Part shown: positions 1-64,000 of the stretch, piece after piece
Layout of the letters: the number at the start of each line of letters is the position of its first letter
Position numbering within the stretch: position 1 is the first letter of the stretch
IMG/VR virus record: IMGVR_UViG_2912464834_000002
From: a virus
Taxonomy: Duplodnaviria; Caudoviricetes
DNA: 64,000 nucleotides
Reading direction: 5' to 3' (one strand)
Translations under genes and position numbers: made by a program
Notes under the pieces: model-generated
Database searches by the model: none
What the model saw: the letters and a program-made list of their open reading frames with translations, nothing else
What the model was told of the DNA's origin: nothing

Positions 1-246
1 ATGGAACCGAGAGGCAGCGACCTCGGCGATTTCAGCGAGCCGTACCGCGGCTACGAGATCGAGGTGAAGACCGAGCAGGTCTGGGACGGCGAGCATGCGC
101 ATTACCGCGTGCTGCAGGGCGATGCCGTGCGGATCGACTGGCGGCTCGTCAAGGTGGACGGGATCCTGCTGACCGAACGACGCGTGATCGAGCGCGTGCT
201 GGACGAGGCGCGGCGGGCGGTCGATGCGGAGCTGGGCGAGGGGTAG
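1..246 (+). CDS. Host hypothetical protein
   Basis: 81-aa ORF with host-like codon usage, outside attL. Confidence 0.6.
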   Translation: MEPRGSDLGDFSEPYRGYEIEVKTEQVWDGEHAHYRVLQGDAVRIDWRLVKVDGILLTERRVIERVLDEARRAVDAELGEG

Positions 247-328
247 CGTGCATGCCGGGCAGGCCTGCCCGCTGTTGCGGTAAAATGCCGGGTTGTTTCC
301 GCGCCGTCTGGCCTGTTGCCCGAAATCC

Positions 329-397
329 ATGTCCGTACCGTCCTCGCTTCCTCCCCGCCGCGTATCCGTCGCGCCCATGCTCGACTGGACCGGGTAA
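329..397 (+). pseudogene. dusA: Original 5' end of dusA, truncated by prophage integration
   Basis: Reads MSVPSSLPPRRVSVAPMLDWTG*; the same RRVSVAPMLDWT peptide begins the intact dusA at 50361. Confidence 0.9.
377..392 (+). repeat. attL core of prophage 1
   Basis: ATGCTCGACTGGACCG, exact direct repeat of 50415-50430. Confidence 0.92.
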
Positions 398-470
398 AGT
401 GACGGCGCCCTTGACTTGCAAGGCCGCGCGGGGTGAAGCGGAGTGCCGTGTAGCACTCGCGTAGGACTGG

Positions 471-740
471 TCAGCATTGGCCGCAGAGCTGATCACACTC
501 TTTGACGGCAGCGGCACGGCGCGCGTCGATCCATTTTGCCAAGTCCTCGATGTGCACGCCCTTCGCGGCCTTCTGAGACTTGCCCTCGATGCGCACCAGA
601 GGAAGGGCGAGCTCGCCGGCGCTGATTTTTCGCTGCAGCTGAAGCGGTGTCAGGTGCGAAAAATAGTCGCGGCATACGAGCTCGATCGGCACGACTGCCA
701 TCGCGCCATATTGCGCCATCAGGAAGAAGACAGTATTCAC
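471..740 (-). CDS. PrtN-family DNA-binding protein, probable excisionase
   Basis: (M)NTVFFLMAQYG...SQKAAKGVHIEDLAKWID; GTG start overlaps the upstream stop; last gene before attL. Confidence 0.75.
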   Translation of the reverse strand: MNTVFFLMAQYGAMAVVPIELVCRDYFSHLTPLQLQRKISAGELALPLVRIEGKSQKAAKGVHIEDLAKWIDARRAAAVKECDQLCGQC

Positions 741-1519
741 GGTTCGATCCTCCGAAATTCGATCGCCCACACCCAGGGGTTCGCGTCCCATCCATGGCCG
801 CGGGCGGCATTGATGCCGTTCCACAGCGTCATGAACGAGCCGATTGGATTGCCCGATGCCATCCCATCCTCGGAATAGTCCCGCCACATTTCCTGCATAT
901 CAGGGTCGTCCGTCTCGAACGTCTCGATGCCTTCAGCGATCGAATCCGCTTCGCTAATGCTTTGCAGGTGCTCGACGCGCACGCCGATAATCTCGAGCGT
1001 GATGCGCGAGGCCCAGCGCGGCATGTGGATCGACGGCACCCATTGCCCCTTGACCGCGGCGCTCGGCATCGTCCATTCCTCATCGATCTCGCGTTCCGCA
1101 AAATAGACACCAGCGCCGCCTGCCTGATAGTCGACCCATACGTCTGAGCAGTCGCAAGTGTCGAGCGAGCACGAATGTGAAGTGCGGGGCTTCCACGTCT
1201 CGCGCACCCACAGTCGATCACCGGGCTTCCCGTGCGGACACGGAGTCCAGTAGTGATCGCCAGCCATGGCATGCAATGGCGGTAGAATGGGCCATCTGCG
1301 CAGCTCCTTTGTCGGCGCCTCATCGGATTCGCACCAGTAGAACAATCCGGTCGGTTTCGACCAGCTCGTGTAGGTGGGTGAGTGCCCCTCGGCCGCGAAC
1401 GTCGCCCATGGCGGCGGCTGTTCGCCGCGCACGGTCACGACGCGCCGCGTCTGCGTCTTTCGGCCTTCGAGAATGGCACGCACCATCGGGCCGCTGAACA
1501 GGATCGGGCGTTCCTTCAT
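737..1519 (-). CDS. ASCH/PUA-like phage protein
   Basis: MKERPILFSGPMVRAILEGRKTQTRR, PSIHMPRWASRITLEI and WDANPWVWAIEF motifs. Confidence 0.8.
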   Translation of the reverse strand: MKERPILFSGPMVRAILEGRKTQTRRVVTVRGEQPPPWATFAAEGHSPTYTSWSKPTGLFYWCESDEAPTKELRRWPILPPLHAMAGDHYWTPCPHGKPGDRLWVRETWKPRTSHSCSLDTCDCSDVWVDYQAGGAGVYFAEREIDEEWTMPSAAVKGQWVPSIHMPRWASRITLEIIGVRVEHLQSISEADSIAEGIETFETDDPDMQEMWRDYSEDGMASGNPIGSFMTLWNGINAARGHGWDANPWVWAIEFRRIEP

Positions 1520-2004
1520 TGTGCACTCCAGTCAATCAGGGGGGTGTCGTACGGCAGCATCAGCGGATGCTTCGGGTCGCCTTTGGCAGTCAGGCCGAAT
1601 ACCTTCAACGGCTTGCCGGAGGCGCGCAGCATGTCCGCGACGACGTCGAGGCGCGGGCGCAAGCACTTCGGCAGCTTGCCCCGGTCGCCCCAGCATGGGA
1701 CGAGCTGATCGGCGTCAGCGATGATCTGCGCGAGGTGCATGTCGTTCTCCGGGCCGATCGGATCGACCACTGCGGCCAGATCGTGCACGTTCGGCGAACG
1801 GAAGGCGAACGGATTGCCGGCGATGTACTTCCGCGCACCCCAGCGCGCGGCGAAGCCGGTCCATTTCAGGTCCGTGTGGTCGCGCACGCTCGCGTCGGCG
1901 CGTGACGAGTTGACGCCGAAGAACGCGACGACGAACCCGGTCGGCGCGACTTCGCGCTCGAGGCGGTATCGGAAGCAGCAGCAGGGGCTGATGATGGCGC
2001 TCAT
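1516..2004 (-). CDS. DUF1643-like protein
   Basis: FRYRLER...PKHPLMLPYD; coupled start/stop. Confidence 0.7.
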   Translation of the reverse strand: MSAIISPCCCFRYRLEREVAPTGFVVAFFGVNSSRADASVRDHTDLKWTGFAARWGARKYIAGNPFAFRSPNVHDLAAVVDPIGPENDMHLAQIIADADQLVPCWGDRGKLPKCLRPRLDVVADMLRASGKPLKVFGLTAKGDPKHPLMLPYDTPLIDWSAQ

Positions 2005-2438
2005 TGGGCGGTTCCCATTTCGAACAGATCGCCGATCGCCTTCCGCGCGTGGCGCGTAGCGGCCGCGTTCGCGCGGTGATGCTCGGCGTCATAGGCGAGG
2101 TGATGCAGCTGGCACAGCGCCTTCAGGTTGTCGTCGTCGCAGTTCTCGGGTACGTGGTCGAGGTGCGCGATCGTGAGCACGACCGTCGTCCATTTGCGGC
2201 CGCAGTACTCGGATGCCTTGCAGTATCCGAGCAGCCGACCGTCGTCGGCCGCATAGACCTCGCCGTCACCCTCGAAGCGCTGGAACGTGCCGGCGTCCTT
2301 ATCGATGCCGCGCACGATGTGATCGCCGTTCGCGACGCGGCACTGCTCACAGCGATTGCCGGCCCGCGCGAGGATGCGCGTGCGGATCTCGGGCCAGTTG
2401 GCCGGATAGCGGCTGCGGTTCTCAGGCTTGATCGGCAT
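2001..2438 (-). CDS. HNH-like phage protein
   Basis: MPIKPENRSRYP...RCEQC...LTIAHLDHVPENCDDDNLKALCQLHHL. Confidence 0.75.
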   Translation of the reverse strand: MPIKPENRSRYPANWPEIRTRILARAGNRCEQCRVANGDHIVRGIDKDAGTFQRFEGDGEVYAADDGRLLGYCKASEYCGRKWTTVVLTIAHLDHVPENCDDDNLKALCQLHHLAYDAEHHRANAAATRHARKAIGDLFEMGTAQ

Positions 2439-2847
2439 GGCCTTCTCCTGCGCGGGCGGCGAGAGCAGCGCGAAGCGCTGACGCCGTATGTGGCACGTCG
2501 AGCGCGTCAAAGTAGGCCACCACGTCAAACGCAAACTCCGGAGTGACAGGGGCGCGTCCGAACTCCATCGCCGACAGCTTCGCGGGCGTCGTCAGGAGCG
2601 CGGTCGCCATGTCCATCAGCGTGACGCCTGCTACGATGCGCAGCGCGCGGACGAGCATGCCGTACGGCGTGAGCGGATTCGTGAAGCTCGGCTGTTCTTC
2701 CGTCACCTCGGCCCGCGGCTCCGGCTGCTGAGCGGCGAGGAGGGCGCGGGCGAAACCGTGATAGTCGAAGTAGTCGCCGGGGTTCGGCAGCAGCCGGTAC
2801 GGGCGCGCAAAGTCATCGATCTGCTCATCCGTCAGCGTCTTATTCAT
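2422..2847 (-). CDS. Hypothetical protein with C-terminal XRE-like HTH
   Basis: YGMLVRALRIVAGVTLMDMA...LSAMEFGR. Confidence 0.6.
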   Translation of the reverse strand: MNKTLTDEQIDDFARPYRLLPNPGDYFDYHGFARALLAAQQPEPRAEVTEEQPSFTNPLTPYGMLVRALRIVAGVTLMDMATALLTTPAKLSAMEFGRAPVTPEFAFDVVAYFDALDVPHTASALRAALAARAGEGHADQA

Positions 2848-3131
2848 GCTTGGTTCCCTTCGTGGACCCGCGGATACCATTCAACGAGCCAGCGGCGGAC
2901 ATCCTTCTTGGTATAAGCGATCGTTTGATCGAGTTCGATACAGCGACGATGAAACACGCAGTGGAATCGACCGTCATCGCCTCGATAGACGGTTGCAGCT
3001 CCGTGATCGCCTGCACCGGTACATGCCCGAAACGCGCTCAAAAGGCGGATCGCCTGCGATACCGAATTGAAGAATGGAACGTTGTCGATTCGGCCGCCAG
3101 CGACACCCGGCAGATTAATCAGGGCACTCAT
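2844..3131 (-). CDS. Hypothetical phage protein
   Basis: 95-aa ORF in a translationally coupled operon. Confidence 0.6.
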   Translation of the reverse strand: MSALINLPGVAGGRIDNVPFFNSVSQAIRLLSAFRACTGAGDHGAATVYRGDDGRFHCVFHRRCIELDQTIAYTKKDVRRWLVEWYPRVHEGNQA

Positions 3132-4207
3132 TGCTTGGCTCCTTCGAGAAGGGCGAGCAACACTCGGGCATGGCCGTCTAGCCGGCGTTCCTCCATCGTT
3201 TCGGCTGCAAACTTAATTACCGCGCGCTGGTTATGCGTCAGCCCCTGCCGAGTGGCGACCTGCGCGGGCGGGGCGGTGTAGAGCGCAACACGCGTCTTGC
3301 GAGGTTCGCGATACAGCACGACTTGGCATTGCTGCGAATATGTTCGCAGCGCTTCAAGATCGCGAGGCAGGATATGTGCCACCGCCTCTTGCCCCGCTGC
3401 CGCTGCGGGTTGAGATGCTGCCGCGCGGGCTTGCCATGCAGCCGAGGCTGCATACTGCGGCGTTACTTCTAGCCACCAGCGCGTGCTTTTTAATGCAGAC
3501 CAGACACTGAACGCAGTCTGCTCGTCTGCCGGCGCTGCCGCTGCATCTGCGGAGGGAGTGCGGCCTGCGAGAACCTTGCGTGCAGCTTCGCGCGCAGCGA
3601 CGCGCCGAGAGGCGGCCATCGTTCGTTCGATAGGGTCGATGTCGTTGGGGTCTTCGGTATCCGTCACGATGCGCCACGTTTCTTCCGCGTCGAGGTATTC
3701 GCGCAGCGCTTCCGTAGCCCCTGCGATCTCGAACTGCGCCGGCTCGTCCGCCACTTGCGGTTCATGCTGCTGCGTGCGCTTGCATTCCGATGCGGCATAC
3801 TGCTTCGCGCACGGTTCTACGCGATCGTCAGGATGGCAGGTGCACGGCTTATCGTCCGCCGGCACCGCTCCCGCCACCTCAATGCGAGGGGCTCGTCCTT
3901 TCATCCACTCGCAGGCGGCAAGCCACGCTTTCTCGGTGATCGCATCGTTCCAGAACCCCGATGTTTTGAACCACTGTCGGAACGCCGCCCGCTCATCCGC
4001 CCGATTGCCCGTGCCTTCGAGCGGGGCGGAGGGTTCAGCCTGCGAGCACTTCAATATCGCCATGATCTGCGCGTCGCGATCTGCTATATCGAACGAATTG
4101 ATGTCAAGCAACCGAGCCAGTCGGTGCCCGTGCTCTGCCACGAAGCGGGCCTCCACCTCGGCCAGCGCTGCTTCGTGCTGCTCGACAGGGGATGCGGCGT
4201 TATCCAT
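3128..4207 (-). CDS. Mosaic early (Ead/Ea22-like) phage protein
   Basis: Contains AWQARAA and ALYTAPPAQ modules typical of these mosaic genes; start placed at MDNAAS. Confidence 0.55.
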   Translation of the reverse strand: MDNAASPVEQHEAALAEVEARFVAEHGHRLARLLDINSFDIADRDAQIMAILKCSQAEPSAPLEGTGNRADERAAFRQWFKTSGFWNDAITEKAWLAACEWMKGRAPRIEVAGAVPADDKPCTCHPDDRVEPCAKQYAASECKRTQQHEPQVADEPAQFEIAGATEALREYLDAEETWRIVTDTEDPNDIDPIERTMAASRRVAAREAARKVLAGRTPSADAAAAPADEQTAFSVWSALKSTRWWLEVTPQYAASAAWQARAAASQPAAAAGQEAVAHILPRDLEALRTYSQQCQVVLYREPRKTRVALYTAPPAQVATRQGLTHNQRAVIKFAAETMEERRLDGHARVLLALLEGAKQ

Positions 4208-4967
4208 GATTCGCTCCTTCAAGATCTTTCTCGGCCAGTTCGCAGAAGATTCCGCACTGGATCGACAATTCGTTTTGATAGTCGCCGACATCCGGCGGCA
4301 ATTCGTCGAGAAACACGCGCTCCTCTCCGACCTTCACCAGCTTTACGCCCAGGCGCCGACTTAGCTTCGCCATGCGATCGAATTGAGGGGGGAAGTCGAC
4401 GCGAACCTTGTTCCAGTAGCCGGCTCCGCCCTTGACACATCCGATGCAGTTGTTGTGCAAGTAACCGAGCTTGTACATCGTCGGGATCTCGATTCCGGCT
4501 CGGTCGATGATCGCAAGGCAGTCGTCGTGCGTTATGCCTTTTTCGACCAGAATCGGCCAAATCAGAACGTCATTGTTGCCGTCGATGAACTGGTCGACTC
4601 GGCCTTGTTCCTCGGCTGAGTATCCGAACACGTGCATGTCCCCATGGCGCTGGAATGCCTCTCGGACGTGCTTCTTCAAAGCACGCGTGCAAGCTGCACC
4701 ACGCACGCCGGCGATGTATTTCTCTCTCTCGAAAACGGTATAGATCGACGACCCGAACTTTTCGCTTTTCAGCCGCGTGATCGGAACGCCGAACCAGCGT
4801 TCGCAATCGGCGGCGAAGCGCGCGTTGTCCGGGTGCTCTTCATCGATGCCACATTGGGCGACGATCAACGGCAGATTTTTGCTCCTCGCGTTCTCGGCGA
4901 TCGCCAATTTCGTCGCGACAGCGGACGCAGCCCCGGCCGAAAACCAACAGACGATTCGCTCAGGCAC
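4200..4967 (-). CDS. PP-loop / PAPS-reductase-like protein
   Basis: VCWFSAGAASAVA PP-loop-like motif, HNNCIGCVK and CGIFCE Cys motifs. Confidence 0.7.
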   Translation of the reverse strand: MPERIVCWFSAGAASAVATKLAIAENARSKNLPLIVAQCGIDEEHPDNARFAADCERWFGVPITRLKSEKFGSSIYTVFEREKYIAGVRGAACTRALKKHVREAFQRHGDMHVFGYSAEEQGRVDQFIDGNNDVLIWPILVEKGITHDDCLAIIDRAGIEIPTMYKLGYLHNNCIGCVKGGAGYWNKVRVDFPPQFDRMAKLSRRLGVKLVKVGEERVFLDELPPDVGDYQNELSIQCGIFCELAEKDLEGANHG

Positions 4968-5030
4968 GGTTCGCCTCCAGGTCCGTCAGCGCATCAGCGC
5001 GGCTATTGTCGGTGGTCTTCATGGTGGTCC

Positions 5031-5786
5031 TCAGGTGGTCAGCGCGAAATCGGCCTGAATGCCCGCATGCTCCCGGACCCAGAACGTCGGCGATTGGTGG
5101 GATTCGATGCGCTCGCGCAATATGAGCGCGCGAGCATCCTTGGTCGGCGGCGTATAGGTGCCGCGCCATTTGCTATCGATGCCGATGTTCTGGCCGATGT
5201 TCGTACTGTCAGCGCTCGCAAACGGGAAGCGCGTGAACACGTCTGGATTGAGCATGCGCAGGCCGTGGATCTTGCAGATCGGGCGACCATGCTTATCGCA
5301 CAGCACGTCCATTGCTTCCGCCATGCGTTGATACCAGGCAGATGTGCCGACGGTCGCATACTCGCCAGAGCTGCCGAGGCATACGCGCGGCCATACGAAC
5401 GCGAGTCGTTCGAGTCGTTCGAGACTTTCATGAAGGTGCCAGACCGGGGCGCCGACCCAAGGTGCCGCTTCACGCCACGGCCATTCCGCGAGCAATGCGT
5501 CGTTCGCATGTTCGTCGCCATCGATCACGTCGGGAATAACGGCAAAATCGAAGGATGGGTAGCGATTCAGTTCCCCGACCCACGCGTAATATGGCTTCCA
5601 GTCTGTGACCGGCGCACCACTGCGCCATGCCGAGAACGCGCCGTTATCGACCGCGAACGTCTGGGCTACTTCGAGCGCTAGGCCGAGTTGTTCGGGATGC
5701 TGAAACGACACGAAGGCGTGACCACCTGAAAGCGCGCGTGCGGCGGCCGTAGATGGCGTGATCGGCGTGCCGTGGTAATGGATCAT
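5031..5786 (-). CDS. tRNA-guanine transglycosylase (TGT/DpdA)-like protein
   Basis: VDNGAFS, IPDVI, PVWH, KIHGLRM and ASADSTN motifs resemble the TGT barrel; recognised by eye. Confidence 0.6.
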   Translation of the reverse strand: MIHYHGTPITPSTAAARALSGGHAFVSFQHPEQLGLALEVAQTFAVDNGAFSAWRSGAPVTDWKPYYAWVGELNRYPSFDFAVIPDVIDGDEHANDALLAEWPWREAAPWVGAPVWHLHESLERLERLAFVWPRVCLGSSGEYATVGTSAWYQRMAEAMDVLCDKHGRPICKIHGLRMLNPDVFTRFPFASADSTNIGQNIGIDSKWRGTYTPPTKDARALILRERIESHQSPTFWVREHAGIQADFALTT

Positions 5787-6136
5787 CGCGATACCGCCCG
5801 GATGGCATGAATCGCCTCGACGCCTTTCTCATAGACGGTGCTTCCGATCTGCACTCGTTCGATCAGGCGTCCGCACGGTGCAGGATCGAAACCGCGGCGC
5901 GTCTCGATGTCAACGCCGTGATGATGGGCTTTCAGGATCTGCCGGCCGCCGAAGCGCTTGAAAAGGTCGTCTGCAATCGCCTCGTGATAGCCGCTCTCGT
6001 GCATGGCAGTGGCCGTTGTGATGTGCTCGACGTGGATCATTTCGTCCGTATCGATCTCTAGGACGTAGGAGATCAGCTGCCGATTATTCGGGCATCGGCT
6101 CACGAAATGAGTTCGGTAGATGTTACTCATCGTCAT
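5783..6136 (-). CDS. QueF-like tunnelling-fold protein
   Basis: FVSRCP...HVE...GYHEAIADDL...HHGVDI lines up with the QueF CP/E/HE/GG-I pattern. Confidence 0.55.
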   Translation of the reverse strand: MTMSNIYRTHFVSRCPNNRQLISYVLEIDTDEMIHVEHITTATAMHESGYHEAIADDLFKRFGGRQILKAHHHGVDIETRRGFDPAPCGRLIERVQIGSTVYEKGVEAIHAIRAVSR

Positions 6137-6211
6137 CCTCAATCAGTAGAACAGCCGCATCGGTTGGGCGCTCGGCTCGCATCAGGCGGCGTCAGCGGGA
6201 ATAAAACGGAT

Positions 6212-6601
6212 TTAATGGACGGATATGTCCGGGACGATCACAGATGGTTTGAACACCACTTTGTAGTGGTATGTGCTCGCCGGCGCGGGATCGAGTTGCT
6301 CGATGAAGTACGTCACGTTATTGGACAGGCCGAGGAAGTGCTTTTTGTAGCTGTTCGGGCCGGTCTTGCAAATGATCGCGAGCTTGGTATCGGTGCTCGA
6401 GTTGTCCTTCGAGCACAGACCTTCAATAGTCAGCATGTATTCACCGGTGAAGCCGTTATAAAAAACAATTCGGCGATTGATCTGGAAGTTGTCAGCGGCA
6501 GTCGACAGGTTCTGCGAAGCGACATCGGCATCGTTGGTGCAGGCTCCGAGCAGGGACGTGAAAGCGATTGCAGCGGAAAAGAGAAGACGCGAGAGTGTCA
6601 T
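6212..6601 (-). CDS. Phage lipoprotein
   Basis: Signal peptide with lipobox LLGA-C; ADNFQINRRIVFYNG. Confidence 0.75.
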   Translation of the reverse strand: MTLSRLLFSAAIAFTSLLGACTNDADVASQNLSTAADNFQINRRIVFYNGFTGEYMLTIEGLCSKDNSSTDTKLAIICKTGPNSYKKHFLGLSNNVTYFIEQLDPAPASTYHYKVVFKPSVIVPDISVH

Positions 6602-6618
6602 GGTGGTCAGTCCTCAAA

Positions 6619-7764
6619 TCAGAAGGTCTTGGTGAGATCGCGGTCAACCGCTTTGCCGAGAGATCGAATAAGGTTCGCGAGGTAGACGCGGTCCTGGTGG
6701 CTGGCGGTCGCTTGGCGAAGCAGGCCGAAATACGAATTTGCTACCGGCATCAGGTCAGCGCATGGCGTTTCGGCGACGCGGCGCAATGCCTCATTCCGCG
6801 TGCGCTTCCGCGTCTCGCGACGCCATGGCTTGATGACCTGGCCGACGAAGTCGACGCCGCGGTCGATTGGCTGCAGGATCGTCTTGCGCGGGTTGATTCG
6901 CGCGCCGAGCCGGGCTGGCAGAAAGGTAGTGACGTCGGTGAGGATCTCGTTCAACCGGGTGGGTGATTCGTGCAGGAACACGAAATCGTCGACGTATCGG
7001 ATGTAGTGCCGTACGCCGAGCGCGTGCTTCGCTCGCTGGTCGAGTACGTCGAGATAGACGTTCGCGAAAAACTGGCTCGACAGGTTCCCGATCGGCAACC
7101 CGAGGTGCGGCGCCTGTTCGAGCAGTCTCTTATGGGGCGGAACGAGATCCATCATGGCCGGATCGCCGTGGTACACGTAGTCGGCCCGTGGATCGTGCAT
7201 CAGCACGGTTTCGGTCAGCGATCGCCAGAATGGCTCGGAGATCTTCGCGAGCAGCAGGTCGAGCAGAATTCCCTTGTCGATGCTGACGAAGAAGTTGGCG
7301 AGGTCGCACTTCAGGTAAAACGCGCGCCGCGACCAGTTCTGCGTGATCGATCGCACTTTCGCTTCGAGGCGCTGCGCGGCGTACAGCGTGCCACGCCCTT
7401 TGATGCAGGCGCACGAATCGGCGACGAATGACCTTTCGAAGCGCGGTCCGATCCGGTTGTAAAGCAGGTGATGCACAATGCGATCGCGAAAAGCCGCCGC
7501 CCATACTTCGCGCGGCTTCGGTCGCGTGATAACGAAGCACTTCGAGCGGCCGGGCGTGTAGCTGCCGTCGACCAGCTCGTCGTACAGGCGGCGCAGGTTC
7601 CGTTCGAGCCGCATCTCGAACGCAAGCGCCGCATTGCTGTTTCGCTTCGTTCGCCGGCAGTCGAGATACGCTTCGACCAGCTCGGCGAACGAAAATGGCC
7701 CTCGATCTGCGGACGGCGCGGGCGCGCAACTCGTTGTTCTGGTGGTTGTTGTTCTGGTTGCCAT
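6619..7764 (-). CDS. DGR reverse transcriptase (copy 1)
   Basis: FRDRIVHH, LKCDLANFF, GLPIGNLSSQFFAN (DGR-type SQ) and YVDD; start uncertain, nearest ATG lies inside the TR. Confidence 0.93.
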   Translation of the reverse strand: MATRTTTTRTTSCAPAPSADRGPFSFAELVEAYLDCRRTKRNSNAALAFEMRLERNLRRLYDELVDGSYTPGRSKCFVITRPKPREVWAAAFRDRIVHHLLYNRIGPRFERSFVADSCACIKGRGTLYAAQRLEAKVRSITQNWSRRAFYLKCDLANFFVSIDKGILLDLLLAKISEPFWRSLTETVLMHDPRADYVYHGDPAMMDLVPPHKRLLEQAPHLGLPIGNLSSQFFANVYLDVLDQRAKHALGVRHYIRYVDDFVFLHESPTRLNEILTDVTTFLPARLGARINPRKTILQPIDRGVDFVGQVIKPWRRETRKRTRNEALRRVAETPCADLMPVANSYFGLLRQATASHQDRVYLANLIRSLGKAVDRDLTKTF

Positions 7765-7795
7765 TGTTGAAGTTCTGGTACCACGCCCAGCCGGA
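7705..7795 (-). repeat. DGR template repeat TR1
   Basis: 91 nt, AAC-rich (reads SGWAWYQNFNNGNQNNNHQNNELRARAVRR in the VR frame); homologous to 5 VRs. Confidence 0.95.
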
Positions 7796-7957
7796 GGTAT
7801 CGTGCGATCTACGTCGCCCGACCGATTTCTCAGTCGGAAAACTGCGCTGGACCTTTCCGCACGCCGGCGGCCGGTTTCCTTATTGCGCATGGCGGTGGCT
7901 TTGTGAGCCAGCGGCACGACCAGATTGATATATCGCTCAGCCGCGAAGGCCTTAACC

Positions 7958-8314
7958 TTAGCGGAGCGGGCGACGGTTTGCGGCGTTCTTCCAGCCGGTG
8001 GCCTGCTTCCCGATGCTCGTCGTCTTCTCGACGGCAGCTGCGTAGCCGTCACGTGCGATCAGGCGCTTGTCCATGCTGAGCCGAAGCAGCAGCTCGATCA
8101 CCTGCAGGCGCTCGAGCAATTCGACGAGGTGGGGTGCCTTGTCGGCCGCGACGTTCGCGCGAAACACCAACACCATGATCTCGATGCACTCCGCGCTGAT
8201 CTTCTCGCCGATGCTGCGCTTGAAGTCGCGGGGCATGTTCTTGACCAGGTTGGTAACGTCATCGAGCAACCCGTAGGCCGTTCGATATATCGGGAGTTGG
8301 TTGTGCAGGGCCAC
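7958..8314 (-). CDS. avd: DGR accessory variability determinant (four-helix bundle), copy 1
   Basis: 118 aa, LPIY...MPRDFKRSIGEKI...IGKQATGWK; lies between the targets and the TR. Confidence 0.88.
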   Translation of the reverse strand: MALHNQLPIYRTAYGLLDDVTNLVKNMPRDFKRSIGEKISAECIEIMVLVFRANVAADKAPHLVELLERLQVIELLLRLSMDKRLIARDGYAAAVEKTTSIGKQATGWKNAANRRPLR

Positions 8315-8328
8315 GGTGGGTTAAATGA

Positions 8329-8793
8329 TCAAAAAACTGAAGGGATAAATCTGCGGACGGCTCGGGCGCGCAACTCGTCGTACTGGCGGCTGCCGTACTG
8401 GTGGCCATCGCCGAAGTACTGGTACCACGCCCAGCCGGAATTCGATTCATGGCGCTCACCGGACCAGTAATAGGCCGGCTCGAATTCACCCTTCAGGTTG
8501 GCGAATAGGAGAGATTGCTCCCGCCGCGTCGGCAGTTCGCCGCCACGTTCGGCGGCCCACGCCTTCGCCGCCTCCCAGTCCAGATCTTCGGCCCCCCCCG
8601 GCAGGAGAATCAGGTAGTGGCTCAACGAGCCATCTTCGAGAAGGATCGGCCCGGCGATGCGCTCGCCGGCCGCGAGCGGGATCGTGACGGCGTCGACGTG
8701 ATACTCGGTCGCGCGCGGCTGCTTCTTGAACTCGTCGATCATCGCGCCGATGCGCGCGTGATCTGCTTCGATCTGTTCGAGCGTGATCGTCAT
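8329..8793 (-). CDS. DGR target A1 (DUF1566/CLec-like)
   Basis: W..AKAWA...GGELPTRRE...YWS...AW...ARAVRR; C-terminal VR. Confidence 0.9.
   Translation of the reverse strand: MTITLEQIEADHARIGAMIDEFKKQPRATEYHVDAVTIPLAAGERIAGPILLEDGSLSHYLILLPGGAEDLDWEAAKAWAAERGGELPTRREQSLLFANLKGEFEPAYYWSGERHESNSGWAWYQYFGDGHQYGSRQYDELRARAVRRFIPSVF
8349..8439 (-). repeat. Variable repeat VR1a
   Basis: 12 mismatches to TR2, all at TR adenines. Confidence 0.95.
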
Positions 8794-8823
8794 TGCAAGC
8801 TCCGATTGTGAATGGATGAAGGG

Positions 8824-9186
8824 TTAAATCGACAATCTGCGGACGGCCCGGGCGCGCAACTCGTTGCCCTGGTGGTAGCCGTCCTGGTAGCCACCGTTGA
8901 AGTGCTGGCACCACGCCCAGCCGGCGAAATCCGGGTCATCGTCCGGCGTGTTCGACCAGTACGCAGCCTTCTCGAACAGGTCGCGGTGCTGCTCGTATGC
9001 GATCACGAGCTCGGCGCGCGTCGGCAGGTCGCCGCCAATCGACTTCGCCCATTCCATCTGCTCCTGCCATGTGGCGCGGCCGTTGTCACCCGGTAAGAGA
9101 TAGGTGTGTGTGACGTCGCCGTTCTTATCGACGAAGCCACCGAGATAGACCTCGCCTTCAGCGGCCGGGGGAATTTGGATTTGCAT
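8824..9186 (-). CDS. DGR target B1 (DUF1566/CLec-like)
   Basis: GGDLPTRAE...YWS...AW...ARAVRRLSI; C-terminal VR. Confidence 0.9.
   Translation of the reverse strand: MQIQIPPAAEGEVYLGGFVDKNGDVTHTYLLPGDNGRATWQEQMEWAKSIGGDLPTRAELVIAYEQHRDLFEKAAYWSNTPDDDPDFAGWAWCQHFNGGYQDGYHQGNELRARAVRRLSI
8835..8924 (-). repeat. Variable repeat VR1b
   Basis: 12 mismatches to TR2, all at TR adenines. Confidence 0.95.
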
Positions 9187-9195
9187 GGGATCTCC

Positions 9196-9228
9196 AGAAA
9201 AGAAGCAGGCGCCACGAAGGACGCCCGC
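9196..9228 (-). terminator. Possible intrinsic terminator upstream of DGR1
   Basis: Minus strand GCGGGCG..CGCCTGC hairpin followed by TTCTTTT. Confidence 0.45.
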
Positions 9229-9376
9229 AAAGTGGTACTACCAAGAAGAGGGAACAGCGGTTATCAGTGCCGCACGACCTGAGTGCGCGCCGGGTGCTCG
9301 ATGCGCTCCTGCAGGGCGACATGAAGGCAGAGGAGCAGGATCAGGGCGGCGAACGCGCCGGCCCAGATTTTCAGGA

Positions 9377-9592
9377 TCACCATGTCAGGACCCCGGCGCG
9401 GAACGCGACGCAGAGAAACCAGACGCAGGCGACAGCGATTCCATTGCCGCCGGCCCAGAGGCTTCCCTTGATGACGTAGCCGTGGATCTCGCCACAGGCG
9501 CCGAGCAATTCGTTATCGCTCGCGCCGAGCAAAACAAGCGATCGCTTGTTTTTGTGAATTACAGGCTGCAGGCTGTTAGAGGCGAGTCGCAT
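9377..9592 (-). CDS. Small hypothetical membrane protein
   Basis: 71 aa with a hydrophobic C-terminus; coupled to its neighbours. Confidence 0.5.
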   Translation of the reverse strand: MRLASNSLQPVIHKNKRSLVLLGASDNELLGACGEIHGYVIKGSLWAGGNGIAVACVWFLCVAFRAGVLTW

Positions 9593-9924
9593 CAGAGGTT
9601 CTCCCCGCAGATTCGGATATGGGTCGGCGGATCGCGGGGGCGCTCGACGGACAGATAGCCGGCCTTCACGAGCGCGGTCTCAGCCACAATTCGGATGCTG
9701 GACTTTAGCGCATCTGCCGGGATCTCGCGAAGCACCAGCTGCAGCGCCTCGGCCATGTCGACGGCGGCGCTTGCAGTTCGGCAATCATCCGGACTGATGA
9801 AGCGAGCCGCGCCAGCTGCATCGACCGTCAGCAAGGAAAGCGTCGGCGCATGCGATGAAACGAGAATCTCTGGGTAGAGGGCATGCGGCTGCCACGGGCC
9901 GGGCGTGTGTTTGATCTGGTTCAT
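9592..9924 (-). CDS. Hypothetical phage protein (HTPGPW family)
   Basis: MNQIKHTPGPW...; homologous to 62305-62634. Confidence 0.7.
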   Translation of the reverse strand: MNQIKHTPGPWQPHALYPEILVSSHAPTLSLLTVDAAGAARFISPDDCRTASAAVDMAEALQLVLREIPADALKSSIRIVAETALVKAGYLSVERPRDPPTHIRICGENL

Positions 9925-9932
9925 GGGGGTGC

Positions 9933-10157
9933 TCACATGCAGCGCGCAAGCGCGCATTGGATCTCTGTCTGCGCCGCCTGGTCCTGATACTGGAAGTAGC
10001 CGACGATGAGGAGGTAGACGAAGCACACGCCGAGCGCGGCGAGAACGTTGCGTGCAGCATGTAACAGCGCGCGCGCAATGCGAAAGCCGCGGTTGCGGGG
10101 CTTCGCGGGTTTCCAGGTGATCAGCGACTCAGGCGCCGTATGATTCGTCGAATTCAT
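9933..10157 (-). CDS. Small membrane protein
   Basis: One TM segment; GAGG RBS upstream. Confidence 0.55.
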   Translation of the reverse strand: MNSTNHTAPESLITWKPAKPRNRGFRIARALLHAARNVLAALGVCFVYLLIVGYFQYQDQAAQTEIQCALARCM

Positions 10158-10347
10158 GGTCTTTCCTCGTTGGGGTCGATTCAGCAGCCGGCGTGCATGG
10201 ACCGGACGCCCGGCGCAATGAGATTTATTGCTAGGCGCCGGAGCTCGGCCGAGCCGGGGCACTCGCGGCGCAGCTCGAGCAGATCGCGTGCGGTTTGGCT
10301 CATGGCGTTCTTGGTGTGGTGTGATTGCCCGCCGTAGCGGGCGCGGC

Positions 10348-10605
10348 TCATGCTGTGCCTCGGACGACATCAAGTCGCTTCACCATGGGGTGCATGTGGC
10401 CACCGGTCGAAAGCGCAATGCGCAACCTGCGAACACAGGGAACGTTAAGTCGTTCCTCGTTCCATCGCCCGTGGTGCCATTCCTTGCGCGACTCGACAAC
10501 GCCGCTGAAAACGTGCGCGTTGCCACCCTTGCGACCGATCCAGCAAACGACCGTGCCAACCTTCGGCATTGCGCGATATTCCTTGCGGCGTTGACGTGCG
10601 TTCAT
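10348..10605 (-). CDS. Hypothetical protein
   Basis: MNARQRRKEYR...; AGGGG RBS upstream. Confidence 0.55.
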   Translation of the reverse strand: MNARQRRKEYRAMPKVGTVVCWIGRKGGNAHVFSGVVESRKEWHHGRWNEERLNVPCVRRLRIALSTGGHMHPMVKRLDVVRGTA

Positions 10606-10631
10606 CGTCGTTCCCCTTCGTGTTGCGTTGG

Positions 10632-10739
10632 TCAGTGGCGCTGCCGGCGAGTCGGCGCCTTCCTGAGATCGAAGGCGGCGACGAGCAGAAGCGCTGCGGC
10701 GAAAATCCCCAGGCCGAAGCCGATAAGCAGGTTGATCAC
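10632..10739 (-). CDS. 35-aa single-TM peptide (not in the ORF track)
   Basis: (M)INLLIGFGLGIFAAALLLVAAFDLRKAPTRRQRH, GGAG upstream. Confidence 0.5.
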   Translation of the reverse strand: MINLLIGFGLGIFAAALLLVAAFDLRKAPTRRQRH

Positions 10740-10942
10740 AGATTCGTACTCCGAAATTAATTGGTGACTGAACCGTTTCCCGCTTCCTGACTGCGCTCAA
10801 GGAATGGCACTGTCACAATGCCATTCGATCAGAGCAGTCGAACTCTCAAGGGCGCGCACTCGGGGTGCTGCATGCTGCGCTGCTCGGTTGATGGATGCGG
10901 AGGATCCGCGGCCGAATGCGCGCTCTTGAGAGCATTGTTTTA

Positions 10943-11019
10943 CGTCCCCGTCCGGCTACACCTGGCAGAGCCAGCTCCGGACCGGGGACGGTGCGACGGG
11001 TTACCACGCCACTCGTCGC
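10943..11019 (-). ncRNA. Conserved two-hairpin RNA in the pL leader
   Basis: Same architecture as 63734-63812, with compensatory stem changes and identical loop sequence. Confidence 0.7.
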
Positions 11020-11131
11020 CGGGCGCCGCATTGCGGTAGCAGCTCATCAGGCCGCCATTTCTCGCGCTTTTACATTCAGCCGCACGAGGCCAAGGGCTGG
11101 GTGCTGGTGCACCTATTCATCTGCCGTCAGG

Positions 11132-11178
11132 GTTACAGAGCGATCCGCCGTGGCGGTGGCGCAGCGATCTGCGCTGCG
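11132..11178 (-). promoter_or_regulatory. nut-like antitermination site (hairpins + boxA)
   Basis: Minus strand CGCTCTGTAAC (boxA-like) preceded by two hairpins; conserved at 63941-63990. Confidence 0.6.
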
Positions 11179-11186
11179 TTGATGGA

Positions 11187-11224
11187 ACAATAGCAAACGC
11201 TTTCGATGAACGCAAGCAAATGCT
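11187..11224 (-). promoter_or_regulatory. pL promoter with two oL operators
   Basis: TTGCGT-17-TATTGT on the minus strand; AGCA-NN-TGCT-like sites at 11192 and 11215. Confidence 0.75.
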
Positions 11225-11327
11225 ATCGGAACATGGCAAAAAAATTCAGCGGGCGAGGCCGCTGCTATTACATATGATGAAAAGCCTGCGCTGGCAGGCC
11301 GGTGGAGATCGGATTTGGAGTAGTTAT

Positions 11328-12116
11328 TCAGTCTTCGATGGCTGAGCCTCGCGGCATGATCGCGGCGACGCGGTGTATCGACCGAACGGTGCCCATGGAG
11401 CGCGTGATCGGGGGGATGCCATTGTTGATTGAGCCAAGGCATACTTCGCCGTCTCGGATCCAGAGCAACTCTTTGACGACAGCGCTTCCGTCCGTGAATT
11501 TGACAACAACGTCGTCGCCCGGAAGGGCCTCGGCATTTGGCTCAACGACGATATATTCGCCGCTCTTAATGCGCGGCCGCATGCTATCGCCGCGCACCTT
11601 CAGCCCATAGGCTTCCGAGTCACGTAGACGCACTTCCGGCAGCATCGCGCAGCCGTGACCGACTGGATAATCATCAATATTGATATATCCATCGGGTCCT
11701 CCTTGAACTTCGCCGACCACAACGACGCCCCTCCCAGGTCTCAGCCTCAATTCTTCGCCAACGTTTGACTCAAGCATTTTGTCGATGCTAGGCCGAGAAC
11801 CGGGCGGCAAATTGCTGATGAGGTCGCCACTTTGCCCGATTCTCTGGTCTTCAGTGGCCGCATAAATGTGCTTTGGAGATGCGTCTTTCGGTGAAAACCC
11901 GATGTCGAAATACAACTCTTGAAGAGAGAGCTCGGCCTCGAGCCGCCTTGCTGCCTTCCAGCCAAAGCTTTTCCCTTCACGGTAGTTTTCGTTGAGCAAC
12001 TGCCTCAGGCGCGTCGCGTCTTGATTGTGGTTACGGGCAAAGGCGGCAACATTGCCGTCGGTTTCTTTGTCCACGAGCGCTTGTAGGCGATTTCGTCGAT
12101 GGGCGTCTATGTCCAT
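11328..12116 (-). CDS. CI-like repressor (HTH + S24 peptidase)
   Basis: N-terminal HTH; VRGDSM catalytic Ser and VKEL Lys; divergent from cro. Confidence 0.9.
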   Translation of the reverse strand: MDIDAHRRNRLQALVDKETDGNVAAFARNHNQDATRLRQLLNENYREGKSFGWKAARRLEAELSLQELYFDIGFSPKDASPKHIYAATEDQRIGQSGDLISNLPPGSRPSIDKMLESNVGEELRLRPGRGVVVVGEVQGGPDGYINIDDYPVGHGCAMLPEVRLRDSEAYGLKVRGDSMRPRIKSGEYIVVEPNAEALPGDDVVVKFTDGSAVVKELLWIRDGEVCLGSINNGIPPITRSMGTVRSIHRVAAIMPRGSAIED

Positions 12117-12138
12117 GGCGGAATTAAACCTCAAAACT

Positions 12139-12213
12139 AGCATTTGCTGTGATAGCAAAAGATTGCGGAGTCGCGTGCATTTGCTTGCGTTTAGCGAGAG
12201 CATTTGCTATCGT
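12139..12213 (+). promoter_or_regulatory. oR operators and pR promoter
   Basis: AGCATTTGCT at 12139 and 12199, TGCATTTGCT at 12176; TTGCGT-17-TATCGT. Confidence 0.75.
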
Positions 12214-12219
12214 CTGTGC

Positions 12220-12537
12220 ATGGACGCCTTTCACACCTACCTCAAAGCCCTGACCAAGGATCAGCGAGTCGAACTCGCTGAGAAGGTCGACACGACAGTC
12301 GCCTATCTCTGGCAAATCGCGTACGGACAGCGTCGCTGCCGGGAAGGGCTTGCGATCGAGATCGAGAAGGCGACATCGCGCGCCGTTCGCCTCGAAACGC
12401 TGCGACCCGACATTGACTGGGCATACGTTAGAAGTTCTGCGCAGTCGATTGCCGAGAGCGACTCGAACCGCCCCGCTGCGGATTCTACAGATGACGTTCA
12501 GCCTCCGACCGGCGGTCGCGTTGGGATGGGTGAGTAA
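12220..12537 (+). CDS. Cro-like (YdaS family) regulator
   Basis: LAEKVDTTVAYLWQIAYG...IEKAT...LRPDIDW. Confidence 0.85.
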   Translation: MDAFHTYLKALTKDQRVELAEKVDTTVAYLWQIAYGQRRCREGLAIEIEKATSRAVRLETLRPDIDWAYVRSSAQSIAESDSNRPAADSTDDVQPPTGGRVGMGE

Positions 12538-12639
12538 AGGCATGTGTGGCTCTCGGAGGCGTTGTGTTGAAAAAATTTTCGCGCCGTCCTGAGTCGTAAT
12601 TCCAGTAGTAATCCGGTTGTTTTTTTCAATGGAGTCTGA

Positions 12640-13014
12640 ATGCTCTTACAGCCTCACCACCAGCCTGCAAGCGGCGCCCGTGCGGAGCAGGCTGAGTTTG
12701 TGCCGCATGAATCGATCGCGGAATGTCGTTCCTTCCGTGATGCCGTGTGTCTCGCGTGGGACCAGCGGGCCGAGCGCGGCATGACGCAAAGAACGCTTGC
12801 CGAAAACCTCGAGATCCCGGCCTCGCACCTTTCCAACATGCTCAACCGCGAGCCGGTTGACCGTCACGGGAAGGCGCGGCAGGACCTTCCGGCCCGGCTG
12901 ATCGCGGACTTTGAACGGGTCGTCGGAAATCGTGCCGTGTCGCAGTACCTCGCGCGGATGGCGATGCTGACGTTGATGGAGGAAGTAATCCAGCAGAGGG
13001 CGACTATGAAATGA
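12640..13014 (+). CDS. CII-like HTH regulator
   Basis: MTQRTLAENLEIPASHLSNML; lies after cro. Confidence 0.65.
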   Translation: MLLQPHHQPASGARAEQAEFVPHESIAECRSFRDAVCLAWDQRAERGMTQRTLAENLEIPASHLSNMLNREPVDRHGKARQDLPARLIADFERVVGNRAVSQYLARMAMLTLMEEVIQQRATMK

Positions 13015-13199
13015 ATGAGGATCAGGCGCTTCGGATTGGCCGCAAGGCTGTAGAGGATGCCCGGAAACGGGTTGGTAATGACCGAAACGCACTGCTACAG
13101 GAGTTGGAGAAAGGCACAAAAAAGAACACGGAGACGATGCAGGCGTTTGCGATAGCAGGACGCCTGTTTCTTCAGGCAAGTCAGGCAACGAAGCAGTAA
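13011..13199 (+). CDS. Hypothetical protein
   Basis: 62 aa, ATGA overlap. Confidence 0.55.
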   Translation: MNEDQALRIGRKAVEDARKRVGNDRNALLQELEKGTKKNTETMQAFAIAGRLFLQASQATKQ

Positions 13200-13308
13200 G
13201 GCACGCCGGCTTCGGCCGGCGTACTGAATCCGATCACAAGCGTTCGCGCACGAGCTCTTCTGATTCGATTTAGTAATCCTACGCGGTACAGGCCGCAGGG
13301 AGTTGCCA

Positions 13309-13608
13309 ATGAGCGATTTTCACAGCCCGCGCTCCGGGCATCGCGTCTCCGAGACGCAGCAAGACAGCTTCCACTCCATTTCGGTCGCCAAGCTTTCGGC
13401 CACTCAGCAGATGGTGATGGACTGTTTCGACACGCCCGAAACCTTGCTGACTCGCGAGGAAATTTCGGCGATGACGAATCTCAAACTTTCCAGCGTATGC
13501 GGCCGCTCTCGCGAGCTGATCGACGCTGGCCGCCTTGCAAAGCGCGGCAAGCGCGAGTGCAAGGCCACTGGCAAAGATCAAGAGCAGCTCGGCCTTCCGG
13601 TCGCTTGA
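13309..13608 (+). CDS. Winged-HTH-like hypothetical protein
   Basis: LTREEISAMTNLKLSSVCGRSRELI. Confidence 0.6.
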   Translation: MSDFHSPRSGHRVSETQQDSFHSISVAKLSATQQMVMDCFDTPETLLTREEISAMTNLKLSSVCGRSRELIDAGRLAKRGKRECKATGKDQEQLGLPVA

Positions 13609-13609
13609 C

Positions 13610-13969
13610 ATGGCCCGGTTCCATTGCCGTTGTCGCAAATGCGACCGCCGCCGGGTGCTCCAGGACAAACCCGGCGTCCTGGAGGACGCGGCTTATCCGA
13701 AATGCATCTGCGGCGCGCGCGACTGGCGCATCGACAAATGGATGATGCAGCGCAACGCAGGCACGACGCGTTGCGAGTGCGCCGGCTACTGGTTCCCGCA
13801 CCGCATGGGCAGCTTCTACTGCTAGCACCGTAGGGACGGTAGCGACCGCCTACCAGGCCATTCCGACTTCTGGACCCGTGACATGACGCAGGACCAACAC
13901 GACGCCCTCGTGGCGCAATACAGCGCGGAATCGCGCGAAAACCGCATGCCGCTCGAGGCGGCAGCCTAG
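13610..13969 (+). pseudogene. Cys-rich protein interrupted by an in-frame TAG
   Basis: Frame continues past TAG 13823-13825 to ...LEAAA* just before the next RBS. Confidence 0.6.
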
Positions 13970-13978
13970 GAGAACAAC

Positions 13979-14833
13979 GTGGGCAGAAGCTCAAAAGAAG
14001 TGTACGGCGCATCGGGGCAGGGGAATGTGCTCAGCATGGATCCGGACGCGTTTACGCTCGTGACCGATCCGAAGCATCCGCTGTATGACCGCCGAGTCCA
14101 TCAGGCACCGGACGAAAAAACGATTCGCAACTACCGCGCGCACGGCGTGTTCACGCCGGTCGTCTTCTACAAGGACATCGAGACGGGCGAACTTCTGATC
14201 GTCGAAGGGCGCCGCCGTGTAATCAACGCGCGCGAGCTCAATCACCGACTGATCAACGAAGGGCACGAGCCGATCACGATTCCCGCAATCCCGAAACGCG
14301 TGCTGGGCGACGGCGTGAAACCGTTCGTCGGGGTGATGATCAGCGCGAACGAGATCCGCCAGGGTGATTCGCTGGTGAACCGCGCCGAAAAGATGGCGCG
14401 TGCGCTCGACGTCGGCCATACGCTCGAGGCGGTATCGGCGATGTTCGGTGTGAACGAGGCGACCGTGACGGCAGCCATGAAGTTGCTCGAATGTTGCATG
14501 GTCGTTCGCGATGCAGTCGAAGCCGGCACGATCACCCAGGTCGTCGCCATGAAGCTGGCGAAGCTGCAGCCGGACGAGCAGCGCGCCAAGCTGGCCGAGA
14601 TCGAGGTAGCCATCGAAGGGAAGGCCGGGCATGAGCGGTCGCGCGCGATGCGTGCCGTGCTCGACGCCGCACCCGTGAAGCGCGCCAAGCCAACGCGCAA
14701 GGACATCGCCGAGGCGCTCAAGACGGCTACCGGCGAGCGTGCCGAAGCGCTGCGATGGGTTCTCGGCCTCGTAGAGGGTGAGGGAGCGCCGGCGGTCGAC
14801 CCGCGGCAGATGTCGATCGACGAGGCAGCATGA
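13979..14833 (+). CDS. ParB/Srx-like protein
   Basis: LLIVEGRRRV, ISANEIRQ and an HTH region. Confidence 0.75.
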   Translation: MGRSSKEVYGASGQGNVLSMDPDAFTLVTDPKHPLYDRRVHQAPDEKTIRNYRAHGVFTPVVFYKDIETGELLIVEGRRRVINARELNHRLINEGHEPITIPAIPKRVLGDGVKPFVGVMISANEIRQGDSLVNRAEKMARALDVGHTLEAVSAMFGVNEATVTAAMKLLECCMVVRDAVEAGTITQVVAMKLAKLQPDEQRAKLAEIEVAIEGKAGHERSRAMRAVLDAAPVKRAKPTRKDIAEALKTATGERAEALRWVLGLVEGEGAPAVDPRQMSIDEAA

Positions 14834-15915
14834 GCGTCACCGCCACATTCTGGGTCCGCGCACAACGCGTCGGAAAAGGGTCGCCGAAGGCCGTCCTAAT
14901 TGCGCTCGCTGACTTCGCCGGCGAGGATTTTCGCGTATGGGCGAGCATGGACGCAATCGAGCAGTTCGTCGAGCAGGACCGCAAGACGATTCTTGCGAAC
15001 ATCAAGCGCCTGAAGGAGTTGGGCTATCTCGAAGATACAGGCGAGCGTACGGGCCGCACGGGCCAGGTGGTCGTCTACCAGATGACGAGCCCGCTCGGCG
15101 CCCCTAAGGTGCAGATGACCAATCGCGATGGCAAGGTCGTCGAGATCGGTCCACCCCCATCCAAACAATCCCAAATTCGGAACGGTTCCGAAAACGGCAC
15201 AGTTAAACACACCCAAAAACGGAATAGTTCCGAAAACGGAACAGTTCCGAATTTGGATAGAAAGGGTCCCGTTTTTCCGTCCGAACAGTCCCAAATTTCC
15301 GCCGAAACGGTCCCAAATTTGGGACACGGAACTACCAAGGAACTACCAGAAGAACGGAAAGGCAACGACCAACCCGCGCGGCATGCGCCGCGAGTTGCGT
15401 TGCATTCCGAGCTGCGTGAACTCGAACTGCCCGACTGGCTGACGGCAGACGCATGGGTCGATTGGTGCGAACACCGCGAAGCGAAGGCCCGAGACAAGTC
15501 GGCGCCGTGGACGCGTCCGGCCGCGAAGGTCTCGATTCGTCGTCTAGCGAAGCTCCGCGAGCTCGGTCACGATCCGGTCGCATGCATCGACGAAGCCGTG
15601 CTTCGTGGTTGGACGGGGCTGTTCCCGGTAAAGGATGCGCAACAGGGCACGGCAGGAGGGCCGTCGGCTCCTGCTGACTGGTGGAAATCGGAGAGCGGCT
15701 ATCTGGCCCGTGGCGCGCAGCTTGGTGTCGACCGAGCGAAGTTCCAGTACTTCGAGCAGTACAAGGCGAAGGTCTGCAAGCTGGCCGGTCCGGGTGAATG
15801 GATGGAGGAGCTGCTCCGCACGGTGAGCCGCGAAAGCGAAGAGCGTTACGAGGCCCTGAACGCGTATTTCAACGACATCCCGCGCGAGCCGGCAGCGCAG
15901 CCGGAGATTGCATGA
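14830..15915 (+). CDS. Replication initiator (O-like, N-terminal HTH)
   Basis: KAVLIALAD...LKELGYL; internal iterons. Confidence 0.8.
   Translation: MSVTATFWVRAQRVGKGSPKAVLIALADFAGEDFRVWASMDAIEQFVEQDRKTILANIKRLKELGYLEDTGERTGRTGQVVVYQMTSPLGAPKVQMTNRDGKVVEIGPPPSKQSQIRNGSENGTVKHTQKRNSSENGTVPNLDRKGPVFPSEQSQISAETVPNLGHGTTKELPEERKGNDQPARHAPRVALHSELRELELPDWLTADAWVDWCEHREAKARDKSAPWTRPAAKVSIRRLAKLRELGHDPVACIDEAVLRGWTGLFPVKDAQQGTAGGPSAPADWWKSESGYLARGAQLGVDRAKFQYFEQYKAKVCKLAGPGEWMEELLRTVSRESEERYEALNAYFNDIPREPAAQPEIA
15164..15325 (+). repeat. Iteron cluster, putative phage origin
   Basis: About 7 copies of AAC(A/G)GT(T/C)CC(G/A)AA-like units. Confidence 0.7.
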
Positions 15916-16457
15916 CGAAACGATCCGCCTGGCCGATGCGCGTCGAAGCTGGCACGACGACTGTGGGAACGGCCCGCGTTCGCGACGACTCGCGCCCGAC
16001 GATGACGGCCGCGCAGAAGGCGATCTACGACAAGACCGGCAACCGCCCGCAGGTCGATGCGGGTTTCGATGAGATCGCAGACGGTCTCGACGTCGGCCGG
16101 CCGACCCCTCTTTCGGCTCAGGCCAAGACGAAGCCGTCGAAATACCGCAATCAGCGCTGCGAGTACGACGGTATCACCTTCGATAGCCGGCGCGAATGTG
16201 ATCGCTGGGTCGCTCTTCGCCGCGAACTTGCTGCGGGGCTGATTTCCGAACTCGAGCGCCAGGTCGCTTTCGTGCTGGCTGATCCCGTCGTGATCAACGG
16301 CAGGAAGAAGCCTGCGCTCCGGTACGTCGCGGACTTCGTCTACGAACGAGACGGCAAGACAGTGATCGAGGATGTCAAAGGCGTGATCACCCCGGAATAC
16401 CGAATCAAGCGTCATCTCATGGCCGTGCGCGGCCTGCAAATCGTTGAAATCAAGTGA
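15912..16457 (+). CDS. DUF1064 family (resolvase-like) protein
   Basis: SKYRN...DGITFDSRRE...YVADFVY...IEDVKG. Confidence 0.8.
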   Translation: MTKRSAWPMRVEAGTTTVGTARVRDDSRPTMTAAQKAIYDKTGNRPQVDAGFDEIADGLDVGRPTPLSAQAKTKPSKYRNQRCEYDGITFDSRRECDRWVALRRELAAGLISELERQVAFVLADPVVINGRKKPALRYVADFVYERDGKTVIEDVKGVITPEYRIKRHLMAVRGLQIVEIK

Positions 16458-16861
16458 AAGGTGGGCGAATGGCACATGGGAAGTTGGGTCCGGTCTCGAT
16501 AAAGATCATTGAATTCGTGAAGGCAAACCCGGGTATCCACGCCGGTGAAATTGCTCGTCGGCTCGGCAAGGGGCGTAGCGGCAGCACGCGCGAAACAATC
16601 CGGCGGCTTCTCGAAGACGGTTATCTCTCGAGGGGCAAGAAATACCATGCGCCCAGCGCTAAAGGTTATGCCGTTCACCCGCTGAAATACACGGGCAAGT
16701 CGTATGAAAGTGGATACGACTTCGCCACCTCGAAGCGATCAGCTCGAATTCGGCAGCTTATCGCTGAAGGGCTGGAGCAGGACGCGCAGCTGAATGAGTC
16801 GATCATATGGGCTGGCCAAGCGATCCGAGCAATGGTCGAGATCGGACGAGCATCTGCATGA
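16454..16861 (+). CDS. HTH-containing hypothetical protein
   Basis: NPGIHAGEIARRLG. Confidence 0.6.
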   Translation: MKGGRMAHGKLGPVSIKIIEFVKANPGIHAGEIARRLGKGRSGSTRETIRRLLEDGYLSRGKKYHAPSAKGYAVHPLKYTGKSYESGYDFATSKRSARIRQLIAEGLEQDAQLNESIIWAGQAIRAMVEIGRASA

Positions 16862-17124
16862 AGGCCCTGACCGCAATGCAGCGCCTGATTCGAGAGGGAA
16901 CGCAGGTCGAACAGACCTCCGACGTCGAAGTCTCCGGGTATTGGCGCGGCCATCACATCTGGATTCGGCGTAGCGAACAGCTATGCGACGGTGCTTGGTA
17001 CATCCAAGTCAGGCATTCTGACGGCGGCTATCTCTATGACGGCTGGTGGGGCAGCGCGCAAACCACTCCTGAGGAAGCTGTCGCAGAAGCATTTCGCGGC
17101 GCATGCCTCTTGGAGGAAGAATGA
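16858..17124 (+). CDS. Hypothetical protein
   Basis: Coupled ORF. Confidence 0.55.
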   Translation: MKALTAMQRLIREGTQVEQTSDVEVSGYWRGHHIWIRRSEQLCDGAWYIQVRHSDGGYLYDGWWGSAQTTPEEAVAEAFRGACLLEEE

Positions 17125-17564
17125 AGCGATCGGGGTTCGGTACGCGCAAAACGACGATGCCGCGCGGTTCATGGTCCCGCAAAAGCTCACCGTTGCCCGA
17201 GCAGGCTCCGCGCAAGACGACTATGAAGCGGCGCCCGAAGCGGCCGACGGTCGCCGAAGGCTCGAAGTATCTCGCAGCATGCCGAGGTGAGCCCTGCTAT
17301 CTGCGCGTGCCGGGCGTCTGTCGGCTCAATCCGCTCGATGACACCGTCGTGCCGTGCCATTCGAACCAGGCGCGTCATGGTAAGGCTGGCGCGATGAAGG
17401 CGAAAAACGAATTCACGGTTCCCGGCTGTGGCGCGCGTCACGCATGGATCGACCAGAACCGAGTCGGCACGCCGAAGCAGGTCAAGTTCGATGTGTGGGA
17501 TCGAGCGTTCGAGCAGTGGGAGCCGGTGCGCGCCCGAAAGATGGGGGAGGCAAATTGCCAGTGA
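17121..17564 (+). CDS. DUF1364-like Zn-binding nuclease-domain protein
   Basis: CRGEPCYLRVPGVC...TVVPCHSN. Confidence 0.65.
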   Translation: MKRSGFGTRKTTMPRGSWSRKSSPLPEQAPRKTTMKRRPKRPTVAEGSKYLAACRGEPCYLRVPGVCRLNPLDDTVVPCHSNQARHGKAGAMKAKNEFTVPGCGARHAWIDQNRVGTPKQVKFDVWDRAFEQWEPVRARKMGEANCQ

Positions 17565-17899
17565 GATTGTGGGTTGAGATCCCGGACGGGACGTTCAGCG
17601 CCCCGCGGCGGCGCGGATCCGGCGGCATGGTGATATGCGAGCGCACGCGCACGATCGACGCGACGATTTTCCGTCTCATGCGGATCGCCACGGTAAAGCG
17701 GCAGTTGGTCGCTGCAGTGGAGGTACACGCGTTCATCCCGGAAATGCATCGCTCGCGCATCCCGAAGGTAGACGGGCGCTGGGTTGAGCCGGGCGTTTTT
17801 CGAGCGAAGGCATACGTGCTTCAAAACAAGAAATCTGAGGTGCTCGCACGGTTTCTAGCGAGTGGCGATCATCAATGGGACGTCACGGACAAATCATGA
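17561..17899 (+). CDS. Hypothetical protein
   Basis: GTGA-coupled ORF. Confidence 0.55.
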   Translation: MRLWVEIPDGTFSAPRRRGSGGMVICERTRTIDATIFRLMRIATVKRQLVAAVEVHAFIPEMHRSRIPKVDGRWVEPGVFRAKAYVLQNKKSEVLARFLASGDHQWDVTDKS

Positions 17900-18135
17900 G
17901 CGAAATTGCATGCATTGAACTGTCTTCGGTGCCCGCGCCGTTGCGCGCGATCGCGGCGAGCCGCGTTGATGGCAAATCGGGCGATCGTCTGGTCGCGTTC
18001 ACGGGGTGCCCGGTCATCGGCCGGGAAGCAGGCAACGGAGAAATCGAGTTTTCGTTTCCCCGTGGCGTGGATCTCCGCGAGTCCTTCATCGACTGGATGC
18101 TGTATTGGGGCATCCCTTTTCGGGTAATCGTGTGA
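17896..18135 (+). CDS. Hypothetical protein
   Basis: Coupled ORF. Confidence 0.55.
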   Translation: MSEIACIELSSVPAPLRAIAASRVDGKSGDRLVAFTGCPVIGREAGNGEIEFSFPRGVDLRESFIDWMLYWGIPFRVIV

Positions 18136-18380
18136 TGGTGACATTGCGAATGCTTGCTGGATCATGCTCAGTTCAGATCGACGGCGAGTCGTATGAAATT
18201 CTCTCGCACCGGCTTATGGGAACTGACGTTGCCGGGGACAGAATCGAAATTGCACTCCCTGAGTGGGATGCACTGGTCAGCTTCAATCTTGTATTCCAAT
18301 GTGCGCGGAAGCGTTCTGCGCGGCCCCGTGCAGCCGGTATGCGATCAATTCGCCGCCTCAAATATTGGAGGTCGGCGTGA
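18135..18380 (+). CDS. Hypothetical protein
   Basis: TGATG-coupled ORF. Confidence 0.45.
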   Translation: MVTLRMLAGSCSVQIDGESYEILSHRLMGTDVAGDRIEIALPEWDALVSFNLVFQCARKRSARPRAAGMRSIRRLKYWRSA

Positions 18381-18631
18381 ATCGCGGCCTGAAAGGTGGG
18401 CCGCTCGCGCGTCTTGCGGGAATGTGGGCAAACGAGCCCGTGTTCCTCGAATGGATGCGTTCTATCGGGCAGCCGGCTAACACGGCTGCAGATGCGGCCG
18501 ACTTCATTCGTATGCGATGCGGGGTCGAGAGTCGGGCGCTGCTCGATCACGTTCCGCAGGCGCGTGCGCGGTTCGATCGATACATCCGCAGTCTTTATTC
18601 GAAGTACCGTGCCGCGGCGGGTTCGAAGTGA
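18377..18631 (+). CDS. Hypothetical protein
   Basis: CGVESRALLD motif; coupled. Confidence 0.6.
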   Translation: MNRGLKGGPLARLAGMWANEPVFLEWMRSIGQPANTAADAADFIRMRCGVESRALLDHVPQARARFDRYIRSLYSKYRAAAGSK

Positions 18632-19221
18632 GGCGGGGCGACTTCATGGATCCGGCCATTGTGCTCGAGCGAAAGCAGGAACGGACATGCCTCGGCTGCC
18701 GTGACCTCGAGCGCCGGCGCTGGATGGGGACGACGAAATTCGTTTGCTTGCTTGGCGTTCAGAAAGCCGCGCTGGACGTCTACGAAATGCGGCGGTGCAA
18801 AAAATACGACGACAGGATGAACATGACGCCCGATCAGAGCCAACAAATCGAAGAACTCTTGCTGACCTGGTACCGCTGGCAGATCCGCCAGTCGCACGCC
18901 GTTCAGCTGGCGCACTTCTACCGCCCGGAGGATCGGACGTGCCGTGGCTACGAAACGCCGATGACCGACGAGGAGCTCGACGAGCAGGCCGACGAGTGGG
19001 TCGAGAACCAGATGTCCGAGCAGGTTCAGCTGTGTGTCGATCAGCTCACGATCGAGCAGCGGGCCGCAGTCTCCGTGAGCATGCGCAATAAGGAATGCGG
19101 CGCGAACGTCTGGAGCAACGGCCGCGCCGGCGCGCAGCATGCGACATACCAGGCGGCGAAGGCGGCGCTTCTGCCGATGTTCATCTCGAAGTTTCTGATC
19201 AGGATCGGGGAGGTCGCGTGA
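18628..19221 (+). CDS. Possible Q-like late antiterminator with N-terminal Cys-rich extension
   Basis: C-terminal part LLLTWYRW...VDQL..EQRAAV; inferred from position and pattern. Confidence 0.5.
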   Translation: MRRGDFMDPAIVLERKQERTCLGCRDLERRRWMGTTKFVCLLGVQKAALDVYEMRRCKKYDDRMNMTPDQSQQIEELLLTWYRWQIRQSHAVQLAHFYRPEDRTCRGYETPMTDEELDEQADEWVENQMSEQVQLCVDQLTIEQRAAVSVSMRNKECGANVWSNGRAGAQHATYQAAKAALLPMFISKFLIRIGEVA

Positions 19222-19529
19222 AGATCTACGTCGCCGGCCCTATGACTGGCCATCCGAACCTGAACTTCCCCGTCTTTCATGCCGAAGCAGCGCGCCTCCG
19301 TGCGCTCGGCTACGAGGTCATCAATCCGGCCGAGCTGAATGCTGATCCGTCGGCTGGGTGGCTGGATTGCATGCGCACCGACATCAAGCACCTCGTCGAC
19401 TGCGATGCGATCGCCATGCTCGAAGGCTGGCAAACGTCGCGCGGTGCGTCGCTCGAATACACGATCGCGCTGACGCTCGGCCACGCTGTGTTTCGCGCGG
19501 TCGACATCGTCGAAATGGTGACCGCATGA
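19218..19529 (+). CDS. DUF4406 family protein
   Basis: KIYVAGPMTG...NFPVF...NPAE...CDAIAMLEGWQTSRGASLE. Confidence 0.85.
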   Translation: MKIYVAGPMTGHPNLNFPVFHAEAARLRALGYEVINPAELNADPSAGWLDCMRTDIKHLVDCDAIAMLEGWQTSRGASLEYTIALTLGHAVFRAVDIVEMVTA

Positions 19530-19846
19530 AGGGCGTTATCCGCCTCACGCCGATTGTGCCCGGCGAAATGCATCCCGTCATCTTCGTCGACGGGAAGATC
19601 CGAGAGGGCTTCGTGGGTGGAGAATGTGCCAACGGTCTAGGCTTCCCTCAATGGGCGCACAAAATCTTCAGCGGGGATAAGGTGCACTGGTTCCGCGGCG
19701 ATGTGAACCGATCTGGCGAGCGGCATTCGTTGTGCGGCCGCGTCAGCGAGGTCGACAGCCGCATTCATCTTCCGGGCAACTTTCCGCACGGCAAGGCATG
19801 CGAGAAAGCGTTAGCGGTTCAGCGAAAATATGGAGGGCAGCTATGA
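19526..19846 (+). CDS. Hypothetical protein
   Basis: Coupled ORF. Confidence 0.5.
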   Translation: MKGVIRLTPIVPGEMHPVIFVDGKIREGFVGGECANGLGFPQWAHKIFSGDKVHWFRGDVNRSGERHSLCGRVSEVDSRIHLPGNFPHGKACEKALAVQRKYGGQL

Positions 19847-20229
19847 ACGATTTGCAGGTATCCGTCGCGGTTCGCCACATTCGGCACTCCGAGGAGCTTG
19901 ATTTCACTATCGTCGCAGAGGTGCACGAGAGCCGGGTCGACTTCTTCATATATGACATCGTGGGTTGGACGGGTGGCCGCCTCGCCAGTGTGCCGATGTG
20001 GCGCCGTAATCGCGCCAAATCGTCTTCGGACCTCGTCGAAGAAATCGCCGACGCGGAGCGTTACCTCCATGGCCGTGTGAAATGGGACGGCTGCAGCGAC
20101 TGGTACTTCGACGAGCAAGATCGGGTGATGCTTCATGGGTGCTCGCGATCGGATCTTCAGCGGCTCGGCGATGTGATGGCGGCTTGTTGGGACTGGGCTT
20201 CCGAGCTTTGCCCGAATTTTGATGCCTAA
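19843..20229 (+). CDS. Hypothetical protein
   Basis: VKWDGCSDW motif; coupled. Confidence 0.6.
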   Translation: MNDLQVSVAVRHIRHSEELDFTIVAEVHESRVDFFIYDIVGWTGGRLASVPMWRRNRAKSSSDLVEEIADAERYLHGRVKWDGCSDWYFDEQDRVMLHGCSRSDLQRLGDVMAACWDWASELCPNFDA

Positions 20230-20253
20230 GCCCACATCGGAAAGGAAGATGAA

Positions 20254-20478
20254 ATGAAGACGACCATTCTCGCCGACGGTACGCTCAGCATCTCACCGGA
20301 ATCTGACCTCGAAGCGTATGCCTTGAATCAATGGGGGATCGCGAACCTCGATTGGTCTCGCGTCCCGGCTGGCGGCCAGCCACTTCCGAAGATGATCCTA
20401 GACTGCAGCGAATATGCTGGTAGGCTAGGTGTCTTCGTCAAGATCAACAATCTTCCGACCAGCGGGGAGGCTCAATGA
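20254..20478 (+). CDS. Hypothetical protein
   Basis: AAGGAAG RBS, 74 aa. Confidence 0.6.
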   Translation: MKTTILADGTLSISPESDLEAYALNQWGIANLDWSRVPAGGQPLPKMILDCSEYAGRLGVFVKINNLPTSGEAQ

Positions 20479-20843
20479 AGGTCGCGAATCTGGATGGTGA
20501 TGCGCTCGATTACTGGGTAATGAAGGCTGAGCATCCCGACTCCTCAATCAGTTTCGATGAATGGCCGGGCAAATCGATTCTGTATTCGCGCGCATGGCAG
20601 TGGGGAGGCCCGATAATCGAGCGTGAGGGCATCAGCACGTGGCGTTATGACGAGATACCGGGCGAACGGACCGATGTGTGGTTCGCTGCAGCTTGCGGCA
20701 TTCACGGATGGGACGACGGCACGCTCGCAGGCGCGGGGAAAGAGTGCACCGGCCAAACGGCCCTGATCGCCGCCATGCGTGCCTATGTCGCTTCGAAGTT
20801 CGGCGATGAAGTAGAGAATGCTCAGCCGCTTGCGGCTGGCTAG
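20475..20843 (+). CDS. NinX-like protein
   Basis: LDGDALDYWV...WQWGGPIIEREGI...LIAAMRAYVASKFG. Confidence 0.8.
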   Translation: MKVANLDGDALDYWVMKAEHPDSSISFDEWPGKSILYSRAWQWGGPIIEREGISTWRYDEIPGERTDVWFAAACGIHGWDDGTLAGAGKECTGQTALIAAMRAYVASKFGDEVENAQPLAAG

Positions 20844-20851
20844 GAGGCGGG

Positions 20852-21088
20852 ATGCTTGAATTGAACGTGAGCGAAGAAATGGCGGATGCTCTTTGGGATG
20901 CGTCCCGGAGCGGAGAACCGGCCATATTGACAGTGCTTCACGAGGGCAGTCTGATCAACTTCCGGCTTGGCATCCGGTCTGCCGAGGTGACGAAGCATGG
21001 CCCGACCGAGTGGCGACGCGGGAAGCAATTCACGGTCTCACTAGGATTGGTTCAGCTAGAAGAGGTGCAGCGCGAAGCTGGCGAATGA
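20852..21088 (+). CDS. Hypothetical protein
   Basis: AGGAGG RBS. Confidence 0.5.
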   Translation: MLELNVSEEMADALWDASRSGEPAILTVLHEGSLINFRLGIRSAEVTKHGPTEWRRGKQFTVSLGLVQLEEVQREAGE

Positions 21089-21115
21089 CGCGCTGCTTGC
21101 ATAGGCAGGGGGGGG

Positions 21116-21688
21116 ATGGAATTACCGTTTTCGATAGTCCATGCGCTGCCCGACCCGGTGCGCACGGCGAGTTGGATTGAGCAGATCCAGGAACTTTTCC
21201 AGAATCAGCCGATTTCGGCGGCGCTGCGAAACCATCTCGCTCAGTTCGAGTATGCAATTGAGCGCGAGATCGCCATGCGCGGCGACGGCTCGGCCACGGA
21301 CGACGAATGTGTTGCTCTGTTGACGCTTCGCAACTACATCGGACAGTGCGACGCGGTCATTCCGAAGTCGCAGTCATATATCGCATCGCCTCCCAAGCCC
21401 AAGGCGCCGCGTAAGCCGCCGATGGAGCAAAAACCATGGCAGGACACGATGAGTGCCGACGAAGTGCAGTTCTGCGAGAACGCCATCGCGGATGAGATCC
21501 TTCGCATCGAGGCTACTTGCGCAGACAATTGGCGCGCTGCGCGTATGTGGAAGAGTTCACAGCGCAGGCGCTTCAGCAAGCAGCGTGAACATGGATGTTG
21601 CGGCTCGCATGATTTCGTGGTCAAACGCTGGTCGTGGAGCAAGATGCGATATGACTTATATCTGTTGGGATTTAACTACGGGCATTGA
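21116..21688 (+). CDS. Hypothetical protein
   Basis: 190 aa, C-terminal GCCGS...GFNYGH. Confidence 0.6.
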   Translation: MELPFSIVHALPDPVRTASWIEQIQELFQNQPISAALRNHLAQFEYAIEREIAMRGDGSATDDECVALLTLRNYIGQCDAVIPKSQSYIASPPKPKAPRKPPMEQKPWQDTMSADEVQFCENAIADEILRIEATCADNWRAARMWKSSQRRRFSKQREHGCCGSHDFVVKRWSWSKMRYDLYLLGFNYGH

Positions 21689-21787
21689 GGCGAAGCGAAG
21701 TTGTTTAGCTTCCCGGTCCACTGCGCTTGGGATGAGCCGAGCCCGACTGATTCCGGAGCGATTCAGATTGATCCCGATAGATTCTTC

Positions 21788-21816
21788 TTGCGCCAAGCTA
21801 ATTTTCCGCGTATCTT
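21788..21816 (+). promoter_or_regulatory. Putative late promoter (pR'-like)
   Basis: TTGCGC-17-TATCTT followed closely by a terminator, upstream of the late genes. Confidence 0.55.
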
Positions 21817-21841
21817 TTGTTCCGGGAAGATGCGTCCTGAG

Positions 21842-21875
21842 AAAGCCCGCTGATCGAGAGGTCGGCGGGCTTTTT
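21842..21875 (+). terminator. Intrinsic terminator (tR'-like)
   Basis: AAAGCCCGCTGA...TCGGCGGGCTTTTT; a second hairpin-T run at about 21928-21954. Confidence 0.75.
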
Positions 21876-21965
21876 GCGTTGGCGTGTCGGCCGCGTTGGA
21901 TCTCCTCGTGTCGAGTGATCGACTTTCCGCCCGGTTCGCCGGGCGTTTTTATTTCTGGTGCTGAA

Positions 21966-22268
21966 ATGGCGCGTTCCCCGAAGAAGGCAGAGGCGAGCGC
22001 CCCACAGGTCAGCATCGATGAACTGCTGGCTGAGCCGGCGCTCGTTCGTTCTCCTCTCTGGCTGAACGGGAGGCGTAAGGTCGCCGCGATCATTGCTGAT
22101 GCGACCGTCGATCCGGCTCTCCTGCCGGAAAACGCGATTGCGCTCGTGAGCCTCACGGCGTTTGCACCGAGTGCGCCGTCGCGGACGATGGTAGACGTTC
22201 CGTTGTATGCCGAGGATCCCGGCCCGGACGTGCTCCCGGCTGCATGGCTGAAGAAGCTGGCAGCTTGA
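21966..22268 (+). CDS. Hypothetical late protein
   Basis: MARSPKK... downstream of the terminators. Confidence 0.55.
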   Translation: MARSPKKAEASAPQVSIDELLAEPALVRSPLWLNGRRKVAAIIADATVDPALLPENAIALVSLTAFAPSAPSRTMVDVPLYAEDPGPDVLPAAWLKKLAA

Positions 22269-22269
22269 A

Positions 22270-22848
22270 ATGCTCAAACTCGATGTGCGAGCCGATGTGA
22301 AGGGCGTCACCACCAGTCTGAATCGCTACATTGGCGAGCAGCAAAAGGCGGTTGTCCGGGCGCTGAACAAGACCGCCACGCAGGCGCGAACAGCCGCGGC
22401 GGTCGAGGTAAGAGCGGCCGGATACAACATCAAGTCGAGCGCAATCAAGAATTCATTCTCCATTCAGCGCGCGACGCGCAGCAACCTCGTGGTTGTACTG
22501 AAGGCGACCGGACGCCCGGTTGCGCTGATCAACTATGGCGCGCGACAGGGAAAGAATGGGGTGAGCGTCCAGGTGAAGGCCGGGCGCACGGTATTACGGC
22601 ACGCGTTCATTGCGACGATGCCGAACGGTCACCGCGGCGTGTTCGAGCGAACCGGAAAGCAGCACAAGAAAGTAGTGCGAAATGGCAAGGTCAGGCGATC
22701 TGGCCTGCCGATCAAAGAGCTGTTCGGGCCGTCGATTCCGCAGTCGCTCGCGAATGAAAGCGTGCAGAAGGCGCTGATGAAGAAGATTCGGGAAAAATTC
22801 CCGCAGATTCTGCGGCATGAGCTCGCTTTCGTGGCGTCGAAGCGCTGA
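22270..22848 (+). CDS. Minor tail / gpZ-like protein
   Basis: RALNKTA...HAFIATMPNGHRGVFER...LPIKELFGPSIPQ. Confidence 0.75.
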   Translation: MLKLDVRADVKGVTTSLNRYIGEQQKAVVRALNKTATQARTAAAVEVRAAGYNIKSSAIKNSFSIQRATRSNLVVVLKATGRPVALINYGARQGKNGVSVQVKAGRTVLRHAFIATMPNGHRGVFERTGKQHKKVVRNGKVRRSGLPIKELFGPSIPQSLANESVQKALMKKIREKFPQILRHELAFVASKR

Positions 22849-22953
22849 TGCATTCGATTTAATCAAATTTTGTAAGGTGAAGCGTGGGCGAAGTGACGCA
22901 TCTCGATAAGGTGTGCACTGAGTGCATGGTTTCGAAGTCGCTTTCGGAACCGT

Positions 22954-22999
22954 GGGTCCTTGTTTTTAGGGCCTGCGGGGCGGGACCGTAGACTCGCGG
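22954..22999 (+). other. Putative cos site (cosQ + cosN)
   Basis: GGGTCCT (lambda cosQ sequence), then CG|GGACCGTAGACT|CGCGG resembling lambda cosN, just upstream of terS. Confidence 0.6.
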
Positions 23000-23052
23000 A
23001 TTTCGACCAGCGCTGAGTTTTGAAATTTGGGTAACAGGTAACAGATCGCGCG

Positions 23053-23646
23053 ATGAATCAGAGCGAGTTCGCGGCACTCCACGGCGTCAGTCGGAAGACG
23101 GTGACAAAGTGGAAGGAGCGCGGCTGGCTTGTGTTTGACGGCGACGACGTCAACGTCGAGGCGTCCAACAAACTGCTGAAACGCTATCGCCGCGACGGCG
23201 TTCCGGATGTTACCCAAAGTGTTACCCATCCCCCGAAAGGTAACAAACGGCAATCTGTTACCCAGGCGGCGAAGGGGGTAACACTCGAAGCCGGCGAGAG
23301 CGCCGGCGATGCTGCAAATCGAATTTTGTCGAGTGGCGTCGAGCTGCTCGATTTCGACGATGCCCGTTGCCTGAAAGAGAACTATCTCGGGCTGATGGCT
23401 CAGCTCGAATACGAACGCAAGTCCGGGTCGCTCGTCGAGCTGGATACCGCAACAGCAATCCTCTTTGAGGAGTTCCGGGCGCAGCGCGATGCGTGGCTTA
23501 ACTGGCCGACAAGGGTAGGTCCGATCTTGGCAGCCGAACTAGGCGTCGAGGCCGACCGAGTTGTCGAGACCCTAACCACGCATGTCCACAAGCAAATTGC
23601 CCAACTCGGCGAGCCGGAAGCCAATTTCTCCGAGCGAGAAGGCTGA
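23053..23646 (+). CDS. Terminase small subunit (Nu1-like)
   Basis: N-terminal wHTH MNQSEFAALHGVSRKTVTKWK; precedes terL. Confidence 0.85.
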   Translation: MNQSEFAALHGVSRKTVTKWKERGWLVFDGDDVNVEASNKLLKRYRRDGVPDVTQSVTHPPKGNKRQSVTQAAKGVTLEAGESAGDAANRILSSGVELLDFDDARCLKENYLGLMAQLEYERKSGSLVELDTATAILFEEFRAQRDAWLNWPTRVGPILAAELGVEADRVVETLTTHVHKQIAQLGEPEANFSEREG

Positions 23647-25735
23647 TCGACTCCGTACGTCGGTGCGCCGGGCATGGACGCCACCTCCGCGCATCAGCGT
23701 GCCGGCATGGGCGGACAGGTATCGCAAGCTCGCGAAGGAGGCCGGCAGCACGTCGGGCAATTGGGAAACGTCGACGGTCGAGGTGGCGCGCGGGCCGATG
23801 CTTGCCGTAACCGAGCCTGGCGTGCACGTCGTCACGACGATGGTAAGCACGCAGCTGCTCAAGACGGCCCTTCTCGAAAACGTCTTTGGTTACTTCGCGC
23901 ACCTGGACCCGTGCCCGATCCTCCTGCTGCAGCCGAAAGAGGATGCGGCGGAACAGTTCAGTAAAGAACGGATCAGCCCGCTGATCCGCGTCACGCCCGT
24001 TCTGCGCGAGCTCGTCGGCACGAGCAAGACACGCAATGCGGACGAGACGCTGCTGTTCAAGGCGTTCCCGGGCGGATTTCTGGCACTCGCAGGCGCAGGC
24101 AGTCCTGACAACCTCGCGCGCCGGCCGGTGCGGGTCATCCTCGCTGACGAGGTGGACAAGTATCCGGTGACGCGTGAGGGCGAGCCGATTGCGCTTGCCG
24201 AGGAGCGGACCGCCACGTTCGGCGTCAACTGGCTGTCGATCCGAGCTTGCTCGCCGACGGTTGAAGATGAAAGCCGGATCGAGGCCAGCTATAAGGAATC
24301 GGATCAGCGCCGAGCATCGATCGCGTGCCCGCATTGCGGGCATCGCATGTTTCCAGACTTCTTCAAGCATGTCGACTGGGACAAGCGCCGCGACGAAAGC
24401 GGGAATGTGGTCGAGCATTACCCCAAAACGGCGCGGATCTCGTGCGAGTCATGCGGGCAGATCTGGTCCGAAGGGGACCGGCTCCGCGCATTGCAGACGG
24501 CGCGCTGGCATCAGACTCGGCCGTTCGAATGCTGTGGATCCCGGCACGTCCCGCTCGACGCGTACGAGCGAGCATGGCGCGGGCCCGAGGACGAGCGGGA
24601 ATCGACGACCGACGCCGCAATCGATGTTGTCTGGGACTGGTGGGAAAGCGACCGCCATGCGGTGTATCGCGCCAAATGCCCCGATTGCGGCGAATGGAAG
24701 GTGGACAACGAGCACGCGGGCTTCCAGGCGAGCAAGCTTTATAGCCCGTGGCAGAAGGACAAACCGCCCGACATCGCGACCAAATGGCTGAAGGCCGAGG
24801 GCGACGAAGAGAAGAAGCAGACCTGGTGGAATACGCAGGCCGGCATGCCGTATCGCCCGAACTCGGGTAAGGCGCTGCGCCTCGAGGCGCTCGTCGCGCG
24901 CGGTGAGCGATGGGCCGCGGAAGTGCCTGACGGCGTCGCCGTCATCACGGTCGGCGTCGACACCCAGGACTATCGCTTCGAGGTCGAGGTTGTTGGCTGG
25001 GGGCGCAACGAGGAAAGCTGGTCGATCGCTTACGAGGTGATCGAGGGTGACATGGAAACCCCTGATCCATGGGAGCGCCTTGACGCGTTGCTGAATCGAA
25101 TCTGGCATCGCGCCGACGGGCGCCCGTTTGAGGCGATGGCGGTTTGTATCGACTCCGGCGGTCACCACACGCAGAAAGTCTACGACTTTTCTAAGGCACG
25201 TCTCGGCCGCAAGGTCTGGGCGATCAAGGGTGAGTCGGCAGTCAGCGGCAAGCGTAACCCTGTGTGGCCGGTCAAGAAGCCGTCGCGCCGCACGAAAGCA
25301 TCATTCCGGCCGGTGATCATCGGTGTGAATTCAGCGAAGGACACCGTCCGAAGCCGCTTGCACGTCGAAGAGGCGGGCGCCGGATTCATGCACTTCCCGA
25401 ACGATCGCGACATTGGCTATTTCGAGCAGCTCACGTCGGAGCGATCCGTCGTGAAGGTGTCAGGTGGCCAGAAATATCGCGTGTGGGAATTGCCGTCTGG
25501 CCGCGCGAACGAAGCGCTGGACTGTCGCGTGTATGCATACGCTGCGCTCTGTGGCCTGACACACCTCGGGCTGAAGCTGAACAAGCGAGCGGATCTCGTT
25601 TCGATGCCGGTCGACTATGACGCCGTGTCTGCGGCTGTTTCACCCGCTCCGATGCCAGCCTCCGAGCCGGTATCGCAGGTAGCTGTAGCCGATTCGAAGC
25701 CCGTCAGGAAGAAGTTAACGAACCGTCTCGCGTAG
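23582..25735 (+). CDS. Terminase large subunit (GpA family)
   Basis: STQLLKT Walker A variant, LADEVDKYP, CPHCG, GVDTQ, IDSGG and NEALDC. Confidence 0.92.
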   Translation: MSTSKLPNSASRKPISPSEKADRLRTSVRRAWTPPPRISVPAWADRYRKLAKEAGSTSGNWETSTVEVARGPMLAVTEPGVHVVTTMVSTQLLKTALLENVFGYFAHLDPCPILLLQPKEDAAEQFSKERISPLIRVTPVLRELVGTSKTRNADETLLFKAFPGGFLALAGAGSPDNLARRPVRVILADEVDKYPVTREGEPIALAEERTATFGVNWLSIRACSPTVEDESRIEASYKESDQRRASIACPHCGHRMFPDFFKHVDWDKRRDESGNVVEHYPKTARISCESCGQIWSEGDRLRALQTARWHQTRPFECCGSRHVPLDAYERAWRGPEDERESTTDAAIDVVWDWWESDRHAVYRAKCPDCGEWKVDNEHAGFQASKLYSPWQKDKPPDIATKWLKAEGDEEKKQTWWNTQAGMPYRPNSGKALRLEALVARGERWAAEVPDGVAVITVGVDTQDYRFEVEVVGWGRNEESWSIAYEVIEGDMETPDPWERLDALLNRIWHRADGRPFEAMAVCIDSGGHHTQKVYDFSKARLGRKVWAIKGESAVSGKRNPVWPVKKPSRRTKASFRPVIIGVNSAKDTVRSRLHVEEAGAGFMHFPNDRDIGYFEQLTSERSVVKVSGGQKYRVWELPSGRANEALDCRVYAYAALCGLTHLGLKLNKRADLVSMPVDYDAVSAAVSPAPMPASEPVSQVAVADSKPVRKKLTNRLA

Positions 25736-25742
25736 GGAAGAA

Positions 25743-25988
25743 ATGGCGATCACCGATGGAATGAGTACTGCGGATATGCAGTCGAGATTGGCTGCGCTGC
25801 AGGCGGCCTATTTCGATCTAGCCTCCGGGGCCAAGATCGTGACCGCCACGTACAACCAGGGCGACGGAACAAAGTCGGTCACGTATCAGCAAAGCGACAT
25901 TACCCAGGTCCGGAAGGCCATCGAGATGCTCCAGAAGGCTCTCGGAATCATCTGCCACTATCCACGCGCACGCAGGGTGCTGTTTTAA
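25743..25988 (+). CDS. gpW-like head completion protein
   Basis: Small ORF between terL and portal. Confidence 0.75.
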   Translation: MAITDGMSTADMQSRLAALQAAYFDLASGAKIVTATYNQGDGTKSVTYQQSDITQVRKAIEMLQKALGIICHYPRARRVLF

Positions 25989-27658
25989 TGCCATCTCTCA
26001 TCGTCGACAGTTCGGGCAGGCCCTTCGGGGACGTGCCGGCGGGCGGTCGTGCGCGTGCCGATAACTCGCCGTCGCCAGGAGCGATCCTGCCGCCGTATTC
26101 GAGCTTGTTCCCATACGAAGCCTCGAATATCCAGACGACGGAAATGGGCGATTGGCTGCCCTATATCCGGTCGCCTGATTCCGAGATCAATCAGTTCCGT
26201 GATCGCATGGTCGCGCGATCGCGCGATCTCTCTCGGAATGATGGTTGGGCGAATGGCGGGATCACCCGCATTCTGGACAATACCGTCGGCGCGCATCTGC
26301 GCCTGTCGGCAAATCCGGATTGGCGTGCGCTCGCGCGCTTCAGCAAGAAGTTCGACGCGACATGGGCCAACGAGATGCGCCAGGCGATCGAGTCGCTCTG
26401 GCGAGGTTACTCGGAGGATCTTGGCCGCTACAACGACGTGTCGCGGCAGCTGACAGTTTCGCAGCAGATGCGGCTCGCGCTGCGTCATAAGCTGATCGAC
26501 GGCGAAGCTCTCTTCGTTTCGTATTGGAAGCCTGAGCGCGTGGGTCGCGGTGGCGCGCAATATGCGACCGCGTTTCAGGTGGTCGATCCGGACCGGCTAT
26601 CGAATCCGTATCTCGCGGTCGACACGCGATATATGCGTGGTGGCGTCGAGATCGACGACGATGGCGTACCGCTCGCGTATCACATCCGGAAAGCTCAGCC
26701 GTATGACACTTACAACACCGTCGAATCGATGGAATGGGAACGTGTCGAGCGTGAGGATGAGGACGGTTGGCGTCGGGTCATCCACGACTATGAGCGTGAC
26801 CGCGCTGGTCAGCACCGCGGCATCGGTATCTTCACGCCCGTGCTGTCTCACGCCAAGATGCTCGCCCGCTATTACGGCGTCGAGCTCCAAGCGGCGACGG
26901 TCGCAACGATCTTCGGTACGTATGTGACCAGTCCATACGATCCGGCCATGATCGAAGCAGCGATGGATAGCGAAGGCGAGGAACTCGGTTATTACCAGGA
27001 GATCCGGACGGATTGGGCAAAAGATCGGCCCGCAATGCTCAACAATGTGCGCGTCCCGACGTTGGCGCCTGGTGAGGAAATCAAGCAGGTCGCTGCAGCG
27101 CATCCGCACAGTGGCTTTCAAGATTTTGCGCACGAAATGCTGCGCTCGATCGCGGCTGCGCTTGGCGTCTCGGCAGAGCAGATCACGCAGGACTGGAGCA
27201 AAACCAACTATTCGAGCGCGCGCGCAGCGTTGCTCGAGAGCTGGAAGACGCTCAGCCGACGAAGCGCTGAATTCAAGATGGGATCGGCTACGCCGCTGTA
27301 TGCGACCTGGTTGCAAGAAGTGATCGAGCGAGGCGATCTCGACGATGTCTTGCCGATCGATGCGCCCGATTTCGTCGAGGCACCGACTGCATATGCGCGG
27401 TGCGATTGGCTCGGCGTCGCACGCGGCTGGGTGGATCCTGTGAAAGAGAAGCAGGGCGCGGTACTCGGCATGGATGCGGGCCTGTCTACGCTCAAGCGTG
27501 AATGTGCTGAACAAGGGCTCGACTGGGAAGAAGTGATCGCGCAGCGTGCCGTCGAATTGGCTGCATTCAAGCGACTCGGAATCGCCCCGCCCAGCTGGGC
27601 TGGAATCGAGACTGCGGCCGATGCAGCCTCTCCTGAAGAAGAGCCTCAACCTCAATGA
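25988..27658 (+). CDS. Portal protein, lambda family
   Basis: ARSRDLSRND, NYSSARAALLE and WVDPVKE motifs. Confidence 0.92.
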   Translation: MPSLIVDSSGRPFGDVPAGGRARADNSPSPGAILPPYSSLFPYEASNIQTTEMGDWLPYIRSPDSEINQFRDRMVARSRDLSRNDGWANGGITRILDNTVGAHLRLSANPDWRALARFSKKFDATWANEMRQAIESLWRGYSEDLGRYNDVSRQLTVSQQMRLALRHKLIDGEALFVSYWKPERVGRGGAQYATAFQVVDPDRLSNPYLAVDTRYMRGGVEIDDDGVPLAYHIRKAQPYDTYNTVESMEWERVEREDEDGWRRVIHDYERDRAGQHRGIGIFTPVLSHAKMLARYYGVELQAATVATIFGTYVTSPYDPAMIEAAMDSEGEELGYYQEIRTDWAKDRPAMLNNVRVPTLAPGEEIKQVAAAHPHSGFQDFAHEMLRSIAAALGVSAEQITQDWSKTNYSSARAALLESWKTLSRRSAEFKMGSATPLYATWLQEVIERGDLDDVLPIDAPDFVEAPTAYARCDWLGVARGWVDPVKEKQGAVLGMDAGLSTLKRECAEQGLDWEEVIAQRAVELAAFKRLGIAPPSWAGIETAADAASPEEEPQPQ

Positions 27659-28521
27659 AAAATCTCCCGTTCCTTGCGCAGCGGTTGTTCAATACGCCGC
27701 TCGCCATCACTCCCGCGAAAGCGGAAATGGTGATGGCTGCGCTTGCAGATCGTTTTGGACTCACGAAGCTGTTTCGAGCGAGCGGTGAATCGTTCGCAAT
27801 GAGCGAATTCGGATTCGAGGAAGAGGAGTCCGAGCCGGACTACCGCTATTACGATGTCGTCGCGGGCGTAGCGATCATTCCGATCACGGGCACACTGGTG
27901 CAGAAGTCGGGGTACATGCGTCCGACATGTGGGATGACGGGCTACGACGGCATCCGGGCGAATCTGAGCACGGCGCTCGAAGACCCTGCCGTTCGTGCCA
28001 TCATGCTCGACATCGACAGCGGCGGTGGTGAAGTTGCCGGCTGCTTTGATCTTGTCGACGCAATCTACGGTGCGCGAGGCACGAAACCGATCTGGGCTGT
28101 TCTTTCGGAGAGCGCTTATTCCGCTGCATATGCAATTGCAAGCGCGGCGGATCGCATTACTGTGCCGCGTACTGGTGGCACCGGGTCGGTCGGCGTGATC
28201 TGCGCGCATGTTGATTTCTCCCAGGCACTCGCCAAAGACGGAGTTACCGTCACGATGATCCACTACGGAGATCGGAAGGCCGACGGGAATGAATTCAATC
28301 CTCTGTCCGACGAAGCCCTGAGCCGGTTCCAAGCGGACGTTGACGCGATGGGCGAGCTGTTCGTCAAGACGGTCGCACGCAATCGAAAACTGTCTGCAGC
28401 CACAGTTCGTGGCACGCAGGCTGGCACGTTTCTCGGCGCTGATGGCGTCGAGATCGGCTTCGCCGATGCCGTGATGGCGCCGGACGAGGCATTCCGATCC
28501 CTGCTCGCCGAGCTGGGCTGA
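27655..28521 (+). CDS. S49 prohead protease
   Basis: DIDSGGGEV, AYSAAYAIAS and GSVGV motifs. Confidence 0.9.
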   Translation: MKNLPFLAQRLFNTPLAITPAKAEMVMAALADRFGLTKLFRASGESFAMSEFGFEEEESEPDYRYYDVVAGVAIIPITGTLVQKSGYMRPTCGMTGYDGIRANLSTALEDPAVRAIMLDIDSGGGEVAGCFDLVDAIYGARGTKPIWAVLSESAYSAAYAIASAADRITVPRTGGTGSVGVICAHVDFSQALAKDGVTVTMIHYGDRKADGNEFNPLSDEALSRFQADVDAMGELFVKTVARNRKLSAATVRGTQAGTFLGADGVEIGFADAVMAPDEAFRSLLAELG

Positions 28522-28549
28522 CATATCCCAAACCCCAAAAGGTTCATTT

Positions 28550-29170
28550 ATGAGCATTCGCACCCTTGCGGCGCGCGGGCTTTCGTTCGCCCATCTGGCC
28601 GGCCTGTCGTCCCGCGCGGCCCGCGCCGAGAACGAAGACGACGAGCGCAAGCAGCGCGAAGGTGAATCGGACGACGATTACGCCAAGCGTATGGAGGAGC
28701 TCGACGAGAAGGAGGAAGAGGCACGTCGAGCCGAAGAAGAGAAGAAGGACGAAGAGTCTCGGCGCGCTGAAGAAGAGCGCAAAGAGGAAGAGGCTCGCGC
28801 TCGCGGCGAAGACGATCAGGACAGCGATCTCGAGGCCGACGATGACGACGAAGAGATGCGAGGGAAAAGTGCATCCGCCCGCGCGCGTAAGCGTGAACGG
28901 GCACGTTGTGCCGCGATCTTCGCATCGCCGGCCGCGGCGCGCAATCCGGTGCTTGCGGCCAATCTCGCATTCAAAACGAGCATGAAGCGGAGCGAAGCAA
29001 TCGCAATGCTCAAGGCGACTCCGGCGCCGGCATCGGCTGCGCACCTCAATCGGGCCGAGCGCAATCCGAATCTCGGCGCGGACGGTGGTCCGAAGCCGTC
29101 GCAGCAGCAAGCCCTGGCAGCGCGCTGGGACGCGAACCTGAAGGCCGCGAGCGCTCCCCGCCGCCGCTGA
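28550..29170 (+). CDS. Scaffold-like protein
   Basis: Acidic coiled coil, ERARCAAIF; lies between protease and decoration gene. Confidence 0.65.
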   Translation: MSIRTLAARGLSFAHLAGLSSRAARAENEDDERKQREGESDDDYAKRMEELDEKEEEARRAEEEKKDEESRRAEEERKEEEARARGEDDQDSDLEADDDDEEMRGKSASARARKRERARCAAIFASPAAARNPVLAANLAFKTSMKRSEAIAMLKATPAPASAAHLNRAERNPNLGADGGPKPSQQQALAARWDANLKAASAPRRR

Positions 29171-29212
29171 TTCGCGTCATCGATCTTCACCTCTTCCTCA
29201 AGGAAATGAAAC

Positions 29213-30145
29213 ATGGGTAACCCCACCTATACGCCGCTCCAGGAAAACTGGCACAACGGCGGATTCATCGTATCGCTGGCGAATGGTCACCAGTCGATCG
29301 ATCAAGGCATTCTGACCGGCGGCGCTAAGGTGCTCGCAGGCACCGTCCTCGGCCTGGTCACGGCGGCTCTGACGGCAAGCGCCGCCGCGCTCGGCACGAA
29401 TACGGGCAATGGCACCGTCGGAGCTGTGACGCCACAGGCTGCGCCCGCGACGATGATCGGCGTCTACAACGTGCTGATGACCAGCGCGACGGCATTTACG
29501 GTCACGGCTCCGGACGGCCAGACGGCGACCGGGTCCGTCGGGTCCCCATTCAGTGGACTCGGCGTTGGCTTCACGATCACCGCCGGCGGCACGCCGTTTG
29601 CCGCGAACGATTCGTTCACGCTCACGACGACGAGCGCGCCCGGAAACCCGAACATCGCTTCCGCAGCCGGCGCAAGCAACGCCGGCAACGGCACCATCGG
29701 TTCGCTGAGCGTTGCCGGGTATGCGGCGAAGGCCGGCGTCTATACGGTCGAATTCGATGATGCGACCCATTTCATTGTCTCGGATCCCACGGGCGCCGAA
29801 GTGGGTCATGGCACGACCGGTGTCGCGTTCAAGGCCGGCGGCCTCTCGTTCACGATCACGGCCGGTGGCACGGCATTCGGGCCTGGCGACAGTTTCGCGA
29901 TCACGGTCGCGGCGGGTTCGGGGAAATACAAAGCGTTCGATCCCGCCAATGTCGATGGCTCCCAGGTGCCGACCGGCATCCTGTTCGCGACGAAGGACGT
30001 CACGACCGTCGACAAGCCGTGTGCGGTCGTCGTGCGGCTCTGTGAAGTCAACGCATCGGAACTCGTCTGGCCGGCTGGCATGAGTGCCGCAGCGATCGCT
30101 GCAGCTCAGGCCCAGCTGAAAGCGCTCGGCATCGTGCCGCGCTAA
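29213..30145 (+). CDS. Head decoration protein (gpD-like) with two inserted repeat domains
   Basis: AGTVLG and DGSQVPTGIL...EVNASELVWP termini enclose two GNGT(V/I)G...FTITAGGT.F..DSF repeats. Confidence 0.8.
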   Translation: MGNPTYTPLQENWHNGGFIVSLANGHQSIDQGILTGGAKVLAGTVLGLVTAALTASAAALGTNTGNGTVGAVTPQAAPATMIGVYNVLMTSATAFTVTAPDGQTATGSVGSPFSGLGVGFTITAGGTPFAANDSFTLTTTSAPGNPNIASAAGASNAGNGTIGSLSVAGYAAKAGVYTVEFDDATHFIVSDPTGAEVGHGTTGVAFKAGGLSFTITAGGTAFGPGDSFAITVAAGSGKYKAFDPANVDGSQVPTGILFATKDVTTVDKPCAVVVRLCEVNASELVWPAGMSAAAIAAAQAQLKALGIVPR

Positions 30146-30166
30146 TAGGGGCGCCCGCCGACCGTC

Positions 30167-30189
30167 AAGCCGCCTACGGGCGGCTTTTT
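30167..30189 (+). terminator. Intrinsic terminator-like hairpin
   Basis: AAGCCGCCTACGGGCGGCTTTTT. Confidence 0.65.
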
Positions 30190-30253
30190 CATTTCTGCAA
30201 TTCCGAGGCCGCCAGCAAGGCGGCTTTTCTTTTTTTCCGAAAAGGAACAAGCC

Positions 30254-31318
30254 ATGGCTGGCGAAATCATCGACATTTTCAACGGTGACGCTTTCAGCGC
30301 ACTGGCCCTCACGCAGGGCGTCCAGCGCAACCCGTACCAACCGGGTGCGCTGGGGCAGTTGAACATCTTCGACGAAAACCCGATTCGCACGACGGCCGTT
30401 TCGGTCGAAGAGCGTACAGGCACGTTGAAGCTCATCGGCTTCAGCGAGCGCGGCACCGAAGGCACGCAGCGCACGACCGAGCGTCGCAAAATGCGCTACT
30501 TCGACGTGCCGCGGCTGATGCACGACGATACGATCCACACGTATGAAATCCAGAACATCCGCGAATTTCCGGAAGGCCCGACCGGTCAGATCGTGACCGT
30601 GCCGATGCAGCTCGAACGCGAAGTCGCGCGCCGGCTCGCAGGCCCGACCGGCCTGCTCGCGAGCGTCGAATACACGAAGGAATATCTGCGCCTGGCAGCG
30701 GTGCAGGGCCTCGTGTTGAACCCCGCCGACGGCAGCATTCTGTACAACTGGTTCGACGAGTTCCAGATCACCCAGGCGCAGGAAGTCGGCTTCAATCTGA
30801 GCGCGGGCACTGCGAACACCCTGCGTCCGCTGATCAACGGCGTCAAACGCAATATGGCCCGCAAGGCGCAGGGCGCGTTCACGAACCAGACGCGGATTAT
30901 GGCGCTCTGCGGCGACGTGTTTTATGACCAGTTCTCGAACCATCCGGACGTGATCCGGACGTTCCTGAACTGGGAAGGCGCTCGCGACATCCGCGACGAC
31001 GCGTTCGGCGACGCGTTCGCATCGTTCGAGTTCGACGGCATCACGTGGGTCAACTACCGCGGCTCGGACGACAACGTCACGGTCAAGATCCCGGACGACA
31101 AGGTCAAGTTCTTCCCGGTGAATGCACCCGGCATCTTCCAAGAGGTGCTGGCGCCGGGCGAATCGGCCGAGTTCATCAACCAGCCGGGCGCGCCGGTCTA
31201 CGTGCTGCCGATCATCGATCGCGACCGTCGCATGTGGTGGAAGATGGAGGTCTACTCCTATCCGCTCTACCTGTGCACGCGTCCGGAGGTTCTCCAGAGC
31301 GGCCGTGCGGAGGCGTAA
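30254..31318 (+). CDS. Major capsid protein (gpE family)
   Basis: DIFNGDAFS...SYPLYLCTRPEVL. Confidence 0.88.
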   Translation: MAGEIIDIFNGDAFSALALTQGVQRNPYQPGALGQLNIFDENPIRTTAVSVEERTGTLKLIGFSERGTEGTQRTTERRKMRYFDVPRLMHDDTIHTYEIQNIREFPEGPTGQIVTVPMQLEREVARRLAGPTGLLASVEYTKEYLRLAAVQGLVLNPADGSILYNWFDEFQITQAQEVGFNLSAGTANTLRPLINGVKRNMARKAQGAFTNQTRIMALCGDVFYDQFSNHPDVIRTFLNWEGARDIRDDAFGDAFASFEFDGITWVNYRGSDDNVTVKIPDDKVKFFPVNAPGIFQEVLAPGESAEFINQPGAPVYVLPIIDRDRRMWWKMEVYSYPLYLCTRPEVLQSGRAEA

Positions 31319-31651
31319 ATGCCCATCGACTGGAACCGCGTCGTCATCGGGCCGCTGCACGGTGTTTTCGCTGAACCGGTGACGTACAAGCCGTTCGCTG
31401 GCGGATCGTTCTCGATCACTGGCGTATTCGACGATGCATACCTCAAGGAAGTGATGTTCGAGGATGCATCGTCGGGTGTGACCGAAGTGTCGGCGGTACT
31501 GGGTGTGCAGCTTTCGCAGTTTCCATCGCTTCCGGTCCAAAACGACCAGCTCTCAATCCCCAGCGTCAATAGCACGTACGTAGTTCGGCAGGTTCGCCCG
31601 GACTCGCGTGGTGCTGCAAGGCTTCTTCTCAATAAGGTGAGTTCGTCGTGA
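31319..31651 (+). CDS. Head-tail joining protein
   Basis: Position and FAEPVTY...GVFD motif. Confidence 0.7.
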   Translation: MPIDWNRVVIGPLHGVFAEPVTYKPFAGGSFSITGVFDDAYLKEVMFEDASSGVTEVSAVLGVQLSQFPSLPVQNDQLSIPSVNSTYVVRQVRPDSRGAARLLLNKVSSS

Positions 31652-32205
31652 CGACATCCGCAGATCTTCGGGCGCTGTTCGTAACGGCGCTCAAGGGTGC
31701 GACGGATGCAGGGGACGCAGTTTTCTCGCCGTACGACTGGCCGACGGCGCCGAACGCGTATCCATCGATCCTCGTGCACGCGCGTAAGGAGCGGAAGGAA
31801 TCGCTCGGTCGCAACGTACCGCAGTTCAACGTCACGGCGACGCTAGAGATCATCGCTCGAACGAAATCGGCAGCGCTTGTCGGCGATGCGGGCTCCGCGG
31901 CCGCGCTTGCTGCCGCGGAGAAGCTAAAAGCCCAGATCGAATCAGTGTTGATCAACAACCCTGCGATCTGGGCAGATCCGGCCGGTGGCCAGCGTATTCA
32001 GCAGTTTTCATCCGTCGATTCGGAGCTCACGACGAGCTCGGATGGAGAGATGCCGATCGCGGAATTGCTGATGACGATCGACGTCGAGTTCTTCCAATCG
32101 GCGGATGACTTCTTCCCGATCCCGCTCACGCCGCTGCAAGGCGTTGACCTGGTGATCCAGGAGCCGGACGGCACGACGCAGCCTGGCTTGACCATCAACT
32201 TCTGA
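31648..32205 (+). CDS. Tail terminator-like protein
   Basis: Position before the sheath; coupled. Confidence 0.6.
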   Translation: MTTSADLRALFVTALKGATDAGDAVFSPYDWPTAPNAYPSILVHARKERKESLGRNVPQFNVTATLEIIARTKSAALVGDAGSAAALAAAEKLKAQIESVLINNPAIWADPAGGQRIQQFSSVDSELTTSSDGEMPIAELLMTIDVEFFQSADDFFPIPLTPLQGVDLVIQEPDGTTQPGLTINF

Positions 32206-32216
32206 AGGAGCGACGC

Positions 32217-32414
32217 ATGGTCGTTCAACCTGTTCCGGGTGGGCCGAACGTGCTCGATCCGGTGACGAAGCAGTTCATCCCGCCCGAGGGCATCACGGTG
32301 GACGACTTCGACCTGTACTGGCATCGACGCATCGCTGATGGCGATGCGCGAATCGTCGAGCCCCAGGCGCCCGCGGCGGCGAAGGTGGCAAAAATCGAAA
32401 AGGGTGATCAATGA
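32217..32414 (+). CDS. DUF2635-like (Mu gp38-like) protein
   Basis: DPVTKQFIPPEG...YWHRRIADGD. Confidence 0.75.
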   Translation: MVVQPVPGGPNVLDPVTKQFIPPEGITVDDFDLYWHRRIADGDARIVEPQAPAAAKVAKIEKGDQ

Positions 32415-33913
32415 CCATCTCGTTTCCGAACGTTCCGCAGAACCTGCGCGTACCGCTGTTCTATGCGGACATCGATCCCCGCAACGCAAATACCGGTCAG
32501 CCGACACTGCGCGCACTGATCATCGGTCAGATGACCAGTGCCGGCTCGGCGACGCCGAATGTCCCGCTGATCAGCCAGGGTGTGTCCGACGCGAAGGCCG
32601 TCGGCGGCCAAGGGTCCATGTTGGCTCTGATGACGGCGGCCTATCGAGCGCGTGATCAATTCGGCGAGGTCTGGTATCTCCCGCTCGCAGACGACCCAGC
32701 TGCGGTAGCGGCAGTCGGCTCGCTCAATTTCACGGCAGCGGCGACTGCCGCAGGTGTGTTGTCGCTGTATATCGCGGGCACCCGCGTCTCGCTGAACGTA
32801 TCAACGTCGCAGACGCCCGCGCAACTCGCGACGGCGCTGGCCGCCGCAGTCAACGCCGTCGGTGACCTCCCGGTTACAGCTGCCGTCGACGGAACGACGA
32901 CGAGCAAGGTCAATTTCACGGCCAAGAACAAGGGCGCCGGTGGGAACGACATCGACCTGCGGCTGAACTACCTCGGCACTGCCGGCGGAGAGGCGACTCC
33001 GGCCGGCATGACCGTCGCAATCGTCGCGATGGCTAGTGGAGCGACGAATCCGTCGCTCACGGCCGCGCTTGCGAACCTGGGCGACAAGACATTCGACTTC
33101 ATCGCGCTCCCGTACAACGACACCATGTCGCTGAATGCGATCAAGTCGTTCCTGAGCACGCAGACGGGCCGGTGGAGCTGGGCGCAACAGCTCTATGGCG
33201 GCGCATATGGCGCGTATCGCGGCACGCTCGCGTCGTGCCAAACGTTCGGCGCGACGCGGAACGATGAGCATGTGTCGATCACAGGCTTCAACGATTCGCC
33301 GACGCCGAACTGGATCTGGGCGGCTGACATCACGGCGGCCGTCGCTGTTTCGGCTCAAGCGGACCCGGCTCAGCCGTTGCAGACCGTCACGCTCGCGACC
33401 GCTCTGGCGCCGCCGGTGCAGTCCCGGTTCCAGCTGACGGATCGCAATACGCTGCTGTACACGGGCATCAGCACATTCACGGTGGCGGATGACGGCACCG
33501 TCGCGATCGAGAACCTGATCACGACGTACCAGACGAACAGTTTCGGGCAGCCCGACAACAGCTACCTCGAGGTCGAGACGATGAACACACTGGCGTATGT
33601 GCTGCGTCGGCTGAAATCGGTCGTCACGACAAAGTATGCCCGCGTGAAGCTGGCGGCGAACGGGACGCGGCTCACGGCCGGGAACAACGTCGTCACGCCG
33701 AACATGATCCGTGCGGACTTGATCGCCGACTACAAGGCGATGGAGGAAAGCGGATATGTCCAGGGTAGTGCGCAGTTCGCGCAGGGGCTCATCGTGCAGC
33801 AGAACGCCACGAACCCGAATCGCGTCGATGTGCTGTATCCGGCCGTGCTGATCGATCAGCTCCGGATCTTCGCGCTACTCATGCAGTTCAGCAATCAGGT
33901 CGCTGCGGCCTGA
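32411..33913 (+). CDS. Tail sheath protein (Mu-like)
   Basis: LRVPLFYA...GQGSML...NPNRVDVLYP...LRIFA. Confidence 0.92.
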   Translation: MTISFPNVPQNLRVPLFYADIDPRNANTGQPTLRALIIGQMTSAGSATPNVPLISQGVSDAKAVGGQGSMLALMTAAYRARDQFGEVWYLPLADDPAAVAAVGSLNFTAAATAAGVLSLYIAGTRVSLNVSTSQTPAQLATALAAAVNAVGDLPVTAAVDGTTTSKVNFTAKNKGAGGNDIDLRLNYLGTAGGEATPAGMTVAIVAMASGATNPSLTAALANLGDKTFDFIALPYNDTMSLNAIKSFLSTQTGRWSWAQQLYGGAYGAYRGTLASCQTFGATRNDEHVSITGFNDSPTPNWIWAADITAAVAVSAQADPAQPLQTVTLATALAPPVQSRFQLTDRNTLLYTGISTFTVADDGTVAIENLITTYQTNSFGQPDNSYLEVETMNTLAYVLRRLKSVVTTKYARVKLAANGTRLTAGNNVVTPNMIRADLIADYKAMEESGYVQGSAQFAQGLIVQQNATNPNRVDVLYPAVLIDQLRIFALLMQFSNQVAAA

Positions 33914-33933
33914 TCACGGTAGCGATGTCCACG

Positions 33934-33957
33934 AAGGCGCCCTAGGGCGCCTTTTTT
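33934..33957 (+). terminator. Terminator-like hairpin
   Basis: AAGGCGCCCTAGGGCGCCTTTTTT. Confidence 0.6.
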
Positions 33958-33976
33958 CATTTCAGGAGGGCATTCG

Positions 33977-34348
33977 ATGCCTAGCAATCTGCTCGCTGGC
34001 ACGGCGTCCGTGTCCGTCGACGGCCAGACCTACATGGTGTCGGCGAACTTCAAGTACAGCCCGGGCAAGAAGACGCGCGAATCGCTCACGGGCATGGACG
34101 GCGTGCATGGCTACAAGGAAAAGTGGCGTGCTCCGTCGATCGCCATGCAGATGCGCGACTGGGGCGGCTTGACGGTCGAGAACGTCAACAGCATGACGAA
34201 CGTGACGGTCGTCGCTGAGCTCGCGAACGGCAAGACGATCATCGGCCGGAACATGTGGTCGGTCGAAGATCAAGAGGTGGACTCCGAAGACGCCGTGTTC
34301 GACGTCAAGTTCGAGGGTCCGGAAGTCACCGAAACGACGACGAACTGA
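33977..34348 (+). CDS. Tail tube protein (Mu-like)
   Basis: LAGTASVSVDG...GMDGVHGYKE...AELANGK. Confidence 0.88.
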   Translation: MPSNLLAGTASVSVDGQTYMVSANFKYSPGKKTRESLTGMDGVHGYKEKWRAPSIAMQMRDWGGLTVENVNSMTNVTVVAELANGKTIIGRNMWSVEDQEVDSEDAVFDVKFEGPEVTETTTN

Positions 34349-34350
34349 AC

Positions 34351-34638
34351 ATGAGCGATCACGACAACACTGCGCCGGCCGCGCCCGAGCATCCTGAAAC
34401 CCTCACTCTCATGCTGCGCAAGCCGATTCAGATGAAGGGTGACTCGGTCGCATATTCGCATCTCGAGCTGCGTGAGCCGACCGTCGACGAGCTCGATCGT
34501 TCGCTGAAAGCCGGCGAAACATCGCTCGCCACCAATGCAGCACTCATCGCGTTCATCACAGGGATTCCCGTGCAAGCGGTGCGCACGCTCGGGAAGCGCG
34601 ATTACGAGGAGGCGGTCACGTACCTCCAGGGTTTTTGA
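34351..34638 (+). CDS. Tail assembly chaperone; -1 frameshift extension to 34787
   Basis: LELREPT motif; G GGT TTT slippery site before the stop; -1 frame open up to the tape-measure start. Confidence 0.8.
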   Translation: MSDHDNTAPAAPEHPETLTLMLRKPIQMKGDSVAYSHLELREPTVDELDRSLKAGETSLATNAALIAFITGIPVQAVRTLGKRDYEEAVTYLQGF

Positions 34639-34786
34639 CCGCGTGGCCCGTCGGTTGGCGTGGGCTGGTCGCCGAGGTCACGAAGTACTACCACTGGGGG
34701 CCGGAGGATGCGTGGCGCCTCAAATTGAGCCGCTTTCTCTACTGGTATGAGGAGGCGAAGCGATTGAAAGACATGGGAGTTAGTTG

Positions 34787-36541
34787 ATGGCGGCGCCGGT
34801 CTTTCAGATCACGATCGATGCGGTGGATAAGGCGACGGCGGTCGCCAAGCGCGTCAACGAGTCCATCGCAAAGATTACGAAGCCGATCGCAGACGTTAAG
34901 TCGTCAGTGGCCGGCTTCAATAAGGAAACCGGTCTCGACCAGCTCGGCAAGAAATTCGAATCTGTCGGAAAGTCAGCGCAGACGGTCGCGCGCAGCGTCG
35001 CATCGATTGCGCCGCCGCTCGCGGCGATCGTGGGCGTTGGGAGCGTGGCTGGGATCGCGGCATTTGCGACGAGCTGGGGCCGTGCTGCAGCCGAGATTGC
35101 CAATACCTCGAGCATGATCGGCGTTACGACGACCGACTTGCAACGCTATCGGGGCGCCGCTCGCGTAGCGGGGCTATCTGCCGACGCAATGACGAGCAGC
35201 ATGCAGTCGCTCGGCGACGCGTTCGAGGATGCATCAGCGGGCCGGAACAACTTCGTTGCCGGCGTGCTCTCCGACAAGGGGATCGGCATCCATCGCCTGA
35301 AGGACGGCACGATTGATGTCGTGCGTGGCCTTCATGACATCGCGGGCGCGGCCTCGAAGATCACGAACACACAGGCGCAGCGGAAGTTTCTCGACATTTT
35401 CGGGCTCGGCGGTATCCAGGCGATGATTCGCCGCGGCACTATCGACCAGTTCGTTGCGAAGTTCGACGAATTGCACGCGACGATGTCGCCCGAGCAGATT
35501 GCACAGGGCGAGAAATTTAACCAGTCCATGATCGCGCTCGATGCGTCGGTCGACAAACTGAAAAATTCGATCGGATCGGCTCTCGCGCCGGCGCTTGGCC
35601 GAGCTGTCGACGAGTTCGCACGTCTTGCTGACGATTACGGCCCGAAGATCGCGCATTGGATCGACAACGTCGACTGGGACAAGACCGCGAAATCGGTCGC
35701 GGGTGTTGGCGAGGCCCTCGGAGGCGTCAAGGGCATCGCGCTGGGAATCGCCGCTGTCACGTTCGCAGGACCGATCGCTGGGTTGGCGACCCTTGTGGGG
35801 AAGGCAACTGCGCTTTCAGGCATCTTGATGCCGTTGGCCGCGAACCCGATCGTCGCCGGCGCGCTGGGGCTGCTCTATAGCCAGGGCTTGAATAAAGGCG
35901 AGGGCGATACGCGGCTGACGCAGCCTGGCGACGTATGGGACGGCGATCCGATAGGAGCGCGCCGTCGCGGAGGAGCCGCTGCAGATTCGAAAACTGCCGA
36001 TGTAGTCAATTCCCTGATGTTGAAGGGATGGAGTAGGAAGCAGGCTGCCGGTATCGCCGCGAATCTCTGGTCAGAAAGTATGTACAACCCGGGAGCCATC
36101 GGAGATGGCGGGAAGGCATACGGGATCGCGCAATGGCATGCAGATCGACAGGATGCATTCAAGAAGCTGTTCGGTATCGACATCCGGAAATCGACTCTCG
36201 ATCAGCAGCTTCAGTTTGTTGATTACGAGCTACGGAGCGGAAGCGACAGAGGGGCGCGTCAGGCTGGAAATGCGCTGATGGGCGTCGACAACGCGGCTCA
36301 GGCCGGCGCGATCGTATCTCGCCTCTACGAGAGGCCGGCCGACGCGGATGGCGAGGCGTCGAAGCGAGCGCAGGCGGCTGATTCGATCGATTCGTCGGCC
36401 CGCAAGAATTACGGAACGCAGAAGCTCGAGGTCACGATCCATATGCCGGGGGCGCCGCATGGTACCCGCGCGAGCGTGCACTCGAACGGCGAGGTTATGG
36501 CGACCGGCCAGATCGGTCATTCTTTGTTGATGGGGCCATAA
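34787..36541 (+). CDS. Tape measure protein with C-terminal phage tail lysozyme domain
   Basis: Ala-rich helical body; QAAGIAANLWSES...AYGIAQW...YERP. Confidence 0.85.
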   Translation: MAAPVFQITIDAVDKATAVAKRVNESIAKITKPIADVKSSVAGFNKETGLDQLGKKFESVGKSAQTVARSVASIAPPLAAIVGVGSVAGIAAFATSWGRAAAEIANTSSMIGVTTTDLQRYRGAARVAGLSADAMTSSMQSLGDAFEDASAGRNNFVAGVLSDKGIGIHRLKDGTIDVVRGLHDIAGAASKITNTQAQRKFLDIFGLGGIQAMIRRGTIDQFVAKFDELHATMSPEQIAQGEKFNQSMIALDASVDKLKNSIGSALAPALGRAVDEFARLADDYGPKIAHWIDNVDWDKTAKSVAGVGEALGGVKGIALGIAAVTFAGPIAGLATLVGKATALSGILMPLAANPIVAGALGLLYSQGLNKGEGDTRLTQPGDVWDGDPIGARRRGGAAADSKTADVVNSLMLKGWSRKQAAGIAANLWSESMYNPGAIGDGGKAYGIAQWHADRQDAFKKLFGIDIRKSTLDQQLQFVDYELRSGSDRGARQAGNALMGVDNAAQAGAIVSRLYERPADADGEASKRAQAADSIDSSARKNYGTQKLEVTIHMPGAPHGTRASVHSNGEVMATGQIGHSLLMGP

Positions 36542-36544
36542 GAT

Positions 36545-38002
36545 ATGAGCATCACGACGGGTGTGGTGATCGCTGGCAGCATCGGCGGGGTTGCTGCGTC
36601 AGCTTCGGATCTCGTGAGCGGGGTTTCGAGCGTCGTCAACGGCGTGTCGAACCTGCTTTCTGGGAACTGGCAAAGCCTGATGCGCGGGGCCTCGTACGGG
36701 GGTGTTCCGTTCGCGGTAGAGGCTGCGCGCACGGCCGGCGGTCGGCGCAATGCAGTCCACGATTACCCGTATCGCGATGAGGTTTGGGTCGAGGATCTCG
36801 GCAAGCTCCCTCGCCAGTTCAACCTGGTCGGATTTCTGGTCGAAGACAGCCTCATCTACGGCGGTGGCTCGGTCATCGGTCAGCGCGATCGCATGTTCAA
36901 TGTCTGTGAGGCGGCTGGACCACAGACTCTCGTGCATCCGACGTTTGGCACCATCGAGAACGTGAATTGCCTGAATGTCGAATTCATGGAGCGCAAGGAT
37001 CTCGGTCGGGTGGTAGAGGTGATGTTCACCTTCATTCGGACCGGCCTGAGAATCTATCCGAAAGCGGTAGATTCGACGCAGGATGTAGTTTCGGCGGCAG
37101 CCGAGGCATTGAACGCTTCTTCGCTTCTCGATTTCATCAAGAACACGGCGTCCGCCATTCAGGCGGGGGCTGCTGTCGTTCAATCTGCTGTTTCGGCTGC
37201 CGTCGGGATCTACCAGCTTGGCGTGACGGCGGTGAACGACGTAAAGCGGTTCCTCGGCGCGGTCTCGACGCTCTCCGGGAATTTCGGTCGGCTGTTTGGC
37301 GGTGGAAATTCCGGCTACCTCGGATCAAACCAGAAGGCGCCGGCCGGCACGACAGTATCGATGCTGATTAAGAACGATACGGCATTGCGATCGGCAGTGA
37401 ACTCAACCGGGACGGCCCTTCAGGCAGCTGCAGCGTCGGTCGTAGATACGGCGTCGTTTTCGGCCGCCGCGGTGTCGTTTGTTCAGGCCGTGGCCGCATC
37501 AGCTTCTGATCCGGCAGATGCGATCCGTATGCTTGCGAGCATGGCGACGTACTCGCCGGCCGGCATTACCTCGTCATCTGCTATCGGAAGCGCGATGGCA
37601 GTGATGCAGACAGCATGCGGCGCGCTTTTCCGGCGCGCCGTGCTGGCTCAGCTTGCGAAGACTGTCACGGCATATCAGCCGGCATCTCAGCAGGATGCGC
37701 AGGCACTTACTGCAAGCGTGACTGCGATGCTCGATGCCGAGATCGAGATCGCGGGAGATGCTGGGGACGATTCGAGTTATGCGGCGCTTCGGGCGCTTCG
37801 GCAGGCGGTCGTTGCTGATCTTCAGGCTCGAAGTGCAGGAATAGCGCCGGCGACGACGTTCAATTTCGCGGCTCCGCTGCCGGCCCTTGTGCTTGCGAAT
37901 CGCATTTATCGAGACTCGACCCGATCCGATGGACTCGTTCAACAGGCGGATGCAGTACATCCTGCTTTCTTACCTACTTCGTTTCAGGCGCTCGCGACGT
38001 AA
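36545..38002 (+). CDS. Mu-like DNA circularisation protein
   Basis: ASYGGVPF...HDYPYRD...EDLG...LVHPTFG...HPAFLP. Confidence 0.85.
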   Translation: MSITTGVVIAGSIGGVAASASDLVSGVSSVVNGVSNLLSGNWQSLMRGASYGGVPFAVEAARTAGGRRNAVHDYPYRDEVWVEDLGKLPRQFNLVGFLVEDSLIYGGGSVIGQRDRMFNVCEAAGPQTLVHPTFGTIENVNCLNVEFMERKDLGRVVEVMFTFIRTGLRIYPKAVDSTQDVVSAAAEALNASSLLDFIKNTASAIQAGAAVVQSAVSAAVGIYQLGVTAVNDVKRFLGAVSTLSGNFGRLFGGGNSGYLGSNQKAPAGTTVSMLIKNDTALRSAVNSTGTALQAAAASVVDTASFSAAAVSFVQAVAASASDPADAIRMLASMATYSPAGITSSSAIGSAMAVMQTACGALFRRAVLAQLAKTVTAYQPASQQDAQALTASVTAMLDAEIEIAGDAGDDSSYAALRALRQAVVADLQARSAGIAPATTFNFAAPLPALVLANRIYRDSTRSDGLVQQADAVHPAFLPTSFQALAT

Positions 38003-38005
38003 TCC

Positions 38006-39088
38006 ATGGATGACGAACTCTCCCTGAGTATCGGCGGTCAGTCGATCTCGGGGTGGACCAACGTGCGCGTTACAAGAGGAATTGAACGCCTGCCAAGTGA
38101 CTTTGAGCTGGGTCTCACCGAACTTTATCCCGGCCAGCTCGACCGGGTCGTCGTGCAACCTGGCGACGAATGCATCGTGAAGATCGGGGCGGACGTCGTG
38201 CTCACCGGTTATGTCGATCGTTACGTGCCGTCAATGGACGCGCATAGTCACACGATTCGCGTCGCTGGGCGCGGGAAATGCCAGGATCTTGTCGATTGCG
38301 CCGCGTTCTGGCCGAATGGCCAGATCAGCGGGACGTCGGCGCTCGATGTCGCGTCGAAAATCGCTTCGCACTATGGGATCACGGTTTCATGCGATGTCGA
38401 GGATCTGCGAGCAATCCCGCAGTTCAATCTGTTTCTCGGCGAGTCGTGCTACGAGATCATCGAGCGCATCAGCCGATACAGCTCGCTCCTCGTGTATGAC
38501 GCGCCGGATGGGAATCTGGTTCTCGCGCAGGCCGGCACAGTCAATGCGGCGAGCGGGTTTCAGCAGGGTGTCAATGTGCAGGCCGCGACGGTTCAATATT
38601 CGGCAGATCAGCGGTTCCAGACATATACGGCGTTCACGCAGTCGGTGCAGATGTATTCAGACATTGGCGTGGCAGGCAATGTGATCGCAACCGCGACCGA
38701 TGCAGGCGTGAAGCGACCGCGCGAACGCGTGATCATCGCCGAGGCGGTTCAGGGCTTCCAGGATCTCGCGAAGCAGCGAGCAATCTGGGAAATGAATCGG
38801 CGGATCGGACGCGCCGCAGTCGTGACCCTCACGACCGATTCATGGCGCGACTCCGCTGGCACGCTTTGGACACCGAACACGCTGGTGCCGATTCTATTGC
38901 CGCAGTTGAAGCTGGCCGACGAGTCGGGGACCGGCCCGGTGACGTGGTTGATCGGCGAAGTGACGTATCAGCGGAATCTGCAATCCGGCACGACCGCCAC
39001 GATCACGGCAATGCGCCCGGAAGCATATCTTCCCGAGCCTACGGCTCTCCAACCGATGTTTGTCGACGGCAGCACCAATCCTCAATGA
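38006..39088 (+). CDS. Baseplate hub (Mu gpP-like)
   Basis: GWTNVRVTRGIE...GRGKCQDLVDC...LWTPN. Confidence 0.85.
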   Translation: MDDELSLSIGGQSISGWTNVRVTRGIERLPSDFELGLTELYPGQLDRVVVQPGDECIVKIGADVVLTGYVDRYVPSMDAHSHTIRVAGRGKCQDLVDCAAFWPNGQISGTSALDVASKIASHYGITVSCDVEDLRAIPQFNLFLGESCYEIIERISRYSSLLVYDAPDGNLVLAQAGTVNAASGFQQGVNVQAATVQYSADQRFQTYTAFTQSVQMYSDIGVAGNVIATATDAGVKRPRERVIIAEAVQGFQDLAKQRAIWEMNRRIGRAAVVTLTTDSWRDSAGTLWTPNTLVPILLPQLKLADESGTGPVTWLIGEVTYQRNLQSGTTATITAMRPEAYLPEPTALQPMFVDGSTNPQ

Positions 39089-39687
39089 GCGATCAAGCGA
39101 ACGGAGTGACTGCGCGTATTGCGCGGTTCATCACTGTGGTCACGGGATGGGGGCGCGTAACGCATCAGAACGACTCGGGCGGTGCGCAGCTTCTTCAAGT
39201 GCAGGTGAATTCCAGGGAGACGATCGACAATTTGCCTCGCAGTGCTGAATTCGGGCTGACCAGTGTCCCGCCGAACGGGTCCGACGTGACGATGCTCAAT
39301 CTCGGCGGCGGTCGAAACAATGCAGTGATCGTCGGCACTAATCATCAACCATCGAGGCCCCGCAACTTGCAAGCTGGTGAAACGATGCTGTACAGCCAGG
39401 ATGGCAAGAGTGTGTATCTCACCGCCAGTGGTGGTGTTGTCGTCGAGGCTAAAGGGCAGGCAGTCACAGTCAACGATGCATCGACCGTCACGATCAATGC
39501 AGCCACGAAGGTGCGCATGGTGACGCCGCTGTTTGAATGCACTGGTGACATCGTCGACAACTGCGATACGACCGGCAGGAGCATGGCCGCCGATCGCGTG
39601 ATCTTTGATGGGCACGACCACGACGTAACCAATGTCCAGGGCGGTCTCGATACCAGGACAACGAACTCGCCGAACCAGACCGAATGA
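39085..39687 (+). CDS. Baseplate spike (Mu gp45-like)
   Basis: FGLTSVPP...GETMLY...HDH tip motif. Confidence 0.85.
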   Translation: MSDQANGVTARIARFITVVTGWGRVTHQNDSGGAQLLQVQVNSRETIDNLPRSAEFGLTSVPPNGSDVTMLNLGGGRNNAVIVGTNHQPSRPRNLQAGETMLYSQDGKSVYLTASGGVVVEAKGQAVTVNDASTVTINAATKVRMVTPLFECTGDIVDNCDTTGRSMAADRVIFDGHDHDVTNVQGGLDTRTTNSPNQTE

Positions 39688-40133
39688 ACCCGACAGACAT
39701 CCAGATTTTCTGGGACGCGGCCAACAATCGAGGCGACTGGGCGACGCTAGGTCCGGTACTTGCGACCGGCAACGACCTTGAGACAGCGATTATCGTAAGC
39801 CTCTTCACGGATCGCATGGCGGCGCCGGATGACGTGATTCCAGATGGCTCCGGTGACCCTCGGGGATGGTGGGGTGACGATGCAACGAGCCCGATCGGTT
39901 CTCGTCTTTGGCTTCTTCGTCGCTCAAAGCAGACGACGGAAACGTTGCAGCGTGCATACGACTACATCGCAGAGGCTTTGCAGTGGCTGATCGACGATGG
40001 CGTCGTGGCCAAGTTCGACATCATGGTCGAGTGGACGCGGACCAGTTTTCTCGGCGCGAAGGTCATTGCCTATCAGAAGGATGGGACGAAAGTCTCGCTT
40101 GCCTATTCGTGGGCTTGGAACGGAAATTCATAA
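39684..40133 (+). CDS. Mu gp46-like baseplate protein
   Basis: SLFTDR...RGWWGD...GSRLWLL...EALQWLIDDG. Confidence 0.88.
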   Translation: MNPTDIQIFWDAANNRGDWATLGPVLATGNDLETAIIVSLFTDRMAAPDDVIPDGSGDPRGWWGDDATSPIGSRLWLLRRSKQTTETLQRAYDYIAEALQWLIDDGVVAKFDIMVEWTRTSFLGAKVIAYQKDGTKVSLAYSWAWNGNS

Positions 40134-41246
40134 ATGCCATTCTCGCGACCGACACTCTCGGATTTGAAAGCACAGGTTGCGGCCGACGTTCAGGCGAACC
40201 TGCAGGGCGTCAGTGCGCTGTTGCGGAACAGCGTCCTGCGCGTCATCACGGTAGTTCAGGCCGGCCTTGCATACCTGCATTACGGTTATCTCGATTGGAT
40301 TGCCAAGCAGGCGGTTCCGTGGACCGCGACTGATGAATATCTCGTTGGCTGGGGTGCTCTCAAGAACGTCTACCAGAAGGGAGCTACTCCAGCATCTGGG
40401 GTGGCTGCATTTTTGGGGGCCGTCGGCACGACGATTGCATCGGGAACGACGGTCGTTCGTGGGGACAGCAGGACATACATAGTTCAATCGTCAGCAACGG
40501 TGGGAAACGGCGGTTCAGTAGTGGTTTCTGTGCTGGATTCTCTGCCTGGTGCCGCGGGTAATTGCGACGCCGGGACGGTGTTGTCCCTCGGAACCGCAAT
40601 TCCTGGTATCCAGTCATCTGGCGTGGCAGCAGTCGATTTTATTGGTGGCGCTGATGTGGAAGGTGATGATGTGTTCCGCTCGCGCGTGATCGCTGCTTTT
40701 CAGGCGAGTCCGCAGGGCGGCGACCAGAACGATTACATCTTATGGGCCACCGCGATTCCTGGGGTTTCGCGCGCATGGTGCCTGCCTAACGGCTTCGGGC
40801 CTGGCACTGTCGTCGTCTATTTCATGATGGACGAGGCAGAGTCTGCTCATTCTGGCTTCCCTCAAGGAACCAATGGAGTCGCGGCGAGCGAGACGCGCAC
40901 CGTAATCAAGGCGACAGGAGATCAACTGACGGTCGCAAATGCGATCTACCAGTTGCAACCTGTCACCGCGCTGGTCTATGCGTGCGCGCCGCTTGCGAAC
41001 CCGGTCAATTTTTCGATTTCTGGCCTCTCAACTGCATCAAGCGCGACGCAGTCAGCTGTTGAGGCGGCCATTGCCGACGTATTTCTGAGAAAAGGTGCTC
41101 CCGGCGGGACGGTAGATATTTCCGACATCAACTCGGGGATCGATGCAGTGCCTGGCACTTCTGGATTTGTGATAACTGCGCCGATTGGAAATATCGTAAG
41201 CGCAGCCGGGTACTTGCCTACGGTTGGCACCGTTACTTTTAGCTAA
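40134..41246 (+). CDS. Baseplate J / Mu gp47-like protein
   Basis: GGADVE...PQGG...DY..WA...GPGTV. Confidence 0.88.
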   Translation: MPFSRPTLSDLKAQVAADVQANLQGVSALLRNSVLRVITVVQAGLAYLHYGYLDWIAKQAVPWTATDEYLVGWGALKNVYQKGATPASGVAAFLGAVGTTIASGTTVVRGDSRTYIVQSSATVGNGGSVVVSVLDSLPGAAGNCDAGTVLSLGTAIPGIQSSGVAAVDFIGGADVEGDDVFRSRVIAAFQASPQGGDQNDYILWATAIPGVSRAWCLPNGFGPGTVVVYFMMDEAESAHSGFPQGTNGVAASETRTVIKATGDQLTVANAIYQLQPVTALVYACAPLANPVNFSISGLSTASSATQSAVEAAIADVFLRKGAPGGTVDISDINSGIDAVPGTSGFVITAPIGNIVSAAGYLPTVGTVTFS

Positions 41247-41257
41247 GGGGGGGCTAT

Positions 41258-41899
41258 ATGGCTGCCCCGACACTGCTCGCCGCAAATTTTCTGAGTGCGA
41301 TCCAAGCGCTCCTCCCTCGCGGTCAAGTGTGGCCGCGTGATCCGGATGCAGTACAGACCAAGGCGCTTTCTGGACTTGCTCCGTCGTATGAGCGAAACAC
41401 CGCGCGCGCGAATTATCTGCTCGCCGACGCATTTCCAGCGACGGCGCTTGAACTTCTCCCCGAATGGGAGGCGTCCCTGGGGCTTCCGGATCCATGTGCT
41501 GGATCTGCGCCGACATTGCAGCAGCGCCGTGCTCAAGTGGTTGCACGCTTAGCAAACAGTGGCGGCCAATCGATTCAGTTCTATATCGATTTTGCCAAGA
41601 GTCTTGGATTTGACGTCACCGTTACCCAGTTCACCCCCTTTCGCGTTGGGCAGAACAGCGCTGGTGATGCCGTCAATTCAGAGGCATGGGCGCACACGTG
41701 GCGTGTGAATGCGCCCGCTGTAACGGTCAGCTATTTCAGAGCGGGTCAGTCTGCCGCTGGAGAGCCGCTGGCTGTTTGGGGAAATTCGGTGTTGGCGTGT
41801 GAGATGCGATCGATCAAGCCGGCGCATACGCAGGTGATTGTTGCAAACCCGGGATTTCTCGGGCAGTCATTCGTTTTGGATATTTCTACGCTTTCCTAA
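41258..41899 (+). CDS. Mu gp48-like (DUF2313) protein
   Basis: LLPRGQVW...LLPEWEASLGLPD...KPAHT. Confidence 0.85.
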   Translation: MAAPTLLAANFLSAIQALLPRGQVWPRDPDAVQTKALSGLAPSYERNTARANYLLADAFPATALELLPEWEASLGLPDPCAGSAPTLQQRRAQVVARLANSGGQSIQFYIDFAKSLGFDVTVTQFTPFRVGQNSAGDAVNSEAWAHTWRVNAPAVTVSYFRAGQSAAGEPLAVWGNSVLACEMRSIKPAHTQVIVANPGFLGQSFVLDISTLS

Positions 41900-41911
41900 T
41901 CCGGGTGGGGC

Positions 41912-42823
41912 ATGTTTCGTACAGATCAACAAACTGCGGTTTCTTCAATCCCGGCTCCGGCCCCTGCGGGCACGGGCGGTTACTTCACTGGAGGCAATCC
42001 AGCGACGGGCCAGCCTGCTACGATCCTGGATGCGGACTGGCTGAACATGGTCCAAGAAGAGCTGATGAGCATCCTCGCGGCGGCCGGGATTGCGCCGAGC
42101 AAGACCACATATACGCAGGTGCTGTCGGCAATTCGGATTCTTCTGGGTCAAGTTCAGCAATCCCAGATTTACCGGGTCGTTCAAAAGTCGGCGAACTATG
42201 CCGTACAACCTTCGGACGCTGGGACGATGTTTTATGCGAGTGCGGCGCTGACCTATCAGTTGCCGGATGCCGCAACCGCTGTTGGCTCGGTATTCGGTTT
42301 CATGAATCAGGCCGGGCATATTCCGACCCTGCAGACGTCTGTTGCGGGACAGACGATTCAGGGCGAGAACCTTCTGGGCGCGGCATCGCTTTCGCTGGCC
42401 AAGCAAGGTTCGATGTGTATCGTAATGTCGGACGGCTCGAATTATATTCCTCTGTCCGCATCTCCAGCGATTTGGTCCCCGAAAGTTGCGCCTGCATATA
42501 ACGGAACCTCGATCAATGCGCCCGCCGCAAGTACCACATACACGACGACGGTCACGTTCACGGCGCCGAGCAATGGCATTGTCGTGGCGACCGGTTCGGT
42601 GAACGTCTCCGGAACTTCTGCATCGGTGTTGAACGGCGCTCTGTTGATCAACGGGACGAACACCTCCAATGACTCAACGATCTCCTCGCAATCGCACATG
42701 GGGTGCGCACCGATCCTCGCCGGCCAAACGGTGACCGTGACCCTGCAAATGATGACGCAATCCACTGCGCCGGGCGTAGCGATGGGAATGCACGTGCAGG
42801 CAATGTTCGTTCCGAATCCCTGA
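41912..42823 (+). CDS. Tail fibre protein
   Basis: GYFTGGNPATGQPATILDADWLNMVQEEL N-terminus. Confidence 0.82.
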   Translation: MFRTDQQTAVSSIPAPAPAGTGGYFTGGNPATGQPATILDADWLNMVQEELMSILAAAGIAPSKTTYTQVLSAIRILLGQVQQSQIYRVVQKSANYAVQPSDAGTMFYASAALTYQLPDAATAVGSVFGFMNQAGHIPTLQTSVAGQTIQGENLLGAASLSLAKQGSMCIVMSDGSNYIPLSASPAIWSPKVAPAYNGTSINAPAASTTYTTTVTFTAPSNGIVVATGSVNVSGTSASVLNGALLINGTNTSNDSTISSQSHMGCAPILAGQTVTVTLQMMTQSTAPGVAMGMHVQAMFVPNP

Positions 42824-42838
42824 TTTTGAGGCAGTCCA

Positions 42839-43375
42839 ATGACCATCGAATACTACGTTTTCGCGAATGCAGCGGGGCAAATCACCGGCTCAGGATCGAC
42901 GGCGGACGGCACGATTCCGGAGGGAGCGATTATCTGCACCCAGAGCCAGGCCGCGAACCCGTTGGCCTACGCCATCGCCGGCGAAAGCGTCGTCGAGGCG
43001 AGCGGCGCGCAGCTTCTGGAACAGGCCCAAGCGGCCCAGATCTCCATCGTCAACGCCTCCTATGCGGCCGCAGTAATGGAGCCGGTCTCGTTCAAGACTG
43101 CTGAAGGCGCAACCGAATCGTTTCAGGCCGATCCGGGCAGTCAGCTGGTATTGATGCAAGCTACGCAGGGCTATACGCTGGCCGGTAGCGTGCCAGCCGG
43201 TTTTTACTGGGTTGCGGTCGACAATACGCAGGTTCCGTTCACTCTCACCGATCTGAGCGCGTTGTACCAGGCGATGCTCGATCGCGGCTGGGCGGCGTTC
43301 CAGCGTAAGCAAACCCTGAAGGCTCAAATTGCAGCGGCTACGACTGTCGCTGCCGTGCAAGCAATCTCGTGGTGA
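42839..43375 (+). CDS. Tail fibre assembly (DUF4376-like) protein
   Basis: FQAD...W...DN..VP...LKAQIAAATT...AISW. Confidence 0.75.
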   Translation: MTIEYYVFANAAGQITGSGSTADGTIPEGAIICTQSQAANPLAYAIAGESVVEASGAQLLEQAQAAQISIVNASYAAAVMEPVSFKTAEGATESFQADPGSQLVLMQATQGYTLAGSVPAGFYWVAVDNTQVPFTLTDLSALYQAMLDRGWAAFQRKQTLKAQIAAATTVAAVQAISW

Positions 43376-43382
43376 TTGAGCT

Positions 43383-44921
43383 ATGAAAAACAGTTTTTTT
43401 CGATCGTTAGGTTGCGTGCTGTTCTATCTGACGGTCGGCGCGAACTTTGCGCTGGCCCAGAGCTCACCCGGATTCGTGACCGGCCAGGTTCTGACCGCAC
43501 AGCAGCTAAACAACGCGTTCTCGAATGTCTTGGCGCTCAGCGGCGGAACGCTGACTGGCCCGCTCACAGTGCCGACGCTCATCGCAGGGAACGCGAGCAT
43601 TTCGACAGGGACAATATCGGGGGCAACGATCTCCGGCGCCACCATCAATGGGACGTCCATCGGTTCGTCGATACCTAGCAGCGGGGCATTTACAAATGCC
43701 TCTGTGAGCGGATCAATGACGTTCACAAACGGATCGGATACGATTTCTGCGATCAACAATGCTAACAACGTGTTGGTATTCACAGGCTCAGGTGGAAGCA
43801 ATGCAAAGAGCCTTGCAGTGCTGAACCGAGGTGGCTATATCGCATCGTCGGATGGAAACGTAGGAAATGGCGTTGAGATTGGCTCCGATGCTACAAATAC
43901 CATAATCGTACAAGGCTTGAATGCGAGCGGCATTGCGGGCCTTGATACGAATTTCACGACGTATCGTCCTTCTTTGTCGAACAATACGTTTATCGGGCCG
44001 ACCATGTCTGCGGCCCCCGGGGCCGAAGAGCATATCTGGTTAGGTACTGACTATCAGAATAGCCGTTATGTGATTACGCAAACTGTCACCGGAACCGGTA
44101 GTTATCACCCGATGGCATTGAATAATGGGCAGGCAGATGCGCTCGTCGTCGGGACCGGAGCAACTCCGTCTACGACGTTTTATGGTGGCGGCATCGTATT
44201 GGCGGGCACGGAGGGAAATCAGATCGGGTGGGCGGCCGGTGGGCAGAACTGGCAAGTCAATGCAGTTTCCGGTGGGAATTTGTATGTCCACGATAGCACG
44301 CACAACAAGTTTCCGATTGCCGTCGTTCCTAACTCATCGGCGGCGCTCGCAATCAATTCAGCATCGTCGACGTTCACCGGCGGTCTGGATTCGACAGCCA
44401 TAGGCCCCAACACGCCGAGCACGGGAGCATTCACGACGCTATCCGCGTCGAGCACCGTGAGCGGTGCGGGATTCACGAGCTACCTCGCGTCACCTCCGGC
44501 GATCGGTGGCACAGCAGCCAACGCTGACTCCTTCACGAATCTGTCGTCGTCCGGGACCGTAAGCGGGACAGGTTTCTCGAGCTATCTGTCTTCGCCTCCG
44601 CCCATCGGCGCAACGACGGCGAATACGGGGCGCTTCTCGACGCTTTCGTCGACCGGCACCGGCGCGATGCCGATGTACAGCACGACCGGTACCGGCGTGA
44701 ACGCGCCGCATATGGTTCAAGGCACCGTCGCGCTGTCGTCTGGATCGGCGACGGTCACGCTCAGCGGATCGGCGGCGTTCTCGTCCTCGTCGACTTATAC
44801 CTGCACCGCGAACGATACGACCGCCACGAATGCGGTGAAGGTCAGTCAGGGCTCCGGCACGTCGATCACGTTCACGGGCACCGGCACCGACTCAGTGCAG
44901 TTTCTTTGCGCGGGCAGCTGA
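43383..44921 (+). CDS. Secreted Ser/Thr/Gly-rich fibre-like protein
   Basis: Sec signal ending ALA-Q; internal GxF(T/S)xL repeats. Confidence 0.7.
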   Translation: MKNSFFRSLGCVLFYLTVGANFALAQSSPGFVTGQVLTAQQLNNAFSNVLALSGGTLTGPLTVPTLIAGNASISTGTISGATISGATINGTSIGSSIPSSGAFTNASVSGSMTFTNGSDTISAINNANNVLVFTGSGGSNAKSLAVLNRGGYIASSDGNVGNGVEIGSDATNTIIVQGLNASGIAGLDTNFTTYRPSLSNNTFIGPTMSAAPGAEEHIWLGTDYQNSRYVITQTVTGTGSYHPMALNNGQADALVVGTGATPSTTFYGGGIVLAGTEGNQIGWAAGGQNWQVNAVSGGNLYVHDSTHNKFPIAVVPNSSAALAINSASSTFTGGLDSTAIGPNTPSTGAFTTLSASSTVSGAGFTSYLASPPAIGGTAANADSFTNLSSSGTVSGTGFSSYLSSPPPIGATTANTGRFSTLSSTGTGAMPMYSTTGTGVNAPHMVQGTVALSSGSATVTLSGSAAFSSSSTYTCTANDTTATNAVKVSQGSGTSITFTGTGTDSVQFLCAGS

Positions 44922-44945
44922 TCGAGTTCGCATAAAACCATGCAT

Positions 44946-44967
44946 AGCCGCCTTTGGGCGGCTTTTT
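44946..44967 (+). terminator. Intrinsic terminator
   Basis: AGCCGCCTTTGGGCGGCTTTTT. Confidence 0.7.
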
Positions 44968-44984
44968 CATTTCCGGGGGGATGA

Positions 44985-45413
44985 ATGACCGACAACGTAT
45001 CGGGGAGCGCTCGCGTCGAAGAGCGATTTCGTGCCGGAGAACGCCGATTCTCGAAGCTTGAACGTCGAATCGATGAGAGCGATGAGCAGGTGAAGGCTCA
45101 CCTGCAACAGCAGGATGCGCACCTTCAACAGCAGGACGAGAAGATCGATACGCTCGTCGCCGAGATGGCTGACCTCCGAGCGGACACGAAATCGATTCAG
45201 GCGAATACGCAGTCGATGGTCGATACATGGGAGGGCGGCGCGCGCGCAGTGCGCGCGTTGTGCCGTCTTGCCGATGCGTGGCGCTTCCTTGTCCGGCACG
45301 TCGCCGGCCCGACGATCGCGTTCGGCACGGTCGGTGTGATCGTCTTTCGCTATATGCGACACGAACCGATCCCCGATTGGGCGAGCGCGGTCGTGAAACT
45401 GCTTCTGGGATGA
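44985..45413 (+). CDS. Coiled-coil membrane protein (holin/antiholin-like)
   Basis: Coiled coil plus C-terminal TM; directly upstream of the endolysin. Confidence 0.55.
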   Translation: MTDNVSGSARVEERFRAGERRFSKLERRIDESDEQVKAHLQQQDAHLQQQDEKIDTLVAEMADLRADTKSIQANTQSMVDTWEGGARAVRALCRLADAWRFLVRHVAGPTIAFGTVGVIVFRYMRHEPIPDWASAVVKLLLG

Positions 45414-45982
45414 CCATGACACCACAAACTCTTTCCGCCGCGCTGCGGATCCCGCTCGCGCGTGCGATGCCGTGGGCAGATCCGCTTTCAGCCGCTATGG
45501 CGCTGTATGCGATCGACTCTCCCGCGCGGCAGGCTGCGTTTCTCGCGCAGTGCGGTCATGAGACGGGCGGTTTCCAGTGGCTCCGCGAGATCTGGGGGCC
45601 GACGGCGGCGCAGCGCGCGTACGAGCCGCCGGCCGCGAAGGCGGCGGAGCTGGGCAACACGCAGGCCGGAGATGGCTTCCGGTACCGCGGCGGCGGCCTG
45701 TTGCAGCTCACCGGCCGCTACAACTTCCGTGAGATGGGCCAGAAGATCGGCATCGACCTCGAGGGCAACCCGGACCTGATCGCGCAGCCTTCCACAGCAG
45801 CGCATGCCTCGGCGCAGTTCTGGGCTGACCACGCGCTCAGCGCCTTTGCCGACGCAGGCGACTTCCTCTCGATCAGCCGCGCGATCAATCTCGGCAATCC
45901 GCGCTCGGCGGCGACACCGAACGGCATGCCGGACCGCCTGGCACTCTGGGGTTCCTGCAAGAAGGCGCTCGGCGTGGCCTGA
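45410..45982 (+). CDS. Endolysin, glycoside hydrolase family 19
   Basis: AAFLAQCGHETGG...LGNTQAGDGFRYRGGGLLQLTGRYN. Confidence 0.9.
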   Translation: MTMTPQTLSAALRIPLARAMPWADPLSAAMALYAIDSPARQAAFLAQCGHETGGFQWLREIWGPTAAQRAYEPPAAKAAELGNTQAGDGFRYRGGGLLQLTGRYNFREMGQKIGIDLEGNPDLIAQPSTAAHASAQFWADHALSAFADAGDFLSISRAINLGNPRSAATPNGMPDRLALWGSCKKALGVA

Positions 45983-46059
45983 CGCGCCAGTTTTCGATTT
46001 TTGGAAATTTCGCAATCCAGCCTGGCCGCGCGCCGGGCTTTTTCATTTCTGGACCAGAC

Positions 46060-46695
46060 ATGACTCTATGCAGCCATGACGTCGCGCTCGAGCAGCGCTG
46101 CGAGAAGTGCACGGCCGAGGGCCTCGCCGGCCTGCCGAAGATCGCCGGCGAGCACGCCGTGCGCGTGACCGACGTCGAGATCGAGTACTACCCGGATCAC
46201 GCCGAGCCGCGCACCGAGTCGGCGACGTTTCGCCATACGAAGAAGGTCGGCCATGCCGCCGGCCTGCGCTGCTCGATCAGCGGCCAGCCAGCGCCCGAGT
46301 ACCACCACCTGTTCTGCGAGTGGGCCGATTCCGATGGCGTCGACTGGGCGACCGTGCGCGGCATCGCGCTCGGCGAGATCAAGGAAATCCCAGTGCTCGA
46401 TCCCGAGACCGACCAGCCGACGAAGGAACTGTATCCCGCCGAGGAATCCTTCATCTGGCTCATCTGCAAGCTCGTCGAGCTGCGCGGCTTCGACTGGCAT
46501 GCGTTCGACCCAGCGAAGCCCGAGACCTTCGTCGACGCGATGGTGAACATGCTGCCGCTCTCCGCGAAGTTCCATCGGTCTCCGACGCACGGCATCCATC
46601 ACCGGTCGTTCCCGACCTACGTGTTCCAGGCGTTCCCGCGCAAGGCCGGGTTCGTCTTCACCCCGGACGAGCTCGTCCAAGACCACAAGGAGTAG
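46060..46695 (+). CDS. Hypothetical His/Cys-rich protein (HNH-like?)
   Basis: YPDHAEPRTES...EYHHLFCEW...HRSPTHGIH. Confidence 0.6.
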   Translation: MTLCSHDVALEQRCEKCTAEGLAGLPKIAGEHAVRVTDVEIEYYPDHAEPRTESATFRHTKKVGHAAGLRCSISGQPAPEYHHLFCEWADSDGVDWATVRGIALGEIKEIPVLDPETDQPTKELYPAEESFIWLICKLVELRGFDWHAFDPAKPETFVDAMVNMLPLSAKFHRSPTHGIHHRSFPTYVFQAFPRKAGFVFTPDELVQDHKE

Positions 46696-46697
46696 CC

Positions 46698-46892
46698 ATG
46701 CCGAGATCCATTCTGCAAACCGGCGCTGTCACGTTCACCGCGTCGTCGTTTGTCCCGCTCATCGATTGGGCCGCATCTGCGATGGGCGTGAAGATTCCGC
46801 TCGATGCACAGCTGCAAATCGCGGCAGGGCTGATCACGATCGGGCACGCCATCGTCGATCGCTTTTTCCCGCAAGCCGTCACCCAGCAATAA
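46698..46892 (+). CDS. Small membrane protein, possible holin
   Basis: 64 aa, two hydrophobic segments, AAGGAG RBS. Confidence 0.55.
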   Translation: MPRSILQTGAVTFTASSFVPLIDWAASAMGVKIPLDAQLQIAAGLITIGHAIVDRFFPQAVTQQ

Positions 46893-46934
46893 CCACATGC
46901 CGCGCGCCGCGGCACCACTCCTGAAGGATCCTTC

Positions 46935-47618
46935 ATGAAGAAGCTCATGCTGCTCGCGGCAGGCATTGCTGCGTCCGCTTTCCTCGTCTCCGGTTGCCAG
47001 TCGCTCGGCCCGGTTCAGCAATCGCCAGCCCAGATTGCCGCAGTCTTGTGCCCGGCGACGAACAGCGCAATCACCCAGATCACGGCATTCAATGCGGCCA
47101 TGGCGCCGACGCTTCCGTCCGCTGCGAACGCGAACGTCGTGCTCGAAAAGACCGTCACACCGATCGTCGCCGGCGCGTGTGCAGCCGGCGCGACGATCAC
47201 GTCGTCGAGCGTCCAAGCGCTCATCACGCAGGGCATCCCGGCAATCGCTGGTGTCGTCGCGGCACTCCCGCTGGCGCCGACGACTCAGGCGGCCATTCAG
47301 GCAGGATTCGCGGCAGCCGAGCTGGCCGTGAATCTGGTCGGGATGTACGAAAACGCGCTTCAGGCGGCGAAGACGTCGGCCGCGATCCCGGCTGCCGTGC
47401 CCATTCAGGCACCCGTCACGACGTCGAAGGCGATGACGAAGTTTCAGCCCGGTGACGTGTTGACTGCTGAAGATCTCAACCGGAATTTCCAGTCGCTCAA
47501 TCGTCGTCTCGAAACGCTCGAAGCGCATTCTCAGCCGGTTGAGTTGACCGACGGCTTTTTCATGGTGCCGGCGGTCAATTACCCGTCGACGCCGCTCGCT
47601 GGCACGCCGCTGCAATGA
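46935..47618 (+). CDS. Lipoprotein
   Basis: MKK + hydrophobic stretch + LVSG-C lipobox. Confidence 0.7.
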   Translation: MKKLMLLAAGIAASAFLVSGCQSLGPVQQSPAQIAAVLCPATNSAITQITAFNAAMAPTLPSAANANVVLEKTVTPIVAGACAAGATITSSSVQALITQGIPAIAGVVAALPLAPTTQAAIQAGFAAAELAVNLVGMYENALQAAKTSAAIPAAVPIQAPVTTSKAMTKFQPGDVLTAEDLNRNFQSLNRRLETLEAHSQPVELTDGFFMVPAVNYPSTPLAGTPLQ

Positions 47619-47923
47619 AGCTCGAAGAACAGAAGCACGACGACGGCACGCGGTCGATGCTGTTCGAGTGCCCGGGCTGCGACATGCTGCACGTCGTCTA
47701 TGTCAAGGATGGCCGGTCGAATGGTCGGCCGGTGTGGCAGTGGAACGGCAGCATGGCCAAGCCGACCTTCTCGCCGTCCGTGCTGGTTCGCTACCCGTGT
47801 GGCGAGAGCCGTGAGGAACGCGTCTGCCATTCGTTCGTGCGAGAAGGGCGCATTCAGTACCTCAACGACTGCACGCACGCCCTTGCCGGTCAAACGGTCG
47901 ATCTGCCGGAGATCGAGCCATGA
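47615..47923 (+). CDS. Small Zn-binding protein (DUF6527-like)
   Basis: FECPGC...WNGS..KPTFSPS...CHSFV..G.IQYL.DCTH. Confidence 0.7.
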   Translation: MKLEEQKHDDGTRSMLFECPGCDMLHVVYVKDGRSNGRPVWQWNGSMAKPTFSPSVLVRYPCGESREERVCHSFVREGRIQYLNDCTHALAGQTVDLPEIEP

Positions 47924-48519
47924 CCCCGCGCGACTACGCACTGCTCGCGCAAGAGGCGTATTCCGCGAAGCCGGACATCGGCAAGGCGGCCAGCGCCTCG
48001 CGCGCGATCGTCCGGCAGACGGCGGCCGGCCTGGTCGTTGCCTTCCCGGGCACTGACAATCTCGACTGCGTGGCGGCCGATCTCGACGCGCATCCGATCG
48101 ACGTGATCGGCATCGGCCAGGTGCATCACGGATTCTGGAAGGCGTGGGGTGCGATTGCTGTCGACGTGCTCGCCGCGATCGATGGCCACCCGGTGACGCT
48201 CGTCGGGCACTCGCTCGGCGCCGCGATTGCGATCATGGCGGCGTCGGCGATGGTGGCCGCTGGCCACGCGCCAGTTGCTGTCTACGGCTTCGAGCCGCCG
48301 CGGGTGAGCACGAACGGGAGCGTCGCGGCGTTGCTCGCGGAGGTGCCGCTGAAGCTGTATAAGAACGGGAACGACATCGTGCCCGAGCTCCCGCTCGACT
48401 GGCACCACGCTGGCGTTATTCAGCAGATCGGACGCCCGATGTTTCCAATCCCGAATGTGACGGATCATGCGATCTCGCGGGTGATTACGGCTTTGTCTGC
48501 AACGGCAAGCGGGGCATAA
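47920..48519 (+). CDS. Class 3 lipase-like alpha/beta hydrolase
   Basis: VAFPGT, VHHGF, GHSLG nucleophile motif, DIVP and DH. Confidence 0.85.
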   Translation: MTPRDYALLAQEAYSAKPDIGKAASASRAIVRQTAAGLVVAFPGTDNLDCVAADLDAHPIDVIGIGQVHHGFWKAWGAIAVDVLAAIDGHPVTLVGHSLGAAIAIMAASAMVAAGHAPVAVYGFEPPRVSTNGSVAALLAEVPLKLYKNGNDIVPELPLDWHHAGVIQQIGRPMFPIPNVTDHAISRVITALSATASGA

Positions 48520-48537
48520 AAGGGCAGCGACTATTGC

Positions 48538-48753
48538 TCAAACTACGAAGGGATGCGCCATCGTAATAGCGTGAGAAGCCTCCAGATGGCGGATGACCTC
48601 ATCTATCAACTTGCTTAGTTCCGTTTCGATTTCTTCGCCGCTCATAGAGCGCAGCAGGCCCAAATTACGGGCAGCAGAGTCTATCTCTTCCTTTGTTATC
48701 CGGAGGAAGGGGTGCAACTGATCGGGGCGACGCAGATCGTTGTTCGAGGTCAT
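48538..48753 (-). CDS. Hypothetical protein (AT-richer moron)
   Basis: 71 aa on the strand opposite the late genes. Confidence 0.5.
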   Translation of the reverse strand: MTSNNDLRRPDQLHPFLRITKEEIDSAARNLGLLRSMSGEEIETELSKLIDEVIRHLEASHAITMAHPFVV

Positions 48754-48873
48754 TTATATGGTCTCTCGTTCAATTGTGGAAGTTGCTCAATTAAGCTGTA
48801 AGGGATTCTACACGGCTTCTATGCTGCGCCGGCTTGGAGCGCAAGAGCGATGCGGGATACCGATTGCACTTGC

Positions 48874-49107
48874 TCAGAAGTAGCGCTGGGCGAGCAGGTC
48901 GCAGGCTTCGTCGTCGAACCCCATCGCGTGCACTCACCGGCTGCACCCATGATTCGGGTTCGAGCGCATCGGCACGCATTTCGAGCAGGTACAATGCGCG
49001 ATGCCCGCTCCAGGCTCGGCGGTGCCTGCCCAGTGCTCGCATGTCCAGCACGTGCGCGTGACCGTGCGAACGTGCAGGCCAATATATCCGCCACCGTTCT
49101 TTTCCAT
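48874..49107 (-). pseudogene. Small Cys-rich gene with in-frame TGA, behind a LexA box
   Basis: MEKNGGG...CWTCEHW...GCSR*VHAMGFDDE... Confidence 0.5.
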
Positions 49108-49121
49108 GATGCGAAACAATG

Positions 49122-49137
49122 CTGTATATATATACAG
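49122..49137. promoter_or_regulatory. LexA (SOS) box
   Basis: Perfect palindrome CTGTATATATATACAG. Confidence 0.85.
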
Positions 49138-49160
49138 TGTATCGCCGCTTCAGGCCAAGG

Positions 49161-50240
49161 CTAGGATTTTTCGGTTTTCCGCGGCGCGAGGCGGTCTAGC
49201 CATTTCCACCCGGCCCAGCGGTCTCCGCTATGGCGCAGGTGCGTATAGCGCTTCAGCGAGATCCAGCTCCGGTGTCCCGTTACAGCCGCCACGTGAGGGA
49301 TATTCCAGCCCATCTCGAACAGCCGCGACGCGCCCTCGTGGCGCAGATCGTGAAATTTCAGGTCTTCGATGCCGAGGAATGCGCAGGCGTCCGTGAAGCT
49401 GTCGCTGATCGACCGGTGATTGTATGGGAAGATCGGGCCCGAGGCAGGGCGCAAAGCCTCGACGATCCGCGCGGCCTCTGGCGGCACGTCGCACCACGTG
49501 TCGTTTCCTTTTTTTTGTCCCGGGTGCTTCATGTCGCGCACCAGCTGCCGATCGCCCTCGAAGTCCTCGATCCGGATCCTGGTAATTTCTTCCTGCCGGC
49601 GCGTGGAGAACATCGCGTAGACGATGATCTGGCGCATCGGGATCGTAGCCCGGCCGCGCGTCTCCATCTCGGTGTAGTAGGTGAGGATCCGGTCGAGTTC
49701 GTCCGGTGTCGGCCGGCGGTCGCGGTTTCGTGATCGATCTGTCATGCCGAGCCGCCGCAAGACGACCATCGCGTCGTCCAGCTCTTTCTCGTCAAGCGGG
49801 TACCCCCATCCCGGCCGCGCAATGCGCACGACGGCCGCCAAATGCGAGATGTAGTTGCTGACTGTCTGCGGCTGCACATTCAAACTGCGCGCGAAATCGA
49901 CATAGTCGGGGCTTTTCAACGTCGAGCACTTCCGGCTGCCAATCGGCGCGGCCTTGATCGAGTTCAGCACCTGCGTCTTGGTGCGGCCGATTCCTTTCTT
50001 GTCCTCCCTCACGTAGCGGTCGATCACGTCCTTCAGCGGCGGATCTTCCTGCTTGGCCGACTCAAGCGCACCGGGCGCCGCGAGCGCCTTTTCGCGCTTC
50101 TCCATCCAGGCCCGTGCGGCCGCCTCCCTGTCGAATGTCTCCGCTTCGGTGTAGACGACTTTCCCTTTCTCCTTTCGGCGAATCTGGGCGGTGTACCCTA
50201 TACTTCCATCCTTACGTTTTCTCGGCGTGATCGTTCCCAT
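49161..50240 (-). CDS. Tyrosine integrase (dusA-associated)
   Basis: STRRQEEI (R), FHDLRHEG (HxxR), TGH and LKRYTH (Y); adjacent to attR. Confidence 0.93.
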   Translation of the reverse strand: MGTITPRKRKDGSIGYTAQIRRKEKGKVVYTEAETFDREAAARAWMEKREKALAAPGALESAKQEDPPLKDVIDRYVREDKKGIGRTKTQVLNSIKAAPIGSRKCSTLKSPDYVDFARSLNVQPQTVSNYISHLAAVVRIARPGWGYPLDEKELDDAMVVLRRLGMTDRSRNRDRRPTPDELDRILTYYTEMETRGRATIPMRQIIVYAMFSTRRQEEITRIRIEDFEGDRQLVRDMKHPGQKKGNDTWCDVPPEAARIVEALRPASGPIFPYNHRSISDSFTDACAFLGIEDLKFHDLRHEGASRLFEMGWNIPHVAAVTGHRSWISLKRYTHLRHSGDRWAGWKWLDRLAPRKTEKS

Positions 50241-50360
50241 GGTCCCCGGTGCTACGCGGCAAAAATCGGAGCTACATCGTAGCACCATAGCCAAAATATT
50301 CTCAATTTTCCTACGGGATTCTCAGGAATTCTGCGCCGCCGATAGAGAGTTAAGTGTCTG

Positions 50361-51401
50361 ATGTTTCAGGAAAATTCAATAAAATCAACGGGTAGGCGTG
50401 TTTCGGTGGCCCCGATGCTCGACTGGACCGACCGTCATTGCCGTTCGTTCCACCGGACGCTGACGCGCGATACGTGGCTGTATACGGAGATGATCACGAC
50501 GGGCGCGCTGTTGTTCGGCGATGCCCAGCGGCATCTTGCGTTCACGCCGAACGAATCGCCGGTCGCGCTGCAGTTGGGCGGCAGCGAGCGCGACGATCTG
50601 GCGCGCGCGGCGAAGCTCGGCGAGCAGTGGGGCTACGACGAAATCAACCTGAATTGCGGATGTCCGTCCGAGCGTGTGCAGCGCGGCGCGTTCGGCGCGT
50701 GCCTGATGAACGAGCCGCAACTCGTCGCGGACTGCGTGAAGGCGATGCGCGATGCGGTGTCGGTGCCGGTTACGGTCAAGCACCGGATCGGTGTCGACGC
50801 GGTCGAGGACTACGCATTCGTGCGCGACTTCGTCGGCACGGTGGCCGAGGCTGGCTGCGAAACGTTCGTCGTGCATGCACGCAATGCGATCCTGAAAGGG
50901 TTGTCGCCGAAAGAGAACCGCGAGATCCCGCCGCTCAAGTACGACTATGCGTATCGGTTGAAGCGCGATTTTCCTTCGCTCGAGATCGTCATCAACGGCG
51001 GCATCACGACGCTCGACGAGGTTGCGCAGCATCTCGAGCATGTCGACGGCGTGATGCTCGGCCGCGAGGCGTATCACAACCCGTACGTGCTCGCGGAGGT
51101 CGATGCACGCTTCTATGGATCGACGGCAGCGACGCCGACGCGCGAAGAGGCCGAGGCGAAGCTGATCGAATACTGCGCGGCCGAACTGAAGCGCGGCACC
51201 TACCTCGGCGCGATCGTGCGGCATGCGCTCGGACTGTATCGCGGGATGCCCGGTGCACGTGGCTGGCGTCGTGTGCTGTCGGACAACAAGAAGCTTGCAC
51301 GCGGCGATCTGGCCGTGTTCGACGAGGCGCGCGCGCATCTGAACGAGGCCGAAGAAGTTTTTGAAAAAAAAGCTTTGCAAGATTCAAAAGTGTTCGTATA
51401 A
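50361..51401 (+). CDS. dusA: tRNA-dihydrouridine synthase A with phage-supplied N-terminus
   Basis: APMLDWTDRHCR, LQLGG, INLNCGCPS, VHAR and GVMLGR motifs. Confidence 0.96.
   Translation: MFQENSIKSTGRRVSVAPMLDWTDRHCRSFHRTLTRDTWLYTEMITTGALLFGDAQRHLAFTPNESPVALQLGGSERDDLARAAKLGEQWGYDEINLNCGCPSERVQRGAFGACLMNEPQLVADCVKAMRDAVSVPVTVKHRIGVDAVEDYAFVRDFVGTVAEAGCETFVVHARNAILKGLSPKENREIPPLKYDYAYRLKRDFPSLEIVINGGITTLDEVAQHLEHVDGVMLGREAYHNPYVLAEVDARFYGSTAATPTREEAEAKLIEYCAAELKRGTYLGAIVRHALGLYRGMPGARGWRRVLSDNKKLARGDLAVFDEARAHLNEAEEVFEKKALQDSKVFV
50415..50430 (+). repeat. attR core of prophage 1
   Basis: Exact repeat of 377-392. Confidence 0.92.
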
Positions 51402-51402
51402 T
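51375..51402 (+). promoter_or_regulatory. Sigma70 promoter for tRNA-His
   Basis: TTGCAA-16-TATAAT overlapping the dusA stop; a 15-bp inverted repeat follows (51404-51443). Confidence 0.7.
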
Positions 51403-51457
51403 CTTGTTCTTCGCTGCTGAAACACAAAAGCAGCGAAGAACAAAAAGCAGTAACAGT

Positions 51458-51534
51458 GGTGGCTGTAGCTCAGTTGGTAGAGTCCAGGATTGTGATTCCT
51501 GTCGTCGTGGGTTCGAGTCCCATCAGCCACCCCA
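51458..51534 (+). tRNA. tRNA-His (GTG)
   Basis: G-1, GTGGCTG/CAGCCAC acceptor stem, CAGGA-TTGTGAT-TCCTG anticodon arm, GTTCGA T-loop, CCA end. Confidence 0.97.
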
Positions 51535-51563
51535 AAGAATTCTGAGCAGTATCAAGCAGTTAG

Positions 51564-51602
51564 AAACGGCACTGAGATTTTATCCAGTGCCGTTTTTGTT
51601 TT
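51564..51602 (+). terminator. Terminator after tRNA-His
   Basis: AAACGGCACTG...CAGTGCCGTTTTTGTTTT. Confidence 0.75.
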
Positions 51603-51621
51603 GGAATTCCCAAATTGGGAA

Positions 51622-52647
51622 TTACATGCCTCTTCGCTTTACGATTTTCGTTCGATCGTAGACGCGCGCCGTCGTCGCCGGATTCGCATGCAAGTCCGGC
51701 AATGCGCCGCGTTCCGCCTTATGCCGCGTCACGTAATACGCGCGCAGGTCGTGGAACGTAAAGCGCCTCCCGATCTTCTTCAGCTCCAGGGCCTTGCTCA
51801 TCAGCTTCGACCATTCGGTCTTGAAGCCGGCCGGCGTGTAGTGCGTCGCGTATCGATTCGAGAACACGTATAGGCAGTCGTCCTTGCGAGCAGCGCGCAG
51901 GCGCGCGATCAGTTCGGTCAGAGCGGGCGTGATCTCGATATGCTCGATCACCTCGCCGCGTTTCTTGCCGCGCTGCTTCGCGCGCTTGACGCGGATCTCG
52001 CCGGCGGCTTCGTCGATCTGAGGCCACGCGAGATCGAGAAACTCGACCTTCCGGTTGCCCGCCAGCGCCGCATATTCGGCGGCCATGCCGATGACCGCCT
52101 TTTGTCCGCCGAGCGACGCTACCCAGGCGGCGAACGACTGGAAGTCTTCCGGTTCGGGTGCTTCGGTGCGCGGCTGCTCCTCGTTCCGACGAACCTCGCG
52201 ACAGGGGTTATGCTTGGCCTCGCCGCGGTCGATCGCCAGACCGATCAGGTTCGAAAGCAGCGCAACCTCGCGGTTGGCGCGCACCGGCGCGGCTGCGCGC
52301 TCGATGCGCAGATAGCGCGAGACGTGTGTCGCGTCGATGTCGGCGGCGCGCATGTCGCCGAACGTTTCCAGCAGCGGCCCGCTGCATTGCTTGTAGTCGT
52401 TGCGCGTGTACTGCGAGTAGCGCTGCCATCCGGGCGTCTCCTGGAACTGCTCCCATAGCCGCGCGATCGTGCCAACGTCGTCGCCGGCGCCGAGCAGGTC
52501 GAGCACCTTGCGTATTGCGACGAGCCGGTCCTGGCCGAGGTTGATCGGCTTCTTCCCGACCGGGTGATAGCGGTACGTGAAGCCTTCCTTCCGTTTCCGC
52601 GCCTCCATGCGCGGCAGGAGGCCATCACGTTCCCGGTGCTTCTTCAT
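51622..52647 (-). CDS. Tyrosine integrase
   Basis: AGNRKVE (R), FHDLRA, LH and RVYDR (Y); ATGA-coupled to the upstream gene. Confidence 0.9.
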   Translation of the reverse strand: MKKHRERDGLLPRMEARKRKEGFTYRYHPVGKKPINLGQDRLVAIRKVLDLLGAGDDVGTIARLWEQFQETPGWQRYSQYTRNDYKQCSGPLLETFGDMRAADIDATHVSRYLRIERAAAPVRANREVALLSNLIGLAIDRGEAKHNPCREVRRNEEQPRTEAPEPEDFQSFAAWVASLGGQKAVIGMAAEYAALAGNRKVEFLDLAWPQIDEAAGEIRVKRAKQRGKKRGEVIEHIEITPALTELIARLRAARKDDCLYVFSNRYATHYTPAGFKTEWSKLMSKALELKKIGRRFTFHDLRAYYVTRHKAERGALPDLHANPATTARVYDRTKIVKRRGM

Positions 52648-52850
52648 GCTGCGACTCTCCATTTCGGCTGCGCGCGCGGCGCGGCTTCGGCGCGCGGGCG
52701 GTTGACCTGCTCCCACGTCAGCATGGGATGCCCGTCAGCCTTTCGCGGCGCGTCGATGCCGAGTGCTTTCTTGATCCACCGGGCCTGCGCCGCACCCTGT
52801 TTCAGGCCGCCCGTCAGCTCGACGAGCTCGTCATTGGTCACGATTGGCAT
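52644..52850 (-). CDS. DUF4224-like excisionase
   Basis: DELVELTG...AQARW...GI...ADGHP. Confidence 0.75.
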   Translation of the reverse strand: MPIVTNDELVELTGGLKQGAAQARWIKKALGIDAPRKADGHPMLTWEQVNRPRAEAAPRAQPKWRVAA

Positions 52851-52852
52851 GG

Positions 52853-53866
52853 CTACACCTCCGGGAATTCGTCGTGCGTACGGCCGTCGAGGTGGCGGCC
52901 GGCGGCGCGCTTTCCGACCTTGGTAAAGTGGTGGTTCGCCGCGAAGCGGAAAACTGGCTCACGAGCTGGTGTCGTCCCGCATCCGCGGATAGCCGTGCCA
53001 TTCGGCTCGACAGGCAGCCATTCGCCCCATTGCTTGAACAGAAACGGCACGCCGTAGGCCGTGCACTGGTCGCGAAGATCTCGGGCCCAGCCGGGATGCA
53101 TCGGCCGCGCGCCGGGGCCGCTTTCGCCGCCGACGATCACCCAGTCGAGTCTGGGCGAGCTGTACCCCGAACCGTCGTCGGCATATTCGGTGGTCGGCCC
53201 GTGGATCCATGGCGCATCGGCAGGGCAGTCTTCGCAGGACTGCATTTCCCGCATGCAGCAGACACCCGTTGGATCGAACCAGGCTCGAAGATCGACCGGC
53301 CCGAGCAGCGGCTCCATCGATAGAAACCGGCGGCGCGCCGGCGTCATGAGAAGCTTTTCGATGTCGCGATCGGCCTCGACCTGGTCGACGATCGTCGCGC
53401 CGAGCGAGACACCCGGCCAGGGTAGCTCGTCCCACGTGTTGATCCCGCACGACAGCTCGTCGACGACTTCGTTTAGCATCGCGTGCGCGTTGCCGATCCG
53501 CTTCGTCAAGAGCAGCCAGTCGAGGTTCGGCGTCTTGGCGATCAACCTGAACAGGTCGACGCGCCATGCCGGATCGACGGCGTTGTCGAACACGTCAGCA
53601 AGCGACGCGCAGAATACGCGCTGGCGCCGGCCGTGCGCGGCGAAAAACTCGGCATGTGCCTCTTCCCATGCGAGCGGCTTGCGCCAATTCGCCTGCGACG
53701 TGCGGCGGCGCGGCGCGCCGGGCCCCCAGTTCACGGCCGTGCCGCCGGCGAAGCGCGCGTTACGCGTCTCCGCGTAGCAGTGGTCGCAGCCCGGGCCGAT
53801 CTTCTGGCAGCCTTCCCACGGGTTGAAGGTGTGGTCGCACCATTCGATTTTGGTGTTCTCGCTCAC
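52853..53866 (-). CDS. Gp37/Gp68 (DUF5131) radical-SAM-like protein
   Basis: IEWCDHTFNPWEGCQKIGPGCDHCYA...WVIVGGESG...FLFKQWG. Confidence 0.88.
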   Translation of the reverse strand: MSENTKIEWCDHTFNPWEGCQKIGPGCDHCYAETRNARFAGGTAVNWGPGAPRRRTSQANWRKPLAWEEAHAEFFAAHGRRQRVFCASLADVFDNAVDPAWRVDLFRLIAKTPNLDWLLLTKRIGNAHAMLNEVVDELSCGINTWDELPWPGVSLGATIVDQVEADRDIEKLLMTPARRRFLSMEPLLGPVDLRAWFDPTGVCCMREMQSCEDCPADAPWIHGPTTEYADDGSGYSSPRLDWVIVGGESGPGARPMHPGWARDLRDQCTAYGVPFLFKQWGEWLPVEPNGTAIRGCGTTPAREPVFRFAANHHFTKVGKRAAGRHLDGRTHDEFPEV

Positions 53867-54621
53867 GATGCGTCTCCTGCGCGGGCGGTGTCGTACTTGG
53901 CTTTGGCTTCGCGGTAGTGTTCGTCGCAGCAGAAGCCTTGGCCCATCCAAAGCGAGGACGACGGATTGCCGCAGAAGCAGGACGGCATGGGGTTCGCCTG
54001 GTTTGCGTTGAACCAGAACTGAGCATGCTTGCCGTGCGGCGCGTCGAAATCGGGGAGGTGGCCCGGACCGGCCAAGGTATTGACGATCCAGCTCAGGCCC
54101 GCTTCAGCGCCGTTGCCGTGCTGCCACTCGATAACGGCGGACTGCATGGCAACGGTTTGGTCGTGGATGATGTCCGACAGCGTCTTGATGAGAGACTCCG
54201 ACCGCACGACGTCGCGCGTCTTCTGTTCTTCACGCTTCAGACGCTCGCGCATCGATTCGTGCTTCTTTTCGCGCACATACAACGCGACTGGACCGTCCTC
54301 GGTGTCGTAGATTTCGAGTAGGAGCCAGCCGTCGCCGGCCGGCGCGCTCGGCGTCCAGAAGCTGCAGTTCGCACTGTTGGATGAGAAGTACTGGTCATAC
54401 GTGTCGCAATCGACGTCGTTCTCCATATGGATGAACGCGGCTTCGATACCGAACGCAGCGAAGAACGTCTCGTAGTTCACATCCTCGTCGAGGTACGGGA
54501 CGGCGGGGTGCGACAGCATGCCTTCCTCGTCGCGCACGATCTCGCGCGGCGTGAGAATCGCGCGGCGCAGCCCCTGGAGGTCGGCCGGCATAGCGGCGCG
54601 CGGGGTATCGGTGGTGGTCAT
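53863..54621 (-). CDS. Hypothetical phage protein
   Basis: 252 aa; EIYDTEDGP motif; coupled. Confidence 0.65.
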   Translation of the reverse strand: MTTTDTPRAAMPADLQGLRRAILTPREIVRDEEGMLSHPAVPYLDEDVNYETFFAAFGIEAAFIHMENDVDCDTYDQYFSSNSANCSFWTPSAPAGDGWLLLEIYDTEDGPVALYVREKKHESMRERLKREEQKTRDVVRSESLIKTLSDIIHDQTVAMQSAVIEWQHGNGAEAGLSWIVNTLAGPGHLPDFDAPHGKHAQFWFNANQANPMPSCFCGNPSSSLWMGQGFCCDEHYREAKAKYDTARAGDAS

Positions 54622-55013
54622 TGTTCCCGGCCCTCCATGTCGGCAGCGGTGATGACATACTGGCGCACATTGACGACGCTGTAGAACGTCGGCTTCGCGT
54701 GCTTCTCGATCCAGCCGGCCAGCAGCGCATCGAGTTCGGCCCTTGCTTCTGGCATGACGTCCGGGTAGCCGTCCGCATATTCGCCGACCTCGTCGTAGGC
54801 ACGATTGCCCATCGTGTCAATCACGTCGTCCGCATCGCACAGATACTTGATCGAGATGGGTTCAACATCTCCGACGTACACGACGTCGCCGATGGCGAGG
54901 TCCTCGTATGTGTCGAGCAGCTCATCGAGCTCGTCACACGTGAAATCCTCGTTGTTGCGGCTCCAGACGACGCGCACATCAGCTGCCTGGCTGTTTTCGG
55001 TTTGGGTGGTCAT
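54618..55013 (-). CDS. Hypothetical acidic phage protein
   Basis: 131 aa, GAGGAG RBS. Confidence 0.65.
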   Translation of the reverse strand: MTTQTENSQAADVRVVWSRNNEDFTCDELDELLDTYEDLAIGDVVYVGDVEPISIKYLCDADDVIDTMGNRAYDEVGEYADGYPDVMPEARAELDALLAGWIEKHAKPTFYSVVNVRQYVITAADMEGREQ

Positions 55014-55023
55014 GGGACACTCC

Positions 55024-56169
55024 TCAGAAGGTTCTCGTGAGATCGCGATCGACGGCTTTACCCAGCGAACGCAGAAGGTTCGCGAGGCTCGCGCGATCGT
55101 GGTGGCTGGCGGTTGCCTGCCGCAGCAGGCCGAAATACGAATTCGCGACCGGCATCAGATCGCCGGCTGGTGTCTCGGCGACGCGCCGCAGGGCTTCGTT
55201 GCGCGTGCGTTTCCGCGTCTCGCGACGCCATGGCTTGATGACCTGACCGACGAAGTCGATGCCGCGGTCAATCGGCTGGAGGATGGTTTTGCGCGGGTTG
55301 ATCCGCGCGCCGAGCTGCGTGGGCAGGAACGCGGTGACGTCGGCGAGGATCGCGTTCAAGCGCGCCGGCGACTCGTGCAGGAACACGAAATCGTCGACGT
55401 ACCGGATGTAGTGCCGCGCGCGGAGCACATGCTTCGCGCGCTGATCGAGAACGTCGAGGTACACGTTCGCGAAGAACTGGCTCGACAGGTTGCCGATCGG
55501 AAGGCCAAGGTGCTCGGCTTGTTCCATCAGGCGCTTGTGCGGCGGCACGAGCTCGATCATTGCCGGGTCGCCGTGGTGTTCGAAGTCGGCCCGTGGATCG
55601 TGCATCAGCACGCGCTCGGTCAGCGCACGCCAAAACGGCTCGGAGATCTTCGCGAAGAGCAGGTCGAGCAGGATGCGCTTGTCGATGCTGACGAAGAAGT
55701 TCGCGAGATCGCACTTCAGGTAGAACGCGCGACGCGACCAGTTCTGCGTGATCGATCGCACCTTCGCTTCGAGGCGCTGCGCGGCGTATAGCGTGCCGCG
55801 GCCCTTGATGCAGGCGCATGAATCGGCGATGAAGGACCGCTCGAAGCTCGGGCCGATCCGGTTGTAAAGCAGGTGGTGCACGATGCGATCGCGAAATGCG
55901 GCCGCCCAGACTTCGCGCGGCTTCGGTCTCGTGATGACGAAGCATTTCGAGCGGCCGGGTGTGTAACTGCCTTCGGCCAGCTCGTCGTACAGGCGTCGCA
56001 GGTTGCGTTCGAGCCGCATTTCGAACGCGAGCGCTGCATTGCTGTTTCGCTTCGTTCGCCGGCAGTCGAGATACGCTTCGACCAGCTCGGCGAACGAAAA
56101 TGGCCCTCGATCTGCGGACGGCTCGGGCGCGCAACTCGTTGTTCTGGTGGTTGTTGTTCTGGTTGCCAT
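55024..56169 (-). CDS. DGR reverse transcriptase (copy 2)
   Basis: Same motifs as copy 1 (GNLSSQ, YVDD); start uncertain. Confidence 0.93.
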   Translation of the reverse strand: MATRTTTTRTTSCAPEPSADRGPFSFAELVEAYLDCRRTKRNSNAALAFEMRLERNLRRLYDELAEGSYTPGRSKCFVITRPKPREVWAAAFRDRIVHHLLYNRIGPSFERSFIADSCACIKGRGTLYAAQRLEAKVRSITQNWSRRAFYLKCDLANFFVSIDKRILLDLLFAKISEPFWRALTERVLMHDPRADFEHHGDPAMIELVPPHKRLMEQAEHLGLPIGNLSSQFFANVYLDVLDQRAKHVLRARHYIRYVDDFVFLHESPARLNAILADVTAFLPTQLGARINPRKTILQPIDRGIDFVGQVIKPWRRETRKRTRNEALRRVAETPAGDLMPVANSYFGLLRQATASHHDRASLANLLRSLGKAVDRDLTRTF

Positions 56170-56200
56170 TGTTGAAGTTCTGGTACCACGCCCAGCCGGA
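56110..56200 (-). repeat. DGR template repeat TR2
   Basis: Identical to TR1 except position 56123 (A on the TR strand, versus C at 7718). Confidence 0.95.
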
Positions 56201-56362
56201 GGTATCGTGCGATCTACGTCGCCCGACCGATTTCTCAGTCGGGAAACTGCGCTGGACCTTTCCGCACGCCGGCGGCCGGTTTCCTCATTGCGCATGGCGG
56301 TGGCTTTGTGAGCCAGCGGCACGGCCAGATTGATATATCGCTCAGCCGCGAAGGCCTTGACC

Positions 56363-56719
56363 TTAGCGGAGCGGGCGACGGTTTGCGGCGTTCTTCCAGC
56401 CTGTGGCCTGCTTCCCGATGCTCGTCGTCTTCTCGACGGCAGCTGCGTAGCCGTCACGTGAGATCAGGCGCTTGTCCATACTGAGACGAAGCAGCAGCTC
56501 GATCACCTGCAGACGCTCGAGCAATTCGACGAGGTGCGGAGCCTTGTCGGCCGCGACGTTCGCGCGGAACACCAACACCATGATCTCGATGCACTCCGCG
56601 TTGATCTTCTCGCCGATGCTGCGCTTGAAGTCGCGGGGCATGTTCTTGACCAAAGTGGTGACATCATCGAGCAGCCCATAGGCCGCTCGATATATCGGAA
56701 GTTGGTTGTGCAGGGCCAC
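56363..56719 (-). CDS. avd: DGR accessory variability determinant, copy 2
   Basis: 118 aa, four substitutions relative to copy 1. Confidence 0.88.
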   Translation of the reverse strand: MALHNQLPIYRAAYGLLDDVTTLVKNMPRDFKRSIGEKINAECIEIMVLVFRANVAADKAPHLVELLERLQVIELLLRLSMDKRLISRDGYAAAVEKTTSIGKQATGWKNAANRRPLR

Positions 56720-56733
56720 GGCGGGTTAAATAA

Positions 56734-57198
56734 TCAAAAAACTGAAGGGATAAATCTGCGGACGGCGCGGGCGCGCAACTCGCAGTTCTGGCGGGTGTTG
56801 CGCTGGGTGCCATGGCTGAAGTCCTGGTACCACGCCCAGCCGGAGTTCGATTCGTGGCGTTCACCGGACCAGTAATAGGTCGGCTCGAACTCGGCCTTCA
56901 GGTTCGCGAACAGGAGCGATTGCTCCCGCCGCGTCGGCAGTTCGCCGCCACGTTCGGCGGCCCACGTCTTCGCCGCCTCCCAATCCAGATCTTCGGCTTC
57001 CCCCGGCAGGAGAATCAGGTAGTGGCTCAACGAGCCGTCTTCGAGAAGGATCTGCCCGGCGATGCGCTCGCCGGCAGCGAGCGGGACCGTGACGGCGTCG
57101 ACGTAGTACTCGGTCGCCCGCGGTTGCTTCTTGAACTCGTCGATCATCGCGCCGATGCGCGCGTGATCTGCTTCAATCTGTTCGAGCGTGATCGTCAT
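56734..57198 (-). CDS. DGR target A2 (DUF1566/CLec-like)
   Basis: Close homolog of 8329-8793 with a different VR. Confidence 0.9.
   Translation of the reverse strand: MTITLEQIEADHARIGAMIDEFKKQPRATEYYVDAVTVPLAAGERIAGQILLEDGSLSHYLILLPGEAEDLDWEAAKTWAAERGGELPTRREQSLLFANLKAEFEPTYYWSGERHESNSGWAWYQDFSHGTQRNTRQNCELRARAVRRFIPSVF
56754..56844 (-). repeat. Variable repeat VR2a
   Basis: 11 mismatches to TR2, all at adenines. Confidence 0.95.
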
Positions 57199-57228
57199 TG
57201 CATGCTCCGATTGTGAATGGCTGAAGGG

Positions 57229-57591
57229 TTAAATCGACAATCTGCGGACGGCGCGGGCGCGCAACTCGCTGCTCTGGAGGTCGCCGTACTGGAAGCCATT
57301 GGCGAAGTACTGGGACCACGCCCAGCCGGCGAAATCCGGGTCATCGTCCGGCGTGTTCGACCAGTACGCAGCCTTCTCGAACAGGTCGCGGTGCTGCTCG
57401 TATGCGATCACGAGCTCGGCGCGCGTCGGCAGGTCTCCACCGCGGCTCTTGGCCCAGTCCATCTGTTCCTGCCACGTCCCGCGATCGTTCTCGCCGGGCA
57501 GCAGGATCGTGTGCGTGACGTCGCCATTCCTGTCGACGAAGCCGCCGAGGTAGACCTCGCCGTCGGCGAGCGTGGGAAGCTGGATCTGCAT
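57229..57591 (-). CDS. DGR target B2 (DUF1566/CLec-like)
   Basis: Homolog of 8824-9186; GGAG RBS before MQIQLPT. Confidence 0.9.
   Translation of the reverse strand: MQIQLPTLADGEVYLGGFVDRNGDVTHTILLPGENDRGTWQEQMDWAKSRGGDLPTRAELVIAYEQHRDLFEKAAYWSNTPDDDPDFAGWAWSQYFANGFQYGDLQSSELRARAVRRLSI
57240..57329 (-). repeat. Variable repeat VR2b
   Basis: 14 mismatches to TR2, all at adenines. Confidence 0.95.
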
Positions 57592-57600
57592 GGTTTCTCC

Positions 57601-57632
57601 GGAAAAGAGAAGGGCGCCGATTGGCGCCCTTC
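57601..57632 (-). terminator. Intrinsic terminator upstream of DGR2
   Basis: 10-bp stem GAAGGGCGCC/GGCGCCCTTC followed by TCTTTT on the minus strand. Confidence 0.65.
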
Positions 57633-57680
57633 GAATGCCGCGCGGACCGAGGTATGCCGCGCGGGATAGGCTCTGTTGAA

Positions 57681-58304
57681 TCAGCGGGGCATCCACTGCG
57701 TGCCGCGCACGATCCGGCCGACTGGTTCGAGCACGAGCACCTCGGATTCCTTCTCGCTGCGCACGAGTGCGCTGCCGCGACGCTGGGCTTTCTCCAGCGA
57801 TTCGTGGCGTTGCGGCTTGCAGTTGCGGCCGACCGTGACGAACAGCGGCGCGCGTGTGCCGACCGGGCCGAGCGTCAGCTCGTCGATGCGGGCCTCGAGA
57901 GCCGCGGCGTTCGCTCGCCAGGTGTCGGCTTTCTGCTGCGCGGCGTCGCGCTCGGCCGCGAGGCGTTCGACGTCGGCGCGCAGGTCCGCGATGACCCGTG
58001 CAACGTCGATGACGCCTGCGTTCGGGTCCAGCGACTTATCGATCAGGCCGACCGATGCCAGCGCCGGCGCGGCTGCGGCCGGCGGCGTGTCGCCAGGCGG
58101 CGGGGGCGCCTTCACTGCGCGCGCGAGCCAGTACACGTACTCGTTGCCGCCGCCCGCGCGCTTCTCACGCTCGACCAGCCCATCGCCAAGCATGCGGTTC
58201 AACTCCTTCGTCACGTCGAGCTGCGGAAGCCCGGTTCCGGTCGCCACGGCCTTCGCCGTGGCTTCCGACGTATCAGCGAGATACCGCTCGATGTCCTCTC
58301 TCAC
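57681..58304 (-). CDS. wHTH + coiled-coil hypothetical protein
   Basis: ATAKAVATGTGL...ELNRMLGDGLV. Confidence 0.65.
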   Translation of the reverse strand: MREDIERYLADTSEATAKAVATGTGLPQLDVTKELNRMLGDGLVEREKRAGGGNEYVYWLARAVKAPPPPGDTPPAAAAPALASVGLIDKSLDPNAGVIDVARVIADLRADVERLAAERDAAQQKADTWRANAAALEARIDELTLGPVGTRAPLFVTVGRNCKPQRHESLEKAQRRGSALVRSEKESEVLVLEPVGRIVRGTQWMPR

Positions 58305-60067
58305 GCTGCCTCCCGTACGGCGCTTGGCGCGGTGGCGCTGACCCGTCCATCCTCGACCCAGAACGCCTCGATGCCTTCGGGTAGCCCAGTGGGTGGCGTT
58401 TTCAGGCTCATGAACACGAGCGCCATGTCGACCTGGTCGGTGTATGCGAGGTCGTCGAGCCAGTACAGCAGCCGGTCACGCTCCGGCCCGACCAGCACAT
58501 CGGCGCGATCAAGGACGAGCAGTTTCAGGCCCGAGAAGTGGCTGATCGCTGCGGCGATGTGCGCGTCGGCGCGCCAGCGTTCCGATTCCGACAGTAAGGC
58601 GTACGCACGACCGTTCGCGAGGATCTCCATTTCCGGCGTGATCGTGACGTCGGCCCATTCAGACAGCTCGGCGAGCGCGGTCAAGCGCTCATTCATCGGG
58701 GTCAGCGCTTCGCGCAGTAGGTCGGCCGGAATTCCGTTCGGCGCCAGCGCGTCGGCGATTGCTTCCCAGACGGCCACGTCCTGATACAGCGCGAAAGCCT
58801 TACCCGTGATCTCGATTGCGGCGGCGGCGCGGCGCTCGGCGTCGCATGCGGCCGCGATGTCCGTATCGAGCTGCGTGCGGCGTTGCATCAGCGCGCCGAG
58901 CTCGCGGCGCGCCGCGTCGATCGCCTCGCCCGATGAGTCGCCAGCGCCGGCAGTCGCTTCGTTCTCCAGGTCCTTCAGCTGCTTCGCCGCCGCGTCAGCG
59001 GCTTCAAGTTCCGCGCGGCGATTGCGGGCGGCGTTCTGCAGCACCGTGAGGCTGCGCTCGTACTCGGGCAGTTTCGCGATCGCTTCATCATCGCGCGCGC
59101 CGGCTGCGGCGGCGGCCGTGAGCGCGCCATGCAGGAAACGCAGCAGCGCGCCGCATTCCGGGCAGCTGCATTCCGTGCCGGCCGGCACGGCGCCGGCGCG
59201 CACGCGCATTGCATCGACCTGCGGCTGGAACTCCGCGAGCTGGTCGTCGGCCAGCTGAGCCAGCTCGGCGGCTTTCGCGTAGCCGGATGCCTTGTCGCGC
59301 AGCGCGGCGATTTTCGAAGCGCGGGCGCGCGCGGCGGCTTCGCCGGCCTCGGCCGCGCCGATCTGGCGCTGCAGCTCGCCGACGTCGCCGTCGAGCGACG
59401 CGCGCTCGCCTTCGAGCTTGCGCAGCGCCGCCGTGTCGAAGTTGACCGGTGCCGGTCGCCAATCCGCGGCCTTCTGGCTGCCGTACGTTTCACCGGTCGT
59501 CGCACGCCATGCCTGCTTCGCGCCGCGCGCGCGATCCGCCGCTTCCTTCTGCGCGGCCTCGAAACCGGCGCGCAGCATCGGCGTGATCGCCTCGAGCTGG
59601 GCGTCGACGGCGAGCCTGATCACGCGGGCCGGAGACGTCAGCTTGTCGACCAGCCGCGAGCGAATTTCCTGGGCACCGATCTTCACGCCCATCAATTCAT
59701 ACAGGAACGCGCGGCGCGCAGCGGCGTCGAGCTGCGCGAAGCGCTGCGCGTCGAGCACCAGCGGAAGGCGCGGATCTTCGGCGAGCTCGCGCTTCAGCTT
59801 ACCCGACGGCAGCATGACGCTGTTCGCCTGCTCGCCGCACGCGACGACGATCTGACCAGCGTCCGAGCCTTCGGTGACGAGCGAGCCGTATTCCTTCTTC
59901 AGCGCGACGCGCACGGTGTCCCCGGTGAGCGCCATACGCACGGCTTCCTGCAGGCTGCTCTTGCCGGCGCCGTTCGGGCCGGCGAAGAGTGCGACGGGTT
60001 TCGACAGCCGCAGGTCCGCGGCGTGGATCCCGAGCACTTTCGAGACGTAGATGTCGGTGATCTTCAT
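58301..60067 (-). CDS. SMC/Rad50-like ATPase
   Basis: GPNGAGKS Walker A, coiled coils, CPEC hook, LSESE signature, LVLD Walker B. Confidence 0.85.
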   Translation of the reverse strand: MKITDIYVSKVLGIHAADLRLSKPVALFAGPNGAGKSSLQEAVRMALTGDTVRVALKKEYGSLVTEGSDAGQIVVACGEQANSVMLPSGKLKRELAEDPRLPLVLDAQRFAQLDAAARRAFLYELMGVKIGAQEIRSRLVDKLTSPARVIRLAVDAQLEAITPMLRAGFEAAQKEAADRARGAKQAWRATTGETYGSQKAADWRPAPVNFDTAALRKLEGERASLDGDVGELQRQIGAAEAGEAAARARASKIAALRDKASGYAKAAELAQLADDQLAEFQPQVDAMRVRAGAVPAGTECSCPECGALLRFLHGALTAAAAAGARDDEAIAKLPEYERSLTVLQNAARNRRAELEAADAAAKQLKDLENEATAGAGDSSGEAIDAARRELGALMQRRTQLDTDIAAACDAERRAAAAIEITGKAFALYQDVAVWEAIADALAPNGIPADLLREALTPMNERLTALAELSEWADVTITPEMEILANGRAYALLSESERWRADAHIAAAISHFSGLKLLVLDRADVLVGPERDRLLYWLDDLAYTDQVDMALVFMSLKTPPTGLPEGIEAFWVEDGRVSATAPSAVREAA

Positions 60068-60079
60068 GGGAGGTTCCGG

Positions 60080-61138
60080 TTAGTCGGCGCTGATCGGCCC
60101 GCGTGCGCGGCGCGGCGCACCGGCTCGCGGCTGTTGCTGAGCCTGTTCGGCAGCCGCGGTGATGGCACGCATGCGCGCCGATGCCGCCGCGTTCAGGTCC
60201 GCCTTCGCGGCCTCGTCCGGCACACCGGCGATCGCGCTGCGCGCGAGGTCGAGGTCCTCGGCAGTCGCCGCGGACTCGATGTCCTCGCGAATGCCGCGCA
60301 CCAGGCCGTCGACGTCGAACTCAAACCCGCCTTGGCTCTGGCCGGCCTCGCCGCGAGGCTCGTCCTGGTCGTCGACCCGATCGGCTCGGGTAGCTGCCGG
60401 TGGCGCGTCGGCCGCGCGCGAGTCCGTCGCGGGACCGGTCTGCGCCGGCTCGGCGCCGCGCGGTACTTCCTCCGCAGGTTGCGCGCGGCCGTTGCGCAGC
60501 TCTTCGAGCGTACTAGTCACTGCAACCGAGCCGTCGGCTCGCACTTCGACGGTATCGATCAGTTCTTCCTGTGACGAAAGTCCCATGCTGATCTCGGGGG
60601 CGTAGGCCCGCTGCCAGAACGCGGCCGAGCGATACACGAACATCTGGTCGGGCATCGTGAGCCACTTACTGCCGCTCTTCTTGTTCCAGCCTTCAGCCTT
60701 GACCATCTTCCAGTCGATCCAGGTGCCGTTCAGGCGCTCGCCAGTCGACTTCTCGATCGTCCATGCCCGACAGCCGAAGTCGTCACTGCCTTCGGTGCCG
60801 CGCCATTCGTAGCGCAGCGTCTCGAACCGGCCGCATGTGTTCACGCTGGCGATCAGGAACTTGCTCGACCAGCCGGGGTTGCCGTGGACGATGTATAGGT
60901 TCTGCATGACCATCAGCTCGTCGGCGCCGAGGCGGCGCGCGAGATTCAGCGCGATCATGCAGTTCGCGACGTTGTTCTGGTAGTGAGCGGGGACCAGCGA
61001 CGAAGACGCGAAAGCCTTGGCGACGCGCTGCAACAGCTCGAAGCCTTGAAGATCGAAGAAGCCCGCGCGAACAGGCGGCAGCGATGCCTCGCGCGGCGCG
61101 GGATTGCGGATAGCTTCCAGGGTGGTAGGCGTGGACAT
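60080..61138 (-). CDS. RecT/Bet-like recombination protein
   Basis: NCMIAL..A...VMQNLYIVHGNP...W..MPDQM..YR. Confidence 0.7.
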   Translation of the reverse strand: MSTPTTLEAIRNPAPREASLPPVRAGFFDLQGFELLQRVAKAFASSSLVPAHYQNNVANCMIALNLARRLGADELMVMQNLYIVHGNPGWSSKFLIASVNTCGRFETLRYEWRGTEGSDDFGCRAWTIEKSTGERLNGTWIDWKMVKAEGWNKKSGSKWLTMPDQMFVYRSAAFWQRAYAPEISMGLSSQEELIDTVEVRADGSVAVTSTLEELRNGRAQPAEEVPRGAEPAQTGPATDSRAADAPPAATRADRVDDQDEPRGEAGQSQGGFEFDVDGLVRGIREDIESAATAEDLDLARSAIAGVPDEAAKADLNAAASARMRAITAAAEQAQQQPRAGAPRRARGPISAD

Positions 61139-61152
61139 GGAGATCTCGCGGG

Positions 61153-61962
61153 TTAATCGTGGAACTGGCAGGTGCCGTGGCGCGGGCAGTACTTCTTGTC
61201 GCACAGCAGCGATTTCGGGTTAGGGTAGAAGCGGCCGGACCGGAACATGTCCGCGGCGAACTGGATCAGCCCCGGCGTTTCCTCGGTGCCGACCATCACG
61301 CGCTTCGAGTTCGCGATCGGCGCGGTCGCGACTTCTGGCGTGCCCTTCGTTTTCAGGCCGATGATCTCGGCGGTGTCGCCGATTTCCTCGCCGGTCGTGT
61401 GCTCGTACAGCAGCTCGTATGTGCCGATCTGCGGGCCGTGCCCCTTCGTGACGGCCGCGCCTTTCTGGACTGCGGACGATCCGCTCTTCAGGTCCGCGAT
61501 GCCGACGCCGGCCGCCGAGCGGCGCACGCGCGCGCGATCCATCGTGCCTGTCAGGCGCACGATGACGCCGCCGCCGCAGTCGATTTCGAGCGGCTTCGTT
61601 TCCATCTCGACCGCGACGAAGTTGTAGCGCGGCGCGACCTCGAGGCAGTACTTCGTGGTCAGCGACAGGCCGATGCGTTCCGCGTCGGACATGCTCAGGT
61701 CGTCGCGCTCCGGATCGAACTCGTTCTCGGGGTCGCGCAGCTTGTCGACGAACGCGCCGGCCGCATCGTCGACGGTCAAGCCCGAGCCATCGAGCCGCGC
61801 CTGGTCGAACACGGCCGTGCCAGCGTGAATCGCGGTGCCGAGCGCGGCACGCAGGCCGACCACGTTGCGCATATTCAGGAGGTGGATGCCCTCCCAGCGG
61901 TATGCGCAGTCGAAGAGTGCGCCCCAGCTGGACGCGCGGACGGTGTAGACGGATGGGTTCAT
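61153..61962 (-). CDS. PD-(D/E)XK exonuclease, Cas4/AddB-like
   Basis: GTAIH, GTMD, ADLKS and Q...Y motifs; one N-terminal and three C-terminal Cys. Confidence 0.8.
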   Translation of the reverse strand: MNPSVYTVRASSWGALFDCAYRWEGIHLLNMRNVVGLRAALGTAIHAGTAVFDQARLDGSGLTVDDAAGAFVDKLRDPENEFDPERDDLSMSDAERIGLSLTTKYCLEVAPRYNFVAVEMETKPLEIDCGGGVIVRLTGTMDRARVRRSAAGVGIADLKSGSSAVQKGAAVTKGHGPQIGTYELLYEHTTGEEIGDTAEIIGLKTKGTPEVATAPIANSKRVMVGTEETPGLIQFAADMFRSGRFYPNPKSLLCDKKYCPRHGTCQFHD

Positions 61963-62126
61963 CAGGTTCTCACGAGGTTGGCGACGGCGCTGGTGCCATC
62001 GGCATTGAGGGCGGCGACGGCATACATGCACGCGGCGGCGATCAAGCTCGCGACGATGTAGCTGACGACTGGACTGCGCGCGTGGATGCGTTCGAGCAGC
62101 GCGCCGAGGAAATCGAAGGGAGTCAT
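61962..62126 (-). CDS. Small membrane protein
   Basis: 54 aa, one TM, coupled. Confidence 0.55.
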   Translation of the reverse strand: MTPFDFLGALLERIHARSPVVSYIVASLIAAACMYAVAALNADGTSAVANLVRT

Positions 62127-62308
62127 CCGAGGCTCCGCAGGTAGGGGCCGGCGACCAGCGAGCCGTACCAGAGGGCCGCGATCGCGACGCCGTAGGCGGC
62201 CATCCATGCGCCGGCCTCGGCAGCGCGGCGCAGGCGCGGCGCGCGCGCGGCGACGCGCAGTAGCGCGTTGTCGGTCGGCGCACGAGGAAGCGTGAGCGTG
62301 CGCATCAC
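62123..62308 (-). CDS. Small membrane protein
   Basis: 61 aa, C-terminal TM, coupled. Confidence 0.55.
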   Translation of the reverse strand: MMRTLTLPRAPTDNALLRVAARAPRLRRAAEAGAWMAAYGVAIAALWYGSLVAGPYLRSLG

Positions 62309-62634
62309 AGACCCTCTCCGCAGACGCGCACGTGCCGCACGGGGTCAGCGACCGGGACAGGTGCCGAGTAACCGGCCTTGCCGAGCGCGGCGTCGACGAC
62401 GGCACGGATGCCGGACGTGAGCACCGTTTTTGAGGCGACGAGTCGCAGCGCCGTGACGATGTCAGGCGCCGCTGCGATCAGCTGCGCGCGCGCCTCAGAT
62501 TGTTCGCCCGTGCCGAGCACGATGCAGATTCGTTCGTCTTCGCCGAGCACGACGATGCAGTTGCCGTCGTAGTCGAGGTAATCGCCGGGTTCGCACGCTT
62601 CCCACGGCCCTTGCGGATGGTTGGTCTGTCCCAT
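62305..62634 (-). CDS. Hypothetical phage protein (HTPGPW family)
   Basis: HPQGPW...LIAAAPD...KAGY...HVRVCGEGL; homolog of 9592-9924. Confidence 0.7.
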   Translation of the reverse strand: MGQTNHPQGPWEACEPGDYLDYDGNCIVVLGEDERICIVLGTGEQSEARAQLIAAAPDIVTALRLVASKTVLTSGIRAVVDAALGKAGYSAPVPVADPVRHVRVCGEGL

Positions 62635-62659
62635 GTGGTCTCTCGGTGTGGTGTGCGGC

Positions 62660-62767
62660 TCAGCCGCGGTGGTGGTCGTCTCGGCCCTTGTCCTTGATCG
62701 CGATGGCGATTTCGACGACGAGCCAGAAAGCGAGCAGCGCGAGCGCGCCGATAACGAAGCGGGCCAT
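62660..62767 (-). CDS. 35-aa single-TM peptide (not in the ORF track)
   Basis: MARFVIGALALLAFWLVVEIAIAIKDKGRDDHHRG. Confidence 0.5.
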   Translation of the reverse strand: MARFVIGALALLAFWLVVEIAIAIKDKGRDDHHRG

Positions 62768-62768
62768 G

Positions 62769-63194
62769 TCAGATCCCGCTCAAGAGGCGCAGGCCGGCCG
62801 CGCCGTGGTCTGCGCAGTGGCTGACGCCAGCGTTGCCGGGACCGAGTTCCGCGCCGCATGCTGAGCAGGTCGTCTGCGCGAAGCGCGGTGCGGCGGCGGC
62901 GAGGTCGGCGGCGGCGATACGACGCGCGATCTCGGCGGCGCGCGCGGCGACGAGGATGCCCCAGACCGTGTACACGTCCTCGATGCGGCCGCGTGCCAGC
63001 GCAGCGTCGATCACCGCGCAGTCGGTCGTCGAGATCTCGAGCCTGTCGAATGTGACGCCGTCGGCGATTTCTTCGTTGCGCTCGTCGCGCGCCAGCGCCG
63101 CATCGTCGGCCGCCGCTTGTTGTCGATCGGCGCTCGCATCCTTCCGTGCCGGGAGGGTGCGGACGCTTCCGCCCGTGGAGTTGTTCAGATGCAT
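62769..63194 (-). CDS. Hypothetical protein with C-terminal Cys/His motif
   Basis: CSACG...SHCADH; GGAGGG RBS. Confidence 0.6.
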   Translation of the reverse strand: MHLNNSTGGSVRTLPARKDASADRQQAAADDAALARDERNEEIADGVTFDRLEISTTDCAVIDAALARGRIEDVYTVWGILVAARAAEIARRIAAADLAAAAPRFAQTTCSACGAELGPGNAGVSHCADHGAAGLRLLSGI

Positions 63195-63227
63195 CGCACC
63201 CTCCATGCAGTTGAAATGGACGAAGGG

Positions 63228-63608
63228 TTAAATCGACAATCTGCGGACGGCTCGGGCGCGCAACTCGTCGTCCTGGCGGTAGCCGTCCTGGTAGCCAAGG
63301 TCGAAGTACTGGCACCACGCCCAGCCGGCGTAGCCCGGGTCCGTGTCGGGTTGGTTCGACCAGTAGGCGTCCGGCTCGAACTCGCCGCGATGGTTTTCCA
63401 GCAGGAAGAGCATCTCGATGCGCGTCGGCAGGTCGCCGCCGATCGACTTCGCCCACTCCATCTGCGCCTGCCAGCTGGCGTCGTCGTTGTCGCCCGGAAG
63501 GAGCACGACGTGATTCTGTTCGCCGGCCGTGTTGGTGACGATGCCGACGTAGATCTCGCCCTCGGCGAGCTGCGGAACGGAAACAGCGGTGGGGGTGGGC
63601 GCGTTCAT
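63228..63608 (-). CDS. Remote DGR target B3 (DUF1566/CLec-like)
   Basis: Paralog of B1/B2 with a C-terminal VR, about 7 kb from TR2. Confidence 0.9.
   Translation of the reverse strand: MNAPTPTAVSVPQLAEGEIYVGIVTNTAGEQNHVVLLPGDNDDASWQAQMEWAKSIGGDLPTRIEMLFLLENHRGEFEPDAYWSNQPDTDPGYAGWAWCQYFDLGYQDGYRQDDELRARAVRRLSI
63239..63328 (-). repeat. Variable repeat VR2c
   Basis: 13 mismatches to TR2, all at adenines. Confidence 0.95.
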
Positions 63609-63733
63609 AGAAACTCCAGAAAGGAAGAACTACTAAGTAAATTGAAGTGTGAAACGGCAAACGGTGCTTGCTGCTGCAGCTCTCACCGGTGGCGCCTCGA
63701 AGAACGAACCGCCGCCGGTCAGAACTGCTTTCA

Positions 63734-63812
63734 CTCGCGCGCCCGGCTACTCCCGGCCGTGCCGGCTCCGGGCCGCGCGAGGTTGTGTGCCGATTACCAC
63801 GCCATCGGTCAC
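63734..63812 (-). ncRNA. Conserved two-hairpin RNA in the leftward leader
   Basis: Structural homolog of 10943-11019. Confidence 0.7.
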
Positions 63813-63938
63813 GTGTTGCTGGCTGTCTTGCATCAGGCTCACTCGGCGCACAGCGGTCTTCCGCTAAGTCCGTCCTGACTCACGACGCTGATCGCGCCGG
63901 CCGGTTGCTCCGCAGAAGCGGTCCCGGCTTACCTTCGA

Positions 63939-63990
63939 TTGTTAGAGAGCGATCCGCCTGGGCGGTGGCGCAGCGCGTTGTGTGCTGCGT
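63939..63990 (-). promoter_or_regulatory. nut-like site (hairpins + boxA)
   Basis: Minus strand CGCTCTCTAACAA after two hairpins; homolog of 11132-11178. Confidence 0.6.
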
Positions 63991-64000
63991 TGGGAAGGAC

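Follow-up and report, generated by a model that had tools for sequence, protein, structure and literature searches.

A mobile, probably recently active DGR in the leftward arm of Burkholderia prophages may diversify free lectin-fold binding proteins

The window, by which we mean the whole 64,000-nucleotide stretch of Burkholderia DNA analyzed here, contains a complete DGR on the minus strand of prophage 1 (6619–9228). Its ORFs and repeat family bear out the arrangement target B, target A, avd, TR, RT that an earlier note had read from the sequence, and the full minus-strand order is terminator hairpin, target B, target A, Avd, RT-15 RNA, TR and RT (table 1). The genes of the cassette are spaced by 10–30 nt, and RT is separated from the next gene by 10–17 nt. 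In prophage 1 the structured RT-15 RNA bridges avd and the TR, from the 3' end of the former to the 5' edge of the latter, and an RNA of this family lies between avd and TR in both cassettes described below (165 and 161 bits). TR1 contains the codon AAC eight times together with AAT, TAC and CAC, and it is one base apart from the TR of the second cassette, with C instead of A at core position 76. The ORF holding the reverse transcriptase extends from 6619 to 8052; however, the conserved N-terminal part is encoded from the end of the TR onward, and the sole in-frame ATG upstream of it, at 7764, lies inside the TR. The coding sequence is therefore shorter than the ORF and most likely starts at this ATG. 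The nearest solved relative of this protein by sequence is chain A of PDB 8ub7 ('Reverse transcriptase', E 5e-33).

The same note had stated that the cassette recurs in prophage 2, giving five VRs in all, and this is the case: a second DGR copy, 90% identical, occupies 55024–57632, and prophage 2 additionally carries a remote third target. YVDD is kept and the reading frames are open in both RT copies. The 2.58-kb module has 89.8% identity between the two prophages, and the similarity of the prophages starts and stops at the cassette borders. On this comparison, the cassette behaves as a mobile module, carried by two unrelated temperate phages that share one chromosome.

Table 1. Features of the DGR cassettes of prophages 1 and 2 and of the remote target in the window
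Feature	Position	Strand	Evidence or remark
Prophage 1: terminator-like hairpin with T-run	9205..9228	-	Consensus scan; fold -16.6 kcal/mol, z -4.35
Prophage 1: target B1, 120 aa, minimal stand-alone C-type-lectin/Lcl_C-like domain	8824..9186	-	ORF
Prophage 1: VR of target B1	8835-8924		12/12 mismatches vs TR2 at adenines
Prophage 1: target A1, 154 aa, N-terminal helix and C-type-lectin fold	8329..8793	-	ORF, AlphaFold2
Prophage 1: VR of target A1	8349-8438		12/12 mismatches vs TR2 at adenines
Prophage 1: Avd accessory protein, 118 aa	7958..8314	-	Pfam bAvd PF22296, 49.3 bits, cut-off 40
Prophage 1: RT-15 RNA (Rfam RF03018)	7793..7975	-	cmscan 165.3 bits, gathering score 82, full-length model
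Prophage 1: TR1, 90-nt core, 26 adenines	7705..7794	-	Repeat family, counts
Prophage 1: DGR reverse transcriptase, probably 381 aa, YVDD	6619..7764	-	RVT_1 52 bits, above Pfam cut-off
Prophage 2: terminator-like hairpin upstream of target B2	57609..57632	-	Fold -22.9 kcal/mol, z -5.0; alignment
Prophage 2: target B2, 120 aa	57229..57591	-	Alignment
Prophage 2: VR of target B2	57240-57329		14/14 mismatches vs TR2 at adenines
Prophage 2: target A2, 154 aa	56734..57198	-	90% identical to A1
Prophage 2: VR of target A2	56754-56843		11/11 mismatches vs TR2 at adenines
Prophage 2: Avd	56363..56719	-	ORF; inside the 2.58-kb module
Prophage 2: RT-15 RNA	56198..56380	-	cmscan 161.2 bits
Prophage 2: TR2, 27 adenines	56110..56199	-	Adenine count
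Prophage 2: RT, intact	55024..56169	-	91% identical to prophage 1 RT
Prophage 2: remote third target C, 126 aa, head of leftward operon	63228..63608	-	Magia gp57 orthologue
Prophage 2: VR of target C	63239-63328		13/13 mismatches vs TR2 at adenines

An 18-nt core common to the VRs and TRs occurs seven times where 0.04 occurrences are expected. All VRs and TRs have a GC-rich 3' stretch ending in GTCCGCAGAT, at which homology stops, and a shared ATTTAACCC motif, without a hairpin, has been reported for the DNA downstream. The VRs end 10–11 nt before the target stop codons. When the five VRs were compared with TR2 over 90 nt, all 62 mismatches were at adenines, and the hand counts of the earlier note (12, 12, 11, 14 and 13) were reproduced exactly. 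Adenine-only changes are also seen in six further VRs from Magia and vB_E192a, none of the 11 VR copies has a stop codon, and the eleven variable codons correspond to ~10^11–10^12 variants per protein. We then looked for A-specific variation among related strains, the absence of which the note had named as an observation that would speak against its proposal, by comparing the orthologous targets of four phages (prophages 1 and 2, Magia, and vB_E192a) in 13 pairs. Orthologous VRs have 0/63 differences opposite non-adenine TR bases versus 37–56% at sites opposite TR adenines, and the rest of each target gene has diverged by 6–21%. Because the non-adenine sites of the VRs are identical across orthologues while their flanks have diverged, this pattern points, at the level of sequence, to recent homing, and the DGR has probably been active in mutagenic retrohoming not long ago. 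A-specific variation is thus present among the related phages, and the condition set by the note does not refute its proposal.

A search of the whole 8.6-Mb genome by DNA returned only the two TRs and the five VRs, and a protein-profile search of the genome returned only the five targets and the two TR translations. The claim that neither the tail fibre nor any other virion gene has a VR is upheld by both searches; given that the genome contains no further VR or related protein, no tail gene is targeted. A VR hidden in a tail gene was considered as a candidate and is excluded by the same searches.

In both prophages the cassette occupies the part of the leftward arm that is bounded by the repressor on one side and by the integrase or attachment site on the other. 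The CI/S24 repressor of prophage 1 (11328–12203) is encoded on the same strand upstream of the cassette, with rightward replication genes beyond it. The cassette is likewise co-directional with and downstream of a CI-type repressor in prophage 2, Magia, vB_E192a, Cruim01, Haboob, and LPPA56, and the arm runs toward recombination genes and the integrase or attachment site, as does the lambdoid leftward arm. Among 20 Burkholderiaceae loci, 16 have the order target(s)-Avd-RT and, where detected, repressor, cro or replication genes are upstream and methylase, Bet or integrase genes downstream; no structural genes were recognisable within 10 kb at these 20 loci using two reference virion sets, which could miss divergent structural genes. 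Cruim01 has a target at the position of target C, as does at least one of the Burkholderiaceae loci (L057, where it immediately follows the repressor), and two other loci (L055 and L066) have remote targets upstream of recombination genes.

The arm had been described in the earlier note as early and driven by pL. Its leftward-arm position agrees with this description, whereas the search for a promoter was negative and the cassette lies behind a terminator. A sigma-70 scan of 6000–13200 yielded no plausible leftward promoter, a result that in DNA of 60% GC is not evidence of absence. A terminator-like hairpin with a T-run is found ~18 nt before the start codon of target B in all four phages compared; relative to prophage 1, the hairpin has the same place and another stem sequence in prophage 2, Magia (where it is an annotated terminator), and vB_E192a. 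A normally silent cassette would be an equally good reading of this terminator. A conserved two-hairpin leader RNA heads the leftward arm, present once per prophage with no second copy found in either, and the leader region gave only chance-level matches to Rfam and no family. It is conceivably a put-like antiterminator RNA.

The targets had also been described as stand-alone DUF1566/CLec-like domains, and here the fold was recovered while the Pfam scores fall short. The Lcl_C/DUF1566 model (PF07603) gives 23.8 bits for target A, 26.8 for B, and 21.4 for C, all below the gathering threshold of 34.9, although close target homologues are named 'DUF1566 domain-containing protein' by NCBI. The Pfam hits being sub-threshold, we base the Lcl_C/DUF1566 assignment on the top solved Foldseek match, 8q4e_A, which is the C-terminal domain of Legionella Lcl (E 1.3e-4; TM 0.57 by query and 0.66 by target). 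The top structural matches are lectin folds, and the C-terminal VR falls within the C-type-lectin fold. An AlphaFold2 model of target A (mean pLDDT 96) has a helix at residues 5–24, in agreement with the N-terminal helical extension proposed for it. The five targets have no hydrophobic N-terminus and no membrane-spanning stretch in a simple, crude hydropathy scan, which accords with the earlier statement that they have neither signal peptide nor TM segment, and this absence of export signals suggests that they may be cytoplasmic. Because tail proteins likewise have no signal peptides, the missing signal leaves room for incorporation into virions. Conserved cysteines were not found in an alignment of the targets, nor was any effector or signalling domain in a domain search.

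The best 149 representatives of the target family are nearly all 116–260 aa in length, and about three have a hydrophobic N-terminus or a lipobox. Some long phage proteins likewise carry this fold at their C-terminal end, among them PHROG 4245 (583 positions) and a peptidase-S74 protein of 594 aa, and there is therefore good precedent for a receptor-binding role of the domain. Only two informative fusions were observed, each a single case: on a metagenome contig of 2.9 kb, a target immediately preceding Avd is joined to an SNF2-like fragment, and the other is a ParB_N fusion. Both could be assembly or gene-calling artefacts and were given no weight; the genomic context of another metagenome relative (P0127) was uninformative. 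The scaffold dN/dS is 0.09–0.15 for B1 and 0.08–0.26 for A1, close to the 0.07–0.09 of Avd; by this measure, purifying selection acts on the target scaffolds no less strongly than on Avd and RT.

We identified the cassette in 24 of 401 Burkholderiaceae species genomes and in two of 400 genomes of a class-wide sample, one of which is the genome studied here. No structural protein is common to prophage 1 and Magia or Haboob at an E value of 1e-5. Prophage 1 has a tail sheath, whereas Haboob, for which no sheath is annotated, has a tail tube and a tail protein of the TipJ family. As judged from PHROG matches and record annotation, the carriers thus include a myovirus and a siphovirus without a detectable common virion protein, and this spread across unrelated virions argues against a conserved virion docking partner. 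The Pfam model Phage_sheath_1 missed even the annotated sheath of Magia.

We propose that RT, Avd, and the RT-15/TR RNA would together give rise to adenine-mutagenised cDNA, which would overwrite the last ~90 nt of the two adjacent genes for targets B and A and, in prophage 2, also a third gene at the operon head. The targets would most likely be free diversified binding proteins in the infected or induced cell rather than tail receptor-binding proteins. Since transcripts from the immunity region must pass the terminator of the cassette, synthesis of A and B would depend on termination being overridden or leaky, in a delayed-early pattern. Our best guess of their role is that they bind and block, or sense, a variable host or rival-phage protein. 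Overall, we assign a probability of roughly 55% to the reading that this 2.6-kb, recently active, early-arm DGR diversifies free, soluble, non-tail lectin-fold binders in the infected or induced cell.

The alternative that survives best, although we consider it improbable, is that the small lectins are virion accessory proteins docked non-covalently on the tail fibre or baseplate and switch tropism as in BPP-1. In all characterised phage DGRs the diversified protein binds receptors or lies on the virion surface (PMC8144416, PMC10743442). The authors of the Magia genome suggested that host range may be affected, long tail-fibre-like proteins are capped by the same fold, and trimeric tetranectin, with a helix-plus-lectin layout resembling that of target A, is among the fold matches of this target. 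However, all phages examined have the cassette in the early-left arm, in no case next to tail genes, and one target heads the leftward operon beside the immunity region. Moreover, as the module moves between sheathed and non-sheathed phages without a detectable common virion protein, no common docking partner is apparent.

The integrase-repressor arm of temperate phages commonly carries exclusion and moron genes. This location would also suit targets expressed from the prophage for the benefit of the lysogen, as diversified intracellular or envelope sensors or blockers that exclude superinfecting phages, an explanation that we regard as less probable still. A lipoprotein-like gene directly follows RT in prophage 1, the terminator insulates the cassette against upstream transcription, and cellular DGRs that diversify putative antigen sensors have been proposed (PMC10907252, PMC10053308). 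Yet the distance from the terminator to the start of target B leaves no room for a dedicated promoter, the targets have no effector or signalling domain, and target C is right behind the leftward-operon leader, which by analogy with lambdoid phages would normally be silenced by a CI-type repressor.

We further consider it unlikely, and more so than either of these explanations, that the proteins act extracellularly after lysis by binding glycans, debris or neighbouring cells and thereby mask receptors or aid attachment. Any soluble phage protein would escape upon lysis, ligands of C-type-lectin folds are commonly extracellular, and among solved structures the fold is closest to the C-terminal domain of the Legionella adhesin Lcl, which binds glycosaminoglycans; but an early-operon position fits poorly with a product needed only at lysis, conserved cysteines and an export signal are both absent, and because the tail genes have no matching variability nothing ties the proteins to the phage's own receptor. 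Finally, a selfish hitch-hiking retroelement whose targets only keep the element in place and have no other role for the phage, which the mobile module with its sharp borders and patchy occurrence might suggest, is very improbable given the purifying selection on the target scaffolds, the VRs free of stop codons, and the layout of two to three targets kept across Burkholderia and Pseudomonas phages.

Returning to free binding proteins in the infected or induced cell, we tentatively advance a more specific proposal, which we think possible but would not bet on. The phage DGR may keep a population-wide intracellular library of lectin binders, in Burkholderia and Pseudomonas, that neutralises or senses fast-evolving host-defence or rival-phage proteins; the gene heading the leftward operon would supply one binder and the genes behind the terminator the others, and in this strain the two co-resident DGRs would write each other's targets in trans. 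If true, this would make it the first DGR whose role is counter-defence or inter-phage conflict and not adsorption. If the targets are intracellular, DGRs would be a tool for intracellular arms races (counter-defence, exclusion or sensing), and the 120–154-aa scaffolds would be natural evolvable intracellular binders. The bench-studied phage DGRs all alter virion adhesion, and in contrast the targets described here, like those of a sizeable family of temperate Burkholderia and Pseudomonas phages, are tiny, early-encoded, free of export signals, and moving between unrelated tails. The two co-resident copies can be told apart by one TR base, and Magia and vB_E192a are cultured phages carrying the same cassette.

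As a sequence feature the element is already on record and is not new, both through Magia and because short DUF1566-only targets have been catalogued. The cassette of the Burkholderia cenocepacia phage Magia (MT701587; gp44 RT, gp45 Avd, gp46, gp47, and gp57) is orthologous, with ~90% nucleotide identity across 2.58 kb and the same gene order, upstream terminator, remote third target, and genome position. The Magia genome announcement names this DGR and two short targets and proposes a change of host range, and it is silent on the early-operon position and on export signals (Microbiol Resour Announc 2021, PMC7883833). Literature searches turned up no study of the function, expression or proteomics of these targets, and the vB_E192a paper contains no virion proteomics. 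Only gp47 and gp57 are named as possible targets in the Magia record, and gp46, the orthologue of target A, is also a target. Prophage 2 is a Magia-like phage along most of its length; what the source chromosome adds is the cassette in a second, unrelated prophage backbone.

Like the prototype system of the Bordetella phage BPP-1 (mtd-avd-TR-brt), the cassette has a DGR-type RT, Avd, an adenine-only TR/VR pair, a C-type-lectin fold with the VR at its C-terminus, and AAC-rich codons that exclude stop codons. Mtd of BPP-1 is a 381-aa trimeric tail-fibre tip protein encoded in the late structural region, and the functional spacer RNA of BPP-1 lies 3' of the TR. Here, unlike in BPP-1, the targets are stand-alone proteins of 120–154 aa, two or three per element and in the early-left arm, and the RT-15 RNA is found on the 5' side of the TR, with which the start of RT probably overlaps. 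Tropism switching of the BPP-1 type would call for a target encoded in the tail or virion module, and at these loci it is not encoded there.

Short DUF1566-only DGR targets constitute category 'd' with the CLec2 class of VR in Wu et al. 2018, and about half of the DUF1566-only class are short proteins that consist of the domain alone (PMC5758913). Members of this class, for example Legionella LdtA, have weak DUF1566/Lcl_C matches over the VR and the Lcl fold in common with our targets. LdtA, however, is a surface lipoprotein, and the class has been discussed in terms of surface display, whereas the targets here and their close family have no lipobox, signal peptide or membrane segment and are early-arm genes of phages. 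The temperate Pseudomonas phages Cruim01, Haboob, and LPPA56, known to us from GenBank records and for which we did not find a printed description as DGRs, have RT genes ~67% identical in DNA and the same order of two targets, Avd, RT-15 RNA/TR, and RT in the leftward arm. Most of their targets give weak Lcl_C matches, and a remote target heads the arm of Cruim01 as well. These phages differ in their hosts and virion types, Haboob having a non-contractile tail, and their targets are longer (162–220 aa) with other N-terminal extensions. In cellular DGRs of cyanobacteria (PMC7517822) and multicellular bacteria (PMC10907252), the lectin fold is likewise presumed to be intracellular and in a setting of conflict or signalling; their targets are large, chromosomal proteins in which the variable domain is joined to a kinase, NTPase or protease, whereas the targets described here are stand-alone and phage-borne.

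The cassette, a diversity-generating retroelement (DGR), is present in both prophages of the window and, as the earlier note had claimed, the copy in prophage 1 (6619-9203) recurs in prophage 2 (55024-57608) with 89.8% identity. Prophage 1 encodes a tail sheath and a large terminase of the lambda type, and its cassette genes, all on the minus strand, lie approximately 2 kb downstream of a CI/S24-type repressor gene on the same strand; its rightward genes, from 12640, encode a regulator, a ParB-like protein and an O-like replication protein. Past the cassette toward the left attachment site are lipoprotein-like, DpdA-like, PAPS-reductase-like and HNH genes, and the DpdA-like and PAPS-reductase-like genes may take part in DNA modification with 7-deazaguanine. 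The family of the lipoprotein-like gene is labelled recombination directionality factor in PHROG 478, a label that seems doubtful for a lipoprotein; a homolog follows the reverse transcriptase (RT) gene in one other Burkholderiaceae locus (L065). Prophage 2 resembles the Burkholderia phage Magia and begins at tRNA-His and an integrase gene, and its leftward arm consists of target C, a nuclease, RecT, an AAA ATPase, an HTH regulator, the terminator, targets B and A, Avd, the template repeat (TR), RT, additional genes and the integrase. Similarity between the two prophages starts and stops at the cassette borders; the cassette, on this comparison, is a mobile module.

Coordinates of the DGR cassette and associated features in prophages 1 and 2
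Feature	Coordinates	Strand	Remarks
PAPS-reductase-like and DpdA/queuine-tRNA-ribosyltransferase-like genes	4200-5786	-	Downstream of cassette, same operon
129-aa protein with lipoprotein-type N-terminus (LLGAC)	6212-6601	-	Directly after RT; Pfam Phage_VG64, 179 bits
RT	end at 6619	-	Last in cassette; RVT_1, above Pfam cut-off
TR1 (prophage 1)	7794-7705	-	After RT-15 RNA
RT-15 RNA (Rfam RF03018), structured	7975-7793	-	Between avd and TR; 165 bits vs gathering score 82
avd	8314-7958	-	bAvd, above Pfam cut-off
Target A, 154 aa	8793-8329	-	After target B
Target B, 120 aa	9186-8824	-	After hairpin
Terminator-like hairpin, then T-run and GGAG ribosome-binding site	9228-9205	-	First element in transcription order
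Variable repeats (VRs), prophage 1	8349-8438, 8835-8924	-	Used for CAG/GAG adenine count
VRs, prophage 2	56754-56843, 57240-57329, 63239-63328	-	Used for CAG/GAG adenine count
Two short islands, head of leftward arm, prophage 1	10949-11011, 11132-11181	-	75-85% identity to prophage 2
Two short islands, head of leftward arm, prophage 2	63740-63804, 63941-63992	-	75-85% identity to prophage 1
CI/S24-type repressor, prophage 1	11328-12203	-
tRNA-His and integrase, prophage 2	51459-52716
Target C, prophage 2	63228-63608

RT-15 was also found in the prophage 2 cassette (161 bits, Rfam gathering score 82). Both RT copies are intact, contain YVDD and are 91% identical to each other. Among solved structures, the best sequence match to RT is chain A of PDB 8ub7, an entry deposited under the name 'Reverse transcriptase' (E = 5e-33). 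The conserved RT N-terminus (F.F.ELV.AY.DCRR) starts straight after TR. Because the sole in-frame ATG upstream of it (7764) lies inside TR, in agreement with the annotated start in Pseudomonas phage Cruim01, RT is probably 381 aa long and overlaps the template. Judged from its sequence, the DGR is complete and appears to be active now, or to have been so recently.

An 18-nt repeat core occurs seven times in the window (0.04 expected). Two of these copies are TRs and the other five are VRs, one at the 3' end of each target (A1 and B1 in prophage 1; A2, B2 and C in prophage 2). Over the 90-nt core we reproduced exactly the mismatch counts made by hand (12, 12, 11, 14 and 13), all of which fall at adenines of TR2, the prophage 2 template. 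The earlier claim that neither the tail fiber nor any other virion gene contains a VR holds for the whole 8.6-Mb genome, because a DNA search returned these seven repeat copies only and a protein-profile search returned only the five targets and two TR translations. TR contains eleven variable codons (AAC eight times, AAT once, TAC and CAC), so that each target protein has approximately 10^11-10^12 variants, and none of these codons can mutate to a stop codon. The adenines of three CAG codons and a GAG codon are unchanged in 11 of 11 VRs (44/44; five from the window and six from Magia and vB_E192a, another Burkholderia phage with an orthologous cassette), and the remaining TR adenines are altered about half the time. 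This invariance could reflect selection for structural Gln and Glu residues or a context effect on RT.

Homing was assessed in 13 pairs of orthologous target genes drawn from the two prophages, Magia and vB_E192a. Outside the VR 6-21% of sites differ, and within it 37-56% of sites opposite TR adenines differ versus 0 of 63 sites opposite other TR bases in every pair, revealing among related strains the adenine-specific variation on which the earlier reading depended. Because the non-adenine VR sites are identical despite the divergence outside the VR, the template appears to have rewritten the VRs again and again in each lineage while the rest of the gene drifted. All 11 VRs are free of stop codons, and dN/dS in the target scaffolds, upstream of the VRs, is 0.08-0.26, which indicates purifying selection comparable to that on Avd (0.07-0.09). 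The two templates differ at one base, position 76 of the core, where the codon is CGC in TR1 (7719) and CGA in TR2 (56124). Here the prophage 1 VRs carry CGA and CGG, which are reachable by adenine mutagenesis of TR2 and unreachable from TR1; the A and B VRs of prophage 2 carry CGC, the same as TR1, and CGC is the only form in Magia and vB_E192a. Read most simply, this pattern would mean that the co-resident DGRs write one another's targets in trans; alternatively, TR1 was altered after its last homing event.

The five targets in the window can be aligned over a core of approximately 115 residues, to which A-type targets add 33 N-terminal residues. An AlphaFold2 model of target A (pLDDT 96, from 143 relatives) bears out the proposed N-terminal helical extension: residues 5-24 form a helix that precedes a lectin-like domain. 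The proposed likeness to DUF1566 stands at the level of fold, in that the model's top hit among solved structures is 8q4e, the C-terminal domain of Legionella Lcl, with many C-type lectins ranking next; however, matches to the Pfam model Lcl_C (formerly DUF1566) reach 21-27 bits, below the threshold of 34.9. Among viral proteins, the model most closely resembles small phage proteins named 'DUF1566', together with a few long proteins of tail-fiber-like type. As had been noted, the targets lack export signals: a simple hydropathy test revealed no hydrophobic N-terminus, no lipobox and no membrane-spanning stretch in any of the five. An exhaustive profile search identified 2305 representatives of the family at E 1e-3 and 953 at 1e-10; the best 149 are nearly all 116-260 aa with the domain C-terminal, and only about three of these have a hydrophobic segment of the export type. 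Atlas neighbors are small proteins, mostly on viral contigs. Close homologs of target A form 1485 clusters at 90% identity, most with one or few member sequences, as is expected of a hypervariable protein, and all named sources are Burkholderia or Paraburkholderia except one uncultured phage. On a 2.9-kb JGI metagenome contig (L069), a gene at 174-1295 directly upstream of an Avd gene encodes a 373-aa protein with an SNF2/DEAD-like N-terminal fragment and a C-terminal Lcl_C-like domain. This protein is either a rare fusion between a DGR target and a DNA enzyme of the cytoplasm or an artifact of assembly or deletion.

The same arm with the same layout is found in Magia, vB_E192a and the Pseudomonas phages Cruim01, Haboob and LPPA56, and each of the three Pseudomonas phages has, besides a TR, two VRs in the 3'-terminal parts of small ORFs, most of which match Lcl_C weakly. 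Two phage records of exactly 47,902 bp each, OP650936.1 ('Hujiaoplasma phage zrk29-1', host given as Tenericutes bacterium) and OK094664.1 ('Shewanella phage vB_Sb_QDWS'), carry this GC-rich cassette with approximately 87% identity to the Burkholderia copies, and their host attributions look doubtful. The target family is encoded in 24 of 401 Burkholderiaceae species genomes and in two of 400 genomes in a class-wide sample, one of which is this genome. Among 20 loci from the species-genome survey examined with 10-kb flanks, 16 have the order target(s)-Avd-RT; wherever detected, repressor, cro or replication genes are upstream and methylase, Bet or integrase genes downstream, and no homologs of terminase, portal, capsid, sheath, tape-measure, baseplate, fiber or endolysin were found within these flanks. 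Like prophage 2, Cruim01 and at least one of these loci (L057) carry an additional, remote target where the arm begins. Prophage 1 has no structural protein in common with Magia or Haboob at E 1e-5; the Haboob tail has a tube and a TipJ-family protein, and no sheath is annotated for it. The cassette keeps its leftward-arm place, without a structural-gene target, across unrelated virion types.

Cassette genes are spaced by 14-30 nt and the next gene is 10-17 nt past RT, so the cassette is embedded in a longer operon. A strong hairpin with a T-run, called a terminator by the Magia annotators, precedes the start codon of target B by approximately 18 nt in each of the four Burkholderia phages that were compared, its position constant and its stem sequences different. 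A promoter would not fit into this interval, so transcripts covering A, B, Avd, TR, RT and the genes that follow have to run through the hairpin, presumably by antitermination or leakage. A sigma-70 scan of the GC-rich DNA at 6000-13200 identified no promoter for the leftward arm. Where the arm begins, prophages 1 and 2, otherwise unrelated, have two short conserved islands in common. The RNA of the first folds into two hairpins, with compensatory changes in the stems (-44 and -45 kcal/mol, z about -3); this island is present in a single copy per prophage, matched no Rfam family and might function as a leader or in antitermination, and the annotated gp58 ORF of Magia that overlaps it may be spurious.

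These data confirm what the earlier note had observed and partly support its interpretation, that of an early intracellular library of hypervariable binders. Target C would be expressed first, early, and A and B only once termination is overridden; the proteins would remain in the cytoplasm and act by binding alone. Because a stand-alone binding domain, even with no effector attached, can block its partner or mark it, and because its diversification suggests a partner that differs between hosts or competitors, we favor a non-virion, conflict-type role for the targets, with a probability of roughly 0.55. A virion adaptor is unlikely, since the carriers have no detectable virion protein in common, and an exclusion or sensing function expressed in the lysogen, for which promoter space is missing, is slightly less likely still. 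We give even less credence to action outside the cell after lysis. A functionless selfish element is highly improbable, being contradicted by purifying selection.

The cassette is an element already known in kind, of which this copy is a further member. The Magia announcement described 'a potential DGR', placed its target sequences and IMH regions in two short genes, 47 and 57, and suggested adaptation or an altered host range (PMC7883833); the GenBank record labels these two as lectin-fold potential targets and leaves gp46 hypothetical. RT-15 is an existing Rfam family, the DUF1566/CLec2 target class was defined by Wu et al. (2018), who found about half of its members to be short and domain-only (PMC5758913), and Roux et al. 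(2021) separated viral structural from 'non-structural' targets, the latter not being characterized. Our literature search found no study of how these targets are expressed, where they are located, what they interact with or whether virions contain them, and the ligand of the small lectins is a question worth pursuing. To these known systems the window adds two co-resident, distinguishable cassette copies, a conserved terminator ahead of the cassette and what appears to be clean evidence of homing across strains.

Follow-up and report, generated by a model that had tools for sequence, protein, structure and literature searches.

Organisation of the early-left leaders

The DNA analysed here (the window, 64,000 nucleotides) contains two prophages, P1 and P2, each with a three-stem hairpin on the minus strand, in the leader of the early-left (pL) operon. 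The features of both loci are listed in Table 1. Along the minus strand of P1, a cI-like repressor gene is followed by its terminator, a promoter, the leader and the early-left genes. The putative P1 promoter is weaker than the strong TTGACA-17-TATAAT promoters found elsewhere and occupies the same spot relative to hairpin A. The P2 promoter, TAGACA-17-TAAAGT, falls just beyond the end of the window, in locus L001.

Table 1. Features of the early-left regions of prophages P1 and P2 (window coordinates).
Prophage	Feature	Position	Strand	Remark
P1	Terminator-like hairpin in the early-left operon	9205–9228	-	Before the DGR target genes
P1	Second ORF after the leader, 85 aa	10348–10605	-	Arginine-rich N-terminus, first 12 residues MNARQRRKEYRA
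P1	First small ORF after the leader, 35 aa	10634–10741	-	Hydrophobic peptide
P1	Long hairpin, 87 nt	10845–10931	-	3' of the three-stem hairpin; module varies between leader types
P1	Three-stem hairpin	10943–10990	-	78.7 bits with covariance model R1, whose seed includes P1
P1	Hairpin 2, 8-bp stem, loop UGGCGUGGUAA	10993–11019	-	Immediately 5' of the three-stem hairpin in the RNA
P1	boxA-like element, CGCUCUGUAAC (RNA sense)	11132–11142	-	
P1	Hairpins A (11160–11178) and B (11145–11156)	11145–11178	-	At the transcript 5' end, directly ahead of boxA
P1	Putative pL promoter, TTGCGT, 17 nt, TATTGT	11187–11215	-	Among inverted operator half-sites (ATAGCA...); read by eye
P1	Intrinsic terminator closing the repressor transcript	11238–11264	-	Just upstream of pL
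P1	cI-like repressor gene, 291 aa	11328–12203	-	Named by position and length
P2	First gene after the leader	63215–63609	-	Small DGR-target-like protein
P2	Three-stem hairpin	63734–63781	-	83.4 bits with R1, whose seed includes P2
P2	Hairpin 2, loop GGCGUGGUA	63787–63812	-	
P2	Two-stem 'AGCAA' module, GCCGG-GA-CCGC-UUCU-GCGG-AGCAA-CCGGC	63900–63928	-	Shape like the three-stem hairpin; loops differ
P2	boxA GCUCUCUAAC (63941–63950), hairpin B (63954–63965), hairpin A (63969–63989)	63941–63989	-	

The order of elements is the same in every intact locus examined: an operator-flanked sigma-70 promoter, two hairpins, an rrn-type boxA, a gap of 136–260 nt, the three-stem hairpin, a further hairpin and the first gene. 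The untranslated leader RNA is 250–450 nt long. Promoters in the intact loci are mostly perfect or near-perfect matches to TTGACA-17-TATAAT and lie amid repeated operator-like sequences; the operators differ between loci, and conservation of the leader extends to the first start codon.

The boxA of the intact loci examined, GCUCU(U/C/G)UAAC, is found about 50 nt past the predicted transcription start and follows two covarying hairpins; two loci have a variant, GCUCCUUAGAC. The six rrn leaders of the host genome contain a hairpin, then UGCUCUUUAAAAA, and then a GUGUGGG boxC. Since a hairpin precedes boxA in the phage signal as it does in the host rrn leaders, the order is that of rrn rather than that of lambda. 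With a hairpin and a boxA matching the host rrn boxA near the start of its transcript, the whole leader is of the rrn type. The boxA and its two hairpins, which head the same leader as the three-stem hairpin, were absent from the preliminary description of this DNA. They form the most widely shared part of the leader (11132–11186 in P1 and 63941–63994 in P2, minus strand) and also occur in phages that have no three-stem hairpin, namely phiBtTUL1a, vB_PR2a and its relatives, vB_RY3 and KL4. Thus, the three-stem hairpin is not essential for a boxA leader. Together, the hairpin and the boxA block make the early-left promoter region of these temperate phages recognisable from sequence.

The distance from boxA to the three-stem hairpin is 136–185 nt, and 259 nt in the Trinickia-like type. 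Between the hairpin and the first gene or ribosome-binding site lie about 60 to 330 nt, depending on the locus, and this interval contains another hairpin. In the leaders examined, no terminator follows the motif and no ribosome-binding site overlaps it.

The modules between boxA and the three-stem hairpin are mosaic across leader types. P1-type leaders and some Pandoraea leaders have GGAUGAAUAGG, GAAAUGG and CCGC-loop-GCGG-CGCCC blocks in common. The 'AGCAA' module, with fixed GA-opposite-AGCAA loops and covarying stems, is present in P2-type leaders and in boxA leaders without the three-stem hairpin (also L005:2459–2493 and L004, about 2452–2482), and it is absent from Rfam. Its counterpart in L005 gives a partial match of 14.9 bits to the hairpin model. 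The long P1 palindrome at the 3' side of the motif is picked up by miRNA-precursor models on both strands. Four P2-type leaders (L012, L006, L008 and L015) contain, within the 40 nt that precede the first start codon, an A+U-rich stretch with UUAGUA just 5' of the first ribosome-binding site; its place is taken in Pandoraea-type leaders by a covarying hairpin with a UUCU...GAG loop.

Structural conservation and strand of the RNA

Each copy of the three-stem hairpin in the window spans 48 bases. Its stems contain 8, 5 and 5 bp, a single base is bulged out, and the internal loop is asymmetric, with 2 bases facing 6. In the RNA sense of P1, the bulge is a G and the internal loop is AG opposite GUGUAG. 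The letters and the three stems given for both prophages in the preliminary description read as stated, with the bulge and the asymmetric loop retained, and a CATCAGGC block near the hairpin is common to P1 and P2 as claimed. The two hairpins differ at 15 of 48 positions. Twelve of these positions form six pairs that are altered on both sides, and all six are still Watson-Crick pairs. The proposal that the stems vary in sequence yet stay paired therefore holds for the two copies, and the wider alignment agrees. When the window is compared with itself by BLAST, the hairpins are not picked up; the only aligned stretch of the leaders is 11132–11181 against 63941–63992. As the pairing is nevertheless kept, structure is conserved here without sequence. 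Folded in the RNA sense, each hairpin has a predicted energy of -44 to -45 kcal/mol (z about -2.7 to -2.8).

With more copies sampled, chance can be ruled out. In the final set of 28 distinct sequences (an earlier set had 12), 96.2% of cells are in standard pairs, and compensatory changes are seen at 15 of the 18 pairs. None of 500 shuffles matches the observed pairing, and sliding the partner strand by one to three columns leaves only 26–44% of cells paired. A covariance model was built from Burkholderiales copies, as proposed at the outset, and covariation in the wide alignment is strong. The structure is conserved by compensatory change across three genera. All of the stems vary: in a pooled set of 44 distinct 54-nt copies, stem 1 occurs in 14 versions, stem 2 in 12 and stem 3 in 10. 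The loop nucleotides are invariant in 27–28 of the 28 distinct copies, and in the pooled set the 5' side of the loop is AG in 42 of 44 copies and the 3' side is G-(A/U)-G-U-N-G in all 44. A near-invariant loop held by freely changing stems points to specific recognition rather than mere stability. Copies of 53, 54, 55 and 56 nt are found, so that a reading frame is not preserved.

An A-C mismatch in the RNA sense corresponds to G-U on the opposite strand, and the balance between the two can be used to assign the strand. G-U pairs outnumber A-C mismatches by 21 cells to 11 (26 to 11 in the pooled set). This bias is only about 2:1, and the strand call leans mainly on promoter orientation: the sense strand lies downstream of the promoter in every intact locus examined, which identifies the minus strand as the RNA. 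Covariation in the wide alignment and promoter orientation in the intact loci together uphold the original proposal of a structured RNA on the pL strand, within the pL leader.

The adjacent hairpin 2 was described as having different stems and an identical 11-nt loop in the two prophages. This is correct for P1 and P2; the identity does not extend to the wider set, in which only (G/C)GC-NNN-GUA is kept. Hairpin 2 is present in 23 of 35 loci, where its stem covaries and where it spans about 80 nt together with the three-stem hairpin, and it is missing from the other 12. RNAalifold, applied to eight leaders of the P1 and Pandoraea types, pairs GGCG in the hairpin-2 loop with an upstream CGCC (columns 120–123 with 140–143 of alignment A6; in P1, CGCC at about 11024–11027 and GGCG at about 11007–11010). 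The Trinickia-like leader has CGCG in both places, which amounts to one compensatory event, and P2-type leaders have only a 3-bp GCC/GGC match at the same sites. This pairing suggests a pseudoknot between the hairpin-2 loop and the upstream CGCC, with this single compensatory event as its basis.

Distribution and neighbouring genes

Covariance model R1, constructed from P1, P2 and phage Bcep176, was searched against one genome per Burkholderia species and gave strong matches in 17 of 95 genomes. The source genome has exactly two matches, one per prophage, both leftward. Two weak genome matches (L023 and L024, 28–29 bits) lie in a coding-like context and were left out as probable chance hits. 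With a second model, R2, the motif was also found in two other genera of the same family: Pandoraea, in which 15 of 38 species genomes are positive, and a Trinickia-like lineage, with one genome. A pattern scan matched 63 IMG/VR viral contigs, every one of which is confirmed by the covariance model. The same kind of scan over genome contigs also returned three matches in Acidobacteriota and Chloroflexota metagenome bins; these are inside coding sequence, fail the model and were discarded as chance.

By BLAST, the leader is found in the isolated phages Bcep176, Magia, Bups phi1, BgManors32, vB_E192a, vB_PL1 and phi644-2, and the Magia copy is confirmed by the covariance model. The hosts of phages with the motif include the B. 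cepacia complex, B. pseudomallei, B. gladioli and Pandoraea. Two further records of 47,902 bp each, OK094664.1 ('Shewanella phage vB_Sb_QDWS') and OP650936.1 ('Hujiaoplasma phage zrk29-1'), carry a leader 80% identical to this Burkholderia one, and their host assignments therefore look doubtful.

The genes that follow the leader are unrelated from locus to locus. The 35-aa hydrophobic peptide of P1 is conserved and is the first ORF after several leaders (also L011, L016 and L017); the junction of this ORF with the next gene is 93–100% identical in the unrelated phages PE067, phiE131, BcepC6B and BcepIL02. The arginine-rich N-terminus of the 85-aa ORF aligns with the arginine-rich motif of lambda N (MDAQTRRRERRA), with a BLAST E-value of 2.7 that is not significant, and this ORF is limited to P1 and one relative (L017), being absent from most loci with the motif. 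Terminator-like sites in the early-left operon do not exceed the number expected from shuffled sequence.

Candidate partner proteins were sought by clustering 4,228 ORFs from 10 kb on either side of the leader in 20 loci with the motif and three boxA loci without it. No protein cluster tracks the motif within these regions, a result that speaks for a partner from the host or for action purely in cis; N-like proteins, if small and fast-evolving, could be overlooked by this BLAST-based clustering. Clusters restricted to motif loci consist of spurious ORFs that overlap the leader itself. The widest cluster comprises proteins about 116 aa long whose genes lie between pL and the repressor gene; it is represented in 11 of the 20 motif loci and in all three motif-less phages. 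This protein is encoded on the opposite strand and has an arginine-rich start, MANRRRGRP... (L001, about 2085–2375, plus strand; Magia gp60). A scan for arginine-rich N-termini was uninformative, since the G+C-rich DNA yields many spurious Arg-rich ORFs.

Other structured RNAs were also observed in these prophages. The RT-15 RNA of Rfam (RF03018) adjoins the reverse transcriptase of the diversity-generating retroelement (DGR) in each prophage of the window (7793–7975 and 56198–56380, minus strand). A Pandoraea prophage has a type II hammerhead ribozyme at L033:700–763 (plus strand; 42.8 bits, which exceeds the gathering score). It lies among the early-left genes, some 740 nt beyond the motif and on the other strand, and a weak type III match is seen at 963–1013 of the same locus.

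Possible functions and relation to known systems

These observations support the presence of a functional structured RNA in the pL leader, and the hairpin probably helps early phage transcription or transcript survival. The conserved features include an invariant loop on free stems, placement in a host-type antitermination leader, no phage protein that tracks the motif within 10 kb, no overlap with a terminator or ribosome-binding site, and a variable distance to the first gene. They are best fitted by a cis-acting module that would be read by a component of the host transcription complex. We tentatively favour the possibility that the hairpin is a cis-acting module of a host-factor-dependent antitermination leader and, alongside boxA, makes early-left transcription resistant to termination.

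In such a leader, the RNA would be made from the repressor-controlled early-left promoter, with the hairpin as one of its folded modules. If the analogy with rrn operons and lambda holds, the two hairpins and boxA would bring host NusB/S10 and the other Nus factors to RNA polymerase. The three-stem hairpin would emerge some 140–260 nt later, usually together with hairpin 2, and display a purine-rich internal loop, AG opposite G-W-G-U-N-G, to a conserved host component, which may be the elongating polymerase complex itself (as for HK022 put) or a factor attached to it. As a result, polymerase would be helped through the long leader and the mosaic early-left operon. What we infer here is that Nus factors are loaded, what the hairpin binds and how it acts on termination. 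Several observations count against an antitermination role: boxA leaders without the motif exist, each phage has one copy only, the rightward operon has none (unlike nut and put), and terminator-like sites are not enriched.

A narrower version, which we regard as unlikely, is that the hairpin and hairpin 2 belong to a new RNA class whose members bind the host polymerase directly as it transcribes and make it termination-resistant without a phage protein. If true, this would be a second put-like system, unrelated in sequence and found in beta-proteobacterial phages alongside an rrn-type boxA.

The main alternative is that the same arrangement reflects processing or stability. A cleavage site, of the RNase III type or for some other nuclease, or a structure that protects the 5' end could detach the leader or stabilise the early mRNA, and the 18 bp of near-coaxial helix interrupted by a conserved asymmetric internal loop would suit such a site, as would its place between the boxA signal and the first gene, the long hairpins that flank it (10845–10931, for example), the flexible spacing to the start codon and the lack of any need for a partner phage protein. 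Classical RNase III substrates have longer stems, however, and a hairpin that only stabilises would not usually require six loop nucleotides to be kept so strictly from genus to genus. We consider this explanation rather unlikely.

Invariant internal-loop bases on free stems are also typical of protein recognition sites, and they would be accounted for by an operator at which an RNA-binding protein, be it a phage N-like protein or a different regulator of phage or host origin, controls the timing of the early-left genes or represses them. The small protein with the MNARQRRKEYRA N-terminus, encoded just downstream in P1 and one relative, would be a candidate ligand. Its insignificant alignment with lambda N, its absence from most motif loci, the failure of any cluster within 10 kb to track the motif, and the intervening hairpin and 60–330 nt that separate the motif from the first ribosome-binding site make such an operator improbable.

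Less probable still is a trans-acting small RNA or decoy, either the leader itself or a piece cut from it. P4 CI and the c4 RNA of phage P1 are such pieces cut from early leaders. The leader would be a conserved folded RNA made only upon derepression, and the possible pairing of the hairpin-2 loop with the upstream CGCC means that the region may fold as a compact domain. Against this, the element has no terminator of its own and matches neither C4 nor any other Rfam sRNA family, and reading of the leaders revealed no complement to the conserved loop (GAGUAG), whether as target or tertiary partner, that is consistent across leader types.

A riboswitch-like sensor of a small molecule is very improbable: the clustering of invariant bases in the internal loop resembles some small aptamers, but there is no expression platform in the form of a terminator or an overlapping ribosome-binding site, the downstream genes differ between loci, and Rfam gives no match. 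Finally, a protein-coding stretch or DNA-level site in place of an RNA is hardly credible, despite the small ORFs that deposited annotations place over the hairpin (Bcep176 gp28/gp29 and Magia gp58), since the frame of Magia gp58 is broken by a frameshift in P2, the copies vary in length, substitutions fall in base-paired couples and wobble pairs favour one strand. The annotation can be corrected accordingly: ORFs that deposited records show across the leader (Bcep176 gp28 and gp29 at L003; Magia gp58 and gp59 at L031) are probably spurious, and those that cover the hairpin itself (Bcep176 gp28/gp29 and Magia gp58) are very probably not genes.

To our knowledge, RNA elements that alter the behaviour of bacterial RNA polymerase or shape the early transcripts of phages are few: nut, put, EAR and a small number of others, nearly all of them from E. 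coli or Bacillus systems. The motif is present in cultivable phages (Bcep176, Magia, phi644-2 and BgManors32), so that the proposed cis-acting role is directly testable with existing phages and hosts.

The preliminary description could assign the hairpin to no known family, and this assessment stands. The gathering-score scan of the window with Rfam 15 gave nothing on the leader, and the leader was also unmatched at E-values up to 10 for 10600–11400 and up to 1 for seven loci. In the literature that was searched, we found no description of the three-stem element. The consensus forms that we assumed for the K-turn, the loop E/sarcin-ricin motif and the 11-nt receptor did not fit the internal loop on inspection, because the GA or AGUA/GAA positions that they require are not the conserved ones. 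The resemblance of the GUGU(A/G)G loop to the rrn boxC (GUGUGGG) was judged too weak to follow. In rrn operons, boxC works mainly via a leader-trailer helix, and boxA is necessary and sufficient to recruit the antitermination factors (PMC10250234).

RF02917, the Burkholderiales-2 motif, is an orphan candidate from the survey of Weinberg et al. 2017 (PMC5737381). The one Burkholderia instance that we inspected (L071) sits in a different prophage leader, which likewise combines a promoter, a boxA (GGCUCUUUAACAA) and folded RNA. RF02917 is a separate module: R2 does not match L071, and RF02917 does not match the window or the motif-bearing loci. Its highest score genome-wide is 24.7 bits, below the cut-off of 67.9, and that match lies at another place in the genome. 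RF02917 and the three-stem hairpin are modules of the same class of boxA-headed leader, not members of the same family.

The putL and putR sites of HK022 are protein-independent processive antiterminator RNAs, putR being about 270 nt into its transcript (PMC9378689). Like put, the present element is a cis-acting folded RNA in a lambdoid early leader with no dedicated phage protein evident. put comprises two adjacent stem-loops with bulges and non-canonical pairs in about 70 nt, compared with two hairpins in about 80 nt here, where the second is not always present. The put RNA binds the zinc-binding domain of the beta-prime subunit of RNA polymerase. The two systems differ in that put occurs in each early operon, suppresses termination without added protein factors, has no boxA and is found in phages of Enterobacteria; the phages here infect Burkholderiaceae and have one copy each, downstream of a boxA, and the rightward strand of the window has neither boxA nor motif. 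With filters off, R2 had no match in the pL-nun region of HK022 (24000–32000 searched; best score elsewhere 9.7 bits, E 0.45). A put-like identity for the hairpin, raised in the preliminary description, is entertained as a hypothesis only.

Like the leaders of rrn operons (boxB-boxA-boxC) and lambda nutL, the leader starts just after the promoter with hairpins and a boxA close to that of host rrn. It differs from them in that the motif is a separate module, 136–260 nt past boxA, and is neither boxB nor boxC. A lambda-type nut site was rejected on this distance, as its boxB hairpin, to which an N protein binds, would lie within a few bases of boxA, and because no N-like protein tracks the motif within 10 kb and no conserved N gene was found. 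Lambda has an RNase III hairpin between nutL and N, and T7 early mRNA contains hairpins with internal loops. The element resembles these in its asymmetric internal loop and in its place between an antitermination signal and the first early gene; its helices are shorter. The three-stem hairpin is thus a covariation-supported motif that is not in Rfam and is distinct from nut, put and RF02917, and it belongs to a known kind, the structured early-leader elements of temperate phages.
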